From a virus (Duplodnaviria > Caudoviricetes), in the IMG/VR virus record IMGVR_UViG_3300037247_001086, positions 1-63,894 of that record: DNA of 63,894 nt; one strand, written 5' to 3'. Under the pieces are notes generated by a model, which was given only the letters and a program-made list of their open reading frames with translations, did no database searches and was not told the origin of the DNA. Made by a program: the position numbers and the translations under genes. Each line of letters opens with the position of its first letter. The first letter of the stretch is position 1. Of this stretch, positions 1 to 63,894 are shown piece after piece.

Positions 1-28
1 CGACGCCTCCATTGGGTATGGCTTTGCT

Positions 29-1072
29 TTGCATGTGATTACCAGAGACTTCCGAGGCTTTGAAACATTGCTTAGCTCTAGGTTAGGGCACGAGACAGGC
101 AACTCTCATCTGCCTCCATTTATCTATACAGCGCAAGATGAAGATCCAGGTGAACCGCTTTCAGCCGTGATCTTTAGAGCCAGGAATATCATTTGTACGG
201 GAGGATTCTTCGGTCCATCTGGAGCTTTTGAGCCTCTGGCCCCTAAGGACACAAATGGCGATGAAGCACAAGAATTTATCTTGGATGAGAATTCAGAATT
301 TCGAGGGATGTTGCTTCAGCTGCGGAAGGAGACCGCTGGCAATCAGAACGTAATAGCCCGCTTCGATAGGGTAGCGACTCAAGGTGGGCCAGGGGCACAA
401 GTATCTCAAGAAATGATTTTTGCTGTCAACTTTACAGGCTTTGATATCATCTGTTTCCACGCCGACGAACTGATCGCTCAGCCGGTCTATCCAGCAGGAA
501 CATACTTCCTTCGGATTTATGAGCAGGCAAGTTCCGATGTCAGTTTGTTCAAAACGGCGCTTGGAGCTCCAGTCTATCCTAGGGGTGCCCGATGGGAATT
601 TGATGGAGATGCTTGGTCGGATATTCCAGGTGTAGATATTTGGTTTGCTTGGCTTTCTGAGACGGTGGACAATCAGTCCGAGGTATTGTCGGCTTCCCAA
701 CGGAGCGGAGAGGTAGTGGATATAGATACCATTTTGTTGGACTTTGATGACACGAAGCCACGTACACCCATCATCGACTTTCGACCTTCGGAAACGGCCT
801 ACTACTACAACACTTCGTTCACCAGAGCTGCGGAGTCTTTTACGTTCCGATATTTGGACAGGAATTCAGGCGCGTCCACCATTACGATAGATGTGGCCGA
901 GCGGTCGGTGATTGACAATCGTTATGGTGACGAGATCCGCCAGACCATCGATGCCGATACGAACGAATGGTTGCGGATTTTACCGTTTGGAAACACGGTT
1001 ACAATCACGGCGGTGGATGGGGCGGTGGATGAGGATCATAGCATGGCTTGGAGAGATCGTTGGCAGTCATAG
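29..1072 (+). CDS. Tail component (distal-tail-like), probably 5'-truncated at the window edge
   Basis: C-terminus (..WLRILPFGNTVTI..MAWRDRWQ) resembles siphovirus Dit-type C-termini; lies upstream of hub and spike genes; ORF-track start lacks an obvious RBS. Confidence 0.5.
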   Translation: MHVITRDFRGFETLLSSRLGHETGNSHLPPFIYTAQDEDPGEPLSAVIFRARNIICTGGFFGPSGAFEPLAPKDTNGDEAQEFILDENSEFRGMLLQLRKETAGNQNVIARFDRVATQGGPGAQVSQEMIFAVNFTGFDIICFHADELIAQPVYPAGTYFLRIYEQASSDVSLFKTALGAPVYPRGARWEFDGDAWSDIPGVDIWFAWLSETVDNQSEVLSASQRSGEVVDIDTILLDFDDTKPRTPIIDFRPSETAYYYNTSFTRAAESFTFRYLDRNSGASTITIDVAERSVIDNRYGDEIRQTIDADTNEWLRILPFGNTVTITAVDGAVDEDHSMAWRDRWQS

Positions 1073-2184
1073 ATCAAGTGGCGGTATATGTGCGCCAGCC
1101 TATTCCCCCTTACTATCGAATAGCTGGGCCAATCAAACATGAGAGTTTAGAGCGTTCATATATCCTGTCGGAGAGGGAAGATGCCCGAATTGCTGTGGCG
1201 GTTGATGATGTTGATATCGATTGGACACGCCCTGGAATGTGTTGGAGTATCGAATCTCCTAATGAAGCGATCTGGGCGGGCTTTGTTCGTCCTCAAGAAA
1301 TCGATCTAGAAGCTTCAGCTATCACTCTTGATCTAGTGGCGGCATTGGAGGGGTTGCTCAATGTGGAAATGGCCATTCGTGATCCTGTTAGGCAAAGCGT
1401 AGCTGAGGCTGTCAGACAATCTCTCACAGAGGCGCAAGCGGCTTCGGCTGTTGGCGTGTTTGCCGGAGACATTCAATCTGAAGCGAAGACAATAGATACG
1501 GAAATTCGAGGGGAGACGGTAGCTGAATTTATCGAATCAGTTCGTGCGGATACTGGCTTGGACTGGCGTATTAGAACTGAGCCGATACAGGGAAACGGTA
1601 TAGAATTTCTTCTCGACTTTGGTAATCTTCAGAAGAAGACTGATATTGTTATCGAAAGGAATGATCTTGTTGCAGGTAAGATCATCCGAGGGCCAGCCGT
1701 TTCTTCTATTACGGTGATGGGCTCGGCGGTAACGTTTAGTGAACGTCCAGCGGCTACAGCAGCGGCCACGACACGACGACTTTCGGGTCAGAGTGGAAGA
1801 GAAATTACTACTGAAGGAGCGGTACGAGAATTTGTAGAAGGTCGTGATCTTGGCCCAGCTTCTGCTAGGCATCAAACCGTGATTGTGGAACGTGTTCGAG
1901 CGAGTATTGGTCAAGTAGCTGACAGCAGAATCATAGATACGTTACGCTCAACAGACGAACTCTACGTTACACTCGATATGTCCAACGAAGCTTTGAGAGC
2001 CTTGAGAATAGGCGATGTCTGCCGAATCAACATACCACTATGGGTTACAGATTTAGCCGTTGTAGGGGATGCTCAGGTACGGGAGATCGTGCCTTCTGAG
2101 GAAACCGGAGAGAGGGACATTGTGCTGTGGCCGCTGGCTTTCAAGCTGGCCGATACTACGGCGGCTATTGAGGCGGCAAATTGA
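1048..2184 (+). CDS. Tail hub/baseplate-like protein
   Basis: 378 aa; overlaps the upstream gene; C-terminal LRIGDVCRI motif typical of phage tail hub proteins. Confidence 0.5.
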   Translation: MERSLAVIDQVAVYVRQPIPPYYRIAGPIKHESLERSYILSEREDARIAVAVDDVDIDWTRPGMCWSIESPNEAIWAGFVRPQEIDLEASAITLDLVAALEGLLNVEMAIRDPVRQSVAEAVRQSLTEAQAASAVGVFAGDIQSEAKTIDTEIRGETVAEFIESVRADTGLDWRIRTEPIQGNGIEFLLDFGNLQKKTDIVIERNDLVAGKIIRGPAVSSITVMGSAVTFSERPAATAAATTRRLSGQSGREITTEGAVREFVEGRDLGPASARHQTVIVERVRASIGQVADSRIIDTLRSTDELYVTLDMSNEALRALRIGDVCRINIPLWVTDLAVVGDAQVREIVPSEETGERDIVLWPLAFKLADTTAAIEAAN

Positions 2185-2185
2185 G

Positions 2186-3844
2186 ATGATAAAAATAGAT
2201 CGCCGTGGAATAGACACAGCACTGTTTGCTGAGAGACGTCTTGAAACGATAGCTCGAAGAAGAGAGCTACGACGGGTTCAGACTAGAATCAAACGGGATA
2301 TCAGTGAACTTCAACGGCGTGGCGGTTCTCTCCCAGTATTTTCTCCCCTAAAACATTTTCATGAGGTTACGGATCTTGAGATCGGGGGAGTTTCATTCTA
2401 TTTTGATATGCTCATCGACCCGAGTTGGGTAGGGCCGCAAGGGCAAGTCGTCCAATCCTTCTCAGGTTTCACCTTCCGAGTCTTCAATGCTATCAAAGCG
2501 GCGGCTGATGCAGCCAATACGGACAGACAAGCTACAGGCCAGAGCACTTCTTTCTTCATTTGTTCAATAGAAAACACTCAATATTCGTATCAGGAAGACA
2601 CAACGATAGATTGGGATCCGCCTAACGCTGGTTCTTATCATGTTTATGGAACCGGCTCTGACGCGACATCTATTGAAGGAACGATGATTTCAGGGGACTT
2701 GTTCAATATTCCAACGCTAGTCAATGATAGTATCGTAGAATTTCATCACTTGGAACTGAAGACAGACGAATCGATCGATCTTATTCAAGGGGGGGGATCG
2801 ACGGGAATTACCTTGGACAATTGCTGGCTTCGTCCGAATGATAGCGGGGCGAAGGCTATCGATACTGGAAATGCTGGTGTTGGTTGGAACATCGCCAACA
2901 CGAATATTGAGGGGTCAGGTGTCGGTATAGGGCGTACTGGAGCTGGTTTGATGAGTGTTCGTCTGACAACTTGTTATGTAGCTGTGACGACAGGAATCCA
3001 GCTTATCAATGATGCTCAGGTCTACTGTACGAATGTTCGTTTCAATTGTACGGATGAAGACGTAGAAATCGGGGCTACAACAGGTGCTCTGGCCTTCTCT
3101 GCTGGCGGCTGCGAGTTCAACGAGGGTATCTATTTCACATCCGGTGCTTCCGTCTCTTGGTTCGATAACTTTGTTGTGGGGACTTGTGTCTTTAACCTTG
3201 GTTCGGGGGAGACCGGCATTGACTATTCTGGGGCTACGGGAGCGGGTGCCCTGCTTAATGCTGCGGCCCATAGCATCACTAGCAACACGTTCAGAGGCTC
3301 TGGGACAGCTAAGGGTATTGTGGGCGGCTCAGCATTAGCTGACGGCCCACATCATGTGGCAGTTGGATTTAATTCGTTTGAAGGCTTTACAGCAGGTAAC
3401 GAGATCATCGATATGGATCTCACAGGTGACAATGAGGTCGCTCATAACGTTACTGATTCCGGCGCTGTTCTGATGACTGTTGGAGCAGGTCATCAAGCCG
3501 ATAGCATTTCAGTATGGGTCGCTGATGATGCACAGAATCCTTCTATTGGAGTTATCCCTGCTAACAGCTTTGTCGTGGCGGTTCATCTGCATGTGACGGA
3601 AGCGTTCGATTCAGACGGTACGGATGAAATTGAGGTTGGCTATGGCGCCGACAACAATGCGTATGCCACGCTGACAGACGTTTCTACTACAGGTGTTAAG
3701 GCAGTAACGCTTGGAGTTGATGAAGGGTATAGTGGAACAGAACGAGCAGCGGAAGCGTATTATGTCAATGGCGGTTCCGAACCTACTGTGGGCAAGGCGC
3801 TTGTGGTGATTGAGTTCTTCCGCGTACTGGCGGAGGTCGCATAA
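2186..3844 (+). CDS. Tail spike/receptor-binding protein with right-handed beta-helix (pectin-lyase-like) region
   Basis: ATG 2186 follows upstream stop; Gly/Asn/Thr-rich beta-helix repeats (ITLDNCWL, IANTNIEG, ITSNTFRG, VGFNSFEG). Confidence 0.6.
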   Translation: MIKIDRRGIDTALFAERRLETIARRRELRRVQTRIKRDISELQRRGGSLPVFSPLKHFHEVTDLEIGGVSFYFDMLIDPSWVGPQGQVVQSFSGFTFRVFNAIKAAADAANTDRQATGQSTSFFICSIENTQYSYQEDTTIDWDPPNAGSYHVYGTGSDATSIEGTMISGDLFNIPTLVNDSIVEFHHLELKTDESIDLIQGGGSTGITLDNCWLRPNDSGAKAIDTGNAGVGWNIANTNIEGSGVGIGRTGAGLMSVRLTTCYVAVTTGIQLINDAQVYCTNVRFNCTDEDVEIGATTGALAFSAGGCEFNEGIYFTSGASVSWFDNFVVGTCVFNLGSGETGIDYSGATGAGALLNAAAHSITSNTFRGSGTAKGIVGGSALADGPHHVAVGFNSFEGFTAGNEIIDMDLTGDNEVAHNVTDSGAVLMTVGAGHQADSISVWVADDAQNPSIGVIPANSFVVAVHLHVTEAFDSDGTDEIEVGYGADNNAYATLTDVSTTGVKAVTLGVDEGYSGTERAAEAYYVNGGSEPTVGKALVVIEFFRVLAEVA

Positions 3845-3855
3845 ATAGAACAGGA

Positions 3856-4140
3856 GTGGACATGGAAGGTTCGGAGGCTTTAGTTGCGACTATGGGTAGC
3901 ATCATTGGCGCACTGGCAGCGTTGGTGGGCGTCATGTGGAAGGGACGCAACAACAAGCCACACGATAACCCTGGGAGCAGTGCGCATTTCGCAACGATAG
4001 AGGCGCTGGCCGAGCAGACGGTAAAGGGTATTGATGGTATGCGCACCGAGCTCGCAGCGATTCAACTCACACTCAAAGGCATGGAGACAGTTGTGGGCGG
4101 CTGTGCGACTGCTCAGCGATATAGAGGGAAAAGCGAATAG
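3856..4140 (+). CDS. Small membrane protein (N-terminal TM plus coiled coil), holin-like
   Basis: Hydrophobic ALVATMGSIIGALAALVGVMW; AGGAG RBS; follows tail genes. Confidence 0.45.
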   Translation: MDMEGSEALVATMGSIIGALAALVGVMWKGRNNKPHDNPGSSAHFATIEALAEQTVKGIDGMRTELAAIQLTLKGMETVVGGCATAQRYRGKSE

Positions 4141-4149
4141 GAAAGGAAT

Positions 4150-4353
4150 GTGGCTACGTCAATAGCCATTGCGATTGAAACGCATCAACGACTAGGGGGT
4201 TGTAAACGTTGTGGGGGGGATCTATTACCCTTTAATGGGGGCCGTGAATGTTTACAGTGTGGCTGGGAACCTGGCATGCAGATTCGCTATATGCCACCTG
4301 AGCTTCCTCCTAAGAGGAAGCGGGGAAGGCCGCGTGGCCAAAGCCAGCGGTGA
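4150..4353 (+). CDS. Small zinc-ribbon protein with AT-hook
   Basis: CKRC..CLQC and KRKRGRPR. Confidence 0.55.
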   Translation: MATSIAIAIETHQRLGGCKRCGGDLLPFNGGRECLQCGWEPGMQIRYMPPELPPKRKRGRPRGQSQR

Positions 4354-4358
4354 GGGGG

Positions 4359-4395
4359 AACGAGGGCGCTCAGCACGCTCTGAAACGCCCTCGTT
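4359..4395. terminator. Hairpin between convergent transcription units
   Basis: AACGAGGGCG ... CGCCCTCGTT inverted repeat at the +/- strand switch. Confidence 0.45.
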
Positions 4396-4422
4396 GGTGA
4401 ATTCCTACTTGATGTCGGCTAG

Positions 4423-4575
4423 CTATTCTTTGCAAGCGTCATACATCGGCCCTTCTTCTTTCTCTCCTTTGTCTTTGCTGAACCAGTCCTTGATCGGAGG
4501 TATTCCTATTAGGTGCCAAGCTCCGGTGAAGGCCAGCATATATAGAATTATGTGCTGCCAGATGTTGTGATCCAT
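4423..4575 (-). CDS. 50-aa membrane micro-protein (not in ORF track)
   Basis: Hand translation MDHNIWQHIILYMLAFTGAWHLIGIPPIKDWFSKDKGEKEEGPMYDACKE; AGAAAGGA RBS. Confidence 0.5.
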   Translation of the reverse strand: MDHNIWQHIILYMLAFTGAWHLIGIPPIKDWFSKDKGEKEEGPMYDACKE

Positions 4576-4624
4576 GATTTCCTTTCTGTCGATAATGGAT
4601 GATTTTTATTTCGATTTCGGGTAG

Positions 4625-4810
4625 TTAGTGCTCTGTCGGCACTAGGATCAGTTCAGCGCGGCGAAACCACATGAGTCCGCCGAATCGGTGTTGCAGACAG
4701 ACAGGATCTCGGCGTTTCTTGTCTATAACTACTACCTCAAATGGGAGCTTATTGCTGCCGCCCTTCGCTGTGATAAGCACATTGTCGCCAACCTTCGGGT
4801 ATGTTCTCAT
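4625..4810 (-). CDS. Hypothetical protein (KOW/SH3-like)
   Basis: KVGDNVLI start; ATGA overlap with upstream gene. Confidence 0.5.
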   Translation of the reverse strand: MRTYPKVGDNVLITAKGGSNKLPFEVVVIDKKRRDPVCLQHRFGGLMWFRRAELILVPTEH

Positions 4811-5079
4811 GCTCCCGCCTCTGGCATCAGGGCACGGGCCTTGGTGAGAGCTGCTTGGGCGTTATACAGAGCCTTCGCGTGTTCATCCCGCACGCGCTGG
4901 GTTAGTGTGATCTTGGTGTCCTCAACGTAGGGTATGGCCCAAGTCAGCGCCGCTACCAGCTCTGCGTGGGACTCGGCTAGGGCGTTGTAGGCAGCGAGCT
5001 TTCGCTCAACTTCGGCCTCTAGCCTGTCAAGCAGGGCAGTCATCTCCTTGTTTAGTTGCTCAAACTCTGCGGTCATCAC
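4807..5079 (-). CDS. Hypothetical helical protein
   Basis: GGAGGAG RBS; overlapping chain of minus-strand genes. Confidence 0.55.
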   Translation of the reverse strand: MMTAEFEQLNKEMTALLDRLEAEVERKLAAYNALAESHAELVAALTWAIPYVEDTKITLTQRVRDEHAKALYNAQAALTKARALMPEAGA

Positions 5080-5318
5080 TCCTCCTTTGCTGCAATCTGG
5101 GTTAGGACTGCGTAGGCCTTATGTGCTCCGATACCGTGAAGGGGGCAATCGTCGCTTGTTAGCTTGCCGTCATGCCCGCATATACAGAAACCATGTTGGT
5201 TGACTGCGGCTGACAGCGTTTCCAGCGCCTCTACCAGCGCGTCGAAGTGTTTGGCGCGGCGCTCGGTCTCCTGAAACCAAGCCATAAAGCCCTCGACGCC
5301 CATAGTCTGTGTCTCCAT
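5076..5318 (-). CDS. Hypothetical protein
   Basis: GAGGAG RBS; coupled to the next gene. Confidence 0.5.
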   Translation of the reverse strand: METQTMGVEGFMAWFQETERRAKHFDALVEALETLSAAVNQHGFCICGHDGKLTSDDCPLHGIGAHKAYAVLTQIAAKEE

Positions 5319-5547
5319 GTCTAGGACTCCTCTCTAGGTGGCTCTGTGGCCATAGTGCCTGCAAATGTGTGGCCCCTTGTGATCCTTTTTGCGCCCACAA
5401 TAGCTACCGCAGTAGGGACAATCAGCTTCACAAGCGGAGGGGGGGCGTGGGTCAGCCATTTCTACAGCCCACCACGCCACCATTGAAGGCCCAGCCAACA
5501 ACAGCACAATCCGCCCATGATAGCTATGCCCCAGAGTCCGGCGTCCA

Positions 5548-6108
5548 TTATCCAATCTCCTTTCCGCAAATGTCACAACGCGCAGCGTAAACTACGGCCA
5601 ATCCTTCACGTGTGACCTTGCTGCTCTTGACTCGCTTGGTGCTCCAGTTATGTTCACAAGCACGCGGCCTGTCCAGTCTGGTAGCTGCGCGGGTACGGGC
5701 GCTTGGCTTTTCTATTGCAGTCCAGGGAGCCACCTTGACTCGTCGCTTCCGGGCCTCTTTCCGCAGAGCGCTCCGTTCTAGACCCGCCCACCTTACCAAT
5801 AGCTCGATGAGCAATGCTACGAACTCCGGGCTGTGGAATGCTCCGGCGGGATTGAGGCTGTGCGTTATTTCATGCAGTACGAACAGCTTCTTTCTCGACC
5901 AGATTGGTAGGCTTATTTGACTCGAAGAACCATAGGCTGATCTTGTCCCACGGCCATCGGCTATCCTAGGAGGTCGTTGTCTTGGACGGTACGCAGCCCA
6001 AACATCCATGACAAGATTACGGCACTCGTCCAGGCTGAGAGTTTCGGCTGTTTCGAACACTCGTTCCCAGGCGTATACCTTGCTGCGTTGACTGTCTCGT
6101 ACTGTCAT
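5548..6108 (-). CDS. HEXXH metallohydrolase (Rv0185/TIGR04338-like)
   Basis: RDSQRSKVYAWE N-terminus, VLHEITH and H-S-P-E-F motifs. Confidence 0.7.
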   Translation of the reverse strand: MTVRDSQRSKVYAWERVFETAETLSLDECRNLVMDVWAAYRPRQRPPRIADGRGTRSAYGSSSQISLPIWSRKKLFVLHEITHSLNPAGAFHSPEFVALLIELLVRWAGLERSALRKEARKRRVKVAPWTAIEKPSARTRAATRLDRPRACEHNWSTKRVKSSKVTREGLAVVYAARCDICGKEIG

Positions 6109-6109
6109 T

Positions 6110-6739
6110 TTAGTACCATCCTTCTAGTTTGTTGTGCTCCCGTTGCACATAGTCTTTCATCCAACCGTCAACGATTCCACCTGTCCGGCGGTGACGGCGA
6201 TACAGCGCCAGCAGCTCTTTCATCTCGGGCCAGTTGTCCGAACAAATCGTCGGCCAGATGTCCACATAGATGAGATCGAAGTGACGGCCCTGGATTGGCG
6301 GCTGTTTGCCATCAGCCAAAATGATCCGGAGCTTCTTGTGATGGACATGAGGAGCTACCAACTCGATAACAGCCGGTTCTATCTCTAGTACCGTGACGCT
6401 CCTTACTTCCTTCTTATGGCACATAGCCAAGCTAAGCATGCCAAGGCCGAGACCGACCACGAGAACGTCACCAGCGGCTTTCTGGAGTGCATCGTAATTA
6501 CTGTTATGCTCCATCGGCGTGTCGCTCATCCAGACCTCGTCCCAAGATGGGTCGGCACCGACATCCCGAACTTGTCTCATGATGCAATATGTTCCAGGCG
6601 GGACATATGTCAGCTCGTTGGCCATCAGATCCCGAACAGTGTCTTTTTCCTTGGTGCGGTGTGTGATATAGAAGGAACCAGAGCCGCCACGTTTCGTCTC
6701 CGGTATGACTTTGGTCATGTCAGGGAATAAGCATGTCAT
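6110..6739 (-). CDS. Spermidine-synthase-like SAM-dependent transferase
   Basis: WMSDTPME, GDVLVVGLGLG, VTVLEI, FDLIYVDIW motifs. Confidence 0.7.
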   Translation of the reverse strand: MTCLFPDMTKVIPETKRGGSGSFYITHRTKEKDTVRDLMANELTYVPPGTYCIMRQVRDVGADPSWDEVWMSDTPMEHNSNYDALQKAAGDVLVVGLGLGMLSLAMCHKKEVRSVTVLEIEPAVIELVAPHVHHKKLRIILADGKQPPIQGRHFDLIYVDIWPTICSDNWPEMKELLALYRRHRRTGGIVDGWMKDYVQREHNKLEGWY

Positions 6740-7056
6740 AATTCCTCGTTCCTTTCCAGTTCCTTCTCGTATCTGTCCATGGAGGTCTCCATGTCGGCGT
6801 CTCTCATCACTTGACGGGCCACCAGTACGATACAGTCGTCTTGATGCAGAATTTGATATGGCTGATCAGCGACGATCACACAAAACGGACAGCCCCACGG
6901 CCCGCCAATATTAGGCTCCGGCTCGATGAATTTCCCTAGTGGGCAGGCGCTGTCATCCACGGCTTCCAAGATTTTGCAGAGCTGTTCGTTGGTACGCTCC
7001 GCCTCTTGGACTTCACCGTCCTCTGATGGCCGTACGAATGGGTATAGGTCTTTCAT
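6736..7056 (-). CDS. Hypothetical protein
   Basis: Coupled by TGATG/ATGA overlaps; CPFC motif. Confidence 0.55.
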   Translation of the reverse strand: MKDLYPFVRPSEDGEVQEAERTNEQLCKILEAVDDSACPLGKFIEPEPNIGGPWGCPFCVIVADQPYQILHQDDCIVLVARQVMRDADMETSMDRYEKELERNEEL

Positions 7057-7253
7057 CAGTACGCCTCCACATAATCATGCAAGAGCTGCAGAACCTCGTC
7101 GTAGGAGCCGCACTTCATGGCTCGTTCCGACCACTCCTTGGCACGGTCACGCTGGCCGTCCCGCTTCAGAGCCTTGCTGACTTGACCGATGATGGCAAAC
7201 ACGTTGCCATCGGTTCCGACCAGTTCACATTCAGGTTTCCTTATGCCTGTCAT
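7056..7253 (-). CDS. Conserved small phage protein
   Basis: LVGTDGNVFAIIG..SYDEVL pattern common in phage/plasmid hypotheticals; AAGGAG RBS. Confidence 0.7.
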   Translation of the reverse strand: MTGIRKPECELVGTDGNVFAIIGQVSKALKRDGQRDRAKEWSERAMKCGSYDEVLQLLHDYVEAY

Positions 7254-7265
7254 TTCTTTCTCCTT

Positions 7266-7391
7266 CTATCCGGCTTGCAGGAATTTCCCGCAAACGCCGC
7301 ATTTGAAGCCGTGACCCAACGCGCCCTTACTTTTGTATGGTGTGGCGTTGGCCCAACAGTCATGTCTTCTACCGTTCTTGGAAGCTGTCAT
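7266..7391 (-). CDS. 41-aa zinc-ribbon micro-protein (not in ORF track)
   Basis: Hand translation MTASKNGRRHDCWANATPYKSKGALGHGFKCGVCGKFLQAG; AAAGGAG RBS. Confidence 0.55.
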   Translation of the reverse strand: MTASKNGRRHDCWANATPYKSKGALGHGFKCGVCGKFLQAG

Positions 7392-7612
7392 TTTCGTTCT
7401 CCTTTCGCTACTTTGGCTGCCTGCCTCCGGCACCCATCGGGCATAACGAATATGTGAAGATAACGACTGGATTTAGCTGTGGTTCCTCGAGGCAACTTCA
7501 CTTTCATCTGCGCCTGATGAAAATCGCTATGCCCGATGGAGGCCGGAAACCTCCATCAGCGGTTTTGTCAGAGCCCACTACAGCCCCTCCGCCATGTCAT
7601 AAGCATCTCCTT

Positions 7613-7718
7613 TCCGGCCTTCATCGGGATTGACGGTGGCTAGGAAGGGTAGGACAGAAAGGAACGGGCGAAAGCCCCTCGCTGAAGCACCACCACCGTC
7701 AACCCGATGAAGGCCGGA
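7613..7718 (-). ncRNA. Candidate antisense sRNA: 26-bp stem with loop complementary to the capsid RBS
   Basis: Arms 7613-7639 and 7693-7718 are inverted repeats (one bulge); loop 7640-7664 is identical to 53428-53452. Confidence 0.65.
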
Positions 7719-7739
7719 GCCTTCATCTTGGACAGCGAA

Positions 7740-8150
7740 TTATTCGTCTTCCTTGTCGCCACACTCTGTACAGGAGACCGAACCTGTTTTCAGGTTGACT
7801 TCTTTACCGGCTTCAGCGTTGCAGTGGTAGCATTTCTTGCCGTGCTTTTCAAAGTCGTGTAGTGCGATTCCTACTCGAAGCATCGGCGCATAGACATCGC
7901 CACGCCAGCTATTGGAGCCGAATGAGATATCACCTTCGGCCAGCTTGTCTCTATTGAAGACCGCGACGGCGGTTTCTGAGCAGTCCACTTTGTAGAACAC
8001 GACGCCAAGCATTGGCCCTTCCTTGGGGTCGGTGAACTTGATGACGTTGAAGGGAGCGCCACCGACACCATTGCGGTGATATTCCACTTCCTCGACTTCA
8101 ATGTACTCGGCCCCTCTACCGTTTCTCTTGTACGGGTTTTCTACTCTCAT
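7740..8150 (-). CDS. Conserved hypothetical phage protein with C-terminal zinc ribbon
   Basis: YHRNGVGGAPF and NSWRGD motifs; CYHC..CTEC. Confidence 0.65.
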   Translation of the reverse strand: MRVENPYKRNGRGAEYIEVEEVEYHRNGVGGAPFNVIKFTDPKEGPMLGVVFYKVDCSETAVAVFNRDKLAEGDISFGSNSWRGDVYAPMLRVGIALHDFEKHGKKCYHCNAEAGKEVNLKTGSVSCTECGDKEDE

Positions 8151-8172
8151 TTTTCCTTGCCCCTTCCTTACT

Positions 8173-8236
8173 TGGGATACCTCATCAGGCTATGGGCTCC
8201 CACCCCACGGCGACCGGCCCGAAGGCCGGTTTCGGT
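8173..8236 (-). ncRNA. Type II hammerhead ribozyme HH1
   Basis: Minus strand: acc-GAAA-ccggcc ttcg ggccgg-TC^-gccgtggg gtgggag cccatagc-CTGATGA-ggt-a-tccca. Confidence 0.9.
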
Positions 8237-8246
8237 TAAAAGATCT

Positions 8247-8423
8247 CTACTCTTCAAGCTCAAGAGAAGTTGGCGTCTTGACAGGGCAATTGACAAACTC
8301 CCCAAACTGACGCCGCTCTAGTCGGCAACGACGACAGAGATAGCCTTCACAAGCTGTGCATTGCTTAGAAGGAGTTGGATAAACTGCTCTCCCCCCGCAG
8401 TGACGACAATATGTCAATTCCAT
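8247..8423 (-). CDS. 58-aa Cys-rich micro-protein between HH2 and HH1
   Basis: Hand translation MELTYCRHCGGRAVYPTPSKQCTACEGYLCRRCRLERRQFGEFVNCPVKTPTSLELEE; AAGGAG RBS. Confidence 0.6.
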   Translation of the reverse strand: MELTYCRHCGGRAVYPTPSKQCTACEGYLCRRCRLERRQFGEFVNCPVKTPTSLELEE

Positions 8424-8443
8424 TTCTGCTCTCCTTCTCTCTC

Positions 8444-8503
8444 GACCTACCTCATCAGCGCCAGACGGTCAGTTCTGACGGACGCCCTTGTGGGCGTTTC
8501 GGC
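8444..8503 (-). ncRNA. Type II hammerhead ribozyme HH2
   Basis: Minus strand: gcc-GAAA-cgccc acaa gggcg-TC^-cgtcaga actgaccg tctggcg-CTGATGA-ggt-a-ggtc. Confidence 0.9.
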
Positions 8504-8628
8504 TACGATAGAATCTTCACCATGTAAGCAAAGGCTTTCTCGTAGGTCTGTACGCCATATCGCTCCGGGTCTGCAACTGTGCGACGAGCGTAGTATGCTG
8601 CGGCTTTCTGGATCTGTCCCTTAGTCAT
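8503..8628 (-). CDS. 41-aa micro-protein between HH3 and HH2
   Basis: Hand translation MTKGQIQKAAAYYARRTVADPERYGVQTYEKAFAYMVKILS; AAGGAG RBS; TAG abuts HH2. Confidence 0.6.
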   Translation of the reverse strand: MTKGQIQKAAAYYARRTVADPERYGVQTYEKAFAYMVKILS

Positions 8629-8648
8629 TACTCTTCTCCTTCGATATA

Positions 8649-8707
8649 TGACCTGCCTCATCAGGCTACCGGCGGTCAGTCCGGCAACTACGCAAAAGCG
8701 TTTCGGC
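8649..8707 (-). ncRNA. Type II hammerhead ribozyme HH3
   Basis: Minus strand: gcc-GAAA-cgc tttt gcg-TA^-gttgccgg actgaccg ccggtagc-CTGATGA-ggc-a-ggtca. Confidence 0.88.
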
Positions 8708-8872
8708 TAGTTGAACCGAGGCGAGGGGTTATCGGGCTGGCGATCTTCGCCAGGTTTCGTTCCTCGTTCCGGTGGAGTGCCTTGCAGCGGGGGCTCCCAT
8801 TTGTTGTGGCTTCCGGCTGGTCTACCGCTTGGCTTGCTTGATTGGCTTTGGCCCTTTCCCTTCCCTGTTCCC

Positions 8873-8913
8873 ACTTACAATGTAAGTATACAGCGTCCCA
8901 ACAAGGAAAACAA
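8873..8913 (-). promoter_or_regulatory. Sigma70-type promoter with palindromic operator over the start site (copy 1)
   Basis: TTGTTT (8908-8913)-17 nt-TATACT (8885-8890); ACTTACA-A-TGTAAGT palindrome; duplicated near 43187-43226. Confidence 0.75.
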
Positions 8914-8965
8914 GGGTTTTTAGGGTACTCCGAAAAGTATTTTCTATTTACAAGTAGATTGTTTG

Positions 8966-9745
8966 TTAATCTAAAGGGGAGAGAAGTTCCCAGAATACGT
9001 TTTCTGAGGCTTCAGGATATGGCCCAGCTAAAATTAGACGTAACCATTCAGAACTAAAAATGTTCTCGAAAGTCTCTACAAGTTTGTCGGGGATACGCTG
9101 TTCCTTTTTATTAACGCGATTGAACATGGCTCTTTTCATATGTTGGCCGTATGCTCGAACTGTTTTCCATCGCTTATGCAATTCTCTATTGAGCTCATCA
9201 TATTTCCATTCGTTCTCTCCGTGATATATTTTGCGTCTAAGAGCCCCATGTGATTGATTAGGTGTGCTGAGAAGTACAACACCTTTTGGATGCATACGAT
9301 TTACGAGATTATCCAAAAGAATTAAGCCTGCCTGATGAGAAATGTGTTCTAGAGATTCGAAGAATAGCACCAGGTCCAACAGTTTAGACGTTGGAAGCTG
9401 AGGATTGTCGGCGAGATTTTGTTGGATAAATTGGAATCCTATTCGTTCAGCCATCATCGAACTAATAGGTATTTCTTTAGAAAGGTCGTCAACATCTACA
9501 GCAATATAGCTGGCAAGTATGTCATCTTTTTTGGCGTAATATCCCTTTATCAAAACTTGAAGAGAGGTAGCGAATCCACAACCAATATCCATTACATGGA
9601 TAGGTCTCGAACGTTCTCGCGCCATATTCATCATTTTATGAGCGGCTACTTGAAAACGTAACATATGAACCAGATCTTCCGGCCACCATTTGTATTGACT
9701 GAGATGATCCAATAATGGTCTGCGATCATTAAAGATTGTTCTCAT
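8966..9745 (-). CDS. Class I SAM-dependent methyltransferase
   Basis: VMDIGCG, IAVDVD, FESLEH, LLSTPN motifs; last gene of the modification operon. Confidence 0.8.
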   Translation of the reverse strand: MRTIFNDRRPLLDHLSQYKWWPEDLVHMLRFQVAAHKMMNMARERSRPIHVMDIGCGFATSLQVLIKGYYAKKDDILASYIAVDVDDLSKEIPISSMMAERIGFQFIQQNLADNPQLPTSKLLDLVLFFESLEHISHQAGLILLDNLVNRMHPKGVVLLSTPNQSHGALRRKIYHGENEWKYDELNRELHKRWKTVRAYGQHMKRAMFNRVNKKEQRIPDKLVETFENIFSSEWLRLILAGPYPEASENVFWELLSPLD

Positions 9746-10878
9746 AGGAGGTCTCCTAGCAGTTTGACAAACTGTTCAACGTAGATGTCTATCTCATCTT
9801 CCTCTTCAAAGGTGAAGGTCGGAAGAAAGATGATTTCCCGCTCCAGTTGGTCGGCGTTGAGTAAGCTGGTGGCGTTGGCTCCTCCCAAGAACAGCATCCG
9901 GTAGAAAGCGCGGGTGTTGCTGGCTGGCATCTCCAGTCCTCGCTTCTCGAGCTTTTGTTTCATGTCCGTGGATCCCGGGATGCGAACGGCGTATTCATAC
10001 CATGCGCCTCTGTCGATTTTTGGATGAGGAAGCGCCAGCGGTTGGACATCTTCCAATTTGGTGGTGAGATATCGAAGCTTACGCTGGCGCAGTCGGATGA
10101 ATTCTGGCAGCCGTTGTAGATGATATGAAGCCAACGCGGAACTCAACGGACTGATCCGCAACTTGAGGCCCAGTCCAGTCAACGATAGTTCCGGTTCTGG
10201 CTTTACATCCTCACCGGCCAGCCGTCGGACGTTGACCAGCTCTGCGGCCCGTCTGAAAATTTCAGGGTCGTCGGTGGAAAGCAAGCCGCCTTCTCCACCT
10301 GACATCATCTTGAGAGTCTGGAGGCTGAAGGCCGCGACATCCCCAAACGTCCCGACATGTCTACCATCGATAGTGGCACCATGAGCGTGAGCACAATCCT
10401 CTATCACCTTGAGGCTGTGACGCTGGGCGATATCCATGATGGCGTCCATGTCGGCGGGATGTCCACCGACATGTGTCACCGTGATGGCGATGGTGCGGGG
10501 TGTAATCTGTTCCTCTATTTTGTCCGGATCGATGTTCCCGGACTTCAGCTGGACATCACAGAATTTGGGCCGGAGACCTGCGTACCATGCAGCCGTAGCG
10601 GTCGCCCAGAAACCGTATCCACCCATGATTACTTCTGATCCCTCTGCGCCCGCACGTGGGGGAAGCGCCGGATAGTTCTGAATACCGTGATATGCAGCCC
10701 AAAGAGCAACTGAACCGGAGCAAACTCCTATGACATATTTGGCTGGTTGGAAGAAGGCAAAGTCCTCCTCTAGATCCCGTGTTATGGAATCCTCCCCGTA
10801 ATTCAGTGAGGATTCTTCTAGGGCGTCGAGGATAAACTCCCCGAGCTCATCTGTGATACGTGGCCATTTGTTCAACAT
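9742..10878 (-). CDS. DegT/DnrJ/EryC1/StrS PLP-dependent aminotransferase
   Basis: IEDCAHAHG and FSLQTLKMMSGGEGG (PLP lysine). Confidence 0.92.
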   Translation of the reverse strand: MLNKWPRITDELGEFILDALEESSLNYGEDSITRDLEEDFAFFQPAKYVIGVCSGSVALWAAYHGIQNYPALPPRAGAEGSEVIMGGYGFWATATAAWYAGLRPKFCDVQLKSGNIDPDKIEEQITPRTIAITVTHVGGHPADMDAIMDIAQRHSLKVIEDCAHAHGATIDGRHVGTFGDVAAFSLQTLKMMSGGEGGLLSTDDPEIFRRAAELVNVRRLAGEDVKPEPELSLTGLGLKLRISPLSSALASYHLQRLPEFIRLRQRKLRYLTTKLEDVQPLALPHPKIDRGAWYEYAVRIPGSTDMKQKLEKRGLEMPASNTRAFYRMLFLGGANATSLLNADQLEREIIFLPTFTFEEEDEIDIYVEQFVKLLGDLL

Positions 10879-11834
10879 AAGCCAACCGGCCCTCCCACTT
10901 CCATAGATTTGTAGATGCCCTGAATGACAGCCACCACCTGACGCCCTTCCTCAGCGGTGACCGCCGGAGGCCTTCCTTCCTTGATAGCCTCTAAGAAGTC
11001 AGCGATCTGACAGGTGTGTGGGCGTCGGTATTTCAGCTGATGATATGTCGATCGCGGCAAAGTCCAGACATGATTGTATCCTGTTAAGTGATCCATGGTG
11101 TCGATACTGACAGTATGTCCGTTCTCTCCGGTGACAGAGACGCTATTCAAACGCAGCGGCGGGTCGTGACTGATGGACGTTCGGAGCGTGGCCAAGGGTC
11201 CGTTCTCAAATCGTATTACAGCGACCACGTTGTCTTCCATCTCAGCGATCCTCTGATGAGTGAGGTTGTGCGTATATCCGAAGACTTCCACTGGCTTGCC
11301 CATGAACCAGAGGAGAAGATCGATGACATGAGGAGCCTGCTGCATCAATACGCCTCCGCCGGATCCTTCCCAGGTTTGTCTCCACTCAGCTCTGTCGAAA
11401 TCCTCCTCTGTCCTACGGTCTTCAACAACGGCGCTTCCCAGGATGATTCTGTTTCCCAATGCCCCGCCATCGATGGCTTCTTTAATGGCGAGTGTGGCGG
11501 GCAACCAGCGTCGCTGAGACACAACGGACAGAACCGTATCGGCTGCTTTAGCCATTGCTATCATCTTATCAGCGTCTTCTGTGGTGGTGGCCAGCGGCTT
11601 TTCGACAAGTACATGAAGACCACAACTGGCGGCAGCAATGGCAAATCGAGCGTGAGTGGGCGGCGGCGTACAGATAAAAATGGTGTTGATGTGTTGATGA
11701 GCTGCTTCCAGCAATAACGATTCGGCCGATCCATCCAAACCTGAAGTATTTAGAGCAACAGGGAGGCCCAGCTCCTTCAAAGCTTCCGCGTGTTGTCGGG
11801 CGGCTGCCCCTGTTCCGATAATCCCAATCCTCAT
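10872..11834 (-). CDS. Gfo/Idh/MocA NAD(P)-dependent sugar/inositol oxidoreductase
   Basis: IGIIGTG, ICTPPPTH, HVLVEKP, GGGVLM..PH.ID motifs. Confidence 0.92.
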   Translation of the reverse strand: MRIGIIGTGAAARQHAEALKELGLPVALNTSGLDGSAESLLLEAAHQHINTIFICTPPPTHARFAIAAASCGLHVLVEKPLATTTEDADKMIAMAKAADTVLSVVSQRRWLPATLAIKEAIDGGALGNRIILGSAVVEDRRTEEDFDRAEWRQTWEGSGGGVLMQQAPHVIDLLLWFMGKPVEVFGYTHNLTHQRIAEMEDNVVAVIRFENGPLATLRTSISHDPPLRLNSVSVTGENGHTVSIDTMDHLTGYNHVWTLPRSTYHQLKYRRPHTCQIADFLEAIKEGRPPAVTAEEGRQVVAVIQGIYKSMEVGGPVGLC

Positions 11835-12367
11835 GGTTGTCTCTCTAACCATTCCCGCCACCAGATATTGCTGAAGGCGTTGGGCCGGATGCCTAGGACA
11901 TGAGCTAGGGCGGCTGTGCCGCTGATATGTCGGAGCCGTCGGACGATCAGAGCGCTGAGCAAACTGGAACGGTTGCGGCCTGCCTCACAGTAGATCAGGA
12001 CGCTGCCTCCGTTGTAGACGAGTCTGTTGGTGACGCGGGTGGCTATCTCCTCCAATTGATTTGCGATGTAGCTTCGGAATATTCCGTCGGGCATCGGAGC
12101 ATAGATATAGGTCAACAGAGGAAGAGTAGCTTCTCCCCATCCTTCGAAGAATGGATCCGATGGGGATACCAATCCGACCACGGTATGGATTTTCAGCTCC
12201 TCGCAAAGTAATGTCTTCGCCTCATCGGAATGGTGATGAAGCTTACCACGCTGATATAGTACGTTGGGCAAGATCTCGTACAGTTTGATCCGTATCGCCT
12301 TCCCGTCGGACGGGCTGTGAGAGGTCTTCGGTCGCCAGATAGTCATAACGGATATCGCTCCAGACAT
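11831..12367 (-). CDS. Cys-based (PTP/DSP, CX5R) phosphatase
   Basis: PMPDG acid loop and VLIYCEAGRNRS; start uncertain (12367 or 12346). Confidence 0.8.
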   Translation of the reverse strand: MSGAISVMTIWRPKTSHSPSDGKAIRIKLYEILPNVLYQRGKLHHHSDEAKTLLCEELKIHTVVGLVSPSDPFFEGWGEATLPLLTYIYAPMPDGIFRSYIANQLEEIATRVTNRLVYNGGSVLIYCEAGRNRSSLLSALIVRRLRHISGTAALAHVLGIRPNAFSNIWWREWLERQP

Positions 12368-13283
12368 ATCCGTGCGATGTCAGCACGGTTCCTAATTCAT
12401 CCCGCGTGGTGCGCCAGCCTGACACTTCTCCTCTACATACAGCGGGCATCAATTTCTGTCGAGCCGCCCACATAGCCTCGCCGAGATCGACGTGTTTCCT
12501 GATCTTGTCATGATACATCAGCTCTGAATCGTTGGAGCGGCCAGGGTATTGTTTGCCTCCTTTGTACGACTGTTTGAAGTCACAGCAGAATACTTCGAAC
12601 CGGAACAGGTCTAAGTCCAAATCGTAATTTTCGGCTAGCCGCGCCAACGATTTCTGTACAACGAGATTGGTGAATTCTATCATATGCGGTGAATTGTCAT
12701 AGGCATCCAGATTGAGATTGGGCCATAAGTCCGTCAGTGTGACTCGTGGGCTCCAGCCTCCTTTGGGAAGGATGTCAGGCAGCGTGATAGGCGCGTCACA
12801 GTAACGTTCATAACACTGGAGGAGTTTCCGGATAGCGTACCGGCCAGCGCCATAGACGACGCTGTCTACGGTTGCCCAGACGGGCAAGAACGCCCGTTTG
12901 GGATCGGGAGGAAGTACGTCCATGACCCGTCCATAGCTGTATACCCATTCACGATACGACATGAAATACTTGGCTAATTTTACGGGTGTCCTCACGGCCC
13001 GACGCTCCCGACGAAACTGAAGCTTCGACCAGTTCTCCTTAATCCATCCTGGGAATTCCTCACTATGCTCGTGGAATCGTTTCCAAGGCCATTCCCGCCA
13101 GATGAACTCAGCGGTCGGGACATTGTAGACAGCGACATAGCAGCCGATCCGCCAGATTTTCTCGTCCAGCGGAACGTCCTTGATCATTTCCCCGACACAA
13201 CGCATATGAGGATCCGGCCCGCCAGCAGCTAAATCGGAACGGATGTGCTCGGCAAAGGCGTCCCAGAGTTGATTGTTATCCAT
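12243..13283 (-). CDS. Amino acid:DNA transferase (aGPT-Pplase2/ADDT-like)
   Basis: FRRERR, GAGRYA and E..CCDFKQ..GKQYPG pattern of HhH-glycosylase-fold transferases; next to kinase and TS homologue. Confidence 0.7.
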   Translation of the reverse strand: MDNNQLWDAFAEHIRSDLAAGGPDPHMRCVGEMIKDVPLDEKIWRIGCYVAVYNVPTAEFIWREWPWKRFHEHSEEFPGWIKENWSKLQFRRERRAVRTPVKLAKYFMSYREWVYSYGRVMDVLPPDPKRAFLPVWATVDSVVYGAGRYAIRKLLQCYERYCDAPITLPDILPKGGWSPRVTLTDLWPNLNLDAYDNSPHMIEFTNLVVQKSLARLAENYDLDLDLFRFEVFCCDFKQSYKGGKQYPGRSNDSELMYHDKIRKHVDLGEAMWAARQKLMPAVCRGEVSGWRTTRDELGTVLTSHGYVWSDIRYDYLATEDLSQPVRREGDTDQTVRDLAQRTISAW

Positions 13284-13878
13284 CTAGCCCCTCCACAACC
13301 TCAATGAGCTGATCAAACGCCTGTTCATAGTTTAGAATCTGGAAGCGCAGGTCTCCGGCCTCGGCTTTGCGAAGTTCTCCGATACGTTTGATTTCTTGAG
13401 CATGTTTCCCTTCCATATCACTGCTGCCAGGGTATCCCTTGGGCGTGCGCCCGCCGCTGCGTTTGAGGACGCGCTGATAACAGACTTCCAGCGGCGTGTC
13501 TAGGAACAGGAAGGTCATTGGGAAATCCGTGGCCAGCCGAACCCAACGGCTCCAGATGCTGGTGACAATGAGACCTTCGAACATGACGTGATGGCCAGCC
13601 ACAGCCCACTTGCGTACTTGAGCATCGACAGCGTCCATGGTATTGCCCTTGCCACCATGCTCTAAAAATCGTTTGTGTAACCGGCCCGTAATGTTGTCTA
13701 CGCCTCCCCCTTTAATAGCGTCGTCGTACCGGCCCAGCACCCAGAGATTGTTCGGTAGCCTGTAACCCATAATATGACCACCTTCATCAGTGATCTCCAC
13801 CCCCTTATAGTGGTTGACCAATTGACGGCCTAGATGGGTCTTGCCGGAACCTGATGTTCCTCTGATGTTGAGAATCAT
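13276..13878 (-). CDS. P-loop kinase, 5-hmdU DNA kinase-like
   Basis: ILNIRGTSGSGKT, VLGRY, GGVD, VMFEG, FLDTPLEVC..R..R. Confidence 0.75.
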   Translation of the reverse strand: MILNIRGTSGSGKTHLGRQLVNHYKGVEITDEGGHIMGYRLPNNLWVLGRYDDAIKGGGVDNITGRLHKRFLEHGGKGNTMDAVDAQVRKWAVAGHHVMFEGLIVTSIWSRWVRLATDFPMTFLFLDTPLEVCYQRVLKRSGGRTPKGYPGSSDMEGKHAQEIKRIGELRKAEAGDLRFQILNYEQAFDQLIEVVEGLDG

Positions 13879-14777
13879 CCGAGAAATTCCATACCGGCTT
13901 GGCTCCAAGCATTAAATCTGAGATTCCGATAAGGATGTGTTCTGTCCCGGTAGAACTGAAGGAAATCGCTAGCGAATTTCAAAAATGGAGGAGCTTCCAT
14001 CATCGTACCGTCCAGGATGTGATAGATGATTTTTGCATAGGTGACATGGTCTGTTTTCAATTCGTTGTCGGGGAATAGGAACGGCGCGGGCAAATGAACA
14101 ATGGGTTCGTCCATGGCAGCCAGCATATTCTCAGTGAGCGTGGCCGCTGGCCCGTCAAGATAGAGATGGAGGCTGTCGCTCCAATGGATCTGTGTTCCTA
14201 GACCGACGCCTAAGAGCATTGCAAGATACTGTTGGAAGACGGAAAATTCGGGGAGATTGACAGCGTGTAAGCCCCAATGAAGATCATTGCTGCGGTTGTG
14301 GACGGTCATGTGAAGTTTTTCGTCTCGGAGTTTGAACATGATCAAATCATTGCAGGGCGGGTCTTTCGTATCAGCTTCCAAATCTTCATCACGCCAGATG
14401 GATAAAACGGCTCGACGGTCAGTTGATTCATTTCTGAGTCGCGCTATTAGAGCCGGGACTTGCTGGACAATCCGAGCACCATAGCTGCCATAGAATGTGA
14501 TTCCGTCATCGCTGAAGTCTTTGATCCGTTTGTTGTATGGTTCCAAGTGACGGACAAGATCTGAACCGGCTATTAGCGCCAACGCCTCACTGAGGGCCAG
14601 CCAAGGGTTGAGCTTCCGGCCAGGGATAATTTGGACGACGTTCAGCGGACAGATTTCGGTGACGACATGGAGCAGTTCGCGGGTAGGCCGTCCACGTACC
14701 TCCACCTCAGGCGCTTTCAGGAGGGCTTTGAGCTGTTGACGGTAGATGTCACTAGGGTGGCCGGTGAAGTGGATCAT
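13875..14777 (-). CDS. Thymidylate synthase homologue (likely dUMP hydroxymethylase)
   Basis: YGARI, DRRAV, DPPCN, RSNDLHWG..N, SLHLY; Asn at the dUMP/dCMP specificity position. Confidence 0.85.
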   Translation of the reverse strand: MIHFTGHPSDIYRQQLKALLKAPEVEVRGRPTRELLHVVTEICPLNVVQIIPGRKLNPWLALSEALALIAGSDLVRHLEPYNKRIKDFSDDGITFYGSYGARIVQQVPALIARLRNESTDRRAVLSIWRDEDLEADTKDPPCNDLIMFKLRDEKLHMTVHNRSNDLHWGLHAVNLPEFSVFQQYLAMLLGVGLGTQIHWSDSLHLYLDGPAATLTENMLAAMDEPIVHLPAPFLFPDNELKTDHVTYAKIIYHILDGTMMEAPPFLKFASDFLQFYRDRTHPYRNLRFNAWSQAGMEFLG

Positions 14778-15133
14778 CGTACCGGCTCTAGGCGCTCCCA
14801 GGCCAACAGTATAAAATCTAGGAGATGTTCAGCGTGTCTCTTTTGCATCTTGGTTTCGTCCGGTTGTTCAAATTCTTGGCCTACAGTCTTGACAACAATA
14901 TCATGAGTATTCTGGATTTTGAACAGGAGGACTAAACAGTTGAAAACGGCGTCAACGATCTCTTCCTCAATATTGTTCACGGTGTTAGCGATCATACAGG
15001 CGTTAGTCGGTAGGCCGTCTACGAATTGATCTGGCAGAGTATATTCTACAGCGTGTTCGTCATACCGTTGACGAAGCAACGCTTCCTGTGCGGGAGTAAT
15101 TAAATTTCCTCCCAATGGTATCAGCGTGTCCAT
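14774..15133 (-). CDS. MazG-like all-alpha dNTP pyrophosphohydrolase
   Basis: EEEIVDAVFN acidic motif; context (nucleotide pool adjustment). Confidence 0.5.
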   Translation of the reverse strand: MDTLIPLGGNLITPAQEALLRQRYDEHAVEYTLPDQFVDGLPTNACMIANTVNNIEEEIVDAVFNCLVLLFKIQNTHDIVVKTVGQEFEQPDETKMQKRHAEHLLDFILLAWERLEPVR

Positions 15134-15134
15134 T

Positions 15135-15986
15135 TCAGGCCAAGTTTTGCACATGCGGCTTGTACCTCCTTCTGCGTCCTTCTCCCCGACTGAACTTGAT
15201 GTACTTGGCATATTCACAGCAACAATGCTCTATGTCACCAAGCACTAGCGGTTGGATCCGTTCCGGTTGATTAGCATGTAACGCTTCACAGAATCTGTAC
15301 ATTGAAGCATAGCTTGAAGGCGCTGTTTTGCCCCAATCATCAAGTGAATTGAGCATGTGTATTCCCAGTTGTGCTCCGGGGCCGAGATAGGTGAAGTCAT
15401 TCTCCTTAAAAGGCAGGGCTCCGATAAGCAGCAAATCTCGGAAGACTTGAAGGGCAATGAATGGCCCTATACCATGTGGCTGTTGTAACGTTTTCCAAAC
15501 CTCCTCAAGAGCCGAACAATTTTGGATTTGTTTGTCGCCGTTACCATACCGAAACCAATCATAGAGTTCGTCAAGAACTTTGATCAATTGAGTTTTACGA
15601 TCAGTCACATGTAGAGTTTGAAGAACGATGTAGGCTGGGCTGTGTGGCTTGGGTGCGTCCATGATTCTCTGAACCCATTTGTCACGGTTGCGGCCCCAGC
15701 CACCATAGCCAAACAAGCTCACTTCGTTGAACCATTTGATATTGTTCACCAACCGGTAGAGCATCGTTCGCCAGAGAACTTCTCGGAATCCCCAGCGTGG
15801 CTTCGGGCTCATTAAATTGACATACCAGCGTGTTCCAAAATCATCAGCCCGTCGGATATTGCAGAAGTGATAGTCTTGGAGGATAAGATCATTTGTCCAA
15901 GGCGGCGGGTTGCCCGATTCCTTTCGGATACGGATCAACTCACGTTCTTGAACAAATGACCAGAAGCCTTCAATAGAAGGTAGCAT
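15135..15986 (-). CDS. 5-hmdU DNA kinase helical domain / aGPT-Pplase1 protein
   Basis: FVQERE.I..R.E.G.PPPWTND.IL..Y.FCN..R.DD, GIGPFIA.Q, GPGA, DIEH..CEY.KY signature. Confidence 0.85.
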   Translation of the reverse strand: MLPSIEGFWSFVQERELIRIRKESGNPPPWTNDLILQDYHFCNIRRADDFGTRWYVNLMSPKPRWGFREVLWRTMLYRLVNNIKWFNEVSLFGYGGWGRNRDKWVQRIMDAPKPHSPAYIVLQTLHVTDRKTQLIKVLDELYDWFRYGNGDKQIQNCSALEEVWKTLQQPHGIGPFIALQVFRDLLLIGALPFKENDFTYLGPGAQLGIHMLNSLDDWGKTAPSSYASMYRFCEALHANQPERIQPLVLGDIEHCCCEYAKYIKFSRGEGRRRRYKPHVQNLA

Positions 15987-16019
15987 CCCTGTCCCCTTTC
16001 CTTTTGCCGGACTCTACTG

Positions 16020-16277
16020 CTATGTGTATCGGAGCAGGTAGAAGTCGAAGTATCCCTGATACAGCTTAGGAGCCTCCTTCTTCGTGAGTCCGAGTTTTCG
16101 TAATGCGCGATTGGCTAACGATGAAGCGGTCGCTTGTTTTGGATGCCGACCCTTCATTACTTCGCGCATCCGAATGTGGTGCGCTTTCACTTTGGACGAA
16201 GCACGGCGGGCTTCGCTCATGTGGCGACGCTGTTCCTCACTGAACGGTTTGAGCTTAGTTCCTTTTGGCATTCCCAT
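16020..16277 (-). CDS. Small basic protein with NUMOD3-like DNA-binding motif
   Basis: PFSEEQRRHMSEARR. Confidence 0.55.
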   Translation of the reverse strand: MGMPKGTKLKPFSEEQRRHMSEARRASSKVKAHHIRMREVMKGRHPKQATASSLANRALRKLGLTKKEAPKLYQGYFDFYLLRYT

Positions 16278-16284
16278 ATTGATT

Positions 16285-16321
16285 AGTATAACTTGTTTTT
16301 TAGTGTAAAGTAAAGTATAGT
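16285..16321. promoter_or_regulatory. Overlapping divergent sigma70-type promoters
   Basis: Plus: TTGTTT (16293)-17-TATAGT (16316); minus: TATACT at 16285-16290 with TTTACT upstream; at the strand switch. Confidence 0.65.
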
Positions 16322-16486
16322 AAGGTTCCTAAAGCGAGGAGCCGCCCGCAGGGAAACGAGCGGCTCCGACAGGAAAGGGGAAACCGTCAATGACTTATCA
16401 CTTTTGGAGAACCCGCCGGAATCCCAAGAGTGTCATCGAGGGCTGCTCCCTATTGACAGCTTAGCGTAGTAGGAGGGTATTTACAA

Positions 16487-16927
16487 ATGGGTGATCCGCA
16501 AATGGTACGAGGAATTGTAGAACGGTTGAAGACTATCAGCGAGGAAGTGATCACGCTGGGAGCCGAGGAGGAAATGCTGTGGAAACAATTCTACGGTTTC
16601 ATCGATGATGCTGTGGGTGCAGATCAACCCTATCGCTGGACACATCCAGATCTCAAAATGACTATTGGAAGGGTCATGGCTGAAAATAGTCCGCGCTTGG
16701 ATGTGGGGCGATTGGAAGAGATTCTGACCGATGATGAGTGGCGGCTCTGTACGAAGCAAGTTCGGATTTTTGATGCCGACCGGCTGACCGCTGAAGTGGC
16801 CGCTGGCGGTATCAAGAAAGATGATGTTCAAGCGGCTACCTCGCAGAAGCCCCCAACATCACGAAAGCACTTTCGATCGGCCAGCAAGGATGAGCTGAAG
16901 AAGCTAGAACAAGACAAGTTATCGTGA
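16487..16927 (+). CDS. Hypothetical protein
   Basis: AGGAGG RBS; first gene of the replication arm. Confidence 0.65.
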   Translation: MGDPQMVRGIVERLKTISEEVITLGAEEEMLWKQFYGFIDDAVGADQPYRWTHPDLKMTIGRVMAENSPRLDVGRLEEILTDDEWRLCTKQVRIFDADRLTAEVAAGGIKKDDVQAATSQKPPTSRKHFRSASKDELKKLEQDKLS

Positions 16928-17823
16928 TCGTTCCCGCCTTTTCTTATCTCTACACCAATCGGAAATTTCCAGCGCGGGGTATACTGGCATGGGCCGCGCT
17001 AGACGGACAAAGGTCTTCTAGGTCGTGGACTGTCGGGCATCTAGCGCGGCTCTTCAACATCTCCTTAGTGAACGCCCGTATACTATTACGAAAGGGTGAC
17101 GGTGTCTTCTGGCGGCTCACACGCCGGAACGTGATACCTTACAGCCGTAGTCGGCTGTGGGCGGTAGTGGCCAAACAGAGCAATGTTCCGGAGGAAGAAT
17201 ATGTCAACGTTCCTGAAACAGCTCTTCATTCCATCGCTTTGTCACGAGCATATCTAGCGCAACCGGCTCTGACAAGAGGGCCAAAGAAGCCGGTATCTGT
17301 GGCCGTGAGCGCTCAGCTTCTTGGATGTGGGCGTCGTGCTGTAACGACATATCGTAGCCGGTTAGCTGGTGTAGGCCGGTTAAAAATGGTTCCACAATTT
17401 GAGCGGTTGAGAGAGGAGACGATAGGACGCAAGACTCCAGCTTTTCAACCGGGAGAATTTTCAAGCAAGGGTTGGATCTACCGCCGCACCGCTGACATTG
17501 TACTGATCACCAACGGAGTCGGTGATATATTCACCTGGCCAGTCCATATCGTCAAAGGTAGGACATTGGCTCCACGAAAATATTTCACTGAAACCAAACA
17601 TCTAGAACGTTGGGTAGCTCGTGGAAAGGCTCTAGCAAAGGACGCAGTCTTGCTTGTTTTCAAAGAATGGCTACCTGTAACGAACGTTTTGAGCGCGGTA
17701 AGGGGGGAACTTCTTACTAATACTAAAGCCCTATACCACGCTGGAAACGTTCGTTTTGAACCTAACCTTGTAGGAAGTCCTGGGATAGTGTATGGTAACA
17801 GCCATCAGGTAGAGGTAGGGTAG
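16924..17823 (+). CDS. Basic protein, possible winged-HTH replication/DNA-binding protein
   Basis: Two HTH-like segments (LARLFNIS; SAQLLGCGRRAV). Confidence 0.4.
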   Translation: MIVPAFSYLYTNRKFPARGILAWAALDGQRSSRSWTVGHLARLFNISLVNARILLRKGDGVFWRLTRRNVIPYSRSRLWAVVAKQSNVPEEEYVNVPETALHSIALSRAYLAQPALTRGPKKPVSVAVSAQLLGCGRRAVTTYRSRLAGVGRLKMVPQFERLREETIGRKTPAFQPGEFSSKGWIYRRTADIVLITNGVGDIFTWPVHIVKGRTLAPRKYFTETKHLERWVARGKALAKDAVLLVFKEWLPVTNVLSAVRGELLTNTKALYHAGNVRFEPNLVGSPGIVYGNSHQVEVG

Positions 17824-17839
17824 ACGTTAGGGTAGGATT

Positions 17840-19576
17840 ATGCTTGTTGACATCCACTCTGGACACGATCTCAAAGTCACTTTTGCCTATGATCCTCGCA
17901 AGGTGCAGTTGGTCAAGACTGTACCTGGAAAACGTTGGGTGCCCGCTCAGAAGCATTGGACAATTCCAGCAGCCGGCCTTCGCGCTTTGCAGCAAGAAGC
18001 GGCCAGGGCTGGTGTTGATGTGCGTGTCACCGGAGCGGTGACGGATGCCTTAGAATCCAGCGGACGGCGGCGTGAAGAGCTGAGGAAAGTCAAGCTGGAT
18101 GTGACCTCGCTGGATCTCCCCACTGACACCGAACCCTACCCCTACCAGTACAGCGGTATCCGGTTCTTGAAAATGGCCCTTCATAATTTCAAGGGCGTGC
18201 TTTGTGCTGACGACATGGGCCTTGGAAAAACGTTCATGGCGTTGAGCATTGTGGTCATGCACGATGGTGTGAGGAACGTTCTGGTGCTGGCACCGGCCAC
18301 CTTGAAATATACATGGGCTAGCGAGATAGAGCGTCATTATTCTCAGCTGACATACACGGTTATTGATGGCGGGCCGGACAAGCGTGTTGCTCAGTGGGAA
18401 GAGGACACGCGGATTAAGATCTGTAATTATGAACTGTTGTTGCGTGATGTCTATCCGAGGGTAACACAGTGGGATCTGGTCATTGGAGACGAGGTCACAA
18501 GGCTGAAGAATTACCGTCTAACGGGCTTGCGTACGGCTAAGGATGAGGACGGGAAGCTTGTCAGGGATGGGGAGGGGAACCTTGTCAAGGAAAAGTATAT
18601 TACGATTGTTGGACGTGTAAAAGCTCTGAATCGGATCTATACGATTGGATTAAGTGGTGCTCCAGTGGAGAACAGGTTGGAGGAGCTTTGGAGCATCATG
18701 GATTTCTGTATTCCTGGCGTGCTGGGGAACGGCTGGGTGTTCTTCAAACAGCATGTTGTCACCGACAAATGGGGGGGCCTCCTTCGTTATCAGGGGATTG
18801 ATCAGGTCAAGGAGCGGGTGGAGCCGTATTATATTCGCCGTCGGAAGAGGGAAGTCCTTACCGAGCTGCCCGACAAGGTGTACAGCGAGGTCAAGATCGA
18901 GCTGAGTGACGCCGAATGGAAGTTCTATGGGGCCATTCAGGGTCAAATTCGGGATGAGATTGAAGACAATCCGAAGCTGAATGTTGGTAGCATTCTCACC
19001 ATGATGTTGCGGCTCAAGCAGGCGGTTGATGACCCACGTCTGTTGGACGAGAAGAAGGTGGCGAGTACGAAGGTGGCCACCATTAAGGAGATATTAGAGG
19101 GCGCGGCTGGCGAACATCGTGTGGTGTTCTTCACGCAGTTCAGCACATTGGCGGATTTGCTTGGAGAAGAGCTGGAGGCTCCAGTGATAGCGGGCCATGT
19201 GAGCGCCAAGGAACGTCAGTTGATAGTGGACCAGTTCCAGGCTGGTGAGTATCCTTGTCTGGTGAGCACAGACGCGGGCGCTTACGGCATTACGTTGACG
19301 GCGGCTGATATTGTTGTCCATATCGATCTTCCGTGGAATCCAGCGCGGATGCGTCAGCGAGAGGATAGGCTCCATCGGATTGGTCAGAAGAATAGCGTTC
19401 AGGTTGTCAGCCTGATAGCCCAGCGTACCATCGATGAGTACGTGAAGAAGATTATCTATCGGAAGGGGGAATTAATACAGCAAATCCTTGATGACGAGAT
19501 CCCAGATAGTGAGAGCGTTAAGCTGGATCGTGGTGAGTTGATGGCATTGTTAGGAGCTGAAGATGTTGAATTATAA
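17840..19576 (+). CDS. SNF2-family helicase with N-terminal HARP-like domain
   Basis: ADDMGLGKT, DEVT, SGAPVENRLEELW, QREDRLHRIGQ. Confidence 0.92.
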   Translation: MLVDIHSGHDLKVTFAYDPRKVQLVKTVPGKRWVPAQKHWTIPAAGLRALQQEAARAGVDVRVTGAVTDALESSGRRREELRKVKLDVTSLDLPTDTEPYPYQYSGIRFLKMALHNFKGVLCADDMGLGKTFMALSIVVMHDGVRNVLVLAPATLKYTWASEIERHYSQLTYTVIDGGPDKRVAQWEEDTRIKICNYELLLRDVYPRVTQWDLVIGDEVTRLKNYRLTGLRTAKDEDGKLVRDGEGNLVKEKYITIVGRVKALNRIYTIGLSGAPVENRLEELWSIMDFCIPGVLGNGWVFFKQHVVTDKWGGLLRYQGIDQVKERVEPYYIRRRKREVLTELPDKVYSEVKIELSDAEWKFYGAIQGQIRDEIEDNPKLNVGSILTMMLRLKQAVDDPRLLDEKKVASTKVATIKEILEGAAGEHRVVFFTQFSTLADLLGEELEAPVIAGHVSAKERQLIVDQFQAGEYPCLVSTDAGAYGITLTAADIVVHIDLPWNPARMRQREDRLHRIGQKNSVQVVSLIAQRTIDEYVKKIIYRKGELIQQILDDEIPDSESVKLDRGELMALLGAEDVEL

Positions 19577-19758
19577 AGTGATTCTTACTATTCGAGTTGG
19601 TTCAGCTATTATTGTGGAAGCTGAAGACCAAGCTACTGCTGTCAAAATGGCTATTTTAAAGTATGAAGCTAAATTGAGAGAGCGAGGTACTATCGGAGAT
19701 ACTATTGATATTCGAATTGACGAAATACCGGAGACGAGTTCCGCGAAATAAGAAAAGA

Positions 19759-20100
19759 ATGATTAACTGGCAGGATTTGTGGAAGGCTCGGATGGGCCGG
19801 TTTCCCACGATGCAAGAGGTCAAAGAGCTTTCAGTTCTCCAACTGGAGCCGTCTCAAGCGGCGTGGGCGTTGGTACAGTACAAGCGGGCCACGTTGTACC
19901 CGAATGCTAGGGACTTCATAGAGTGGCAAGCTGACGGCGAGCCGCCGAGTGAGATAGTAGCGGCGGCGTTTCTCACCGAGCAGCCCGTGGCGATAGAGAT
20001 GGCCGAAAGGCTTCAGACGCTTCAGGCCGCTTGGTATCCGACAGCCGGAACGAAGGAGGTGATAGCCGACTTAGAAAAACGCTTGCGTGCAGCACTCTAA
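19759..20100 (+). CDS. Hypothetical protein
   Basis: In operon; ATG 19759. Confidence 0.5.
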   Translation: MINWQDLWKARMGRFPTMQEVKELSVLQLEPSQAAWALVQYKRATLYPNARDFIEWQADGEPPSEIVAAAFLTEQPVAIEMAERLQTLQAAWYPTAGTKEVIADLEKRLRAAL

Positions 20101-20135
20101 GAAGACAGGAAAGGGATTCACAGAAGGAGAACAGA

Positions 20136-21086
20136 ATGATCTATATTGTCGTGTCACTTATCGCACTAGTAATGTTCATGTTCGTGCTGCCGATTGTAAT
20201 GTGGGGGATCAGCAACGATGTCAAGAAGAGAGGGGAGTCAGCTCCAGGAGGGGCCGCGTGGTTCGTTCTAGGGTTTGTCGTTTACTTCCTGTTCATGGTT
20301 GCGTTCACCGCTGGCTCTAGTATCCGCACTGTACCGGCAGGACATGTCGGTCTGGTCTATACCTTTAACGACATCACTGGTCAGCGTAGCGCAGGTATTA
20401 ATCTCATTCTCCCGTGGCAGGGATTCAAGACGGTGACCGTCCAAACTCAAAAGATCGTCCCAGAAGGGACTTGTTCCAATGGTACAGAAAATTGCTTGGG
20501 TGCGTTTAGCCAAGAGACACAGGACGTGTTTGTGGTGGCAGCTATCAACCTGCACGTCGACCCCGACGACATCCAGAATCTGTTTCGCAATGTTGGGCCG
20601 GACTATATCAACAAGCTCGTCCTGATTCGCCTTGACCAGATTTTCAAGGATGAGACAGTGAAGTTCGTCAGCACGGATATTGCTCCAAATCGTGAGACCA
20701 TTCGGACTGCTGTCCGCGAACGGTTGCGGGAAGAGCTGGCTGACTTCTCTATCGTTGTGGAAGACTTGCTCATCATTGACTTAGACTTTCCACAGGGATT
20801 CAAGGATGCGATTGAGGCTAAGCAACAGGCCGAGCAGGAAGCCCAACGCCAAGAGGAACTCATCAGGTCTGCTGAGGCTCAGGCGGCTCAGGCCGTGGCC
20901 ATTGCACAAGGCGAGGCGGACGCCAATACGATCCTTGCCGAGTCCTTGGAAAAACAGGGTAATTTCATTCTCCAATTCCGAGCTATCGAAGCTCTGGCTG
21001 ACAACGTCACTATCATGTTGCTGCCAACTGAGAATGGTCTTATTCCTGTTCTGGGCGAGAGTTTGCTGCGAACAGCAACACCATAA
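20136..21086 (+). CDS. SPFH/prohibitin (band 7) membrane protein
   Basis: Two TM segments, VPAGHVG, AIEAKQQAEQ..AQGEADAN. Confidence 0.9.
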   Translation: MIYIVVSLIALVMFMFVLPIVMWGISNDVKKRGESAPGGAAWFVLGFVVYFLFMVAFTAGSSIRTVPAGHVGLVYTFNDITGQRSAGINLILPWQGFKTVTVQTQKIVPEGTCSNGTENCLGAFSQETQDVFVVAAINLHVDPDDIQNLFRNVGPDYINKLVLIRLDQIFKDETVKFVSTDIAPNRETIRTAVRERLREELADFSIVVEDLLIIDLDFPQGFKDAIEAKQQAEQEAQRQEELIRSAEAQAAQAVAIAQGEADANTILAESLEKQGNFILQFRAIEALADNVTIMLLPTENGLIPVLGESLLRTATP

Positions 21087-21087
21087 A

Positions 21088-22404
21088 ATGCCAGGTATTG
21101 CAGATCTAGAAGCGCGGCTGTTGGCCAGCCTGCCAAACGTTGAGGCGTTCGAGCACTTGGAGGTTCTTGGAATTGACGAGCGGGCCTTCACGATGTATGG
21201 GCCGATGTACTCCTACATTAAGGATATTGTGGAGGAGCATCAAGTTCTGCCGCGTCTTCTAGATCTCAAAGCCACTTTTAATGTGCCTGACTATGTCCGG
21301 CGTCAGCCCAGCGAATATGATTGGCTACTAGCGGACTTCATCAAGGTCAACACGGCTCAGAAAGTGCAGCGTATTTTCGACCAGAACGTTGAGCGTCACG
21401 CTGACGATCCTCAAACTTTGGTGGCTTCCCTCCGGCGTGATTTGGACGAAATTGCTATCAGTGAGAAGCGTGATGTCAGTGTTACAGATGCATCCGCTGC
21501 TAAGCGTATGGCGGGTTATGCTGAGAACCGGCTGGAGGAGGGATGGCTGGCGGGTATACCTACTGGCCTGAGCTATTTCGATGCGGCTCTCAGGATGGGT
21601 TGGGACGCGGGAGAGCTGATAGGGTTGGTGGCCAGGACTACCATTGGTAAGAGCTGGATCATGTTGTATTTTGGGTTGGTGGCCTGGACAGCGGGCAAGC
21701 ACGTCTTGTTCTTGTCACCTGAGCTTCCTGAGAAGGAATTGGAAGCGCGTTGGGATACGTTGATGTGTGGGATGAACGATATCGCTACCGATGCGTTGGA
21801 CTATTACCGTGGCTTTTTGCCGAGCAAGGAGCAGGTTGAGATGGCCATGAAAGCGTCTAAGAGGCAAGACTGGACAACGTTGTGTAGCGTGGAAGGTAGG
21901 CCGTTCAGCATCAATGAGATACCGAGGTTGGTGGCCCGATATGAGCCTGACTTGGTGCTTATAGATGGTCTCAATTTCGTCCAGGGGCCGACGCGTGGAC
22001 GTCAATCCTGGGAGCGGATTATGGATGTGAGCTATGGTCTCAAGACGACAGCAGTTGGCGCAAACGTAGCGATCATTGTCAGCCATCAGGCCAACCGAGC
22101 AGCAGCTCATAATCTCCATCGGCCTCCAGCTCTTCACGAGATTTTTGCAGGTGATGGATTTGCTCAAGCATGTGATCGTCTGTTGGTGCTCCATCCTCCG
22201 CAACAGCCGCCACATCGACTTGTTGTTACTATCCAAAAGTTCCGACGTGGCGAGCCGCAACAGGGAGGCTTGATGCTCCAGTTCGAGCCAGGGAAGGGGA
22301 AGATCAATGAGGTCTTCGATACAAAGCCAACTCGAAACGTTCGGCCTGATGGGTCAGACGTACAAAGCGGGAAAGGAGATGCTCGTTCAGTGTCCATTCC
22401 ATGA
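21088..22404 (+). CDS. dnaB: DnaB-like replicative helicase
   Basis: GIPTGL, ARTTIGKS, FLSPE, LIDGL, HQANR, KFRRG. Confidence 0.85.
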   Translation: MPGIADLEARLLASLPNVEAFEHLEVLGIDERAFTMYGPMYSYIKDIVEEHQVLPRLLDLKATFNVPDYVRRQPSEYDWLLADFIKVNTAQKVQRIFDQNVERHADDPQTLVASLRRDLDEIAISEKRDVSVTDASAAKRMAGYAENRLEEGWLAGIPTGLSYFDAALRMGWDAGELIGLVARTTIGKSWIMLYFGLVAWTAGKHVLFLSPELPEKELEARWDTLMCGMNDIATDALDYYRGFLPSKEQVEMAMKASKRQDWTTLCSVEGRPFSINEIPRLVARYEPDLVLIDGLNFVQGPTRGRQSWERIMDVSYGLKTTAVGANVAIIVSHQANRAAAHNLHRPPALHEIFAGDGFAQACDRLLVLHPPQQPPHRLVVTIQKFRRGEPQQGGLMLQFEPGKGKINEVFDTKPTRNVRPDGSDVQSGKGDARSVSIP

Positions 22405-23197
22405 TGACCATAGTCCGAGTATGAGCATCAATTTGGACGACGGGCGCTGGTACTGTTTCACAGAGAGTAAGGGTGGCGATTATATGGAATTGGTGGCGGG
22501 GCTGAAGCGTACCGGCCAGTTTTTGGAGGGAGCTCCGAAACCGTATGAGGCTCAGGAGCAGCCAATCCTTAGGTCATGGGCTGAGCGTGGATTCACGACA
22601 GCCATGCTTGTCAAGTGGGGGATCGTTTGGGATGAGGAGATACGTGCCATGAGGATTCCGGTTTTGACAGAAGCCGGTGATCACCTAGCTAATATCTGGA
22701 GAGCTCCGGAAGGAGTGGAGCCGAAGTATCGATATGATGCGGGTTTTTCAAAGAACGAGGTCTTGTTTGGTCTGTGGCGGTTGCCTAATCCCTGTCAGCA
22801 ACGGATCATCCTGGTTGAGGGGCCGCTGGATGCTGTTTGGGTGCAGGACTGTGGACTAGCTGGTGTGGCCGTGTTGGGGAGTTCGTTGAGTGACGGTCAG
22901 CTGGAGTTGCTTGTGGAGCGGAGCGTACGTCAGGTTGTTCTCTGTTTTGACAATGATGCAGCTGGAGTTAACGCTACCTATCAGGCTCGTGGGCTTCTGC
23001 GGGCTGTAGGGATCTGGGTTTATAGAGTTCATTTGCCAGGTAAATACAAGGATATCCAGGAGGTGCCTCATGAGGATGTAGAGGGTGTGATTGGACACGC
23101 TGAGTTATGCATCAACAACAGTGTTGTTCATCCACGATATGGACGCTGGGTTGATAGCGAGAAGACAGGATCGTCAGATGTATGGAGGAATAGGTAA
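22307..23197 (+). CDS. dnaG: DnaG-type primase (zinc finger plus TOPRIM)
   Basis: CPFHDDHSPS, LVEGPLDA, FDNDAAG, KD. Confidence 0.9.
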   Translation: MRSSIQSQLETFGLMGQTYKAGKEMLVQCPFHDDHSPSMSINLDDGRWYCFTESKGGDYMELVAGLKRTGQFLEGAPKPYEAQEQPILRSWAERGFTTAMLVKWGIVWDEEIRAMRIPVLTEAGDHLANIWRAPEGVEPKYRYDAGFSKNEVLFGLWRLPNPCQQRIILVEGPLDAVWVQDCGLAGVAVLGSSLSDGQLELLVERSVRQVVLCFDNDAAGVNATYQARGLLRAVGIWVYRVHLPGKYKDIQEVPHEDVEGVIGHAELCINNSVVHPRYGRWVDSEKTGSSDVWRNR

Positions 23198-24021
23198 TGC
23201 CAAAAGGAGTGAAAGGCTCGGGGCCAGCTCAGACCAAGCAGCCTGAGGCTTCGAAGAACAGCGACGGCCCGCAGCGGACAGGGATGGTAGCGGCTCAACA
23301 ACAGATGTCTGGTGGTGGCAGCCGTTTTCCTTATCTCCGAATTGAGGCTGGAGAACGTGCTCGGTTTCATTTTTTGACTAGCGGTAATACCGACCTCATC
23401 GGCTCTAAATTTCATAAGTTTGGTGAGGGTCGGGAAACGCGGCACTATATGTGCTTGCGTGTCTTTACGGGTGGTGAGGAGGAATGTCGCTGGTGTGAGG
23501 CGGGCCACGATGAAATGGGTTCACGTTTTGCCGTGTGGATTTTCGTCCACAACATCTTGCATGCAGCTCAGGATAAAGAGGCTGAGTGGAAGACCACCAA
23601 AGTCGGCAAGACAACGCTCTTCCGGGAAGAAGTTAAGGAGCCGATGCTCATTCGGATGGCCGCTGGTGTGAAGCAAAAGTGGTTCAGTCAGTTCGTCAAT
23701 ATGTGGACGACACATGGCGACTTGCAGAATCATATTTATGAGTTGTATCGAGAAGGTACAGAGCTTGAGACTGAGTATTTCCTCACTACGTTGAAGGAAC
23801 AGGCTATCCCGGAAGAGATTTTGGATTCCGATGTGGTGAAAAAACTTCCAACGTGTGAAGACGTTCTCCGGGAGGAAGTGACATTTGGACCTGGAGGGGC
23901 TGGTGCCGGTTCTAGCCTCGGTACAGATGAAGTCATGGGCGGTAAGTCGAGGTCGAAGGAGAAGCCCGCTGAGGAGGCTGAAGCAGCGGATGAGCCTCCG
24001 GCGGATGATGATCTGATCTAG
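23197..24021 (+). CDS. Single-stranded DNA-binding protein (gp32-like)
   Basis: H..C..CRWC zinc site, R.G..LETEY, acidic C-terminus ending DDDLI. Confidence 0.65.
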   Translation: MPKGVKGSGPAQTKQPEASKNSDGPQRTGMVAAQQQMSGGGSRFPYLRIEAGERARFHFLTSGNTDLIGSKFHKFGEGRETRHYMCLRVFTGGEEECRWCEAGHDEMGSRFAVWIFVHNILHAAQDKEAEWKTTKVGKTTLFREEVKEPMLIRMAAGVKQKWFSQFVNMWTTHGDLQNHIYELYREGTELETEYFLTTLKEQAIPEEILDSDVVKKLPTCEDVLREEVTFGPGGAGAGSSLGTDEVMGGKSRSKEKPAEEAEAADEPPADDDLI

Positions 24022-24046
24022 TCATAGAAGTAGAGGAGGAATTGTC

Positions 24047-24445
24047 ATGGTGCAACAACAGGAAGAAGAACTGACACGACGCCAGCGTGATGATCAGGAT
24101 AGGCGTGTTTACGCCTTGGTGGGCGTAAGCGAGGGCCGGTTGTGCGTCAATATTACGTGGTACTACTTGGAGGGGGATGACCATTGGGATTTCCTTGAGC
24201 AAATGTTTATGGCGGCGGGCTTTTCGGCTCCACGCGCCATCACTTTTGAAAAGAACAAGATCGGAAGGGATAGCGTGACCAAGGTAGTCGACTGGAACGC
24301 ACTGCGTGTCAGCAGGGAACAGTGCGACATGGCCGGTGTTGCTCCTGGGGCAGCGGCGAATCGCATCCGTCACTGGATGCAAGGACCGATTCCTTGGCGG
24401 AAGTTTAAGATTCGAATTGAAGTAGGCCAGCACACTAACTTCTAA
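24047..24445 (+). CDS. Hypothetical protein
   Basis: GAGGAGG RBS. Confidence 0.55.
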   Translation: MVQQQEEELTRRQRDDQDRRVYALVGVSEGRLCVNITWYYLEGDDHWDFLEQMFMAAGFSAPRAITFEKNKIGRDSVTKVVDWNALRVSREQCDMAGVAPGAAANRIRHWMQGPIPWRKFKIRIEVGQHTNF

Positions 24446-24449
24446 GTCG

Positions 24450-26264
24450 ATGCGAAAGCAAGTATTAGGGCCAACGAAGATCCCTAAGCTGGCTGAGCGT
24501 ATGCGTTCGTGGGATGTGGTTGTCATTGACTGCGAGACGACCGCTACGGATGCATGGTCGCCTGAGACAGAAGTGTTAGGGTTTGGCGTCGCTCCACTTG
24601 GAGCAGATGAGCACTTCTATCTTCCTGTGAATCACCATGAAATTCAGCTGAACCCGTTGGACTTGCGACCAGTGTTGGAGGTGCTGGAGCAAATTCCGCT
24701 CATTGGACATGACATCAAATTCGACCTCCATATGCTGGCCCGTCTAGGGTTTGTTCCGAAGCAAGACAAGTTCATGGATGTCATTGTCATGGGCCGGTTG
24801 TGGGCTTATGAGGAACATCCTCGTTTGGACTTGGAGTTCTTGGGGAAGGATCTGATAGGCTACGAGTATATCACCAATTTGAAAAAATTTCGGAATCGTC
24901 TCAAAGATTTTTCCATCGCCCACGTTGGAAACTACTGTATCGAAGATGTCTATCTCACTAAATTGTTGTACATCTGGTTCCGCGAGCGACTGCCCCAGCA
25001 TCTGTTGGAGTTGTTTGAGAGGGAGTGCTTGCTCACTCGTGATTTGTTTGACATGGAGCAACGCGGTTTCCAGGTGGACGAGGATTATTTGGTTAAGGCC
25101 AGCGCGGGGTTGGATGATAAGAGTGAGAAACTTCTTCATGAGATAAGACAACTCGCTGAACAGCCTGATTTCAACCCGCGCAGTCCGCCTCAGGTCAAAC
25201 AGCTGATGAGCGATGTTGGTATTCAACCCGTGGCCTGGAGTGATACGACTGGAGAGCCGAGTTGGAACAAGGACGCGATGCTTGAGGTACGTAATCAGCA
25301 TCCGATTGCGATGACATTGGCTAAGTATCGGGCTCTCAAGTATCAGCGTAGCGGTCATGTCCAGCGGGCTATGGATGCCGTTCGGTTGCATGATGGGTTT
25401 ATGCACTTCGAGTTTAAGAATTGGGGGACGACCACGGGCCGTTTGAGCGGAAACAGCCAACAGATGCCGAAGGGCTGGCTCCAGTTTGGAGAGGAGGGCG
25501 CGGGGGAAGATGTGCTCGTTTGGGCCACGGGAGACATGGCCAAGGAGCGAGAATTTAGTATCCGACGGTTGCACAAACCGCGCGAGGGTTATGCCTTGAT
25601 CGTAGCCGACTACAAGCAAATTGAGATGTTTGTGCTTGGGTTCTATCTCAATGATCCAACGTTCACGCGCTGGCTTGAAAGTGGTAATGTCCACGCGGCG
25701 GTAGCGCAGGATGTCTGGGGGGTTGGGAAAGACCATCCAGAATTCGAAAAATATTATGCTCGTGGCAAGATCTACAACTTCGCCAATGTCTACGGCCAGG
25801 GGATTAAGGCGCTGGCTGACGCTTTGAATTGCACTATAGAGGAGGCCAAGAGTGATCGTCAAGAATACTTCGGGCATATGCCAGGGTTTGGTAAGTTTTC
25901 TAGACATGTCCTAAGTATGCTCCGAAAGGACGGCTTCGCGAAGAATCATTATGGCCGTGAGTATCATGTCGATCCGCAGCAGGCGTATAAAGGAGTCAAT
26001 TATCTTGTGCAGGGTACGAGTGGAGATTATGTGAAATGGAAGCTGACAGAAACGCGGGAGCTACGGCGGCAGTTGGATTGTCATGTGCTCAATACCACGC
26101 ATGACGACTTCGTCTTTGAGATACCGATAGCAAATCTGAATGGTGTGGGGGAGCTGATGGCTATGCTTCGTAAGAGCCCGTTCAAGCGCGATCTGGAGCT
26201 AGACGTTGAGTGGTCGGTGGATAACCTAGTGGAGCTGGAACCGTTTAAGGAGGCAGTCGCCTGA
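24450..26264 (+). CDS. polA: Family A DNA polymerase with 3'-5' exonuclease
   Basis: IDCET, HDIKFD, TTGRLS, ADYKQIE, KIYNFANVYG, NYLVQGT, HDD. Confidence 0.93.
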   Translation: MRKQVLGPTKIPKLAERMRSWDVVVIDCETTATDAWSPETEVLGFGVAPLGADEHFYLPVNHHEIQLNPLDLRPVLEVLEQIPLIGHDIKFDLHMLARLGFVPKQDKFMDVIVMGRLWAYEEHPRLDLEFLGKDLIGYEYITNLKKFRNRLKDFSIAHVGNYCIEDVYLTKLLYIWFRERLPQHLLELFERECLLTRDLFDMEQRGFQVDEDYLVKASAGLDDKSEKLLHEIRQLAEQPDFNPRSPPQVKQLMSDVGIQPVAWSDTTGEPSWNKDAMLEVRNQHPIAMTLAKYRALKYQRSGHVQRAMDAVRLHDGFMHFEFKNWGTTTGRLSGNSQQMPKGWLQFGEEGAGEDVLVWATGDMAKEREFSIRRLHKPREGYALIVADYKQIEMFVLGFYLNDPTFTRWLESGNVHAAVAQDVWGVGKDHPEFEKYYARGKIYNFANVYGQGIKALADALNCTIEEAKSDRQEYFGHMPGFGKFSRHVLSMLRKDGFAKNHYGREYHVDPQQAYKGVNYLVQGTSGDYVKWKLTETRELRRQLDCHVLNTTHDDFVFEIPIANLNGVGELMAMLRKSPFKRDLELDVEWSVDNLVELEPFKEAVA

Positions 26265-27286
26265 TGGTGTCGGAAGCGCAGGAAGAGAAACGAGTGCGGA
26301 AGCGGCGAGAGAAGGTCGATAGAGCAGCCAGTACACAGCGGGCTATTGATGCAGCGGCATTGGACAGTCTGGTGAGAGGCGGTAAGTTACGGCCAGGGAA
26401 TGATCCGAGTTGGGAGTTGGAATGGGTGAGCACCGGCATTGAAGATCTAGATAAAATCTTAGGTGGGGGTATGCCTCGTCGACGGATCACTATCCTATTA
26501 GGAGAATACGCGAGCGCCAAGACTTTTCTAATTCAGATGCTTATCAAACAGGCTATCTCTATGGGTCTCAAAGCGGCGTATATCGATGCGGAACGTTCCT
26601 ACGATCCGGCATGGTGGGCACAGGTTGGTATTCCGTTGGACAAGATCTTAGTAAGCCAACCTCCGAGTGGAGAGGCGGCGATCGATGTGATGGTGGCGCT
26701 GGCGCGGGCCAATGTAGATGTCATCGCTTTGGACAGCATGGCGGCTCTCATCCCATCGGAGGAATTGGGGGATGAGGCGAGCGCTGAGAACAAGAACATT
26801 GCATCACAGTCACGGCTGATCGCCAAGATGATGAGAATGTTGATAGGGTTGGAGACGAACAGCGTGATGGTGATGGCCAATCAAGTTCGTGAGATCATTG
26901 GAGGCCCGATGCCAGGGGTTACTATGCCCGGAGGGAAGGCTCCAAAGCATTTCAGCTCCATTATTCTTAGGGTACGGCGGGAACAGTGGATCAAAGAACA
27001 AGAAAGACGTGTTGGGTTTCATATCCGTTGTCAGGTTCAGAAGAATAAGGTGGCTCAGCCTTGGGGTGAGTGTTTGCTACCATTCCGATTTCGTGGGGAG
27101 ATCGACATGGTGGCGCTCCTTGTGGATAGAGCTATTGAAGCTGGTATTATCGAGCAGAAAGGGCCGTGGTTTACGCTCCAGCTAGAGGATGTGGAGCAAA
27201 AGGCGTTGTCAGGGCGTAATAAAATGATCGAGTTGCTCACAGAAGATGATGCGCTGAAGGCACGGGTTGAAAAGGCATTAGGATGA
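26264..27286 (+). CDS. recA: RecA/UvsX recombinase
   Basis: STG..DLD..LGGG.PR, GEYASAKT, YIDAE, DSMAAL, NQVRE, PGGKA, KNKVA. Confidence 0.9.
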   Translation: MVSEAQEEKRVRKRREKVDRAASTQRAIDAAALDSLVRGGKLRPGNDPSWELEWVSTGIEDLDKILGGGMPRRRITILLGEYASAKTFLIQMLIKQAISMGLKAAYIDAERSYDPAWWAQVGIPLDKILVSQPPSGEAAIDVMVALARANVDVIALDSMAALIPSEELGDEASAENKNIASQSRLIAKMMRMLIGLETNSVMVMANQVREIIGGPMPGVTMPGGKAPKHFSSIILRVRREQWIKEQERRVGFHIRCQVQKNKVAQPWGECLLPFRFRGEIDMVALLVDRAIEAGIIEQKGPWFTLQLEDVEQKALSGRNKMIELLTEDDALKARVEKALG

Positions 27287-27577
27287 CACGGCCACCAAGA
27301 CCATTTAGACCTTCACCTTTGGGCAGCCCTAACTGGGGTGGGAGTCGTTGTTGTCGAAAGTGTCTTCAAAAAGGTCGGATCGTGTGGTACAACAGTCAGA
27401 CTTGGCATCGTTTGTATCGAAGACATTGGCCGCAACGAGCGGAGGCTAGGATAGCCGATGAACAATTATATTCGGATGTAATGGGGAAGGAGACACTCCG
27501 GGGTATCCGAGCAGAGGCTGAATTTCAAAGGCGTGTTGATAAGGTATTAGCATTTCTATTCAGGAAAGGAGAAGAAC

Positions 27578-27799
27578 ATGGAAGCGATGACAGTGACGGT
27601 AGCGATTAACCGGAAAATTGCGCTGCCAGGGTACGAAAACGTGGACATCCGGATGGAGGTTCACAACGTTGAGGCCGGTGCAACTGAGGCTGAAATTGAG
27701 GAGGCATTGGAGACCGGCGACCTCGCTATCCAGCTTTTGACTAAGCATATCCAGGCCAAGATGAAGGACATTAAGTCGGGCGCGAGTGAGCTCGGATGA
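27578..27799 (+). CDS. Hypothetical protein
   Basis: AAAGGAG RBS; LPGYENV motif. Confidence 0.6.
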   Translation: MEAMTVTVAINRKIALPGYENVDIRMEVHNVEAGATEAEIEEALETGDLAIQLLTKHIQAKMKDIKSGASELG

Positions 27800-28284
27800 G
27801 TGGCCGAGGAAGTCGACCACAGCCATATCCTCCTGAAGGGACGCCGAATCCTGTCGCTGGATATGAATGGGAGACTGTTGTTAAGTATCCTATAGTAGAG
27901 GATCCGAGCGCTGAATATTTAGAGTCTGGCGCGGGTAAGGATGTCCCTGGCTTGTATGGAAACGAGGCCATGCAGCGGGCGTTGTGCATCGACTTTGATG
28001 GTGTTCTCCACAGTTATACGAGCGGCTGGCAGGGTCATGAGCTGATAGGTGATGGGCCGGTAGATGGGGCTGTGGAGGCGTGTCAGCGGCTTCATGAGGC
28101 AGGTTGGAAGTTGTACGTTCTGTCTAGTCGGTCAGCGTTGGAGCCGGTGCAGGAATGGCTGGCTCGTCATAATTTTCCGCCTATGATACTGACGCGGGTG
28201 AAGCCCATTGCCATCGCTTACATCGACGATAGAGCTGTTCGATTCGAAGGAAATTGGGACTCAACGAGAAAGTTGTTTGTGTGA
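27796..28284 (+). CDS. HAD-superfamily phosphatase/nucleotidase
   Basis: IDFDGVLHSY, SSR, KP...YIDDRA. Confidence 0.8.
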   Translation: MSGRGSRPQPYPPEGTPNPVAGYEWETVVKYPIVEDPSAEYLESGAGKDVPGLYGNEAMQRALCIDFDGVLHSYTSGWQGHELIGDGPVDGAVEACQRLHEAGWKLYVLSSRSALEPVQEWLARHNFPPMILTRVKPIAIAYIDDRAVRFEGNWDSTRKLFV

Positions 28285-28727
28285 TGAGTGCTGTTCTACA
28301 GCCATGGGTGCAGGAACTGCCTTGGAAGATGCAGAGCGTCTTGATTGCTGGTTCACGTGGGCCGGATAGTAGCGCGGGCGGCGAGCTGAAGAAATTCACT
28401 CGTTGGATCAGAAGAGAAACGCAGCAGAATGCTGATCCAGAACACGCCTACATGAATGTTGTTGAAGACCCGCATATCGACGAGAAAGTTCTCCTTCAAG
28501 AAATCGAGTACGGTGTAACGTGGCATTATTTTGGGCATTTGCTTCATGCGCTCGAAATCATCGCTTACAAAGGCCACAACGGATTGGATCAAGGTGTCAA
28601 GATTGGAAATATGAGGACTAAATTCGCGACATACTGGTATATCACATTGGTTCAATTTATGCATCTGGGTTGGGAGGATGAGAAGCTCATGGATGATCGG
28701 CTGAAGGACATGGTGGATCACGAATGA
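28281..28727 (+). CDS. Conserved hypothetical phage protein
   Basis: VLQPWV..L..KMQSVL...RGPD; HY..HLLHA.EI. Confidence 0.6.
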   Translation: MMSAVLQPWVQELPWKMQSVLIAGSRGPDSSAGGELKKFTRWIRRETQQNADPEHAYMNVVEDPHIDEKVLLQEIEYGVTWHYFGHLLHALEIIAYKGHNGLDQGVKIGNMRTKFATYWYITLVQFMHLGWEDEKLMDDRLKDMVDHE

Positions 28728-29020
28728 GGCCGCTGAATCAATATCATCGTACTGTGTGCCGCTGGCTGGATGAGATGGATGTAGGCTATGTGGAGGAATA
28801 TCCAGTCGGTCAGTACACCATCGATATCTACTTGCCAGACATGAAGATGGGTGTAGAAATCGACGGCCCGCAACATGTAAAAAAGGAAGACATCATCCGA
28901 GATCATCTCATCTTGACGACAACGCTTGCTGGTGTGGATCAAATCGTTAGGGTCAAAGTCGGTACTAAAAAGGAGCTTGCATTACGTGCCATCCTCAAAG
29001 AGCACTATCCTGCTACCTAA
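28724..29020 (+). CDS. Vsr/DUF559-like endonuclease
   Basis: EY.VG.Y.IDIY....VEIDG..H....RD. Confidence 0.7.
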   Translation: MRPLNQYHRTVCRWLDEMDVGYVEEYPVGQYTIDIYLPDMKMGVEIDGPQHVKKEDIIRDHLILTTTLAGVDQIVRVKVGTKKELALRAILKEHYPAT

Positions 29021-29786
29021 AGGTCACGGGCTGCGACAGCTGTTAGCTGACGACCCGACTCAATTTCTGCTCTATGCGGTGGAGCAGGTTCAGGAACAGG
29101 CTCATCCTCGACGGATAGAGCGGGTCGTAAAGGCTATGCAACGACGGCGGCAGAGTTCCGGTTGGGTTCACGTGAGTGATATGCTTCAGCCGTGTGATCT
29201 GGTCATTGGGGCGCGGCTGTTGGGATACAAGCTGCCCGAGGAGCCACCGACTAAGCGGATGCAACGGATCTTTGACAACGGCCATTTCATGCACATGCGC
29301 TGGCAGAATTATTTTCTCGGTCTACCATCTGCTTTTAAGGTGAGAGTTTCGGCAGTGCTACGGCGCTGGCCTATCGTTGGAGAGGCTGATATTATCGTCG
29401 AGCACAAACACTTTGGCAAGGTTGTTGTGGAGCTCAAGTCGATGAACGATAGACGTTTCTCGGAACTGAAAGGCGCTGATGGCGACCATCGAAATCAAGT
29501 TAATATGTATGCAGGTTTGGACGGGGCCGATTCCGCTCAGGTATGGTATGAGAACAAGAACGATCAGGAAGTGAAAGCGTATCACTATCCGCCGCAGCCT
29601 GATGATTTCAACAGCTTATTGGAGCGGGCGCAGGAAATCTTTGAGCAGATTCGTCAAGGTAAGCTTCCCAACGGTTGCGGCTTGTGCGGCCTTGACGATT
29701 ACATCGCTGGTCTGAAGTTCACTGACGAACGGGTTGTGGCTATGGAGGAGGAACGCGAAAAATGGCAGAAAAGGAACCTATCCTAA
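28986..29786 (+). CDS. Cas4-like PD-(D/E)xK exonuclease
   Basis: FDNG..H, GEADII, VELKS, Q...Y, CGLC; GTG 28986 with AAGGAG RBS. Confidence 0.75.
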   Translation: MPSSKSTILLPKGHGLRQLLADDPTQFLLYAVEQVQEQAHPRRIERVVKAMQRRRQSSGWVHVSDMLQPCDLVIGARLLGYKLPEEPPTKRMQRIFDNGHFMHMRWQNYFLGLPSAFKVRVSAVLRRWPIVGEADIIVEHKHFGKVVVELKSMNDRRFSELKGADGDHRNQVNMYAGLDGADSAQVWYENKNDQEVKAYHYPPQPDDFNSLLERAQEIFEQIRQGKLPNGCGLCGLDDYIAGLKFTDERVVAMEEEREKWQKRNLS

Positions 29787-30373
29787 TCCACGACGGTAAA
29801 GAGCATTGGCTTGTTTACCCGGAAGACAACGCTTATCTCATGTGCAACAAAGTCAAGCCGGATGAGGATGGTGTTCGGCATGTGACACAGGAGATGGTCG
29901 AAGCGTTGAAGGGCTGGTGGTATACGCTGGCCATTGAAAAGGTGGAGCAGGCGTTGACGGCCCTGAACATTCCGTTTGAGGAATTGCGTGTCACAGAGGA
30001 GGATATTGAGAGTGGCGATCTAATGAGATTGTCGAAGAAGCTGGCTATTTCGTCTCATTATATTATCAAGGTCAACGAGATGTTGACATTAGTGGAGGCG
30101 AGGAATAGCGCGGCTAAGGATGCTCTTGATCACGCCAGCAATCAACGGGTAGGGCGGGACGAACGATACAAGGGTGAGGGCCGACAACCGGCTATCGCGG
30201 TGAGGATTGCGATGGCTATTCATGAAGAGAAGCCGTTACGGAACGCCAAGATCGACGTGATAGAGACCGCTGCGTTCCTCAAGGCGTTGGAGCATACGAA
30301 GAACAGCTTGGATATCCTCTGGCGTACCGCTAGCCGAATAATCAGTGCTCGTCTCAAAGAACCAATCGACTAG
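29762..30373 (+). CDS. Hypothetical helical protein (possibly UvsY-like mediator)
   Basis: Coiled-coil character; ends ..SRIISAR; recombination context. Confidence 0.35.
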   Translation: MAEKEPILIHDGKEHWLVYPEDNAYLMCNKVKPDEDGVRHVTQEMVEALKGWWYTLAIEKVEQALTALNIPFEELRVTEEDIESGDLMRLSKKLAISSHYIIKVNEMLTLVEARNSAAKDALDHASNQRVGRDERYKGEGRQPAIAVRIAMAIHEEKPLRNAKIDVIETAAFLKALEHTKNSLDILWRTASRIISARLKEPID

Positions 30374-30380
30374 GAAAACT

Positions 30381-30902
30381 ATGCCTGTTCCTACATATGC
30401 TTGGGTGCTTCCGAGACCGAAAGTGGACAAATATCCTGGTGGATTCCCTCTTCATTTTGAAAAGAAGTTGATCCGATTACTCGATAATCCTTCGGATATT
30501 CTTCATCAATTTGGTGGAATGGGGGAACAGGGATTAAGGTTAGACGTGCTAATGAAACACCCTTTGACAGAACGATTCGGCTCTAAAGTTATTTGGAGAC
30601 CCCCAGATGTCTTAGGAGACGCCCATCATTTACCTTTTATTGACAGCAGTTTTGATCTTGTTATTGTTGACCCTCCCTACTCCGATGAGGAATCTCTGAG
30701 GCTATACGGAACACGGCCCGTTTCCTATAAGCGATATATTCGTGAGGCTGTTCGTGTGTGTCGTCCAAGAGGTTTTGTTGCTTCTTATCATGTGACGATG
30801 ACCCCGCGTCCGGATGAAACTGAATACTATTGTCGTATTTTACTGGCTACTCGTGTTAATCATCGTCTCCGCGCTTGTTGCGTATTTAGGAAGAAGGGCT
30901 GA
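30381..30902 (+). CDS. Small amino (N6A/N4C) methyltransferase-like protein
   Basis: YPGGFP, FGG, GDA..LPF, VDPPY. Confidence 0.7.
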   Translation: MPVPTYAWVLPRPKVDKYPGGFPLHFEKKLIRLLDNPSDILHQFGGMGEQGLRLDVLMKHPLTERFGSKVIWRPPDVLGDAHHLPFIDSSFDLVIVDPPYSDEESLRLYGTRPVSYKRYIREAVRVCRPRGFVASYHVTMTPRPDETEYYCRILLATRVNHRLRACCVFRKKG

Positions 30903-31381
30903 TGAATATTATGCACGTGATTGGAATAGATCCAGGGCTGGGCGGGGCTGTGGCTTTCTTGCCTGAGTGTCGGATTGTTGATACGCCAGTGGCGATGATC
31001 GGCACCAAGCGGAGCTATCTACCTTTGGAGATGGCGCGTGTCCTGTCCATGTATAAAGGGGAGAAGACGCTGGCGGTGTTGGAGAAGCAGCAAGCGATGC
31101 CAAAGCAGGGTGTGAGCAGTACATTTTCTATCGGTCAGGGCTTTGGTATCTGGCTCGGAATTCTAGGGGCGTTCGAAATTCCGTATTTGGTTGTGCGACC
31201 TCAGGAGTGGAAACAGGAGATGCTGAAAGGTATGAGTAAGGAGAAGGGGGCGGCTATCAAGCGGGCGCAAGAGCTGTTCCCTGGCCTTGGTCATATGCTC
31301 ATGCGGGTTAAGGATCATGACAGGGCTGAGGCGCTTCTGATGGCTCAATACGGCCTTCAGAAACAGGGGCTTGTAAAGTAG
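30902..31381 (+). CDS. ruvC: RuvC-like Holliday junction resolvase
   Basis: IGIDPG, VLE, QGVSSTF, PQEWK, DRAEALL. Confidence 0.85.
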   Translation: MNIMHVIGIDPGLGGAVAFLPECRIVDTPVAMIGTKRSYLPLEMARVLSMYKGEKTLAVLEKQQAMPKQGVSSTFSIGQGFGIWLGILGAFEIPYLVVRPQEWKQEMLKGMSKEKGAAIKRAQELFPGLGHMLMRVKDHDRAEALLMAQYGLQKQGLVK

Positions 31382-31399
31382 CGGCTAACAGTGTATACT
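31371..31399 (+). promoter_or_regulatory. Sigma70-type promoter
   Basis: TTGTAA-17 nt-TATACT. Confidence 0.7.
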
Positions 31400-31558
31400 A
31401 GGGGTTGGAATGATGAGGAATGGTAGCGAAGGGAGAATGGTGATGGCTAAGCACAGATGGATGTGGTTCCAAGGTCGTAGGATTTGCGACCAGGATTGCA
31501 CGACTGACTGTCCATATGCACAGAAGTGAACGAAGGCAATGAGGAAGGAGACAGGGAA

Positions 31559-31747
31559 ATGGCAGACGAACGACTAGAAGTGGATCTGGAGGCTGTTGAG
31601 CCTATCACCAAAATCCAAGATGTGGTAGACATCGTGAATCACGCGATGGAAGCCTTACAGCCTAAGCCCGAATATCCAGCTGGAAACAAGCAATTGGTCT
31701 TCAATGAACTGGCCACAGTATTGGATTTCTTGGGGGTGGACTGTTAG
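31559..31747 (+). CDS. Hypothetical protein whose stop abuts HH4
   Basis: AAGGAG RBS; TAG directly followed by ctGAAA. Confidence 0.55.
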   Translation: MADERLEVDLEAVEPITKIQDVVDIVNHAMEALQPKPEYPAGNKQLVFNELATVLDFLGVDC

Positions 31748-31807
31748 CTGAAACGCCCACAAGGGCGTCCGCCAGAACTGACCATCTGGCGCTGATGAGG
31801 TAGGTCA
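31747..31807 (+). ncRNA. Type II hammerhead ribozyme HH4
   Basis: gct-GAAA-cgccc acaa gggcg-TC^-cgccaga actgacca tctggcg-CTGATGA-ggt-a-ggtca; near-identical to HH2. Confidence 0.88.
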
Positions 31808-31826
31808 ACAGGAAGAAGGAAGAAAA

Positions 31827-32342
31827 ATGGGACGAGAAGCTAGACGCTCGCACCTTCAGCTAGAAGAGCTGTTGGGGGAGACGTTCTGGGGCTATCTGCT
31901 AGATGCCATCCCCTGCAAGTCCTGCAACGAGACAGGCAAGCAAGCTGATGGCGAAGGCCACTGCGTAGTCTGCGAAGGCGAAGGCAACGTTTACCCCAAG
32001 GTCACGCTGCCGTCGTACCCTGTGAAGGAGTTTCCATACGAGGGGCTTGAATACTTCGAGAATGAGTATGGCTGGCAGATGTGGGAAACGACTTCAGAGG
32101 GATCGCCCATGTCGCCGGTCTTCAAGACGCCGGAGGAGTTGGCGCGGTGGCTCGCAGACACAGGAGCTTCGGCCTTCGCGGGGATGACGGCTACCTACGA
32201 CGAGTGGCTGGGCACAATCACTGTCTCAGGAGGTGCGCCATCTGCCGTACTCACTGTTGATAGCACGGGTAAGGAGCGCATGGAATCTGGAGTAGCCGCG
32301 CTCAGTCAACCGAGGTCGGAGCCCAAGGATGGAGGCTTGTAA
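31827..32342 (+). CDS. Conserved phage protein with DnaJ-type CxxCxxxG zinc motifs
   Basis: CKSCNETG, CVVCEGEG, GWQMWETTSEGSPMSPVF. Confidence 0.7.
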   Translation: MGREARRSHLQLEELLGETFWGYLLDAIPCKSCNETGKQADGEGHCVVCEGEGNVYPKVTLPSYPVKEFPYEGLEYFENEYGWQMWETTSEGSPMSPVFKTPEELARWLADTGASAFAGMTATYDEWLGTITVSGGAPSAVLTVDSTGKERMESGVAALSQPRSEPKDGGL

Positions 32343-34274
32343 TGGCATACGCCCAGTCGGCGCTGCTACGGGCGCTGGAAGGAGCGAGGTGATGAGCGAG
32401 CCATTGACAGCGGAGGCTTTCAGGGACTTGGTATTCGAACGCTACGGAGCAGAGCGGTTCCTGCCTGTCGGCGAGATTCGGGGTTCTGTTACCTCGCACG
32501 ATACGGCTTGGCTGGAAACGCCCGATGCTGCGGTCGAAGCTTGGTTCAAGGAACAGTTTGGTGAAGCTCTCGTACCGAAGGACGGCAAGTGCGTCTGTGG
32601 CCGTGACCTCATGGGCCTCTTGGGAACCTTCCGGTGGGCTATTCAGCATGGGATCGGCAACTGTTCGGAATGCGGGGCCGGATACCAGCTCTACCACTAT
32701 TACGGTGAGCACCCCAATAGTCACCGGCTGTCAGTTCCGGTGCTGGTGCAGATACCGGTAGAGGCCGCAGCCCAGTCAGGAGCCCAGCGATGACGGAAGC
32801 AACGCCGAGCGCCGAGCCTACGTTTAACCAAGCCCACAATCATCTCATGGACAGGCTGCACTACGAGGCACGGCACGAGAAACCTTCTCCGCTGACCTGC
32901 AAGGATTGGGACTGCGTTACGCTGCGCACCCTCATCACCCGCGCCGCCCACGTAGTCCCGCTCATGGAGGCGCTGGAGCGGGCGTTATTCTACATCGAAA
33001 ACCCCGCAGGCTTCAAGGAGCAGTATGGCGATCCCGATGAGCCTGAAAGCTCAATCAGTTGGGGGCACTGGCGCGATCGGGTGGTGACGGAGCCAATCCG
33101 CGCCGCCCTGCTCGCAGCCCAGAAGGCCGCGTCATGACCAAGCACTCCGTCACGGTCACCGTGGATACAGACGATAACAAAGCCCTGCGGATGCTGCTCA
33201 ATCTTTCGAGAGATGTCGGGAAGGGTAGCAAGGAACTCAGGCAGTTCCTACGACCTGTCATCAGGCAACTTGGGCGACTTCAAGGGCGGATTGAAAACGC
33301 TTTGCTCGACCTCGATACGCCATTAGAGGAACGCCGATGACCACCGCGACAGAAGCCCTACGAACAGGCTCTCTGCTTCTCCAGGTTGCCGAAGCTCGGT
33401 ATTGGAACGTGTTGATGCTGCTTACGCAATATCGCATTAATGAAAGCTACGGCGTAGATTCTCGCGTCGCCCATGATTGTAGGCAGCTCGTCGAGAGGGT
33501 GGCAGGTTTTTCTCCGCAGCAATACGTAGAGCTTAGCAGGGCAGATGCTCGATGGAATTCGAGCGGCGCATGACATTAAGGAAGCAACAGGGGTATGAAA
33601 CAGTTGGGCTGGGTCGCGGCGTGGGGTGCCTCATCCTCCACGTGCTACGGAATATAGCGTCCTTGGAGGATACTCTGAGGGTGTTGGGAGCGACCAAAGC
33701 ATGGCAGATGGGTGTGGCCATGCAATTGAATAGAGAGGGGTCCAGAAGTGGTGCGGAGCCAGCGTAGAAGTGGTCGGGGCTGTCATTCCTCGTTAGAAAA
33801 TCTCGCGCTTCCATGAGCGACCACAGCAGAATTGGACAGCCGTTAGACTCGGCACTGGACCTCTCAAAGATAGTGGAGGAAGGAAGTTAAATGATGAGTA
33901 GGGGAAAGAGAAAAATTCCTACGGGAAATCTTCCCGATGCAATGTTCATTCATGGCGGGCCATGTGAGGGGCCAGAGGGGGAAGTCTATTGTGTTTGGTG
34001 TCTCAGTGATGACCATTGTGGCTGTTTACATTTGAGGCAGAGACAATCTGCGAGAAAGTTGCGGGAGGCATATGGACGCTAAGGACAGGACGCTGGACGC
34101 GCTACAGGTCAATGGGGATTGGATGACGTTCATCGAGATCCAGAACGCTACCGGCATCGTATCGCTGACGTTCCTTGATATGGCCCTTCGGGATTTCGTC
34201 GGCCTTAAGGTGGTGGAGCTGGAAAAGAAGAATGGGAAGAAGCGTTGGAGGGCTATAATGGAAAGGATGCGGTA

Positions 34275-34421
34275 ATGGCTAAGCTGAAGAGGCACAAGCA
34301 GAATGGTAGAGCGGTCGATGGCGGGACGTGGTGTGGTAAGTGGGTCGCCAGGGGTGAACGGAAGTGGCGCTGGTCTGATGTCACTTGCAAGACTTGCTTG
34401 CGAATGAAACCGGCGGAATGA
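34275..34421 (+). CDS. 48-aa zinc-finger micro-protein, paralogue 1
   Basis: Hand translation MAKLKRHKQNGRAVDGGTWCGKWVARGERKWRWSDVTCKTCLRMKPAE. Confidence 0.6.
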   Translation: MAKLKRHKQNGRAVDGGTWCGKWVARGERKWRWSDVTCKTCLRMKPAE

Positions 34422-34425
34422 GATA

Positions 34426-34566
34426 ATGGCTAAGTTGAAGACACACAAAAGGAACGGTCGGGATAGTGTAATTTCTTGGTGCGGGAAAACAGCTTGGCCG
34501 GATCAATTGAAATTTCGTTGGTCTGACGTCACTTGCAAGAACTGCCTGAAGAGAAAGCCGTCATGA
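34426..34566 (+). CDS. 46-aa zinc-finger micro-protein, paralogue 2
   Basis: Hand translation MAKLKTHKRNGRDSVISWCGKTAWPDQLKFRWSDVTCKNCLKRKPS. Confidence 0.6.
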   Translation: MAKLKTHKRNGRDSVISWCGKTAWPDQLKFRWSDVTCKNCLKRKPS

Positions 34567-35453
34567 AGGCTGAAGGATTTTGGTCATTTTGGAATCAATA
34601 TGGAAGTGTTCCGCTCAATGTTTGTGTGGAGCGGGCTAAACAACTCCAGCATGGAGTTATCGTTAAGCACGGCTTCTGGACTGCATTCGATGCCTTCAAA
34701 GCGGCGGGGGTGCCTGTAGCTATAGAGCGGTATGTCTACCCGAGCCAGCCTATCAGGGAGGCCGAGAAACTCGCGGAAGGGATTGCACGTGGCGCGGAGT
34801 TTGCGGTCATCAATGCTGAGGTGGAATGGGAACGAGCTGGTGATGCTGGCGGCACGGCTATGACGACGCTGATTCAAGAACTGCACCGACTATCGGGGAA
34901 TGTTGAAATATATGCCTCAGTTGATACACGGGCCGATCGATGGAGTCGGCCATATCAACAAATTCTTGGAGCGGAATGTACCGGCTGGATGCCGATGATC
35001 TATCCGAAGGCGTTCTTCTTTCCTCCGTTCCGGCCTGAGGTTCATGTAGCTAGTGCATTTCAGAAGAGCTTGGATGATGGGCAGGACTTCCAGGGCAAGC
35101 CAGTGTATCCTACTATCCAGACGTATGATGGTGTGGGAGAATTTGCAGTCAGATTACAAGTATCAGAGGTTGAAAGACGGAATCTTCCAGGGCTTCAGTC
35201 ATACACGATCTGTCATGCTACGAATATAGAATGGCTGGCATATGTGGCTGGACAAACTCGGAATCCCGTAGTAATACCGCCTGGAGACAATGCTCTACAG
35301 GCACAAGTCAATGCTCTCCAGCTACGACTACATCTGACGGCGTGGGTGTTTCAGTGGGCCGGTTACGCTTTGGGCGGGCAAGAAGCCCCAGAATCGCTTC
35401 TGAGACAGCTTCATCACCTTCTACACCTTACGGGACAAGTGGAGGATGAGTAG
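34563..35453 (+). CDS. TIM-barrel glycoside hydrolase, candidate endolysin (GH25-like)
   Basis: VIVKHG, YVYP, VINAEVEWE, MPMIY, PTIQTY. Confidence 0.5.
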   Translation: MKAEGFWSFWNQYGSVPLNVCVERAKQLQHGVIVKHGFWTAFDAFKAAGVPVAIERYVYPSQPIREAEKLAEGIARGAEFAVINAEVEWERAGDAGGTAMTTLIQELHRLSGNVEIYASVDTRADRWSRPYQQILGAECTGWMPMIYPKAFFFPPFRPEVHVASAFQKSLDDGQDFQGKPVYPTIQTYDGVGEFAVRLQVSEVERRNLPGLQSYTICHATNIEWLAYVAGQTRNPVVIPPGDNALQAQVNALQLRLHLTAWVFQWAGYALGGQEAPESLLRQLHHLLHLTGQVEDE

Positions 35454-35712
35454 GAACTGCATGCACGGGCGGCGGTTGTCGGCTGGCTTATGAACTGTGG
35501 AGGGACGTTGTGATGCTACTCGCACAAACGCATAAAGACGGAGTATACCATGCCTATACTGAGCATGTTGCGGAAAAGGTAACCGATCCACTGAAAACGC
35601 TGCTAGCGGGGAATACACGCTGTGGTGTCGGCGCAGTGTTAGTTGTCGATACAGAAGGGCCAAACCAGTTACATATCTTGGAGCGGTGCAGACGCGGTCT
35701 AATTTGCGGTAA

Positions 35713-36303
35713 TTGCTTAGCTATAGGAGTGAAGTAGGGCTGCATGCTCGGGCAGCGATTGTTGGCTGGCTTCTAACAGTTGGGTTGACAATCGGCTTGC
35801 TAGCTACTCAAGGAGAACAGGAGCAACCAAATGAGGCTAAGGAAACGGTTCATTCTAGCGTTCTTAGTGACAGCCGCGCTCTTATGGATTTTCAACAGAC
35901 CGAGCGTAAATTACGCTTCGTTGATTTGGTTGGATCATCAAGCAGGTCATCACCAATGGCTCCATCAAGAGTGCCCACAATGCCAGAAGATTTTCGCCAG
36001 TTTATTCAAGGTTATCGCGCCTTCAGTGGTGTTTCACGATGGGAACGACACTTCGTAGAGGACGTGATTCCGTGCGAGGGGAGCGTTTGGGTTGGATACT
36101 ACGGGCCATCTACTAGCACATACATCAGCCGTGCTCAATTTGCCGTCGGATCTTGGCGCACGGTTACAGCCGCAACGGGTCTTGATGATCCTGACAACCC
36201 CTATCACGTCGGATCGAACGTTGCTTGGTGGTCTAATCATATCAGTGAACAAGGAGGTCGTGGAGGATGGCCGACTTGCTGGTGGAAAGGCGTGGTGCCA
36301 TGA
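35713..36303 (+). CDS. Membrane-anchored Rpf-like lytic transglycosylase
   Basis: N-terminal TM; IPCEG, AQFAVGSW, GWPTC lysozyme/Rpf pattern; start uncertain. Confidence 0.6.
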   Translation: MLSYRSEVGLHARAAIVGWLLTVGLTIGLLATQGEQEQPNEAKETVHSSVLSDSRALMDFQQTERKLRFVDLVGSSSRSSPMAPSRVPTMPEDFRQFIQGYRAFSGVSRWERHFVEDVIPCEGSVWVGYYGPSTSTYISRAQFAVGSWRTVTAATGLDDPDNPYHVGSNVAWWSNHISEQGGRGGWPTCWWKGVVP

Positions 36304-36999
36304 AGTCAATTGATGGCCGCAAGTGGCTAACGGTTTTAGATCGGGTTTTGGGGAAAGATAGAATGGCTATGTTCTTAGTTGATGCGCTCCAATATCGCGC
36401 TGACCCAGAGTTTTGGGATGGTATCTTGAAGGCGGTAGGCGAGGATTGGATTACGGAAAGGCAGGCACAAGCCGACCAAATGGTGGCGAAATTGAAGGAG
36501 GCGTGGCCTGATGAACGTTGAGGATGGCAGGCCGGTAGACAAGGAGTTTCAATTCGATTGCGCTCACTGCGGTAAAGAGCTCAGTGGCAACTATCTGCCT
36601 CGGCTTTGTCCAAGTTGTGGTAGGGATCATACGCATCGAATAGGGCTTGAGCCATTGGTGTTCATCAATACTGGCACTTGGAGGCGATGTTCTACGGATG
36701 GATGTACCAAGATTGTCAATGTCAAAGACTTCCCAAAGCTGACGACAGCTCAGGGTAGGAACTGTTGGGTAGAACGGGCTCTAATGACAGGAAAGGGAGA
36801 TGAAGATGTGCAGGGAAACGGAGACGAATCGTAAATGTGTCCATCATTGGATCATTGCCTCCCCTAACGGTAAAGAGACAATATCGGGAATGTGCAAGCT
36901 GTGTGGCCGTAATCGCCAGTTTCCGGCGGTGCTCGAACGTAATCCCAGAAACATGGTTCCATCTCGCAAGTATCACGAGAAATTGCATATGGAAGGGGC

Positions 37000-37386
37000 T
37001 TGGCTATGACTTGTCAGAACGATCGGCATCAAACAGAAATTCATGACCTTAAGAGTTGGCCCGAGTATTTCAAGGACGTGGTGCGCGGGCTAAAGACCGT
37101 GGAGCTGAGACAAAACGATCGGGGCTATCAGGAGGGCGATCTACTCTGTCTCCGGGAGTGGCAACCTGCCCCTCCAATCTCTAGTGGTGTCAGTCCAGCT
37201 TGGGGAGGCCGATATACTGGCAGGCTGGTGTTGGTCAAGGTAACGCACATTCTTGTCGGTTCTGGGCCAATAGAAACGGCCTTACCAGAAGGCTGGATCG
37301 CCATGAGCATTTCGTTGCTCTATGATAGTGGAGGAAAAGAATTTCAAATTATGCGGCGATTGAGGAAAGGAAGCCCGGATGATTGA
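37000..37386 (+). CDS. ASCH/DUF3850 domain protein
   Basis: HDLKSWPEYF..V..G.KT.ELR.NDRGYQ.GD.L.LREW. Confidence 0.85.
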   Translation: MAMTCQNDRHQTEIHDLKSWPEYFKDVVRGLKTVELRQNDRGYQEGDLLCLREWQPAPPISSGVSPAWGGRYTGRLVLVKVTHILVGSGPIETALPEGWIAMSISLLYDSGGKEFQIMRRLRKGSPDD

Positions 37387-38039
37387 AGAATTGAAGAAAG
37401 CTATCTATGCAATCACCACGGATCCAAGCCCAGAAATTGCTGCGTGGCAAGTGTCTGGTTTCTTAGCGGCGGTGTCTTTGTGCTTGGAGGATCCAAAGCT
37501 GGCACGGAAACTAGACACTGAGTTCCGGAAAGAATGGAGTGGACTCCGGGGGCCAGGAGGCGTTTACAATCCGGCTGTGATGGGTGGGCGTATCGCTATG
37601 GCTCTCAAGAAGGGAGGCAGTAATGGTCTTCAATGATCCGGTCATCTACCCTTGCGATGTTTGTGGGAAGCGCCGTCAAGAACAGCAGTTTGAGATGGCT
37701 ACCAGAAATATTACCGATCAGCATGATGATCGAGTGAGGCTCAGTGTCCGTTACTGTATCGACAATGTCGCCTGCCATAGTAAGGTTGAAAAAGAGTTAG
37801 ATAGGAGGGAGAAAGATGCCAGAAAGCGACGGTAAGGATCACGAACATAAATGGGTATTGGCAAGTTGGACGCCGCAGAATACGTTCGGAATTGGCATTT
37901 GGATTTGCCGCTGTAGCGCCAGCCGAAGGGTGATTTATGATCCCAGTCAGATATTGATTATAGATTCTAAAGCTCTTCAAGCAGAATTAGAGGTTAGCGC
38001 TCGAGCTGGGGTTTGGACTGGAGCATGATACGGAGTCAG

Positions 38040-38522
38040 CTATCCAGCGGTTAGGAGTTTGCGTTGTTCGTGATAGGTAGCTTCGCTGGCGCGAATAGCT
38101 TCGTCCTCGTCAAATCCGTGCTCTCTGGCCATCGCTCGGATCCGATGCTCGATGTCAATCTTGGCGGGTGCATCAGCGCCTACCAGTTTGGATTCGCGCT
38201 CCATGAGGCGTACCATGCCGTGGATAGCATCTAGCTCGCCCTTAACGACGTTAGCGAAGATGGCCTTGATTGCTTGCTCGATACGCTCTAGCATGACAAT
38301 TCGATGTTCGCTGGCTACGGCTTGGGTTCCAGCCTTGACGTTCTCTAGGACAGCCTGGACGTCGTTCTGGACGGTCATAGGGGCAACAGTAATGTCGTGC
38401 GTTTCCTTGAGGCTGGCAGCGATGGCTCGTAGGCTCATCCCTCTGACTCGCATATCCCAAACGAGGGCGCGGCGGGCTACGGTTCCGACACGTCTACGGC
38501 CTTTATCACGTTGGTCAGTCAT
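38040..38522 (-). CDS. Probable terminase small subunit (HTH)
   Basis: RR..VWDMR..GMSLRAIA..L, ERESKLVGADAP; isolated on the minus strand. Confidence 0.65.
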   Translation of the reverse strand: MTDQRDKGRRRVGTVARRALVWDMRVRGMSLRAIAASLKETHDITVAPMTVQNDVQAVLENVKAGTQAVASEHRIVMLERIEQAIKAIFANVVKGELDAIHGMVRLMERESKLVGADAPAKIDIEHRIRAMAREHGFDEDEAIRASEATYHEQRKLLTAG

Positions 38523-40295
38523 GAGGGTAGTGTAACATAAGCCTATGATATACAAAATTCACGAGCATGGCTGCGTTTTTATTTTGAACGGCGACCGGCT
38601 ACTAGAGTGGGTTGTGGCTGCATGTTGGGGATTGATCGATTGGAATGAGCATTTAGGGTATTAAGGCAGGCAGATTGGATCGGGTTCTAGGAGGTAGTAG
38701 TTATGATGAAAATGACTATCAGGAAAGGCGGTTTTTCGAACCCAATATATGAAGAGATCATCGGACACGAAAATCATTTTTTGCTTCGTGTGGCCGATGA
38801 CGGTCATATCTTGAGGCGAAGTTGGCATCCTGGATATCCTCCTATCTTGCCACCTTACTCGATTGAAGTCATTGAGGTTCCGGTCGCCAGCGATTCCAAA
38901 GACACGGCGGCTAACGAGGTGACTGGCCCCGAGAAATCTAGCGGCAATTTAGATTGGAGCGAAGAAAGGTCGTTTGACGATCCAGTTTGTGAGCATGAGG
39001 GCTGTCACCATAGGACGGCAAAGAGACCGACATCGTGCTTCCAAAGGCGTCCTCTACCATGTAGGCTGGGCATCCACGGTCATTACAAGAAGCAGAGGGA
39101 GACAGGTGGCTGGGGCGGCTACATGACCACTTGCCTTGTTTGCGAATACAAATGGAGGAAGGATTGATGTGTTCAGGCTAGAGGCTGTCACAGATTGGTG
39201 TTCAGTTGGAGGGTGTCTCGACTCTACTCCGACGAACGTCTTGATGATAGGACCGTATCGAGTCTGTGCGGATTGCGCTCATCAAACATTGTGGCCAGAT
39301 GGCTGCGGCGAAAATGAGCTAGACAGGCGCGAAGTTGAGAAGATAAAGGATCTGCTCTTGGAGGAGATAGAGCAGCTTAAAAATCAGGTGAAGGCGCTAC
39401 AGGCAGCGACAGGATTTGAGGGAGACGAATGATACGAAGATGGCGATGGAGTTTCCATTGGTGGCTCCGTGAGCATAGCCCGGAAGTGGTGTTGATGCGG
39501 TTTTTGAATCGGCGTTGGTGGCGAAATTACACGTTTGCAGGCGGTGTACAGAGATGCCAATGTCGTAATTGTGAATTGCATAAGGGGTGGTGTCCATTCC
39601 CTGAGAACGGAGAACGGTATAGAGGGCCAAATATGTCTATTGCAAGCTGGTGTACAGCTTGTGCATCCACTAGAGGAAGCCCTGGTGTTCCACAGGAATT
39701 GTCTAGGCCAGGATATGGAGCAAAAACTCAATGGGAGCGGCAGCAAGCGCAGTATGGTGAGTGTGGCGTGTGGCCAAGAGGATATTAGGAGGCGTGATGG
39801 ACGGATTCAAGAATGCACTTTGTCTAGCACCGATTCCCGATGCCGCTGGTTGGAGTTACCCGCCGTATGCCTTGTGTTGCAGGCGCAGAAAGGGCCACCC
39901 CGATAGGTGCCGAGTCGTGTTTCGGGACGGCGGTATACGGGAATGGAATTACGGGGATGTTGAGACTGAGTTGACGAAAAAGCCCGACAGGGAGGAATGA
40001 TGAGTAGCCAGAAGTGGCCATGCGCTAATTGTGGTGCGAGTCAAGAATTCGGCCTGGATGGGTGTGATAAGCACACTCCTATGAGCTTTCATCTGGATCG
40101 GTATTGTGGGTCTGATCGAGTTGAGATAGCCATTGAATGTTCTTGCTCTTCCCCGATGTATCGTAGTAACAGGGACGGCAGATTCCGCTGTACTAATTGT
40201 CGCAAGTCAGTCGCGGTGGACTACATTCGCAAGCTCGTGGACACGTGGAAAGAGAAGCTAGCGATTTTTGCACAAGAGTTGGAGTGGAATGATGG

Positions 40296-40541
40296 ATGAT
40301 TGACTTTGTCATGTCGGCGGCAAATTTCGTTCTTCTACTTTCCCTGGCTCCTCAGGCGGTACATCAGCATCGGATCAGGGAGTGTACGGTTCCTCTAAGC
40401 ACTTCTGTTCCGGCAGCTGGAGCCGTAGCGGTTCTTACGGCTTCGTTCTTCTATTTGGGGCTGTGGCTGACAGGAGGGCTTGCAGGGGTGACGGTGGCTA
40501 TGTGGGTTGTGATTTCTGTTCAGCGGGTGGCGTATGATTGA
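40296..40541 (+). CDS. PQ-loop/SemiSWEET-like three-TM protein
   Basis: LAPQ motif followed by hydrophobic helices. Confidence 0.6.
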   Translation: MIDFVMSAANFVLLLSLAPQAVHQHRIRECTVPLSTSVPAAGAVAVLTASFFYLGLWLTGGLAGVTVAMWVVISVQRVAYD

Positions 40542-41016
40542 CCTTCCCATTGTAGACCGACCAACATTTGACGGGATAGAATGCAACCGTTGCGGGGCGT
40601 GTTGTGAAAAGTTTAGCTTATCCACTCCGGATTGGAGTGAAGGGCGGCTGTGGTGGAACTACCGAGGGCCGTTAGGTTGGTTGGAGTTATGGGCGTATCG
40701 AGAGGTGCGTGGGCAGACAATAGAGAGTGCTCATGGAGGGCCAGGAGGCACCAATTTCGCTGCGATGTTGTTCTTTGGGCAGCTTACAGCAACGTGGACT
40801 GAGGAGACTGAGGAGGAGCATGGTGGCTGGTTCTATTCATGTGGCCATTTCCGTCGGGATGAAGAGAGGCTGGGTGTCTGTGGCATCCATGAGACGCGGC
40901 CCAAGATGTGCAGCGAGTTCCCTTATGACAAGCCCATCACAGAGTGGGATGACTGCTCATGGAACATTGAGTTAGTGGACTTTGACGTCGTCCAAGGAGT
41001 CCTTCTTTGGAATTGA
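40534..41016 (+). CDS. YkgJ-family Cys cluster protein
   Basis: CNRCGACC ... CGIHETRPKMCSEFP. Confidence 0.85.
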   Translation: MIDLPIVDRPTFDGIECNRCGACCEKFSLSTPDWSEGRLWWNYRGPLGWLELWAYREVRGQTIESAHGGPGGTNFAAMLFFGQLTATWTEETEEEHGGWFYSCGHFRRDEERLGVCGIHETRPKMCSEFPYDKPITEWDDCSWNIELVDFDVVQGVLLWN

Positions 41017-41371
41017 CCAAACGGATATGCAGCGAGGGTCATGTGACGTACAGCATGACGCTAAGGTCTTGCTGCCAACATGCAACCGAGGTGGATAGGA
41101 CGTCTCAGCGCGTCCTAGAGCGTTGCCTAGCGGAGTTCGTAAGCAGCGTGGAGCTTTCCTGACGGAAGGAGGGGATGATGAATGAGCACCAGCTGACAGT
41201 TCGTGAACTAATCGATCTCCTAGGTCGTTATCGTCCGGATACTAAGGTGGATATTGAGGGCTGTGATTGTACGGGAAATGCGTTCGGTGTTGAAGGATGG
41301 AATGAAAAAGACACAGAACCTCAACCCCCTGAAAACGCTACCATCGTTTTGATTAAGCGTGAGGTGCCAGA

Positions 41372-41743
41372 ATGGCAAAGGTGATGGAACCTAAACTGGC
41401 CCTATTCTGCGGTTCTCGTGACTGGAGAGACGAGGCCGCGATCCGCCAAGTGATAGACGCGCTGCCTAAGGATTCAATCGTCGTACATGGTGCAGCTAGG
41501 GGTGCTGACACGATTGCTGGGCGGCTGGCTAGGCAGCGTGGCCTTGTGGTGCGCTCATATCCCGCTCAGTGGGGCAGGTGGGGCCGCAAGGCGGGTGTCC
41601 TGCGAAACCAACAGATGCTCGATGCTGAGAGGCCGGATATTGTTTACGCCTTCCAGCTGAACAATAGCAAGGGCACGGGTGACATGATTCGACGGGCGCG
41701 GAAGGCACTGATTGCCGTTGTGGTGCTAAGCAAGGAGGCGTGA
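41372..41743 (+). CDS. SLOG-family protein (DUF2493/YspA-like)
   Basis: CGSRDW, VHGAARGAD, AGVLRNQQM, KGTGDM. Confidence 0.85.
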   Translation: MAKVMEPKLALFCGSRDWRDEAAIRQVIDALPKDSIVVHGAARGADTIAGRLARQRGLVVRSYPAQWGRWGRKAGVLRNQQMLDAERPDIVYAFQLNNSKGTGDMIRRARKALIAVVVLSKEA

Positions 41744-42765
41744 TAGCAGAGGAGCTGGGAATATCCACAAAGACGGTTGGAGCTCATCTTGAGAATGCAA
41801 GAGCGGCGCTTAAAGCAAGGACAACAGCTCACCTTGTCGCTCTCTATATAAAGACTCTTGATGGAGGTGAATGATGGATAAGGTAGAAGCAGCATACAAG
41901 AAGGTGATGGCGTTGGCGCGGGCGGGTCATCACACATCAGAGTTCGACGTGGCGGTAAGTGAGCTCATGATAGCAGTGATGGAAATGACAGCAATGAAGA
42001 TAGGAGGATCACATGGGGAGTTATCGGCTCAACTACATCGGGCAGAGGCGGAAGCTCACCAATTGAGATCCTCCTTAAGACAGCTTCAGCATAGCTTAGC
42101 AACCCCTCAAACGGATTTGCGCTTGTCTTAAAGACCTCTTAACTCCCCTAAGACAGAATAGCCTTGAATACAGAAGGTTCACGCTGGCGAACAGGGCGGC
42201 GGGGCGCGAGCTGTATGTCGGCAAAGCTGAGGGAATAGAGCTAAGGCGATATTCTCTATTGTAGAGCCACATTCCCTCACCTCTTATAAACTCCCAGCTG
42301 GCACCCCCAGCAGCGAGCTCCTCTTTTGACCAAATCCTTAACTAACGTATTCCCTCAGGGGAGCCGAATCCTTAACTAAGGAATTAGAAGGGGGGGTTGA
42401 ACTACCAGGGGGCACGTCGACGCCGGATTGTGGGGGCCGCTCAGGAGGAAGCCCCTCGTACATTCGTAGCTGAAATCGAAAATGAAGTTTTGATTGTTCG
42501 GTGAACAGTTCCATACCTCTTCATATGGCTATTAGCTTCGAACACGAAAAAATTTTTTCTAAAACTGCGGAGCTTAAAGTTGCTAAGAGGCGCTGAGGGC
42601 TGTAGATTTTAGGGGGCGTCGAGCTAAGCGGCGTTTAGCAAAAAGTCTATTCGTATGGAAATAAAAAGTGGGTACGTTATGCTTCCGTTCCCTTACATAT
42701 GCTAACGTTTCCAACGGAGTAGCGTACGGCGGGCCGGTATTGCCACTTCGATGTAATCTGTGTCT

Positions 42766-43164
42766 CTATGATTTAAGACTCCCGTCTGGCAGGACTATAA
42801 ATACTGGCTTGCCTTGTTTCAAGGCGTATCGTATGGTGGCCCATGTTCCGCTCCGTTGTACTTCAGGCCCACGAGGAGCCGCAACAAGAGCATCTGTTTC
42901 GTCAACAATGACGTGGTTACGGTCCAAATAGGGAAGCGGTTCTCGTGTTTCTGAAGCGGCCTCACAAAAGGCCCGCGCTTTGGGGTTGGTTGGCGGGTGG
43001 ATCACCACGAGTATTTTGAAACCGTTGGCTATTTCGTGGACTTCAGCATCAGCCCCAATACAATCGCCATGGTGGAGTTCTTCTTCCCCTAACAAAAGGT
43101 TCCGAACTATAGCCTTTTGCTTAGAGGTCATACCTTGGCTGGTTCCGGTAAATCCGATTTTCAT
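42766..43164 (-). CDS. SLOG/DprA-like nucleotide-binding protein
   Basis: IGFTGT, HHGDCIGAD, RNHVIVD, RSGTWATIRYA..KP. Confidence 0.8.
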   Translation of the reverse strand: MKIGFTGTSQGMTSKQKAIVRNLLLGEEELHHGDCIGADAEVHEIANGFKILVVIHPPTNPKARAFCEAASETREPLPYLDRNHVIVDETDALVAAPRGPEVQRSGTWATIRYALKQGKPVFIVLPDGSLKS

Positions 43165-43186
43165 TTGATTCCCTTCCCTGTTCCCT

Positions 43187-43226
43187 CTTACAATGTAAGT
43201 ATACATCATCCTAACAAGGAAAACAA
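43187..43226 (-). promoter_or_regulatory. Sigma70-type promoter with palindromic operator (copy 2)
   Basis: TTGTTT-17-TATACT and CTTACAATGTAAG; near copy of 8873-8913. Confidence 0.75.
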
Positions 43227-43276
43227 GGGGGGTTTTAGGGTGTCTCAGAAAATACTTTTTATTTTGTCTGTTAGGC

Positions 43277-43305
43277 TTTACTTTACGGGCTGGATGTTGT
43301 AAGGT
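43277..43305 (+). promoter_or_regulatory. Divergent plus-strand promoter
   Basis: TTTACT-17-TAAGGT. Confidence 0.45.
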
Positions 43306-43310
43306 AGTAA

Positions 43311-43462
43311 GCGGTTGGCTCCGCTGGGAGTGGAATGGATTCCTTCCGAGGCTCAAGGGCCAGCCGATGCGGGACCGAGGGCGGTATCCTTCGAAGCTTC
43401 CGGCGGTTGGCTGGAAGCATCCGGCTTGTGGCCACTTGCTGGATATACCGCTCTCGGCCCGT
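43311..43462 (+). ncRNA. Candidate structured RNA (multi-stem junction)
   Basis: Nested inverted repeats in an intergenic region directly after a promoter. Confidence 0.5.
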
Positions 43463-45549
43463 AGCCTGATAGGAAAGGGGTATAAGGGATGATAGATCCG
43501 GAGACGGTCGGTAAGCTGAAGACGTTCTTCATCACATTTGCAAAATGTATGACAGAAGAAGATTTAAGCATTCCAGTACCAGTTGACGAACGTATCGGTT
43601 TCCTTCTGTATCACGGATTTGCAATGGGTCTTCAGCTTGCACAACAGCACCCTGAATATGCGATGGCTTTAAAACGATTGGGGTTTTCTGATGAGGCTAA
43701 CCTAAAAAGTATTGAAGCAATGCCAAGGTTAATTCCACTTGAAATGGCGGCAGACAATGACACTTCGTGAGAGCATTGGTGTGATGATGTTCATCATTGA
43801 GGGCTCTATGATTTCTATTGGTGAGCCGATCGTTGAGCGAGCTAAAAAGAACCGTCGCATGTGGGTAATCCTTCGATTCATGGCAGGATTAGAGGAGGGT
43901 TAGGATGCAGCTGCTATGCTGATCGCGGGTGGACGTGCTTTGAGTAAGGAGGACGCTATGAAGTTTGAGTGTGACTGGTGCGCGATCACGTACCCAGTTG
44001 AGGTAACGCAATGCTGTGCCTCTTGCGAAAATGAGATGTGTGAGACGTGCCTAGAAACTCATGAGTGTATTCCAGTTGAAGAGGCCAGCCGTGGCTGAGC
44101 GCGAGGGAGGCGTGCCTGTGACTACATATCGCTGCCCGTGCTGTGGTGATGGCGTCAAGACGATTCTGGGATGGACCAAAGGTATGCGAGGGCGAGAAAG
44201 GCGCTGTGCCTATTGCCTTCGGCCTGTCCAGAAACTTGCGCCCCCGGAAGGGACTGAGTGAGTGCCGTGGTGGCGTGCCCTACATGCGGAAAGGAACACC
44301 CTAGAGCGATAGGCGCAATTTGTGGTGGCACCAATACCCGCTACTGCGCACGGGTGCGTTACGAGGGTCACCGCAACTATGAACCGCTGGGCAAGAGGTG
44401 GCTGCGATCATCGGGCGCGGCCCTCAAGCTACTGGCTGCTGCGATGGCGACGGGGCGGTACAAGCGAGGAGATGTGCTGATGGCGGCGGACTACTACGAC
44501 CCCGAAGTCATCTACGAGATTGTCAGGAGGTGAGCGCCGTGGATAAACTCCCAGGATGGTCGCACGTTGGAGGTAGCACTATGCCGGCTGAGACGCAGAG
44601 CCCGATAGAAGTGCTGAGGCGGCCTATTGAGTACCGCTGCCTGATGCTGCATGGCAAACAGCGATGCTCTGGTAGGGACTGCGCCGACGCCCGCAAGGCC
44701 CTTGAGCGCATGGAGGCTGTGGTGCGAGTGCTGGGCTATCTCGACGCCTACCTCGACTTCGGAACCCCCGTGGAAGGCACCTTCACCATCAAGAACCCAG
44801 CGCAGCTAAATGCCGTATTCAAAGAAGCCCGCGCCGCCCTCGCGCCCTTTGGCAAGGAGAGGTCATGAGCAGACAGGCTACATCTTACCGGCTTGACCCC
44901 GACAGGTTGAGGCAGGCCTTTGAGGAATATCGGGAGGCGGTGCTTAGGGACGACGCGCTGGGCATGATGAACGACGGTGCTACCGAGCTGAGCGAGGCCA
45001 GCTTTGCCGAGGACTGGGACAGCGCGGAGGATCGGGTCTACGACCCTACGACCGGGGAGGAGCGGGAGCGGTGGTATGAGTCTATCGCTACAGAAGGAAT
45101 ACTGGAAACCTGGAACCGCGAGGGACACTGGATAGGCCGAGACGTGCTGCGCCTCATCACCCAGGTAGAGGCGCTGGAGGCCGAGAACGAGCGGCTGCAC
45201 TATGAGTTGACTGGCGTAAACAGGATTGCTGCCAAGATGAAGGAAGAGGCTGATATTGCCCAGCAGCGTCGGAGGACGGAGGACATCACATGACTGACCC
45301 CCGCCTACGCGAAGCCCTGGCGCGGGCTGCGGAGATGGTGGCTGAGGCCAAAGACCTTAGCATGGAGGATGAGCTTGGCCCAACCTCGCTCGCTGGCTGG
45401 GCGGAGGCGGTGAAGGCGCTGGAGCTTTCTGTATATCGCCTTGAATGGTATCGAGAGAAGGAAGGAATCACTGGAATAGATGCCATTGAGCTAGCCAACG
45501 AGGCCATCCGCCGGTTCTGCAACGCCATGCTGGGAGAGGAGAAGAAATA

Positions 45550-45831
45550 GTGAGAACGATCTATAAGTATCCGTTATTGTTGATTCAGGCTGCGACCGGT
45601 CAGTCGATTGTCATGCCTCGAGGGGCTGAGATTCGATTAGTGGGAGTCGATCCAAGAGGTGTGTCGTGTATCTGGGCAGAGATAGATCCAGCCCCTGAAA
45701 TCGTCAAAGAGCAACGAACGTTCTGGCTCTATGGAACAGGTCACGCCATTGGATTCGATGGACAAGGTCTCAAATACGTTGGCTCTTGGGTTCAAGAAGA
45801 ATTTGTCTGGCACTTATATGAGGAGTCATGA
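45550..45831 (+). CDS. Conserved phage protein
   Basis: TIYKYPL..MP.GA..GTGH..VWHLYE family. Confidence 0.7.
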   Translation: MRTIYKYPLLLIQAATGQSIVMPRGAEIRLVGVDPRGVSCIWAEIDPAPEIVKEQRTFWLYGTGHAIGFDGQGLKYVGSWVQEEFVWHLYEES

Positions 45832-46348
45832 TGACCCTTGATATGTCGAAATTTGATCCAAAGCTTTGTCCGTACTGTGGTGAGCTGAAGCATCCTTATA
45901 CTGAGACGGAGACGCAACGCCATGGGTTGATTTTCAGCAAACAAGCAAAAACTCCGGTGGGGGTGTATCATCTTCACTTCATTTTCATGAGGGGTAAATG
46001 GCAGTGGGGAGTTCGTTCTGGAGAACGGAAGACGATTCTTTGTGATACATCACGCTGTCGTGTAGTGAAGATTCAGATGCATGTTGCAGTTACGCCCGAT
46101 TGAAAATATGAAACATCAACATCTTCATTTCTTGAAAGGTCGGTGGGGCTGGTGGGAAGTGCGAGGGATAAGAGGAAACTTGTGCGGAACATATCGCTGT
46201 CGGAGGGCAATGAATTGGACGGGAAGCTATCATCAAGGCGGGCGTTCATTGTTCAATTCTTGGGTGCGTGTACGGCGAGCACGGCAAATCTTTCTTGAGA
46301 AGCTGGCGCGGATATTCATTGTTCCTATCCTAGAACGTTTGGAGAAAC

Positions 46349-46377
46349 TTGTAAACCGTTCTTCTTAAAGGTATAGT
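46349..46377 (+). promoter_or_regulatory. Sigma70-type promoter upstream of the packaging module
   Basis: TTGTAA-17-TATAGT. Confidence 0.65.
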
Positions 46378-46490
46378 GTAAACAAGTAGAGAAAGGGGAT
46401 TGGAATGCGTCATAGAAAGAAAGGCGAAGGTAAGAAACGAGGTGGCCGCTACGGGCCGTAGCAACGCCACTGTCCTCACAAGGAGGTCTG

Positions 46491-46525
46491 GAAGGAGGGT
46501 CACCCGTGACGGCCCTCCTTCTTTT
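46491..46525 (+). terminator. Intrinsic terminator in the packaging-module leader
   Basis: GAAGGAGGGT...GCCCTCCTTC followed by TTTT. Confidence 0.55.
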
Positions 46526-46737
46526 CAAATGTCTTTGAGAGATCAGGCCAAGGATATCGTTCAACGCGCACGTCAAACCGAAGCGCATGTAGTATGCTGT
46601 ACTTCAGCGACGCTATCGGTGGCTGTGGTGGCTACGCTGTATGCTTGGATGGAATTTGAATATCATCTATGTGTGCGGCTGGGTAGCGATCATCCCGAGT
46701 GCCACGATCTTCGAAGTCGAACTGTGGAGGTTTAAGG

Positions 46738-48336
46738 ATGCCGATCGTTGTACCGCGCGAGATGGCTGATTCCATCGAAGAAGAAACATTGCGGAAGATG
46801 GAGTTGCGCCATCTAGTTCGGAACAAGAAGGCATTGGATGTGGTCACTTGGGGAGAGAGCCAGTTCTATCTTCCTCAAACTGGTAAGCCTATCATCTTTG
46901 AACCCTTCCAGAAAGTAGTACTTCTTCTCTCTTTCACGCGGGGGGAGGACGGTCATTTTCCGTTCAGCCTTGTGGTCTACAGTACAGTCAAGAAGTCCGG
47001 GAAAACGACGCTGGCGGCGGTTGTAGGCCGTTGGTTCGCCGAAGAACAGACACACTTCGGCGAGGTCTATACAATGGGGAATGATATGCGTCAGTCCCGC
47101 GAGCGTAGTTTCGAGGCCATTAAGCAATCCATCCAAGCGACACCAGGATACCGGCACAAGGGCGCTGAAGGAGTCCTTCCCGACCGTTGGCTGGCCCAGA
47201 CATACCGGCTAGATTGTCTCACCAGCGGCACGAAGATTGAGGCGGTTAGTGTTGACGCGGCGGGCGAGGCCGGTAGTAATCAGGACCTCACGATTTGGAC
47301 GGAGCTTTGGGGGTTTGAGAGTCGAGAGGCCATCAAGTTCTTTAACGAGATGACTCCCGTGCCGACTAAGGATAGTGTCCGGTTGGTGGAGACGTATGCT
47401 GGATTCGATGGCGAGAGCGATTTGCTTCGTGGCATCTATGATGATGGGATGGAGCATGGTCGTCAGATGACAGCAGGCGAGGCGGCTGAACGTACAGGGA
47501 TTCCGCTTGGGGCATTTGAGGAATCTTCCAACGCTGATGATTTGATCCCGATTTGGATCAATGAGGAGCGCGGGTTGTTCATGTATTGGGACAGCGGCCC
47601 GCAGGCTCGTCGGATGCCCTGGCAAAAAGGTGAACGTGGGGCGAAGTATTATCGGGAACAGGAAAGTACATTGCCTCCTCCACAGAATACTCGGCTTCAT
47701 AGCAATTTGTGGGTTGGCGGCGAGGGCGAGTTTATCCCAATGACTTCCTGGGACAATTGCTATGATCCAGATTTGGAACCTCTGAAGGGTCATGACGAAA
47801 ATGGTCAGGGGGGAGATCGGATTCCTGCGGTGTTGTCTGTTGACGCGGCGACAACGGCTGATTGTTTTGGCGCTGTGTTGCTCACCCGGAATCCGAAAGA
47901 TTCTCGAATGCCAGCAATCAGACACGCTCGCAAATGGGATCCTCCAAAAGGCGGACGTATCGATTACGATGAACCAGAGGCCTGGATTTTAGAATGCGCT
48001 GAGAAATATAATATTTTGGAGATTTGTTATGATCCCTTTCAGTTGGAGCAGATGATGAGGCGGTTGTATAAATTGGGGATCAATACGAAGCCGTTCGACC
48101 AGGGAACGGCGCGGCTCATTGCCGATAGTAATTTCTATCGAACGATTATCCGGTTAGGATTGGTTCACCGGAACAATCTCGATTTGCGTGAGCATGTACG
48201 GAATAGTGGCAGCCGCATCATGAGCAAAGACGAGGATAGCAAGATGCGGATTGTTAAGCGAGTGGAGCATCGAAAGATCGATCTGTGTGTGGCGGCGAGT
48301 ATGGGGGTCAATAGGATTTTATATTATAACCTCTAG
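46738..48336 (+). CDS. terL: Terminase large subunit
   Basis: FEPFQK, KKSGKT Walker A, IWTELW, SVDAA, YDPFQ, KIDLCVA. Confidence 0.9.
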   Translation: MPIVVPREMADSIEEETLRKMELRHLVRNKKALDVVTWGESQFYLPQTGKPIIFEPFQKVVLLLSFTRGEDGHFPFSLVVYSTVKKSGKTTLAAVVGRWFAEEQTHFGEVYTMGNDMRQSRERSFEAIKQSIQATPGYRHKGAEGVLPDRWLAQTYRLDCLTSGTKIEAVSVDAAGEAGSNQDLTIWTELWGFESREAIKFFNEMTPVPTKDSVRLVETYAGFDGESDLLRGIYDDGMEHGRQMTAGEAAERTGIPLGAFEESSNADDLIPIWINEERGLFMYWDSGPQARRMPWQKGERGAKYYREQESTLPPPQNTRLHSNLWVGGEGEFIPMTSWDNCYDPDLEPLKGHDENGQGGDRIPAVLSVDAATTADCFGAVLLTRNPKDSRMPAIRHARKWDPPKGGRIDYDEPEAWILECAEKYNILEICYDPFQLEQMMRRLYKLGINTKPFDQGTARLIADSNFYRTIIRLGLVHRNNLDLREHVRNSGSRIMSKDEDSKMRIVKRVEHRKIDLCVAASMGVNRILYYNL

Positions 48337-48369
48337 CGCGTGTTATAGTTGGGGAAGGGAGGGTAGGTC

Positions 48370-51126
48370 ATGACCACTGATGAAATAGACCCCGCTGGTC
48401 GTCCTGGCGATACAGCCGTTGTCGACAGAGATCTCATCGACCCGTCCCTCGAAGAAGAATCTCTATTGCCTGGTGCTGAGGCTGGTAAATCCGTTAAGGA
48501 TGTTCCCGAAGAGACAATAGGGCAGTCCGTTCAAGAATTTCCGAAGCAGGTTGGCGCAACTCCCGGAACTACTTCTTTCCAAGATACTCTCATCTGGTTT
48601 ACAGGTCATGCAGCCGACGAATTTGAGGCGTGGGGCCGACGTCATGGCAAAAGGCGCGATAAGCAACTTAGGGATTTTATCGCGACTGAAAGCATGTTCG
48701 CCAGCGCCCTTGGAATCGTTATTATTCGCAACAGCGCCTTCAATTGGGAGGTTTCGGGAGACCCTCAGACGGCTGATATAGCCCATCAAATTCTGATTGA
48801 GGCTAATATGGGTCTCGGTTGGGAAGACTTTATCGCCAAGGTCAGTGCCGATCTGTACACGCAAGATAGCGGAGCATTTATCGAAGTCGTCAGGGACGGA
48901 AGTGACCCCGAAAGTCCTCTTGTTGGTATCAATCATCTGGACGCAGCCCGTTGTTGGCATACTGGCGATCCTACGAAGCCGGTCATCTATCAGGATGTCA
49001 AGAGCAAATATCACCTATTGGATTGGTGGAATGTTGTCACGCTTTCCGAAATGCCTACAGCCATAGAAGGGCTGTACGGTATGCAATTCTGCGCAGAAAC
49101 GCGGCTGATGATGGCGGCTCAAATCATGAAGAATATCGCTATCTATAAAGCCGAGAAATCCGGCGGGCGTAACACGCGGGCCATCCAACTGATCCAAGGG
49201 CTGACGACTGAACAGGTGAACGACGCCATTGCAGACTTACGAAATCGTGCTGATGCTCAAGGTTTCATGCGCTATATGCAGCCGGTGATTATTGGAAGTC
49301 ATGACCCGCAGGCGAAATTGGATGTTAAGACGTTGGAACTGGTCAGCTTGCCAGATGGTTTTGATGAGGACACGGCGTTCCGTCACTATATCGCTATGAT
49401 CGCGATGGCTTTTGGCGCTGATTATCAGGAGTTTGCTCCTCTTCCAGGTGGCAACCTGGGGACAAGTATGCAGAGCCAAGTCCTTCATGATAAGACCAGA
49501 GGCAAGGGGCCAGGGTTGTTCATGAAGCTGATTCAAAACGCCATGAATCAGAGGATTCTGCCGCGAAATGTGAAGTTCGAGTATGCGGAACAGGATTTGG
49601 AGGCGGAGAGAACTGAGGCTGAGGTCTCAAAGATTCGCGCCGAGACTAGAAAGATTCAGATTGAATCAACGGAGATTAATCAGGCCGAATCTCGTCAAAT
49701 GGCGGTGGACTCAGGCGATCTCCCTCAAGAATTGTTTGATGTAAATCCTGGCGGAGATATTACTCCGGTTGACACGGTTGTCCCATCGGGTGAGCCTCAT
49801 CACGCAAAAGGGGAGTTGGAGGTCTCGCCTTCTTCTAACCCTTTTGGCTCGATGACGACCGACGTTGGTACGAGACAGAAGACTGAACCGGCCAGGGCAG
49901 GCCCATTTGAAGATGACCGATTGGTAGCGGAAGGCCGTCTCCAGCGGGCTATCCTCCGAGCATTCCGTAAACATTTTGAGGCTGTCAAGAAGCGGCTCCG
50001 TCGTGAACGACGGGATGATCCTCGTTTTTCTAAAAAGGAATTGTTGGGAGATCTTGTCAATGATGAGGAGTTTTGGGGTTTGCGAAAAGAAGAGTTCATG
50101 GCAGAAGTTGGTGACCAGCCGCTGAATCTTCTGTTGGAAGGCGGACAACAGGCTGAAGCTCTAGGGCTTGTTGTTGATATGTCATTGGTCAATCAAGAAG
50201 CGTTGCGATTCAATCGACAATTCACGAATAGATGGTGGCAGGAACTTTCAACTCAGACGAGAGATGGATTGCGTATAGCGATTTCGACACATATTGAAAC
50301 GGGTGGGCCACTTCGGACTCTCAACAAGAATCTTGAGCCATTATTCGGTAAGGCGCGAGCTGAAGTTGTAGGTCGAACAGAAGTGACGCGGATGTTTGCT
50401 GAGGGAAATCGCATTGCTTATGGGCAGGCGGGTATCCAAGAGGTGGAATGGCGGACAGTTCGTGATGCCCATGTAGACCCTATTTGTGATGATCTTCATG
50501 GCCAACGGATGCCGCTTGGCCAAGAGCAAATAGTACCGCCAGCTCATCCTCGATGCCGTTGTTGGATTGCTCCTGTAGTGGGGGAGAGGCCAGTGACGGA
50601 GACCGCTTCGAGAGAATTTGAATCTGGTCATGAAGCAGACGCTTGGGGGAATGAACATTTCAGTAGAGTTTTGGGGAGAGAAAGTATCTATACAGAAGCA
50701 GAAAGAGTTGCAATCCTTGAATATCAAAGTACTGCGTATGCCGGGATAAATCGAGATATTCGAGCGGGATTTATTGACAATAGAACTGTTAGAGGTATAG
50801 ATTCTGCTATTGCAAAAGGGGCGGTTCCTGAGGATATTATAGTTTGGAGAGCGATTCGAGAAGCTCCTGAAAGTATGTTAAAATCTGATTTGGTGGGAGG
50901 CATAATCCAAGACAGAGCGGTTATGTCAACGTCATTGTTGCGGAATGTAGCGTCTGATTTTGGAGGAGATATTCTTTTGAGGATAAAAGTTCCTAGAGGT
51001 ACGCCTGCTTCATATTTTGCTGGGGGGCAGGCAGAATTACTGTTGGGAAGAGACACAGTTCTTCGTGTGTTGGAAGTAAGGAGAGTCGGAAGAAGACTTG
51101 AAATTTTAGCTGAGGTACAATTATGA
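48370..51126 (+). CDS. Portal protein fused to MuF head-morphogenesis domain and C-terminal ADP-ribosyltransferase
   Basis: Portal-like N-terminus after TerL; RAEVVGRTE..VDPIC..PPAHPRCRC (MuF); Y..IN..R, VWR, MSTSL, QAELLL (R-S-E ART). Confidence 0.85.
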   Translation: MTTDEIDPAGRPGDTAVVDRDLIDPSLEEESLLPGAEAGKSVKDVPEETIGQSVQEFPKQVGATPGTTSFQDTLIWFTGHAADEFEAWGRRHGKRRDKQLRDFIATESMFASALGIVIIRNSAFNWEVSGDPQTADIAHQILIEANMGLGWEDFIAKVSADLYTQDSGAFIEVVRDGSDPESPLVGINHLDAARCWHTGDPTKPVIYQDVKSKYHLLDWWNVVTLSEMPTAIEGLYGMQFCAETRLMMAAQIMKNIAIYKAEKSGGRNTRAIQLIQGLTTEQVNDAIADLRNRADAQGFMRYMQPVIIGSHDPQAKLDVKTLELVSLPDGFDEDTAFRHYIAMIAMAFGADYQEFAPLPGGNLGTSMQSQVLHDKTRGKGPGLFMKLIQNAMNQRILPRNVKFEYAEQDLEAERTEAEVSKIRAETRKIQIESTEINQAESRQMAVDSGDLPQELFDVNPGGDITPVDTVVPSGEPHHAKGELEVSPSSNPFGSMTTDVGTRQKTEPARAGPFEDDRLVAEGRLQRAILRAFRKHFEAVKKRLRRERRDDPRFSKKELLGDLVNDEEFWGLRKEEFMAEVGDQPLNLLLEGGQQAEALGLVVDMSLVNQEALRFNRQFTNRWWQELSTQTRDGLRIAISTHIETGGPLRTLNKNLEPLFGKARAEVVGRTEVTRMFAEGNRIAYGQAGIQEVEWRTVRDAHVDPICDDLHGQRMPLGQEQIVPPAHPRCRCWIAPVVGERPVTETASREFESGHEADAWGNEHFSRVLGRESIYTEAERVAILEYQSTAYAGINRDIRAGFIDNRTVRGIDSAIAKGAVPEDIIVWRAIREAPESMLKSDLVGGIIQDRAVMSTSLLRNVASDFGGDILLRIKVPRGTPASYFAGGQAELLLGRDTVLRVLEVRRVGRRLEILAEVQL

Positions 51127-51236
51127 GCTTAGAATCTGATAGGTTTCGAGTTTTTGCTATTGATATGAGAGTTGTGCTTGGGACAGGAGAGATAATTTTT
51201 ACGGGGGATCCGAAGAAGCCTCACCCCAAGAAATAG
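51123..51236 (+). CDS. 37-aa micro-ORF coupled to the ART domain
   Basis: ATGA overlap, GAGGT RBS; MSLESDRFRVFAIDMRVVLGTGEIIFTGDPKKPHPKK. Confidence 0.45.
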   Translation: MSLESDRFRVFAIDMRVVLGTGEIIFTGDPKKPHPKK

Positions 51237-51245
51237 AAATTTCTT

Positions 51246-51620
51246 GTGATGTCTCAGTGGAAAGTCCGGTCAGTAGAGATTCAAAAGATTCCACAGCAGG
51301 CAGCTAAGGCGGTTGTTCGTGTAACGGCGGCTCTTCGACTTTACGCTCTTGACGCTCAAAGTGAAATCTCCACATATCCTCAATCTGAATCTTCTTACGT
51401 TCGGACAGGAGAACTTGGGAGATTTTGGACGCAGAAAGTTCAGCAACGAGGACCAGACTTGGTTGCTCGGATAGGAAACAAGAAGCGATATGCGGCCAGG
51501 GTGCAAGGCAGCCAACAGGAGGAATTGTTCCGAGGTTTCGGCTGGCCGAATATTGTGGATACGAATAGGAAAGTCTGGGCCAGACATCGTCCTCTGATTG
51601 TCGCTGCTCTCAAGGGCTAG
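51246..51620 (+). CDS. HK97 gp10-like virion morphogenesis protein
   Basis: YVRTGEL..W..IGN..YA..VQG..Q...GW. Confidence 0.65.
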   Translation: MMSQWKVRSVEIQKIPQQAAKAVVRVTAALRLYALDAQSEISTYPQSESSYVRTGELGRFWTQKVQQRGPDLVARIGNKKRYAARVQGSQQEELFRGFGWPNIVDTNRKVWARHRPLIVAALKG

Positions 51621-51664
51621 CGTAAAATGATTCTAAAGGCGTATACTTTTCGCAGGAGGGGTAG

Positions 51665-53395
51665 GTGCCTTATTCTGGGCCTAATGATAAAAAGCTTCCG
51701 GCGCGGATTAAAAGAATGGCTGTTCGGAAACGGCGTCAATGGGTTCGCGTCTGGAATTCCGTTTTCAAAAGAACAGGTAATGAGGGTCGTGCCTTTGCTA
51801 GTGCGAATTCGGCAATCAAGGAGTTGATGATGGAACCTTTGACGGTTGAACAACTTCGTGAAGCGGCTAAGGCGCTGCCCGGACAAGATCCCATTCGAAC
51901 TCTTTACCTGCAAACCGCTGACGCTCTTGAGGAACGGGCTACCGCTACGACAGCAGCTTCTATTGAAGAAAAGGATTGTGCGGTAGAAGCTCCAGCGGTC
52001 ATGGCTTTTATAGGCGGCGCTTTGTCTTTTGCCGAGGCCGATGATTATCATGATGGACAGGAAATCGATCGTTCCATTTGGGAGGAGAAAAATGTATTCG
52101 ATCTTCTTCACAGAAACATCTGGAATAGCGATCTTGAGATCCCTGAAAAGGCTCGTCTTACAATGCAAGCGGCCACTGACTTGTCGACTAGAATTGGTGA
52201 AGTGAAGACAGGAGAACGGAGCATTTTCGAAAAGGTTAGGGAGTTCATACTCCCGGGATGGGGTGAGGATAAGACACCAGAAGGTGTACCGGCTGGGGAT
52301 ATTGTTATCTTCAAGGACGCGGCTGGCGGCTGGCGTTGGTTTGCAACACATTCCAACAAGTTTTTCGATCGGGAGAAGGAAGTCTTTCCAGCCGCAGTTC
52401 ATCAGGAATATGAACATTGGGTTGACGCCACAGGCAATTTCCCGGAGCTCCGCTTGTGGCATGTTCCAGGTACTCGGATCGGCCTAGCCGATTTTGTGGC
52501 ATATGATGAGCCGAGTGGGCTCATGATAAGTTCGGGCGTCTTCGACAAGGGTATGGAAGATGTGGCCGAACGATTGGCTGGGAGTTCAGACCTCGCTTGT
52601 AGCCACGGATTTGCATACCGGCAGGAGGATCTGAACGAGGAGGGTGTATATGCCAGATACCGAAGTTTCGAAGTAACCGTCCTTCCAGCCGCGCACGCGG
52701 CTAATCCTTGGACGGCCATCAATGTTGGGCAGATTGCAAAGGAGGTTAAGGTTGGTATGGAAGATGCCAAGCGAGCGTTCCTAGTTGAGCACATGGGCGA
52801 GGAACGTACCGGACGTATTGAAGCCCAGCTTGCTGAGTTGGGCAAGGAATTGGACGAAGCCGGTATTTCGTTCAAAGGAGTTCTCGAAGAAAACGGAACT
52901 GGTGAAGGTGAAGGTGAAGGTGATGGAGGCAGCGGCGAAGCTGGAGCTGCCACTGAGGAAAAGCCATCGGAAGGAGAAACCGCTGGCGATGGCGAAAAGC
53001 CTGTTGCCGCTGATGGCGCTTCCGGAAGTCAGCCTGCCGGAGAAGAAGATAGCGATGGTGGTGGCAAGAGCACCGAGCTTGTAGGCGAAATTTCGGCTGT
53101 CATCAATACGGTTGTTCGTGAACAGCTTGCGCCGTTGCAGGCTGTTATCACGGAATTACAAGAATCTGTCAAGGGTCTGAAGGAATCGGATGACAGCAAG
53201 GTCGCCAATGCGATGAGGCCCCGTGTTGAGGTGAGCATCGGGTCTGGAAAGCGTCCCACCGAGGCCGAATCTAACCTGGATTCGGATAAGGGTGATACGG
53301 CCACGGGCGGCGGCAAGGAAGGCGACAAGGAGGAACAGGTAGTCAACCCCTACGTTAAGATGGCCCTCAATGGGGGGAGGCTGCAACAGGGGTAA
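51665..53395 (+). CDS. Prohead protease/scaffold with N-terminal ChaB-like domain
   Basis: MPYS..LP..K...W..VWNS..AFA.AN; DREKE, LWH, SHGF, EVTVLP..AN; acidic low-complexity tail. Confidence 0.7.
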   Translation: MPYSGPNDKKLPARIKRMAVRKRRQWVRVWNSVFKRTGNEGRAFASANSAIKELMMEPLTVEQLREAAKALPGQDPIRTLYLQTADALEERATATTAASIEEKDCAVEAPAVMAFIGGALSFAEADDYHDGQEIDRSIWEEKNVFDLLHRNIWNSDLEIPEKARLTMQAATDLSTRIGEVKTGERSIFEKVREFILPGWGEDKTPEGVPAGDIVIFKDAAGGWRWFATHSNKFFDREKEVFPAAVHQEYEHWVDATGNFPELRLWHVPGTRIGLADFVAYDEPSGLMISSGVFDKGMEDVAERLAGSSDLACSHGFAYRQEDLNEEGVYARYRSFEVTVLPAAHAANPWTAINVGQIAKEVKVGMEDAKRAFLVEHMGEERTGRIEAQLAELGKELDEAGISFKGVLEENGTGEGEGEGDGGSGEAGAATEEKPSEGETAGDGEKPVAADGASGSQPAGEEDSDGGGKSTELVGEISAVINTVVREQLAPLQAVITELQESVKGLKESDDSKVANAMRPRVEVSIGSGKRPTEAESNLDSDKGDTATGGGKEGDKEEQVVNPYVKMALNGGRLQQG

Positions 53396-53459
53396 CAGCG
53401 CAGCGGAACGGAGTTAGACCTATACCACTAGGAAGGGTAGGACAGAAAGGAAATTGCTC

Positions 53460-54926
53460 ATGAGTCTAGAGGAACAGATGGCCGCTTTGCTGTTGCCACA
53501 TCTACAAAAGGCGCAGGCCGCAGCATATGGCATCAAGGCTGATCAGGTAGGTGTCAAACATGATGCCTCTGGGACGCCGATTGCTATCGGTTATAGTCAT
53601 GGCCCTGGCGGGGTGTTTACTTTCCCAGGTGTAGACCAAAAGGTGATGCATACTGTCGTTGGGAACATTGGTATCCTAGGCCAGCTTCCTACGACGCCAA
53701 GTGTGTTCACCAATCCAGTCTACCAGATTATCACTGGTGTTCAGGACTCCGTAGGTGCTGAGAAAGTCGAGGTGTGTGACAACGCACCCACGGCTGGTCT
53801 GATCAAAACTTGTAAGACAACTGCGCCGTTTGGCCGGTATGAGCGGGCGACTGGCGAGTTGGAACTGAACCGGCTCGGCCAGCAGAACGACCGTGCCGAT
53901 CCGATGGATCTCACCCTACAGGGGTCTCCTATCGCTCAGTCAGGGATCTTTACGACTGGCCCTGGCGATCCGGCGACACCTACTGATCTGCTGAATAATG
54001 AAGTCAGCAGGAAGTTCTGGGAGCTGGCTATCGCGCTGCACCGGCTGTTGTCGATACAGCTCTGGCAGGGTGATCCAGCGAACAACTCTGCTGGAGGTGG
54101 CAGCAAGGAATTGACTGGTTTTGACCAGCTGATCAACACTGGTTATGTCGATGTTGAGACCGGCACGGCTTGTGTCAGCGTTGACAGCGACCTCAAGGAC
54201 TTCAATTTCCAACGTATCGATGACTTCGGGACGCAGCTTGTTGATAACCTGAGTTACATGGTACGGACGCGTCGAGATCTTGCGTTCCGTACTGGTGTCG
54301 CTCCGGTTCGTTTCGTTTTAGCGATGCGACCAGAATTGTTCTGGGAGCTTACGGCTGTGTGGCCGTGTTCTTATCTCACATATCGCTGTCAGTTGACTGG
54401 CAATGAGCGGCTCAATATTGATGGGGCGGAGCAGACGCGGATGCGCGACGAAATGCGCGTCGGTAGGTTCTTGCTTATCGATGGTGAGCGTATCGATGTG
54501 GTGCTGGATGATGGCATTGCACTTGATACTACGACTACGAACGCCAACGTGACCGAAGGTTGTTCCGCGAGCGACATCTATCTGATCCCGATGAGTATTC
54601 TTGGTGGTCAGTCGGTGACGTTCATGGAGTACTTCGATTACACGAACCCGTCAGCTGCCGCAGCTCTGGCTGATAACCTGACACTTGGTCGGGTGGAAGG
54701 GCCGTGGATCACCACGGCGCGTCAGACCAACTGGTGTATCGTATGGCAGACCAAAGTAGAACCACGGTTAGTCATGCGTACACCTTGGCTGGCAGCTCGT
54801 TTGCAGAACGTGATGTACTGCCCGCTGCAGAACGCTCGACAGCCGTTCCCGGACGACCCGTACTTCATCGATGGTGGAGTTACGAACCGTCCTGGCCCCA
54901 GCCATTTCGCGCTTTGGCAGGATTAA
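53460..54926 (+). CDS. Major capsid protein
   Basis: About 490 aa after the scaffold, strong AGAAAGGA RBS, followed by a hairpin. Confidence 0.75.
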   Translation: MSLEEQMAALLLPHLQKAQAAAYGIKADQVGVKHDASGTPIAIGYSHGPGGVFTFPGVDQKVMHTVVGNIGILGQLPTTPSVFTNPVYQIITGVQDSVGAEKVEVCDNAPTAGLIKTCKTTAPFGRYERATGELELNRLGQQNDRADPMDLTLQGSPIAQSGIFTTGPGDPATPTDLLNNEVSRKFWELAIALHRLLSIQLWQGDPANNSAGGGSKELTGFDQLINTGYVDVETGTACVSVDSDLKDFNFQRIDDFGTQLVDNLSYMVRTRRDLAFRTGVAPVRFVLAMRPELFWELTAVWPCSYLTYRCQLTGNERLNIDGAEQTRMRDEMRVGRFLLIDGERIDVVLDDGIALDTTTTNANVTEGCSASDIYLIPMSILGGQSVTFMEYFDYTNPSAAAALADNLTLGRVEGPWITTARQTNWCIVWQTKVEPRLVMRTPWLAARLQNVMYCPLQNARQPFPDDPYFIDGGVTNRPGPSHFALWQD

Positions 54927-54947
54927 TTTTGGGGGTAGTTGGATTGT

Positions 54948-54977
54948 GGGGGTGGTGGTGTTACTACCACTTCCCCC
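54948..54977 (+). terminator. Hairpin after the capsid gene
   Basis: GGGGGTGGTGGT..ACTACCACTTCCCCC; weak U tract. Confidence 0.4.
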
Positions 54978-55001
54978 GCTCTCTAGAACAAGGGAGGAAT
55001 T

Positions 55002-55142
55002 ATGCACGACGAGGATACGCAAGTACATGCTCAGGTTCCTGGATCGTCGCCGCCTGAGGTTGTATGTGGACGGACGTGGCACAAGGCGCAGGTCACGGAG
55101 GATGAGAGTCTGGTTACTTGCTCAAAGTGTAAGGGCTCATAG
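55002..55142 (+). CDS. 46-aa zinc-finger micro-protein
   Basis: GGGAGG RBS; MHDEDTQVHAQVPGSSPPEVVCGRTWHKAQVTEDESLVTCSKCKGS. Confidence 0.55.
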   Translation: MHDEDTQVHAQVPGSSPPEVVCGRTWHKAQVTEDESLVTCSKCKGS

Positions 55143-55179
55143 CCAAGTTTGAATTCTCAAGATAACGGGAGGAATGTGA

Positions 55180-55638
55180 ATGAGTGATAAATATGCAGCG
55201 ACGGCTGTCCAGGATGTGACTACGGCCACGCCTGGGGATACGGCGTTGAGCATCCAGAGTCTTACGACCGTTCGGCCAGAACTTTATGATTTAGTCTGGT
55301 CGCATGGCGCAGCACCGGCTGACACGGTGATCCAGTGGTTGGTGAGAAGGTTCGACACGGCAGACGGAACAGCTACAGGTGTTACTCCTGGCCCGTTGGA
55401 TCCCGGTGCTCCTGCATCTGGTTTGACGGTTTTGGAAGATCATTCGGTTGAGCCGACTGACGCTGGTGTTGTGCCTCTCTACGACATGGACCTCAATCAG
55501 CGAGCGACGTTCCGCTGGGTAGCGGCTCCTGGTGGGGAGATCAAGTTCTCTGCGGTTGCGACCGAGGGAATCTACATCACTCCTGTCAGCACGACGTATG
55601 CGTTGGCTGCCAGCGTGACTGCTCACTGGATCGAGTAA
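55180..55638 (+). CDS. Virion structural/decoration protein
   Basis: Thr/Ala-rich beta protein; GGAGG RBS. Confidence 0.55.
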   Translation: MSDKYAATAVQDVTTATPGDTALSIQSLTTVRPELYDLVWSHGAAPADTVIQWLVRRFDTADGTATGVTPGPLDPGAPASGLTVLEDHSVEPTDAGVVPLYDMDLNQRATFRWVAAPGGEIKFSAVATEGIYITPVSTTYALAASVTAHWIE

Positions 55639-55646
55639 TCTAGACG

Positions 55647-55970
55647 ATGGACGAAAAAGGGGGAGGCGGGGGTCAGAAGGCTCCCGCCTTTCTTAAGCAC
55701 ACAGGTAAGGTCAGCGGTTACTTCACAATCGCTGGCCCTCTCCTTCTTGGGCAAGTAGCGGAAGGGGAAACTCTCCAGTGCGTACATTGTCAACACACTT
55801 GGCAGATTAGGCCAGGATCAGGTTCTGAGCGCGGCTGGTGTCAGAATTGTAGTGGCCCTACCTGTGGATTTGAACCGTGTTTCGTCTGCGTTCCTTGGGA
55901 GCGTAAGATGGAGATAGCCGAGGGACGCGACCCCTTGAAGACAACTTTCAAAGGCGCGTATATCCTCTAG
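55647..55970 (+). CDS. Cys-rich zinc-binding protein
   Basis: CVHC, CQNC, CG..CFVC. Confidence 0.55.
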   Translation: MDEKGGGGGQKAPAFLKHTGKVSGYFTIAGPLLLGQVAEGETLQCVHCQHTWQIRPGSGSERGWCQNCSGPTCGFEPCFVCVPWERKMEIAEGRDPLKTTFKGAYIL

Positions 55971-55987
55971 TGGGTTTTGGGTAGCGG

Positions 55988-56503
55988 ATGAACGCCTATT
56001 TAGTCCTCGGCCCAGAGTCCAGCGGCACGCGCATGATGACACAGCTACTCATGGCGGCGGGGTGCGTGGGCGATGGCGACCACGAGCAACGCTGGGATGA
56101 CGCTCTGCCTACGGTAGAGACACCTATCGTGTGGCGCAGGAGCCTACCTCACGGCGGCGAGTGGCCTTCTATCGACCTGATGACACACAGGCTCAGAGAG
56201 CGTGGCTACACGGTCTGTGCTGTCGTGATGACGCGGGACTGGACGGCGGTAGCGCGCTCACAGATGGAGCACTGGGGCCACACCCGGGAGACAGCCCTGT
56301 CCAACATCCGCACGGCCTACCCCTACATCTTCTCCTCGCTGCTCAAGTTTCAGGTGCCCTACGTGATGGTGAGCTACGAGAGCCTGGTGCAGCACGGCCC
56401 ACAGTCGCTCGGCGACCTGCTGGGCAGCATCGGGATCTCGCCGCCTGCCGAGTTTGAGCTACACGACGCCACGACGCGGAGACTACAGGAGGTAACGGCA
56501 TGA
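55988..56503 (+). CDS. Sulfotransferase-like P-loop protein
   Basis: VLGPESSGTR, RD...RSQ, VSYESLV. Confidence 0.6.
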   Translation: MNAYLVLGPESSGTRMMTQLLMAAGCVGDGDHEQRWDDALPTVETPIVWRRSLPHGGEWPSIDLMTHRLRERGYTVCAVVMTRDWTAVARSQMEHWGHTRETALSNIRTAYPYIFSSLLKFQVPYVMVSYESLVQHGPQSLGDLLGSIGISPPAEFELHDATTRRLQEVTA

Positions 56504-56973
56504 AGGTTATCAAAGTACGTATTAGGCGCGGCGCGGTGGGTGAGTCACAGATGGCCTACCCTGCCCGCTATCGAGCGGAGGAAGTGGACCGCAACGGCCT
56601 GGGGCCGCTCAACGTGATGCAGTCCGGCGCGTACTCCGGCCACATCTCGCGGGGTGGCCCTGAGGCGTGGTGCATCATCGTTCTGGATGATGTCCTGGCC
56701 GACGAGTACGCGCTCGACCCCGACATGGAGATCGTCACGGCAGCGCAGGCCGACACGCTCATGGAGACGTGGCGCGTCGAGAAGGGCGAGACAGAAGAGG
56801 TCGTGAAAGACCCTGACAGAATCGCCGCTATCGGCGTGAAGCAAGCCACGGGCACGGCTCTCACGGCGGAAGACCTAAAGGCGCTGGACGTGAACGACCC
56901 AACGCCTGGGGTGAACAAGCGGCTGGGGAGTCTCGTAGACAAGCTAAAGGTGGTAGCTCCGGTTGAACTCTAG
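56500..56973 (+). CDS. Hypothetical protein
   Basis: AGGAGG RBS; coupled. Confidence 0.6.
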   Translation: MKVIKVRIRRGAVGESQMAYPARYRAEEVDRNGLGPLNVMQSGAYSGHISRGGPEAWCIIVLDDVLADEYALDPDMEIVTAAQADTLMETWRVEKGETEEVVKDPDRIAAIGVKQATGTALTAEDLKALDVNDPTPGVNKRLGSLVDKLKVVAPVEL

Positions 56974-57544
56974 GGTGACCATCTCGATACCCACGAGGGG
57001 GTCTATCCGCGCCGAGACGATGGAGTGGACGCTACGCGCCTTCGTGGAACTTGCGCCAGATGTGCAGGTGGACATTGTGAGCGAGAACGTCCCGCTGGAG
57101 CACGCCCGCAACCTACAGGCGCAACGCTTTCTCGCCTCGCCCTCCACGCATCTATTCCTGTTGGATGCTGACTGCGTACCGCAGGCGGGAACGATACAGA
57201 AGCTCTTGGCCTACGAGCTGCCGGTCGTCGCTGCGCCGCACCCGACACTCAAGGGCGCGGAGCGCGTCGTCATGGCCCTAACGCGGAACAACGGGCACTA
57301 TGAGGCATATACGCCGCCCTTAGGACTACAGAAGGTGGACGCCGTGGGGGGCTCCGGGCTGCTTATCGAGCGTCGGGTGCTGGAGAGCTACGGCCCGCCG
57401 TACTTTCGCTGCGAATACGACGACCAAGGAATGCTGTATCGGAGTGAGGACTTCTGGTTCTGCGAACGGGTGAAGGAGCAGGGCTTCGATGTTTGGTGTG
57501 ACTTCAGCCTGGAGCAGCAGCACATCAAAGAGGTGGCGGTCTAA
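56963..57544 (+). CDS. GT-A fold glycosyltransferase
   Basis: SIPTRG, ARN, LDAD, SEDFWFC, H. Confidence 0.8.
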   Translation: MNSRVTISIPTRGSIRAETMEWTLRAFVELAPDVQVDIVSENVPLEHARNLQAQRFLASPSTHLFLLDADCVPQAGTIQKLLAYELPVVAAPHPTLKGAERVVMALTRNNGHYEAYTPPLGLQKVDAVGGSGLLIERRVLESYGPPYFRCEYDDQGMLYRSEDFWFCERVKEQGFDVWCDFSLEQQHIKEVAV

Positions 57545-58269
57545 TGGCAAACGTTCTAAGTGTCGAGCCCGGTGCTACTGACAAACACTACAAACATTCC
57601 GGGTTCACCACTACCATTGACGCCAGCTACGCGTCGCCAGCCGACTCTCCCACAGGCATCACCTGGGATGGTACAAATGTCATCTCCGCCGACAGCAATG
57701 CCGACAAGCACTACAAACACTCGGGGTTCAGTTCCACTATCGACGCCAGCTACGCATCGCCAGAGGACTCTTCTTGGGGCATCACCTGGGACGGTACGAA
57801 TGTTCTCTCAGCCGATTTCAAATCTGCTGCCAACAAGCACTACAAGCATTCGGGCTTCACCACGACCATCGACGCCAGTTACACCAGTCCTTCCACCTCT
57901 CCCCGTGGCATAAGCGAAGATGGTACGGATGTCCTCTCCGCCGACAGCAATGCCGACAAGCACTACAAGCACTCGGGCTTCTCCGCCACCATCACCAGCA
58001 GCTACGCCAGCCCAGCAGCAACTCCTCGTGGCATCACTTGGGACAGCGCAAATGTCATCTCTGCTGATAGTGCTGATGACAAGCACTACAAGCACTCGGG
58101 CTTCTCCGCCACCATCACCAGCAGCTACGCTTCACCTGGCGCTGCCCCTTCGGGCATCACCTGGGATGGGCGACACGCTGGGGTGGTCGATGATGGTCAA
58201 GAGTTTGCTGGCACTCGAGTGGAAACCCGACAGCTTTACCACTTGGCCCGAAAAGTGGTGGCCTATTAG
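57544..58269 (+). CDS. Five-repeat beta-propeller protein
   Basis: Five 41-43 aa repeats NVxSAD..DKHYKHSGF..TI..SY.SP...P.GITWDG. Confidence 0.8.
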   Translation: MANVLSVEPGATDKHYKHSGFTTTIDASYASPADSPTGITWDGTNVISADSNADKHYKHSGFSSTIDASYASPEDSSWGITWDGTNVLSADFKSAANKHYKHSGFTTTIDASYTSPSTSPRGISEDGTDVLSADSNADKHYKHSGFSATITSSYASPAATPRGITWDSANVISADSADDKHYKHSGFSATITSSYASPGAAPSGITWDGRHAGVVDDGQEFAGTRVETRQLYHLARKVVAY

Positions 58270-58648
58270 TATGATTACTGAACCGCTCCTTCCGATGGAA
58301 ACCCCGACGAGCTGGATGATCCTTCAGGGTGACCAGCACCGTCGACCGTTGGAGTTCACTGCTGGCATCACAGGAGAACAGTCATCTTTAGATTGGATAG
58401 GCCCAATCCGTGAGCTGATACATCGAGTGGTTCGTAGCTTCCCACGGTTGTTAGTAGCGCCTGTGGCCCTTCTTCTGAAGGCTGTGGTGTGGGTGCTCCG
58501 CTTTGCCTCGGTCCATAAGGGGAGAGGACTGCTACACTGGCACTTTATCAAACTCCCCAGTTTTTTGGGGTTTTTTATTGGGGGAATGAACTGATGGCCA
58601 TGTACTGTCCCAGAATTTTACGGGGGTTTGAGGTGGTAATTTTCTAAA

Positions 58649-59635
58649 ATGTTGAACTATTATCTCTGGCAGTATCAAGCTAAAGCAGAACCGTTCCCTG
58701 ATATTTCTGTTCCTGATTACGGTTGGTTTGTTCAGGGACCAGATGTTGTACGAGCTCCAACGAGACCTGAAGGCGAGATTGTAGCTCCTTTAGGCGATCA
58801 TGAAGATCTCATTTCTGACTTTAGCTGGTTTGTTCAAGAGCCAGACGTCATGCGCCCGCGCCACCAAACGAGCGAAGGGCTGTTTACAAGAGGACGAGAT
58901 AATTCGGAATTAGCTCCGTCGTTTGATTGGTTTGTCCAACATCCAGAGCCTCTGCCGCGTCCGACAAGGCCGGACGGAATGTTTGCCCTTGTTGAGTTTA
59001 GTGTTCCAATTCCTCCAGCTATTCCCGACATTGATTGGAACATCCAGGAACCCGATGTCGTCAGGCCGCGCCACCAAACGGACGAAGGGTTGTTCGTCCG
59101 TGGGCGTGATAATACGGAACTGGCTCCCGAGTTCGATTGGTTCGTTCAAGAACCTGATGTGATGCGGGCTCCTACCCGACCAGAGGGTACGTTTGTTCGT
59201 GGTCTTGATAATATAGAGATTGCCCCTGACTTTGGCTGGTTTGTCCAGCAGGCCGATGTCATTCGTTCTAGGCATCTGGTTCGGCCAGGATTATTCGTTC
59301 AAGACCTGTTAGTCATCACTGTTGTTCTGGACTTCTCTTGGTTCATTCAGGGGCCAGATGTAGTGAGGCGTCCGACAAGGCCGCATGGATTTGAAGCACG
59401 TCCTCTCTTGATTCTGGTTGCGCCTGTCCTAGATCTAGTTTTTGAGATTAGAGTTTGTCTCCAATTAGATGAGTTGGAAATTAACCGACTGCTACCGAAT
59501 CCAAGCGGGTTCCTTGCCATGAGAGACAATGAGCCAGACGCCAGTGGCTATATCAAAGAGGATGACGGTTGCGGTTCTTTGTCCGGAATCGATGATGATT
59601 TGCCATCACCGAGCGGCTACAAGAAACCTCCTTAG
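58649..59635 (+). CDS. Repeat protein, seven ~34-aa units
   Basis: F.WFVQ.PDV.R units alternating PTRPxG and RHxxxxG. Confidence 0.75.
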   Translation: MLNYYLWQYQAKAEPFPDISVPDYGWFVQGPDVVRAPTRPEGEIVAPLGDHEDLISDFSWFVQEPDVMRPRHQTSEGLFTRGRDNSELAPSFDWFVQHPEPLPRPTRPDGMFALVEFSVPIPPAIPDIDWNIQEPDVVRPRHQTDEGLFVRGRDNTELAPEFDWFVQEPDVMRAPTRPEGTFVRGLDNIEIAPDFGWFVQQADVIRSRHLVRPGLFVQDLLVITVVLDFSWFIQGPDVVRRPTRPHGFEARPLLILVAPVLDLVFEIRVCLQLDELEINRLLPNPSGFLAMRDNEPDASGYIKEDDGCGSLSGIDDDLPSPSGYKKPP

Positions 59636-59702
59636 AAAACGAAGCTGTTTAGGTTCAAGAAGCTGTACTTCGGATCTGAAATATAGTAAGGTAACATCTA
59701 CA

Positions 59703-60638
59703 ATGAAAGTACTCATAACGGGCGGTGCTGGCTTCTTGGGAAGAGGTATATTGCGACGTGTTCAACGTGGAAATTTAGATTGGGAGATCACCTGTTATTC
59801 CAGAGATGAAACAAAGCAGGATGAAGCTCGACAGCAATGGCCTCAAGCTCGTTTCATTCTTGGCGATGTGAGAGATACAGAGCTTCTCACGGCGGCGGCT
59901 ATGGGCCATGATGCTGTCATCCATGCAGCCGCACTAAAATATATTGATAAAGCCGAACTCAATGCGGCTGAGTGTTTGTCTGTTAATGTAGGAGGGGCTC
60001 AGGCCGTCGTGAGAGCGGCTAGGGCGGCGGGCGTAGCCAAGGTGGTAGGCATTTCTACTGATAAGGCTGTTCAGCCTGTGAACGTTTATGGTTGTAGTAA
60101 GATGGCTATGGAGCGCCTATTTGCTGAGTCTAGTGGTGCAACCAGTTCTTTCTTTTGTGTACGGTATGGAAACGTGATAGGTAGTACCGGCAGTGTGATT
60201 CCTTTCTTCCAACAACAGGCCGAAAAGCTGGGCAAAGTTACTCTTACAGATCCTAACATGACACGGTTTTGGATGGGTGTAGATGAGGCGATTGATCTTA
60301 TTGCATTAGTTCTTGCTGGAAAGCTACAGCCTGGTTCGATTGCTATCCCTGAAGTTCAAGCGATGAAAATGGATGATGTAGTGAAGGCTGCTGTTGGTGA
60401 GAATGCTCCCGTGGAAATTATTGGAACTCGGCCAGGAGAGAAAATGCATGAACGATTACTTCATTTTGAAGAGTCGGTGCGAGTGCTTCGTCAGCAGGGA
60501 TGGTTGGAGCTGTTACCCCCAGGGATTATTCTAGGGGCGACGAAACCTTCTACGATTGTCAGCAACAATCCTCATCATTGGATGACGGTGGATCGGATGA
60601 GAGAGTTGATAGAGGATGCGAAAGAGTTGCAGCTATGA
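59703..60638 (+). CDS. UDP-GlcNAc 4,6-dehydratase (PseB/FnlA/CapD-like)
   Basis: ITGGAGFLG, YSRDE.KQ, HAAALK, ISTDKA, YGCSK, RYGNV.GS.GSV, MTRF, RPGEK.HE. Confidence 0.92.
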   Translation: MKVLITGGAGFLGRGILRRVQRGNLDWEITCYSRDETKQDEARQQWPQARFILGDVRDTELLTAAAMGHDAVIHAAALKYIDKAELNAAECLSVNVGGAQAVVRAARAAGVAKVVGISTDKAVQPVNVYGCSKMAMERLFAESSGATSSFFCVRYGNVIGSTGSVIPFFQQQAEKLGKVTLTDPNMTRFWMGVDEAIDLIALVLAGKLQPGSIAIPEVQAMKMDDVVKAAVGENAPVEIIGTRPGEKMHERLLHFEESVRVLRQQGWLELLPPGIILGATKPSTIVSNNPHHWMTVDRMRELIEDAKELQL

Positions 60639-60922
60639 GCTTATCTCCAGGAACAAGCGAACCGCCACCATTGGAAGAATGGAACAAGCCGATAGAGCTT
60701 TTAGGAGCGGAGGAAAACATGGGTATTAGAGAAGCGATTGCTCTGGGAATTGAGAGAGCGACAGGTATGGGCGGCTGGTTGCGTGTACGAGCAGCGTTGG
60801 CTTTCGGTATGACTTTTATCGGAGGTTTTTATCTACTTGTGAATCAAGAAATGCCACCGAGTGAATTCAATATCCTTTGGAGTGGCTCGATGGCCTACTA
60901 CTTTGGATCTCGTGACAAGTGA
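60635..60922 (+). CDS. Two-TM membrane protein, holin-like
   Basis: Hydrophobic helices ending AYYFGSR. Confidence 0.5.
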   Translation: MSLSPGTSEPPPLEEWNKPIELLGAEENMGIREAIALGIERATGMGGWLRVRAALAFGMTFIGGFYLLVNQEMPPSEFNILWSGSMAYYFGSRDK

Positions 60923-61710
60923 AACTCATAGTCTTTGGAGGCTCAGGAGCTCTGGGTCATCATGTGGTGGCCGTTGCCAAGAAGCGAGGTCATGAGGTTT
61001 TTGCCCCTTCCCATAAAGATTGTTCTATCTACGATCAGAATCGTGTATGGCTTGTGGCGGGCTCAAAACATTCGGATGTAATCATCAACTGTGCTGGCGT
61101 TTTAGATCCCAATTTTCTGCCGGAGATGATCCGAACCAATTCCATCGGGCCTTATGTTTTGGCTCGAACGCTCGGTATTCGAATGATCCACATGAGTACG
61201 GATTGCGTTTTTTCAGGGCGAAGTATTAGAGGAGCCGGATTTATTGGGCCTCGTTTGCAATCAAATACGATAGCTGATCCCATGGATTTGTATGGCCGAA
61301 GCAAGCTGCTCGGAGAACTGATGCATGAGGATGTCATAGTGGTCAGAGGCAGTTTCATAGACCCCTCCAAAGGCTTTCTTTATTGGCTATTGAATGCGCG
61401 TGGGCGTGTGGATGCTTGGATGAGTGCCTATTGGAATGGCACCAGCGCCCGCCGGATGGCTGGCCATCTTGTGGATTTGGCTGAGAAAGGTAGCGGATTT
61501 GGAGTCTATCATATAGCTTCTCCTACAAGTGTCTCAAAGGCTTGGATGGTTGGGAAGTTCGTCGAGGAATTAGATCTTCGGCTTGACTTAAAGATGGTGA
61601 AAGAGCCGGATATCTGGCGGGTATTGGAGCCGGATATTGAAACGATTCCAGTCGAGGCCATGTGTGATGAATTGATAGCTGAAATCCAGGAGGCGCGAAA
61701 TGACAATTGA
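60919..61710 (+). CDS. RmlD-like NDP-4-keto-6-deoxysugar reductase
   Basis: FGGSGALG, INCAG, STDCVFSG, YGRSKLLGE. Confidence 0.88.
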   Translation: MKLIVFGGSGALGHHVVAVAKKRGHEVFAPSHKDCSIYDQNRVWLVAGSKHSDVIINCAGVLDPNFLPEMIRTNSIGPYVLARTLGIRMIHMSTDCVFSGRSIRGAGFIGPRLQSNTIADPMDLYGRSKLLGELMHEDVIVVRGSFIDPSKGFLYWLLNARGRVDAWMSAYWNGTSARRMAGHLVDLAEKGSGFGVYHIASPTSVSKAWMVGKFVEELDLRLDLKMVKEPDIWRVLEPDIETIPVEAMCDELIAEIQEARNDN

Positions 61711-62428
61711 AACTGCTCGTGAATTGATACCGACTGCTGGCAGTCATACGGAGATGTACAAACTACTTGAGCTGGGTCTTGATAGGGACAGCCTTGTTGT
61801 CGTAATCGGTTCGTACAAAGGCTTTACAGCAGGGCTTATCCACGAGGCTTACGGCTCTCGAATAATGTGCTACGACCCGCAAGGGGATATGTGTGAGCAA
61901 TTACGTGAGCGCGGGCTAGACAATGTTGAAGTTTTCGCTTTCGGTCTAGGGAAGAAAGCCGGAACATTTCCCGTGTGGGAGTTTGGGAATGATGCCTGTT
62001 CTTTCTATCCAGGAAACAGCACACGGGATGAGGACGAAGGGGAAATGCATGATGTTTCCGAGGCGTTGGGAGACCTCCAGATTGATCTGCTTTTTGTGAA
62101 CTGTGAAGGCGGCGAATTTGATATTCTTGACCGGCTGCATGAGACTGGCCAGATTAAGAATGTCCGGTTGTTGATGGTGCAGTTTCATACGGCTATCACT
62201 AAGGGTAATGGTCGGAATTACAAGAGGTGTCTTGATCAACTGAAGGAAGATTTCGTGATTGTCTGGACGATTGGAGCTCCTTGGACATTGCTTGAACGTA
62301 TGAGTTCTGTCCAGGAGAGCTTGGAAGAAATTCCAGCCGAGAAGCCAGCTTGTTCGAAGTGCGGTTTTCGGCCAGGGCCAGGGAAGAATTATGAAATCTC
62401 TATGAGAATGCACAGACGGAGCCATTAG
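61700..62428 (+). CDS. FkbM-family methyltransferase
   Basis: IGSYKG, FGLG, IDLL.VNCEGGEF, VQFH. Confidence 0.8.
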   Translation: MTIETARELIPTAGSHTEMYKLLELGLDRDSLVVVIGSYKGFTAGLIHEAYGSRIMCYDPQGDMCEQLRERGLDNVEVFAFGLGKKAGTFPVWEFGNDACSFYPGNSTRDEDEGEMHDVSEALGDLQIDLLFVNCEGGEFDILDRLHETGQIKNVRLLMVQFHTAITKGNGRNYKRCLDQLKEDFVIVWTIGAPWTLLERMSSVQESLEEIPAEKPACSKCGFRPGPGKNYEISMRMHRRSH

Positions 62429-62430
62429 GA

Positions 62431-63138
62431 TTGAAAGAAGATGTCACGATTGTCATTCCTGTTGGGCCATACGAGTCCAACAAACGGTGGCTCAGGGAAG
62501 CTATTGAGAGCGTTCGTGAGCAAACGTATACGGTCAATGAAATTTTGGTCGTTGATGATAAAGCAAATCTTGGGGCTAGGGAGTTTCCAAGTCTGGTTGG
62601 TGAACCTACTATCCACGTCTACAAATTCCCTTGGCGGCTAGGCGTTGCACATGCATTTAATTTCGGTGTCGCGCTAGCAAAGAACGAATTGGTCTTTCTT
62701 CTTGGAAGCGATGACTGGTTGGAGCCCACTTGCATTGAACGATGTGTCAAGATGTACGAGGGCTACGCAAATCGTGACCGGATCTATTTTTACGTGCCGT
62801 TGTTAGCTCATTTTGAGGATGGTACAACAAAGCCCATGCTCACGCGTAGCGGAGCGGCCTTCGTAACGAAAAGCCTCTGGGAACACTGTGGTGGTTTTCC
62901 TGTTTGGTCGGCATTGTGCTGTCCTGATGTGGCGCTTTACACGCTCCTTGACGAACGGCCTGAGCTGGGCAATACGGTACGAGTTGGCAACAAGCCGTTA
63001 TACCATTATCGTGATCATCCAGACATCTACACGGCTCGGCTGAGAAACTATCCGATGCCGGAAATGACATTGAACGGTAAACCCGCATCGCTTGTGGATC
63101 TGATGAGAATTCTGGCAACGACTTGGGGTAACGTATGA
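62431..63138 (+). CDS. GT2 glycosyltransferase
   Basis: IVIPV, IESV..QT, VVDD, LGSDD, YHYR.H. Confidence 0.88.
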   Translation: MKEDVTIVIPVGPYESNKRWLREAIESVREQTYTVNEILVVDDKANLGAREFPSLVGEPTIHVYKFPWRLGVAHAFNFGVALAKNELVFLLGSDDWLEPTCIERCVKMYEGYANRDRIYFYVPLLAHFEDGTTKPMLTRSGAAFVTKSLWEHCGGFPVWSALCCPDVALYTLLDERPELGNTVRVGNKPLYHYRDHPDIYTARLRNYPMPEMTLNGKPASLVDLMRILATTWGNV

Positions 63139-63845
63139 TTCGTTCAGCCTATGTGAATTGGTGGCGGGGCTACACGACACTTCTGATTGATCGTGCCCCC
63201 AAACATCCGGAGGATATTGAACCCCTCAAAAAAATGCTGCGGGAACAGGTGAAAGGGATGTATTACAATCCGATTCCCTTTCAAGAGTTTAAGGATATTC
63301 CCCCTCTCCGACACTATCCTCATCAACGTTTAGAGGCGATCAAGGATCGGCCTAATCTTCCGTTCCTCGGTAACATTGTGGTCGATATCGGGGCTAACAT
63401 GGGCTACTATTCGTTCATGGCAGCCGAGCTTGGAGCTTCTCAGGTCATTCCTATCGAAACATATGTCAAGAGCTGTGAAGTGATAGAGCGGGTGGCTAAG
63501 ATCTACGGATTTGATCGGATTAATACATGGTCTCAGAATGTCACAGAATTTCCGTTTGATAAAGTCAAGCCTGATGTGGTACTTGCGTTCTCTGTGCTTC
63601 CCTATCTCGGCCAGCCGAACCCTGAGCCACTGACAAAGGTGCTTCGGAGTATGGCTGAGCATGCAGGCGTTTGTTACATCGAAATGGGAGACGGCGGCTC
63701 AGAACTGTCATGGTGTCAAGGAGATCAAGCCTTCAAGGATCTCTTTTTGGCTTGTGGTTTCCAGCATGTGGAAGCGATTGGTCAGATGAATTCGACACAT
63801 GCCAATACGAAGAGAACGTTGTGGGAATGCCGTGGAGCCGAGTGA
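63135..63845 (+). CDS. Class I SAM-dependent methyltransferase
   Basis: VVDIGANMGYYSF, DVVLAFSVL. Confidence 0.8.
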   Translation: MIRSAYVNWWRGYTTLLIDRAPKHPEDIEPLKKMLREQVKGMYYNPIPFQEFKDIPPLRHYPHQRLEAIKDRPNLPFLGNIVVDIGANMGYYSFMAAELGASQVIPIETYVKSCEVIERVAKIYGFDRINTWSQNVTEFPFDKVKPDVVLAFSVLPYLGQPNPEPLTKVLRSMAEHAGVCYIEMGDGGSELSWCQGDQAFKDLFLACGFQHVEAIGQMNSTHANTKRTLWECRGAE

Positions 63846-63894
63846 TTATTTAGACCCATGTTTGCCAATGCGGATCCAGGGAACGCAAGCGAGG

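Follow-up and report, generated by a model that had tools for sequence, protein, structure and literature searches.

A hairpin in the minus-strand gene arm of an uncultured tailed phage holds in its loop a 25-nt segment that, as minus-strand RNA, would be the exact complement of the leader of the phage's own major capsid gene, Shine-Dalgarno (SD) sequence included. Our preferred reading, which we put forward tentatively and with a little less than even confidence, is that this hairpin, H1, is a trans-acting antisense RNA against that leader. The window, that is, the whole stretch of DNA that was analysed, is the IMG/VR virus record IMGVR_UViG_3300037247_001086, which is 63,894 bp long and ~60% complete. 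The coordinates of the features are collected in Table 1.

The plus-strand 25-mer has only two matches in the window even when up to three mismatches are allowed, one in H1 and the other, 45.8 kb away, in the capsid leader. In 100 shuffles the mean number of copies was 0.00, and two or more matches were found in 0/100. No dispersed exact repeat in the window is longer than the 25-mer, which ranks first among the nine repeats of at least 17 nt. When 7254-7739 was compared with the window by short-word BLAST, it gave the only significant match (E 2.6e-8), the next being 14 nt long (E 0.095). The original prediction had placed an otherwise unrepeated 25-mer at these two sites and had proposed a self-BLAST as a check on its uniqueness; the mismatch search and the shuffles bore out the first, and the single significant BLAST match agreed with the second. 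That the match lies far beyond chance is confirmed. We rejected misassembly as its source, because the 25-mer stands between two mutually complementary arms and because an independent assembly of the run spans 6500-9500 in one piece with 0 differences.

The duplication covers the transcribed leader only, and the sequence upstream of the capsid leader has no copy at H1; a role at the RNA level therefore fits better than a copied promoter. Parts of the 25-mer recur at other starts. A 12-nt part of it is the ribosome-binding site (RBS) of a small minus-strand ORF starting at 4575, and GGGTAGG, which has 13 matches in the window vs 5.45 +/- 2.19 expected, lies inside the capsid leader and just before the starts at 48370 (portal), 51665 (a 576-aa gene) and 17840 (helicase). 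The GGGTAGG core had in fact been predicted upstream of the portal and of the following gene, which we call the 576-aa gene. Because of these shared stretches, weaker pairing of the H1 loop with other leaders is possible.

At its target the complementarity comprises 25/25 bases of the ribosome-binding region, and the SD, GAAAGGAA, ends 7 nt before the capsid ATG at 53460. The claim that the 25-mer spans the SD of the gene starting at this ATG thus holds, with the copy lying at -32 to -8. The capsid leader is a 64-nt intergenic segment that is predicted to be unstructured (z +0.99). When the H1 loop was paired in silico with the 2184 candidate initiation regions of the window, its best partner was the capsid region (-56.7 kcal/mol vs a mean of -23.2, sd 5.7), so the loop-versus-leader comparison that the original prediction had proposed put the capsid region at the top. 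By eye, a TATACC lies just before the 25-mer at the capsid gene. One might speculate that, if this were a -10 box, the 25-mer would account for almost all of the 5' UTR, and its winding into a closed loop would then be easier.

The capsid protein itself has no Pfam, PHROG or PDB sequence match and none in the phage database; 584 metagenomic homologues were found (P0002 and P0003, 82% identical), and the same N-terminus (ATGAGTCTAGAAGAAG...) opens the capsid homologues in two related loci, L009 and L010. An AlphaFold model built on 43 homologues (pLDDT 72.9, pTM 0.71) was compared with the PDB by Foldseek, giving a probability of 1.00, a best E of 5.8e-10 and 325 matches at E <= 0.001, the top ones all being phage capsids. 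The genes in this part of the window stand in the order terminase, portal, 576-aa gene, capsid gene. Because of the HK97-fold structure match and this terminase-portal-576-aa gene order, the call of a major capsid gene is justified, and the identity first proposed for the target stands.

Table 1. Positions of H1, its sister hairpin, neighbouring minus-strand features and the capsid target in the window
Feature	Position	Strand	Description
41-aa ORF with SD	7266..7391	-	just after H2
H2	7426..7547	-	24-bp stem (88% paired), 74-nt loop, 16-nt stem base TCCGGCnnnCATCGGG
Small 5' hairpin of H2	7534..7556	-	GATGGAGG / CCTCCATC; -18.7 kcal/mol, z -3.2
H1	7613..7718	-	26-bp stem (16 + 10 bp, one bulge), 53-nt loop
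Anti-RBS loop segment	7640..7664	-	as minus-strand RNA, would be exactly complementary to the capsid leader
GGGC-GAAA-GCCC small hairpin	7666..7677		in the H1 loop; 3' half lost in the relative
Small 9-bp 5' hairpin of H1	7708..7729	-	5'-flank copy GATGAAGGC + H1 5' arm; -17.9 kcal/mol, z -4.3
136-aa gene	7740..8150	-	C-terminal CxxC...CxxC; stop codon 22 nt before H1
Type II hammerhead	8171..8237	-	41.1 bits; lies just 5' of the 136-aa gene's RBS
Type II hammerhead	8441..8504	-	44.2 bits; lies 5' of the RBS of a 58-aa zinc-ribbon-like ORF
Hammerhead-like	8647..8708	-	22 bits, upstream of the RBS of a 41-aa ORF
Promoter-like element	8856..8916	-	61 nt, TTGTTT-17-TATACT (by eye)
Target copy of the 25-mer	53428..53452	+	-32 to -8 of the capsid gene, including SD GAAAGGAA
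Major capsid protein gene	53460..54926	+	488 aa, HK97 fold

The stem of H1 pairs 7613-7628 with 7703-7718 (16 bp) and 7630-7639 with 7693-7702 (10 bp), with A7629 bulged, and the 25-mer makes up the first 25 of the 53 loop bases; the pairing of 7613-7718 thus agrees with the 26-bp stem and the loop placement that had been described. In minus-strand RNA the anti-RBS segment directly adjoins the 3' arm of the stem. The predicted folding energy of H1 is -70.7 kcal/mol (z -7.3) for the minus strand and -64.4 kcal/mol (z -6.2) for the plus strand. The original prediction had the anti-RBS displayed in the loop, and its position there is correct, but the segment is not freely exposed: the predicted fold pairs about half of its bases with the remaining, purine-rich half of the loop and leaves 7-9 nt open, namely CUUCCUA and a few others. 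Folded alone, the loop is weakly structured (z -1.0). The 5' flank of H1, GATGAAGGC, is a short copy of H1's own 3' arm.

Other identities for the hairpin were considered. An intrinsic terminator was rejected, since the combination of a GC-rich stem and a U run is absent and the RNA 3' of the stem reads AAAGGAGAUGCUUAUG; the terminator scan placed a weak site inside the H1 loop only, among 5 sites overall vs 3.5 expected. A hammerhead variant in H1 or in its sister hairpin, H2, was likewise rejected, because the cores do not fit. A search of 7200-9000 with Rfam 15 at E <= 10 put H1 and H2 in no family, the only match on the two hairpins being noise (MIR7510, 18.3 bits vs 93).

A second contig from the same run, 3067 nt long and with a depth of 4.4 (vs 11.4 for the window phage), matches the window at 7640-7672 only, where 32 of the 33 bases are kept. 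By eye, its 30-nt flanks are ~72% like the H1 5' arm and ~65% like the far loop/3' arm start, with letters in the expected places (TCCGGC...CATCG...GGTGG; ...CCTC...CTGAA...CCACCG). Judged by its letters, this contig is a diverged, lower-coverage relative in the same sample that carries the same hairpin. Because 32/33 bases are kept in the loop vs ~65-72% in the flanks, the antisense segment appears to be more conserved than the stem. The GGGC-GAAA-GCCC hairpin is lost in the relative. This small hairpin had been predicted at 7666-7677, and it is present there; its reading as a GNRA tetraloop, however, applies to the plus strand only, and it is not kept.

The relative also bears on whether the H1 copy is a mere relic, in which a patch of the capsid leader was copied into the loop by template switching or illegitimate recombination and has no function. 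Perfect identity with sharp edges is what one expects of a recent copy, and the window holds a single such pair. However, copying a patch of 25 nt takes two crossovers in a span of that length, and the patch is present in the diverged relative with drifted flanks; it is therefore not recent and appears to be under constraint. We consider a functionless relic very improbable.

Beyond this sample, 28 loci with related capsids were found in IMG/VR, the best at 66% identity, and none of these 28 virus records has 11 or more bases of the 25-mer. The 16-nt stem motif occurs in them at chance level (2 single hits vs 1 control). In the whole records of 4 of the 28 loci there was no capsid-leader repeat and no like hairpin; the other dispersed repeats in those four are terminator or promoter modules. 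When 21 query proteins were searched against the same four records, the small genes around H1 had no homologues except for a weak m8423 match (E 0.004). A single-protein search for related loci returned one distant locus for the capsid (26% identity) and none for the 136-aa gene. The 22-mer core of the 25-mer, the stem-arm pattern and a 27-nt string from the loose end of the relative each gave 0 matches in IMG/VR. The stem-arm pattern had two matches in JGI metagenomes, which we rejected because both lie in long perfect palindromes that resemble assembly artefacts. A looser stem-arm pattern had 48 matches in GTDB genomes, 19 of them one conserved Sorangium locus; these too were rejected, 47 having at most 16 paired end positions (by script) and the remaining one, L074, being a palindrome at a contig start.

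The window phage is a tailed phage in which a plus-strand arm for replication and head/tail functions encodes a helicase, DnaB, DNA polymerase, a UvsX-like recombinase, the large terminase and a portal-MuF fusion, while a minus-strand arm at ~4.4-16 kb encodes methyltransferases, a DegT-type aminotransferase and thymidylate synthase. The window (~60% of the genome) contains no integrase or resolvase and 0 tRNA or tmRNA genes, and the DNA of 7200-8950 has no match in the phage database. A search for sequencing runs that contain the window returned one, a marine-sediment DNA metagenome that is probably the source sample, and no RNA run. The portal-MuF fusion, a 918-aa protein encoded at 48370-51126, combines a portal-like part, a Mu F-like part (PF04233) and an ADP-ribosyltransferase part (PF03496, E 1.1e-17) in a single reading frame; in the four relatives searched, the matches to its portal and Mu F parts lie apart from each other. 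Tandem repeats lie within late plus-strand ORFs at 57573-58191 and 58710-59361 (three copies of ~244 nt; six copies of a ~100-nt unit) and are likely to specify repeat domains in tail or fibre proteins.

H1 lies within the minus-strand arm, and all the indirect signs, namely gene orientation, codon use, hammerheads and a promoter-like repeat, point to a minus-strand transcript that would include it. Read from this strand, the RNA would carry UUCCUUUCUGUCCUACCCUUCCUAG, the complement of the capsid leader, as had been predicted. In the codon test the minus-strand ORFs with SDs scored +0.138 (m8150), +0.187 (m7253) and +0.169 (m7056), with the training ORFs at 0.07-0.24, whereas five of the six overlapping plus-strand ORFs scored -0.011 to -0.199. 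None of the plus-strand ORFs matches Pfam at E <= 0.01, and the one match within the 0.1 limit (E 0.057) reaches 14.1 bits vs a cut-off of 27. For the 136-aa gene, a search of the ESM Atlas returned nothing above 0.86, which we treat as leads only. The 61-nt promoter-like element recurs at 43169-43229 (93% identical) before another minus-strand gene. This gene, at 42766-43164 on the minus strand, stands alone within the plus arm, and its product weakly resembles DprA/SLOG, with a Pfam match under the cut-off (PF02481, E 0.012). The 61-nt element also contains a TTACAATGTAA palindrome and a purine-rich leader, and a like element (...TTACAAATGTAAC...) is found four times in a related complete phage, G004.

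The ribozymes that had been predicted upstream of H1 are there: with a gathering score of 37 bits for Hammerhead_II (RF02276), the copies at 44.2 and 41.1 bits belong to the family, and the third, at 22.0 bits, falls short of it. The two members have the CUGAUGA and GAAA cores; all three copies work in minus-strand RNA only. A plus-strand type II hammerhead lies at 31746-31809, immediately 5' of an SD and a small ORF, and the hammerhead with its downstream leader at 8420-8505 is duplicated in inverted form at 31745-31830 (86 nt, 84%); because of this inverted orientation, both are sense in their own arms. The idea that the upstream ribozymes help to release the RNA is weakened. The nearest hammerhead ends at 8171, 453 nt upstream of H1, with a 136-codon gene between, so a hammerhead cut would leave an mRNA with H1 in its 3' part and not a small RNA.

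The strand is also the point on which to weigh a role for the 25-mer in the sense orientation, as DNA or plus-strand RNA, in which a late regulator or a translational repressor would bind it, with the H1 copy a second site or a decoy. Both copies have the same orientation, the plus strand of H1 also folds strongly (z -6.2) and has the GNRA tetraloop hairpin, and conservation of the loop in the relative fits any sequence-specific role. There is, however, no sign of plus-strand expression at H1 in the codon and Pfam results given above, and by eye the plus-strand tail genes stop at a hairpin at ~4358-4398, before the minus arm. Furthermore, the 25-mer has only two copies in 64 kb and no dyad symmetry, its SD copy within H1 is followed by no start codon, and the GNRA hairpin is lost in the relative. 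A sense-strand role is, in our judgement, unlikely.

H1 is not alone in its gene arm. H2 shares with it the 16-nt stem base TCCGGCnnnCATCGGG and has a different loop, so the hairpin forms a small family. As with H1, the sequence before H2, GATGGAGG, is a short copy of H2's own 3' arm, and the small 5' hairpins would form first during transcription and compete with the long stems. The minimum-energy fold of the 361-nt gap contains both H1 and H2 (z -6.3). The H2 loop has no match in the window and no outstanding partner among the 2184 initiation regions; if it has a target, this may be in the ~40% of the genome that the window lacks. Between the two hairpins, at 7567-7599 on the minus strand, is a 10-codon ORF (MTWRRGCSGL) with an SD and a codon score of -0.27, around which the H1 3' arm is also able to pair with the H2 5' arm (18 nt, 94%). 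Another long inverted repeat, with arms of 20-27 nt and 23-43 nt between them, lies at 17676-17758, inside or at the end of the ORF 16924-17823; its sequence is unrelated to H1 and H2.

Both hairpins lie in minus-strand gene junctions directly before an SD, like the three upstream hammerheads, and with 26 bp in H1 and 24 bp in H2 each offers in its junction the about two turns of double-stranded RNA that an RNase III-type site takes. They could accordingly be only intercistronic hairpins for processing or stabilisation, like the early RNase III sites of T7, with a 25-mer that plays no role in trans. Stems of this length would suffice for a double-strand-specific nuclease, the common stem base with its competing 5' hairpin resembles a processing or folding device, and H2 has no target in the window. 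Such a role leaves the exact 25-nt match to the capsid leader unexplained, and the relative, which keeps 32/33 bases of the loop and ~72% of the stem arm, shows the reverse of what a pure processing stem would. We give processing as the sole function a low probability.

In our preferred, antisense reading of H1, the minus-strand operon would be read by the host polymerase and the hammerheads would cut the transcript into gene-length mRNAs. H1 would stay in the 3' part of the mRNA of the 136-aa gene or be excised at its long stem; the 26-bp stem would protect the element and might also be processed by an RNase III-type nuclease specific for double strands, releasing the upper part as a small RNA. 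The open bases CUUCCUA would then seed pairing with the unstructured capsid leader, and the full 25-bp duplex would hide the SD. RNase III needs roughly two helical turns of double-stranded RNA. Since the 25-bp duplex is just over this requirement, it could lead to irreversible cleavage of the capsid mRNA. Pairing would thus set a threshold or a delay on capsid synthesis, or cross-silence co-infecting related phages that share the leader. Transcription of H1 from the minus strand, its processing, pairing in vivo and repression are steps that we infer. Taken together, the original prediction of a trans-acting small RNA that blocks the capsid gene is a plausible proposal with partial support: it keeps its complementarity, its target, a conserved loop and the predicted minus strand, but not the release by ribozymes.

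Several points count against the antisense reading. The two strands of H1 differ little in how well they fold (z -7.3 and -6.2), part of the anti-RBS, about half, is masked in the loop, H2 lacks a target in the window, and only the plus strand has the GNRA loop. With the loop closed by 26 bp of stem, winding 25 bp around a long mRNA would be difficult for as long as the stem is neither opened nor cut. In addition, 25 nt of perfect complementarity exceeds what a trans-acting small RNA needs, and a recent copy could be another possibility.

A broader proposal, which we regard as rather doubtful, is that H1 and H2 are modular "display hairpin" cassettes with an exchangeable loop of at least 25 nt copied from a late-gene leader, programmable silencers with which the phage would time its own head genes and stop co-infecting relatives from making capsid. 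Each cassette would consist of the conserved stem base and the competing 5' hairpin, and the 25-bp duplex would be passed to a double-strand RNase. The relative in the same sample does share the 25-mer. If this proposal is true, the hairpins would be an RNA-only system for superinfection or competition.

Antisense regulators of phages are known mainly from a few temperate model phages, in which they control immunity genes, and in the open-access literature we found no case of a phage small RNA that targets a capsid RBS. If the antisense reading of H1 is true, a phage RNA dedicated to this task can gate late structural genes at the level of translation, its carrier hairpin may serve as a scaffold for reuse, and such RNAs could act between related phages. 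The setting would be an uncultured phage that also has hammerheads proposed to cut its transcripts, and the 106-nt hairpin and the 64-nt leader make a testable sequence pair.

Among known systems, c4 of P1 and P7, sar of P22 and OOP of lambda come nearest in how they work, and the early antisense transcripts over the structural genes of PAK_P3 are near as well. The c4 antisense RNA of P1 and P7 acts in trans, is cut from a longer transcript and pairs with a distant ribosome-binding region; it is matured by RNase P, pairs through two short blocks, and controls an antirepressor operon and immunity. Like c4, the proposed H1 RNA would pair through a short complementary stretch with an RBS elsewhere on the same genome. 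Unlike c4, its target would be the leader of the major capsid gene, the pairing would form a single block of 25 nt, a 26-bp hairpin is the carrier, and H1 is known here from sequence alone. Other small antisense RNAs of phages, some of them acting on an RBS, are sar of P22, OOP of lambda and the CI RNA of P4, and their long duplexes are cut by RNase III. The proposed H1 RNA would likewise act by antisense pairing, but sar and OOP are encoded in cis on the strand opposite their target, whereas H1 lies far from its own. The RNase III sites of T7 early mRNA are intercistronic hairpins in a polycistronic transcript, for which, to our knowledge, there is no trans target. H1 and H2 are intercistronic hairpins as well, with a cleavage that is only predicted, and H1 differs in having a candidate target in trans.

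According to Perreault et al. 2011 (PMC3088659), arrays of type II hammerheads in phages flank single genes, implying that a long transcript is cut to gene-length mRNAs. The three ribozymes upstream of H1 fit such arrays and are ordinary Hammerhead_II, and H1 and H2 are not hammerheads. The VIPR guide RNAs (bioRxiv 10.64898/2026.04.26.720920) are phage-encoded targeting RNAs in conflicts between phages; the vrRNAs have 9-16 tandem YNNGG repeats and need the Vipr protein, and some of their arrays are interspersed with hammerheads. H1 resembles these guides in being a proposed targeting RNA of a phage near hammerheads. A vrRNA was rejected, because by eye H1, H2 and the segments between the hammerheads, which hold small ORFs with SDs, lack these defining repeats and show no 5-nt GGY periodicity. 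For the Pseudomonas phage PAK_P3, the authors propose that early antisense RNA shuts down the late structural genes (PMC4933390). In PAK_P3, 19 of the 20 antisense RNAs are intragenic and regarded as cis-encoded, and two small RNAs have matches of 11 nt only. The H1 proposal resembles the antisense RNAs of PAK_P3 in aiming at a late structural gene and differs from them in acting in trans through a 25-nt match.

Follow-up and report, generated by a model that had tools for sequence, protein, structure and literature searches.

Which group would an uncultured phage from marine sediment add to its thymidine, and from which donor? The question is raised by the window analysed here, the whole 63,894-nucleotide stretch of IMG/VR record IMGVR_UViG_3300037247_001086, in which the initial annotation had described a nine-gene operon at 8966-15986 that joins a thymidine hypermodification core to a pathway for an amino sugar or inosamine. 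The coordinates were borne out, with nine co-directional, abutting ORFs (g1–g9) on the minus strand.

Operon layout and hmdU core

g1, 15135..15986, minus strand: HMUDK_hel protein (Pfam PF18723, 1.4e-41)
g2, 14774..15133, minus strand: small conserved protein, 119 aa from ATG 15133 (ORF 14774-15217)
g3, 13875..14777, minus strand: TS homologue, predicted dUMP hydroxymethylase (Pfam PF00303, 1.6e-15)
g4, 13276..13878, minus strand: 5-hmdU DNA kinase with P-loop GTSGSGKT (Pfam PF18748; ORF 13276-13908)
g5, 12243..13283, minus strand: AADT/ADDT-family group:DNA transferase of a divergent clade (Pfam PF18724)
g6, 11831..12367, minus strand: Cys-based dual-specificity-type phosphatase (DSPc, AlphaFold model, CX5R)
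g7, 10872..11834, minus strand: Gfo/Idh/MocA NAD-dependent dehydrogenase (PF01408, PF22725, PF02894; ORF 10872-11861)
g8, 9742..10878, minus strand: DegT/DnrJ/EryC1 PLP aminotransferase (Pfam DegT, 2.5e-70)
g9, 8966..9745, minus strand: class I SAM methyltransferase (Pfam PF13489, Methyltransf_23, 9.3e-11)

With putative starts at the in-frame ATGs 15133 (g2), 13878 (g4), and 11834 (g7), a 1 nt gap separates g1 from g2, and the other neighbours overlap by 4 (g2/g3), 4 (g3/g4), 8 (g4/g5), at least 104 (g5/g6), 4 (g6/g7), 7 (g7/g8), and 4 nt (g8/g9). An Atlas record of g2 begins at the same ATG, 15133. The overlaps suggest coupled translation. An independent Logan assembly, probably from the same reads as the IMG/VR record, is identical across 8500-16500 (0 differences, 0 gaps); the contig carrying the window is ~60% complete.

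Eight of the nine domain calls made initially were confirmed, among them those of the hmdU core. The HMUDK_hel protein g1, whose family we take to be the former aGPT-Pplase clade 1, is the counterpart of PaMx11 gp50 (BLASTP, 25% over 296 aa, 2.8e-16). The TS homologue g3 matches phrog_5131 at 1.2e-53 and PaMx11 gp51 at 5.4e-40 (BLASTP, 41% identity), and is predicted to be a dUMP hydroxymethylase supplying 5-hmdU. The kinase g4 matches HMUDK_HMUD1 (PF18748) at 7.3e-10 (39.1 bits, cut-off 27) and PaMx11 gp49 at 9.1e-20 (BLASTP, 33% identity), which Table 1 of PMC8989533 lists as a 5-hmdU DNA kinase. With Pfam matches above cut-off for HMUDK_hel, TS, HMUDK_HMUD1, and ADDT, and the BLASTP matches to PaMx11, the operon very probably carries out thymidine hypermodification.

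The call that was not confirmed is that of g2 as MazG-like. The protein matches no Pfam, PHROG, or NCBIfam family: a Pfam search with 41 homologues found no family, and a profile of the 41 reached a 'MazG-related protein' only at E=0.89. The structure model (pLDDT 89.6) gave only generic helical-hairpin matches in fold searches. The g2 family is nevertheless conserved, with 46 homologues at E<=1e-3 and invariant R23, Y31, N44, C46, E58, D61, F64, and N65, and its member in locus L012 sits between HMUDK_hel and TS.

The transferase, its phosphatase partner, and the synthase of relatives

The frame at 12243-13283, on whose ADDT homology the initial annotation had staked its reading, matches ADDT (PF18724) at 7.9e-14, with 52.4 bits against a cut-off of 26.2. 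C234 of g5 is conserved without exception across 30 sequences; with E230, four residues earlier, it forms a pair that we compared with the catalytic Glu...Cys described in PMC11472151. An alignment that is not significant (hhalign probability 0.07%) places the g5 motifs opposite E243/C247 and K150 of PaMx11 gp46; BLASTP found no match between the two, nor did a 30-sequence g5 profile match any PDB entry, those of gp46 included. Where gp46 has the glycine-binding GPW...K, the corresponding stretch of g5 reads GRY...K. In a quick tree, g5 groups with P0002, P0003, and P0004 (SH-aLRT 95), and this group sits inside a phosphatase-linked clade, among synthase-linked subclades. No cultured phage was found to carry this ADDT clade.

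The call of g6 as a CX5R phosphatase is upheld by its CEAGRNR motif, with PMPDG upstream, and by an AlphaFold model (pLDDT 90) that Foldseek matches to human DUSPs at E about 1e-8, while the Pfam DSPc match (2.4e-5, 24.6 bits) lies under the cut-off of 33.5. All 27 sequences compared share D94, C127, G130, N132, R133, R161, and N167. Across IMG/VR, 36 of 40 dereplicated lineages carry the motif CxxG[RKYW]NR downstream of ADDT, the other four being the outgroup, and tblastn places a DSP match just downstream of ADDT in 39 of 50 loci. ADDT–phosphatase fusions are common among relatives of g5 and g6: among 120 ADDT homologues listed, 14 are 482–507 aa long, and 10 of these carry PF00782. Judged by this distribution, the predicted phosphatase is a constant partner of this ADDT clade, not an add-on. 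Its initial placement in an NtdB/kanosamine-like three-enzyme set does not hold, since it follows or is fused to ADDT in those 36 lineages without Gfo or DegT.

Directly upstream of ADDT, 22 of the 50 loci (18 of the 40 lineages) encode a myo-inositol-1-phosphate synthase; the ORF cluster matches Inos-1-P_synth in Pfam at 5.3e-37 and TIGR03450 over its full length at 512 bits. The synthase family is present in 25 of the 50 whole records and in 5 of the 9 that are at least 90% complete. We found no mention of a synthase beside ADDT in the literature searched. Because the gene lies directly upstream of the transferase in 18/40 lineages, a cyclitol is the likeliest donor, and the synthase favours the inosamine option of the initial annotation over kanosamine. 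All 18 synthase lineages also carry the phosphatase. There are also observations against an inositol donor. The phosphatase is present in a further 18/40 lineages without the synthase, so it may act on 5-phosphomethyl-dU itself, and the window, on its ~60% complete contig, has neither an inositol-phosphate synthase nor an IMPase.

Tailoring genes and the candidate product

Three GFO_IDH_MocA domains bear out the family call for g7, a putative dehydrogenase of sugar or cyclitol secondary alcohols. Enzymes of the Gfo/Idh/MocA and DegT families are known to act on ring secondary alcohols and ketones. Among NCBIfam models, inositol 2-dehydrogenase fits g7 best, though its 106.8 bits fall far short of the cut-off of 355. 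Its best PDB matches are 3q2k and 3q2i, which we take to be WlbA, and its nearest cellular relatives, at about 40% identity, are named UDP-GlcNAcA 3-dehydrogenase (JGI). These closest solved and cellular relatives resemble UDP-sugar 3-dehydrogenases, which counts against inositol as substrate. The DegT assignment of g8 stands on its Pfam match and on FSLQTLK, in which S185, Q187, and the predicted Schiff-base lysine, Lys190, are invariant in 9/9 aligned relatives. The top PDB matches of g8 include a Gln-scyllo-inositol transaminase (7b0d, 2.9e-36), BtrR (2c7t), the sugar-nucleotide aminotransferase 7l7x, and perosamine synthases; 7l7x, in the top three, belongs to a diacetamido-sugar pathway, a further point against inositol. 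The best NCBIfam model for g8 is PseC; g8 scores 154.6 against an equivalog cut-off of 423.5, and both g7 and g8 fall far under every equivalog cut-off. In favour of inositol are the inositol 2-dehydrogenase model for g7 and the inosose aminotransferases among the best solved relatives of g8. The Methyltransf_23 match agrees with the call of g9 as a SAM methyltransferase. Its family is specific to ADDT–phosphatase loci, with full-length homologues in L012, L009, and L002 (E 1e-35 to 1e-47); L009 and L002 have it flanked by the inositol-phosphate synthase gene on one side and ADDT on the other.

These data suggest the following pathway. 5-Hydroxymethyl-dUMP would be made by g3 and built into DNA, where g4 would phosphorylate 5-hmdU in the polymer; Cys234 of g5 would then attack C6, the phosphate would be expelled, and a nucleophile would add to the exocyclic methylene. 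Homology to the PaMx11/M6 pathway, whose protein functions are described in PMC8989533, supports these steps. In this clade, we infer that the nucleophile is an inositol-phosphate-derived, cyclitol-type polyol rather than an amino acid, because the transferase is followed by or fused to the Cys-phosphatase (36/40) and preceded by the synthase (18/40 lineages). As the window's lineage lacks a synthase of its own, the host would supply the inositol phosphate; g6 would strip off its phosphate either ahead of the transfer or once the adduct is on the DNA. A ring CHOH would be oxidised to a ketone by g7, transaminated to an amine by g8, and methylated by g9. The final group would then be an inosamine-like aminocyclitol in methylated form, attached to the C5-methyl most simply through its nitrogen. 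The most likely product is a methylated amino-cyclitol (or amino-polyol) on the C5-methyl of thymidine, with donor and step order inferred. That the donor derives from inositol is about an even proposition, and we give the whole inositol/aminocyclitol explanation the same balance of belief; granted the other points, amination before transfer is somewhat favoured over amination on DNA. An inositol-derived, aminated, and methylated group would be a DNA base decoration of a kind not yet described.

A hexose-phosphate donor is rather unlikely. NtdC and NtdA oxidise glucose-6-phosphate at C3 and then aminate it. In a kanosamine-type route, g7 and g8 would act likewise on glucose-6-phosphate or another sugar phosphate, g5 would couple the product through its new amine to 5-phosphomethyl-dU, and g6 and g9 would dephosphorylate and methylate the sugar; Gfo and DegT would replace the relatives' synthase as a second path from glucose-6-phosphate to a phosphorylated donor. 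This accounts for a window with a phosphatase yet no synthase, and the clade-wide constancy of the phosphatase fits an always-phosphorylated donor. NtdA is among the solved relatives of g8 (4k2b), but its 2.7e-18 is much weaker than the 7.5e-37 to 1e-34 of inosose and nucleotide-sugar aminotransferases. None of the PDB and NCBIfam matches of g7 bears the name of a glucose-6-phosphate 3-dehydrogenase, and the g9 family co-occurs with inositol-phosphate synthase in L002 and L009.

It is quite unlikely that g7–g9 are passengers producing a nucleotide-activated amino sugar for glycans of the virion or the host surface, with kinase, ADDT, and phosphatase alone modifying DNA with a host donor. A glycan cluster does lie at the 3' end of the window (59529-63845: Polysacc_synt_2 at 2.4e-71, RmlD_sub_bind, Glycos_transf_2, and a further methyltransferase), and the UDP-GlcNAcA 3-dehydrogenase and PseC likenesses of g7 and g8 would suit such a role. 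Gfo–DegT is also a common bacterial pair, a Gfo match occurring in 28 of 82 loci (immediately upstream and in the same orientation in some 20 of these), and L012 has the same core and methyltransferase without Gfo or DegT. In IMG/VR, ADDT–phosphatase recurs, but neither Gfo nor DegT is in the hypermodification locus of any of the 50 relatives, DegT being present in 3 of the 50 whole records, each time far from ADDT. Against this, g7–g9 share overlaps with one another and with the phosphatase gene in an operon that lies some 48 kb away from the glycan genes, and g9 has its ADDT–phosphatase-specific family. Moreover, the closest homologues of ADDT (53-56% identity) and of DegT and Gfo (both 46-55%) are singletons on Logan contigs of identical length, 29190 and 35289 bp, a co-location read from the equal lengths; Gfo and DegT thus probably recur with the hmdU core, as the reading of the initial annotation requires. 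Gfo, DegT, and the methyltransferase probably belong to the DNA-modification operon.

Finally, it is highly improbable that g7 turns 5-hmdU in DNA directly to 5-formyl-dU, g8 this to 5-aminomethyl-dU, and g9 methylates it, as in mnm5U of tRNA: a dehydrogenase, an aminotransferase, and a methyltransferase suffice for the chemistry, but the intact and conserved kinase, ADDT, and phosphatase become redundant, the families of g7 and g8 typically work on secondary alcohols and ketones of rings, as the names of their PDB matches also indicate, and the synthase link is left unexplained. 5-Aminomethyl-dU is a real PaMx11 intermediate (PMC8989533).

Comparison with known systems

The clusters of PaMx11, M6, and ViI (PMC8989533, PMC5889632, PMC11472151) likewise encode a TS homologue, a 5-hmdU DNA kinase, HMUDK_hel, and an ADDT-family transferase, there a clade 2 aGPT-Pplase/AADT, with Glu...Cys, and the window's relatives keep the PaMx11-type order of transferase, tailoring genes, kinase, HMUDK_hel, TS, and HD. 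Those phages tailor with a PLP decarboxylase, radical SAM isomerase, FAD lyase, or acetyltransferase, whereas the window has a Cys-phosphatase, Gfo, DegT, and methyltransferase (with inositol-phosphate synthase in relatives), none of which the main text of PMC8989533 mentions for such clusters. The transferase is too divergent for BLASTP or the 30-sequence profile to reach gp46.

The kanosamine systems NtdABC and RifKLM also encode a dehydrogenase, a DegT-type aminotransferase, and a phosphatase together, but the window's phosphatase differs in fold and is passed on together with ADDT rather than with Gfo/DegT (36/40 lineages have it without them), and NtdA is a distant match to g8. WbpB/WbpE (WlbA/WlbC; UDP-GlcNAcA 3-dehydrogenase and aminotransferase) form a similarly adjacent, overlapping Gfo–DegT pair, and the likeness extends to 3q2k/3q2i and the JGI name for g7 and to 7l7x for g8. 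In contrast, the window's pair lies inside a DNA-modification operon without an adjoining N-acetyltransferase or UDP-sugar gene, and g7 shares only about 40% identity with cellular relatives.

Actinomycetes build the aminocyclitols of spectinomycin, hygromycin A, and streptomycin with inositol-phosphate synthase, inositol monophosphatase, myo-inositol dehydrogenase, Gln:scyllo-inosose aminotransferase, and methyltransferase. The window differs in that its phosphatase is a DSP-type Cys enzyme rather than an IMPase or HAD, in that no match is at equivalog level, and in that the acceptor would be DNA, not a sugar. Three families are in common, the Gfo/Idh/MocA dehydrogenase, the DegT aminotransferase with SxQxxK, and the SAM methyltransferase, and the inositol-phosphate synthase has its counterpart in the window's relatives. 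By analogy, the operon follows the logic of aminocyclitol antibiotic synthesis: phosphatase, dehydrogenase, aminotransferase, methyltransferase.

The operon, its core genes and its setting

The minus strand of the window at 8966–15986 is filled by nine ORFs with no intergenic space, given here 5′ to 3′ on that strand:

15135–15986, minus strand: g1, HMUDK_hel protein
14774–15133, minus strand: g2, conserved protein of 119 residues
13875–14777, minus strand: g3, thymidylate synthase (TS) homologue
13276–13878, minus strand: g4, 5-hmdU DNA kinase
12243–13283, minus strand: g5, ADDT
11831–12367, minus strand: g6, Cys phosphatase
10872–11834, minus strand: g7, Gfo/Idh/MocA dehydrogenase
9742–10878, minus strand: g8, DegT aminotransferase
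8966–9745, minus strand: g9, SAM methyltransferase

The Pfam scores of g1, g3, g4, g5, g7, g8 and g9 are all above the cut-offs (HMUDK_hel, thymidylate synthase, 5-hmdU DNA kinase, ADDT, Gfo/Idh/MocA, DegT and class I methyltransferase, respectively), in agreement with the domain calls of the initial annotation. The one call that found no support is that of g2 as MazG-like: the protein, which has 46 homologues, matches no family, its profile reaches 2yxh at E = 0.89, and its structural matches are helical hairpins only. No function for g2 emerged from Atlas features, Pfam on 41 members, a PDB profile, Foldseek (nothing at E ≤ 1e-3) or VIA-align (Z at most 9.3).

We compared the core genes with those of phage PaMx11, whose pathway was reconstituted in PMC8989533. 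The closest pair is g3 and the TS homologue gp51 (41% identity, 5.4e-40), followed by g4 and the proven kinase gp49 (33%, 9.1e-20) and by g1 and gp50 (25%, 2.8e-16). Membership of g3 in the thymidylate synthase family is established, and its role as a dUMP hydroxymethylase is predicted. The kinase scores 39.1 bits against PF18748 (cut-off 27) and contains the Walker A motif GTSGSGKT. Directly downstream of g3 and g4, g5 scores 52.4 bits against PF18724 over residues 64–239 (53.1 bits in a whole-genome scan), twice the gathering score of 26.2, which upholds the reading of 12243–13283 as an ADDT homologue; it matches no model more specific than this one. By homology, g1, g3, g4 and g5 are the predicted thymidine-hypermodification core. 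In the PaMx11 record the genes run from the transferase through the tailoring genes to the kinase, gp50, TS and HD.

The window is a single linear virus record from IMG/VR, 63,894 bp long and estimated to be ~60% complete. Phage replication and head genes are present, for helicases of the SNF2 and DnaB types, a polymerase of family A, a UvsX-like recombinase, the large terminase and a portal/head-morphogenesis protein, and no tRNA genes were found along its length. A nucleotide search of the operon and the window against 50,697 phage records found no relative. Window DNA occurs in a single public sequencing run, which comes from a marine sediment metagenome and is probably the source of the record, and no RNA run is listed; a Logan contig from the sediment run is identical to the window across 8500–16500. 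Promoter and terminator counts did not exceed those of shuffles. As a clue to the host, the best matches of the large terminase reach only about 22% identity, and an ADDT alignment found zero relatives in 185,579 bacterial and archaeal species genomes, which therefore gave no prophage and no host clue.

Several further features were observed around the operon. A second SAM methyltransferase gene (Methyltransf_25, 27.1 bits) lies on the operon's strand at 6110–6739 (minus), 2.2 kb downstream of it. Just past the last gene, a 61-bp stretch at 8856–8916 contains the palindrome ACTTACA-ATG-TAAGT; it is single-copy in the window and has a second copy in the Logan contig, followed by unrelated sequence. 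At 48370–51126 (plus strand), a 918-aa head-morphogenesis/minor head protein matches an ADP-ribosyltransferase PHROG (phrog_3895, 4e-6) with its C-terminal residues 805–915.

The ADDT–phosphatase clade and its inositol-phosphate synthase

At E ≤ 1e-3, g5 has 339 ADDT homologues. Among the best 120 of these, 14 are 482–507 residues long, and 10 of the 14 also have a DSP phosphatase domain. ADDT relatives are encoded in 50 IMG/VR loci, in which tblastn with the nine window proteins placed a phosphatase just downstream of ADDT in 39/50, the kinase in 39/50 and a g9-type methyltransferase in 3/50. After dereplication at 90% identity to 40 lineages, the motif CxxG[RKYW]NR was found downstream on the same strand in 36/40, and the four lineages without it (loci L042, L043, L048 and L049) are the outgroup in the tree. 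Because of this distribution, the phosphatase is best read from gene content as a hallmark of the ADDT clade and not as part of the Gfo/DegT pathway. Its proposed place in an NtdABC-type kanosamine set was not sustained, since it accompanies ADDT in these 36 lineages without Gfo or DegT and is fused to ADDT in some.

The phosphatase call for g6 itself stands, on an invariant CX5R loop and general-acid Asp (C127…R133 and D94, in 27/27 sequences) and a confident model with a DUSP fold; the DSPc score of 24.6 bits is below the cut-off of 33.5. In Foldseek, the model matches DUSP14, DUSP5 and VHZ at E about 1e-8 (TM 0.64–0.79). These are generic DUSPs, and the fold shows no particular resemblance to phosphatases of glucans or inositol. 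Near the conserved N-terminus of g6 (KLYEILP) there is no canonical start codon, and the sole ATGs are 104–125 nt within the ADDT gene. In the overlap with g5 (12243–12367, minus strand), a +1 shift after the ADDT residues …QPVRRE would give a single ADDT–phosphatase protein as in locus L003 (503 aa); the overlap sequence is unchanged in the Logan assembly. Elsewhere, L008/L029, L011, L044 and others have, a few hundred bases downstream, an additional ORF that belongs to the ADDT/phosphatase cluster and lacks CX5R (e.g. L008:11701–12243 and L011:11714–12316), and in four lineages the ADDT–phosphatase pair is found with a Tet_JBP dioxygenase replacing the TS homologue.

No full-length ADDT–phosphatase relative was found in cultured phages, where 0/17 matching records cover 80%. 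The weak matches, Gordonia phage CaiB and Microbacterium phage MO526, have ParB/Tet-type clusters without the phosphatase and were set aside.

When all ORFs within 7 kb of ADDT were clustered, the commonest non-core cluster was myo-inositol-1-phosphate synthase (Pfam 5.3e-37; TIGR03450, 512 bits, full length), present in 22/50 loci and 18/40 lineages. Over whole records the family occurs in 25/50, and in 5/9 of those at least 90% complete. The synthase gene is directly upstream of ADDT or separated from it by one gene, for an FkbM-family methyltransferase, a radical SAM/SPASM protein or, in loci L002 and L009, a g9-family methyltransferase, and the phosphatase is present in every synthase lineage. 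The window has neither an inositol-phosphate synthase nor an IMPase. In a quick tree (7/50 loci omitted as exact duplicates or short matches, seven database proteins added), the window ADDT groups with the database homologues P0002, P0003 and P0004 (SH-aLRT 95) within the phosphatase-linked clade and among synthase-linked subclades.

The main texts of the literature searched do not mention the synthase–ADDT association; such genes may be present without labels in Figure 2 and the supplementary tables of PMC8989533. A literature search for 'inositol-1-phosphate synthase' with bacteriophage DNA modification returned nothing, one for inositol with phage thymidine hypermodification returned glycosyltransferase papers only, and PMC13458397, PMC11955845, PMC13229309 and PMC13697223 gave no passages on 'inositol' or on a cluster-related 'phosphatase'.

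Nineteen records of cultured phages contain an inositol-3-phosphate synthase (16 Stenotrophomonas, 2 Caulobacter and 1 Ralstonia). In Stenotrophomonas phage Moby (NC_048802, 28981–30231; L142), the gene is inside a 7-deazaguanine DNA-modification cluster, flanked by genes for GTP cyclohydrolase, a QueC-like protein, a queuine tRNA-ribosyltransferase homologue and a QueE-like protein. The Moby cluster is a second, independent tie of inositol-3-phosphate synthase to DNA base modification.

The Gfo–DegT pair and its candidate substrate

As single proteins searched against IMG/VR, the window ADDT, DegT and Gfo had no or only distant matches. For DegT the nearest homologues are P0122 (55%) and P0124 (49%); for Gfo they are P0244 (46%) and P0243 (52%). 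All four are singletons, one contig each, of 29,190 bp (P0122 and P0244) and 35,289 bp (P0124 and P0243), and the ADDT homologues P0002 (56%) and P0004 (53%) are on contigs of equal size, respectively. Because of these identical sizes, we take ADDT, Gfo and DegT to co-occur in two more lineages. The operon combination thus appears to recur in part, but tblastn with the window proteins found Gfo or DegT in 0/50 IMG/VR loci. A metagenome scan with a DegT alignment yielded 80 loci of generic bacterial type, all of them lacking hmdU core genes, and Pfam on the neighbours was uninformative. Beyond P0122, P0124, P0243 and P0244, the relatives of g7 and g8 are cellular, and many bacterial loci have a Gfo gene ahead of the DegT relative; for this reason, g7 and g8 probably entered the phage together as a cassette.

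In g8, which scores 237.9 bits against Pfam DegT, S185, Q187 and K190 of the SxQxxK motif are invariant. The ORF (9742–10878, minus strand) lacks ~20 N-terminal residues (LAxxGGxP…) relative to all eight aligned relatives (378 aa compared with 401–442 aa). A DegT gene remote from the ADDT locus was seen in L136 (record of L042, 9136–10161) and L137 (record of L037), one of them within a 677-aa open frame, possibly a fusion. The Pfam scores of g7 are 63.3 bits (PF01408), 84.6 bits (PF22725) and 84.4 bits (PF02894), and its EKP motif reads VEKPLA.

Two classes of substrate were weighed for the pair, a cyclitol and a nucleotide sugar or sugar phosphate. For g7, the best NCBIfam model is inositol 2-dehydrogenase IolG (TIGR04380), covered in full length at 106.8 bits and short of the equivalog cut-off of 355, which speaks for a cyclitol; its best solved relatives, 3q2k and 3q2i, speak for a nucleotide sugar or sugar phosphate. 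It is also about 40% identical to cellular proteins that JGI calls UDP-N-acetyl-2-amino-2-deoxyglucuronate dehydrogenase. A similar division is seen for g8. The inosose aminotransferases 7b0d, 2c7t and 5w71 among its best solved relatives favour a cyclitol, with 7b0d second (2.9e-36) and 2c7t fourth (1.9e-34), but these are interleaved with 7l7x (7.1e-35), of a diacetamido-sugar pathway; perosamine synthases come next (~4e-32), and the best NCBIfam model is PseC. Beyond the two proteins, the synthase context of the clade and the shared methyltransferase family point to a cyclitol, and a separate sugar-nucleotide and glycosyltransferase cluster at the window's 3′ end points to a nucleotide sugar or sugar phosphate. 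The evidence is thus mixed, and because all specific models fall far below their cut-offs, sequence alone does not settle the substrate.

The sugar-nucleotide/glycan cluster (56963–63845, plus strand) reaches the contig end and comprises:

56963–57544, plus strand: weak Glyco_tranf_2_3 match
59529–60638, plus strand: Polysacc_synt_2 (2.4e-71)
60919–61710, plus strand: RmlD_sub_bind
62431–63138, plus strand: Glycos_transf_2
63135–63845, plus strand: methyltransferase-like ORF

Its products may modify glycans of the virion or of the host, and the cluster could be an alternative destination for the DegT product.

A predicted cyclitol pathway and known thymidine hypermodifications

Judged by gene content, the window operon represents one lineage within a branch of thymidine hypermodification systems that we see as large and uncultured; the ADDT–phosphatase pair defines this branch, which often has its own inositol-phosphate synthase. 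The branch is apparently undescribed, kinase-only metagenomic surveys having left it so within the main texts of the literature searched. The earlier reading of an amino-sugar or aminocyclitol pathway remains plausible, with its cyclitol half now favoured and the product still a prediction.

By homology to the characterised system, hydroxymethyl-dUMP would be synthesised and incorporated into DNA, the 5-hmdU in DNA would be phosphorylated, and g5 would catalyse a Cys-dependent phosphate elimination followed by addition of a nucleophile. We infer that the donor may be an inositol-derived cyclitol from which g6 would remove the phosphate, that g7 and g8 would convert one ring hydroxyl to an amine, and that g9 would methylate the product. 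If amination comes before transfer, the result would be an N-linked inosamine, in keeping with aminocyclitol antibiotic pathways; the alternative is amination of the DNA-bound cyclitol. DSP enzymes habitually act on polymer-bound phosphates; because of this habit and the fusion with ADDT, a DNA-bound phospho-adduct, or 5-phosphomethyl-dU itself, is also a credible substrate for g6.

Our overall proposal, held tentatively and with somewhat less than even confidence, is that an uncultured phage clade, marked by the ADDT–phosphatase pair or fusion and with its own synthase in half, attaches cyclitols to thymine. The resulting inositol-thymidine would be tailored by FkbM or class I methyltransferases or radical SAM enzymes, and the window lineage would make an N-methylated inosamine-thymidine, an antibiotic-type aminocyclitol held covalently in DNA. 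To our knowledge, all thymidine hypermodifications known so far are amino acids or polyamines added to 5-phosphomethyl-dU. If the proposal is true, this would be the first cyclitol–nucleobase conjugate, and the first use of an inositol-phosphate synthase, a DSP phosphatase, a Gfo/Idh/MocA dehydrogenase and a DegT aminotransferase in DNA base modification. A cyclitol or aminocyclitol donor would add a chemically new class to the natural DNA bases, one that is bulky and polyhydroxylated and may be cationic, would greatly widen the donor range of the AADT family and would give a role to a phosphatase fusion found in hundreds of metagenomic proteins. Such bases would bear on resistance to restriction and CRISPR nucleases, on DNA packaging and on enzymatic tools to label or protect DNA.

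The characterised transferase to which g5 can be compared is the AADT gp46 of PaMx11. BLASTP of g5 against gp46 gave no match, and a 30-sequence g5 profile found no PDB chain at E ≤ 1, though the gp46 entries 8Z2M and 8Z2N exist. In such transferases, the active-site Cys is essential and has a Glu four residues ahead (PMC8989533), the pair being Glu243/Cys247 in gp46 (PMC11472151). Like gp46, g5 has a Glu at position −4 relative to its Cys (E230-V-F-C-C234), a correspondence taken from a non-significant hhalign alignment; C234 is invariant in 30/30 sequences, and at the Glu position clade members have E or Q. Unlike gp46, in which the glycine is held by Trp146 and Lys150 of a GPW…K motif, the g5 clade has an invariant G-R-Y-x-x-x-K (GRY…K). 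As the alignment of the two proteins is not significant, we read this difference as only a hint, towards a donor for g5 that differs from that of gp46.
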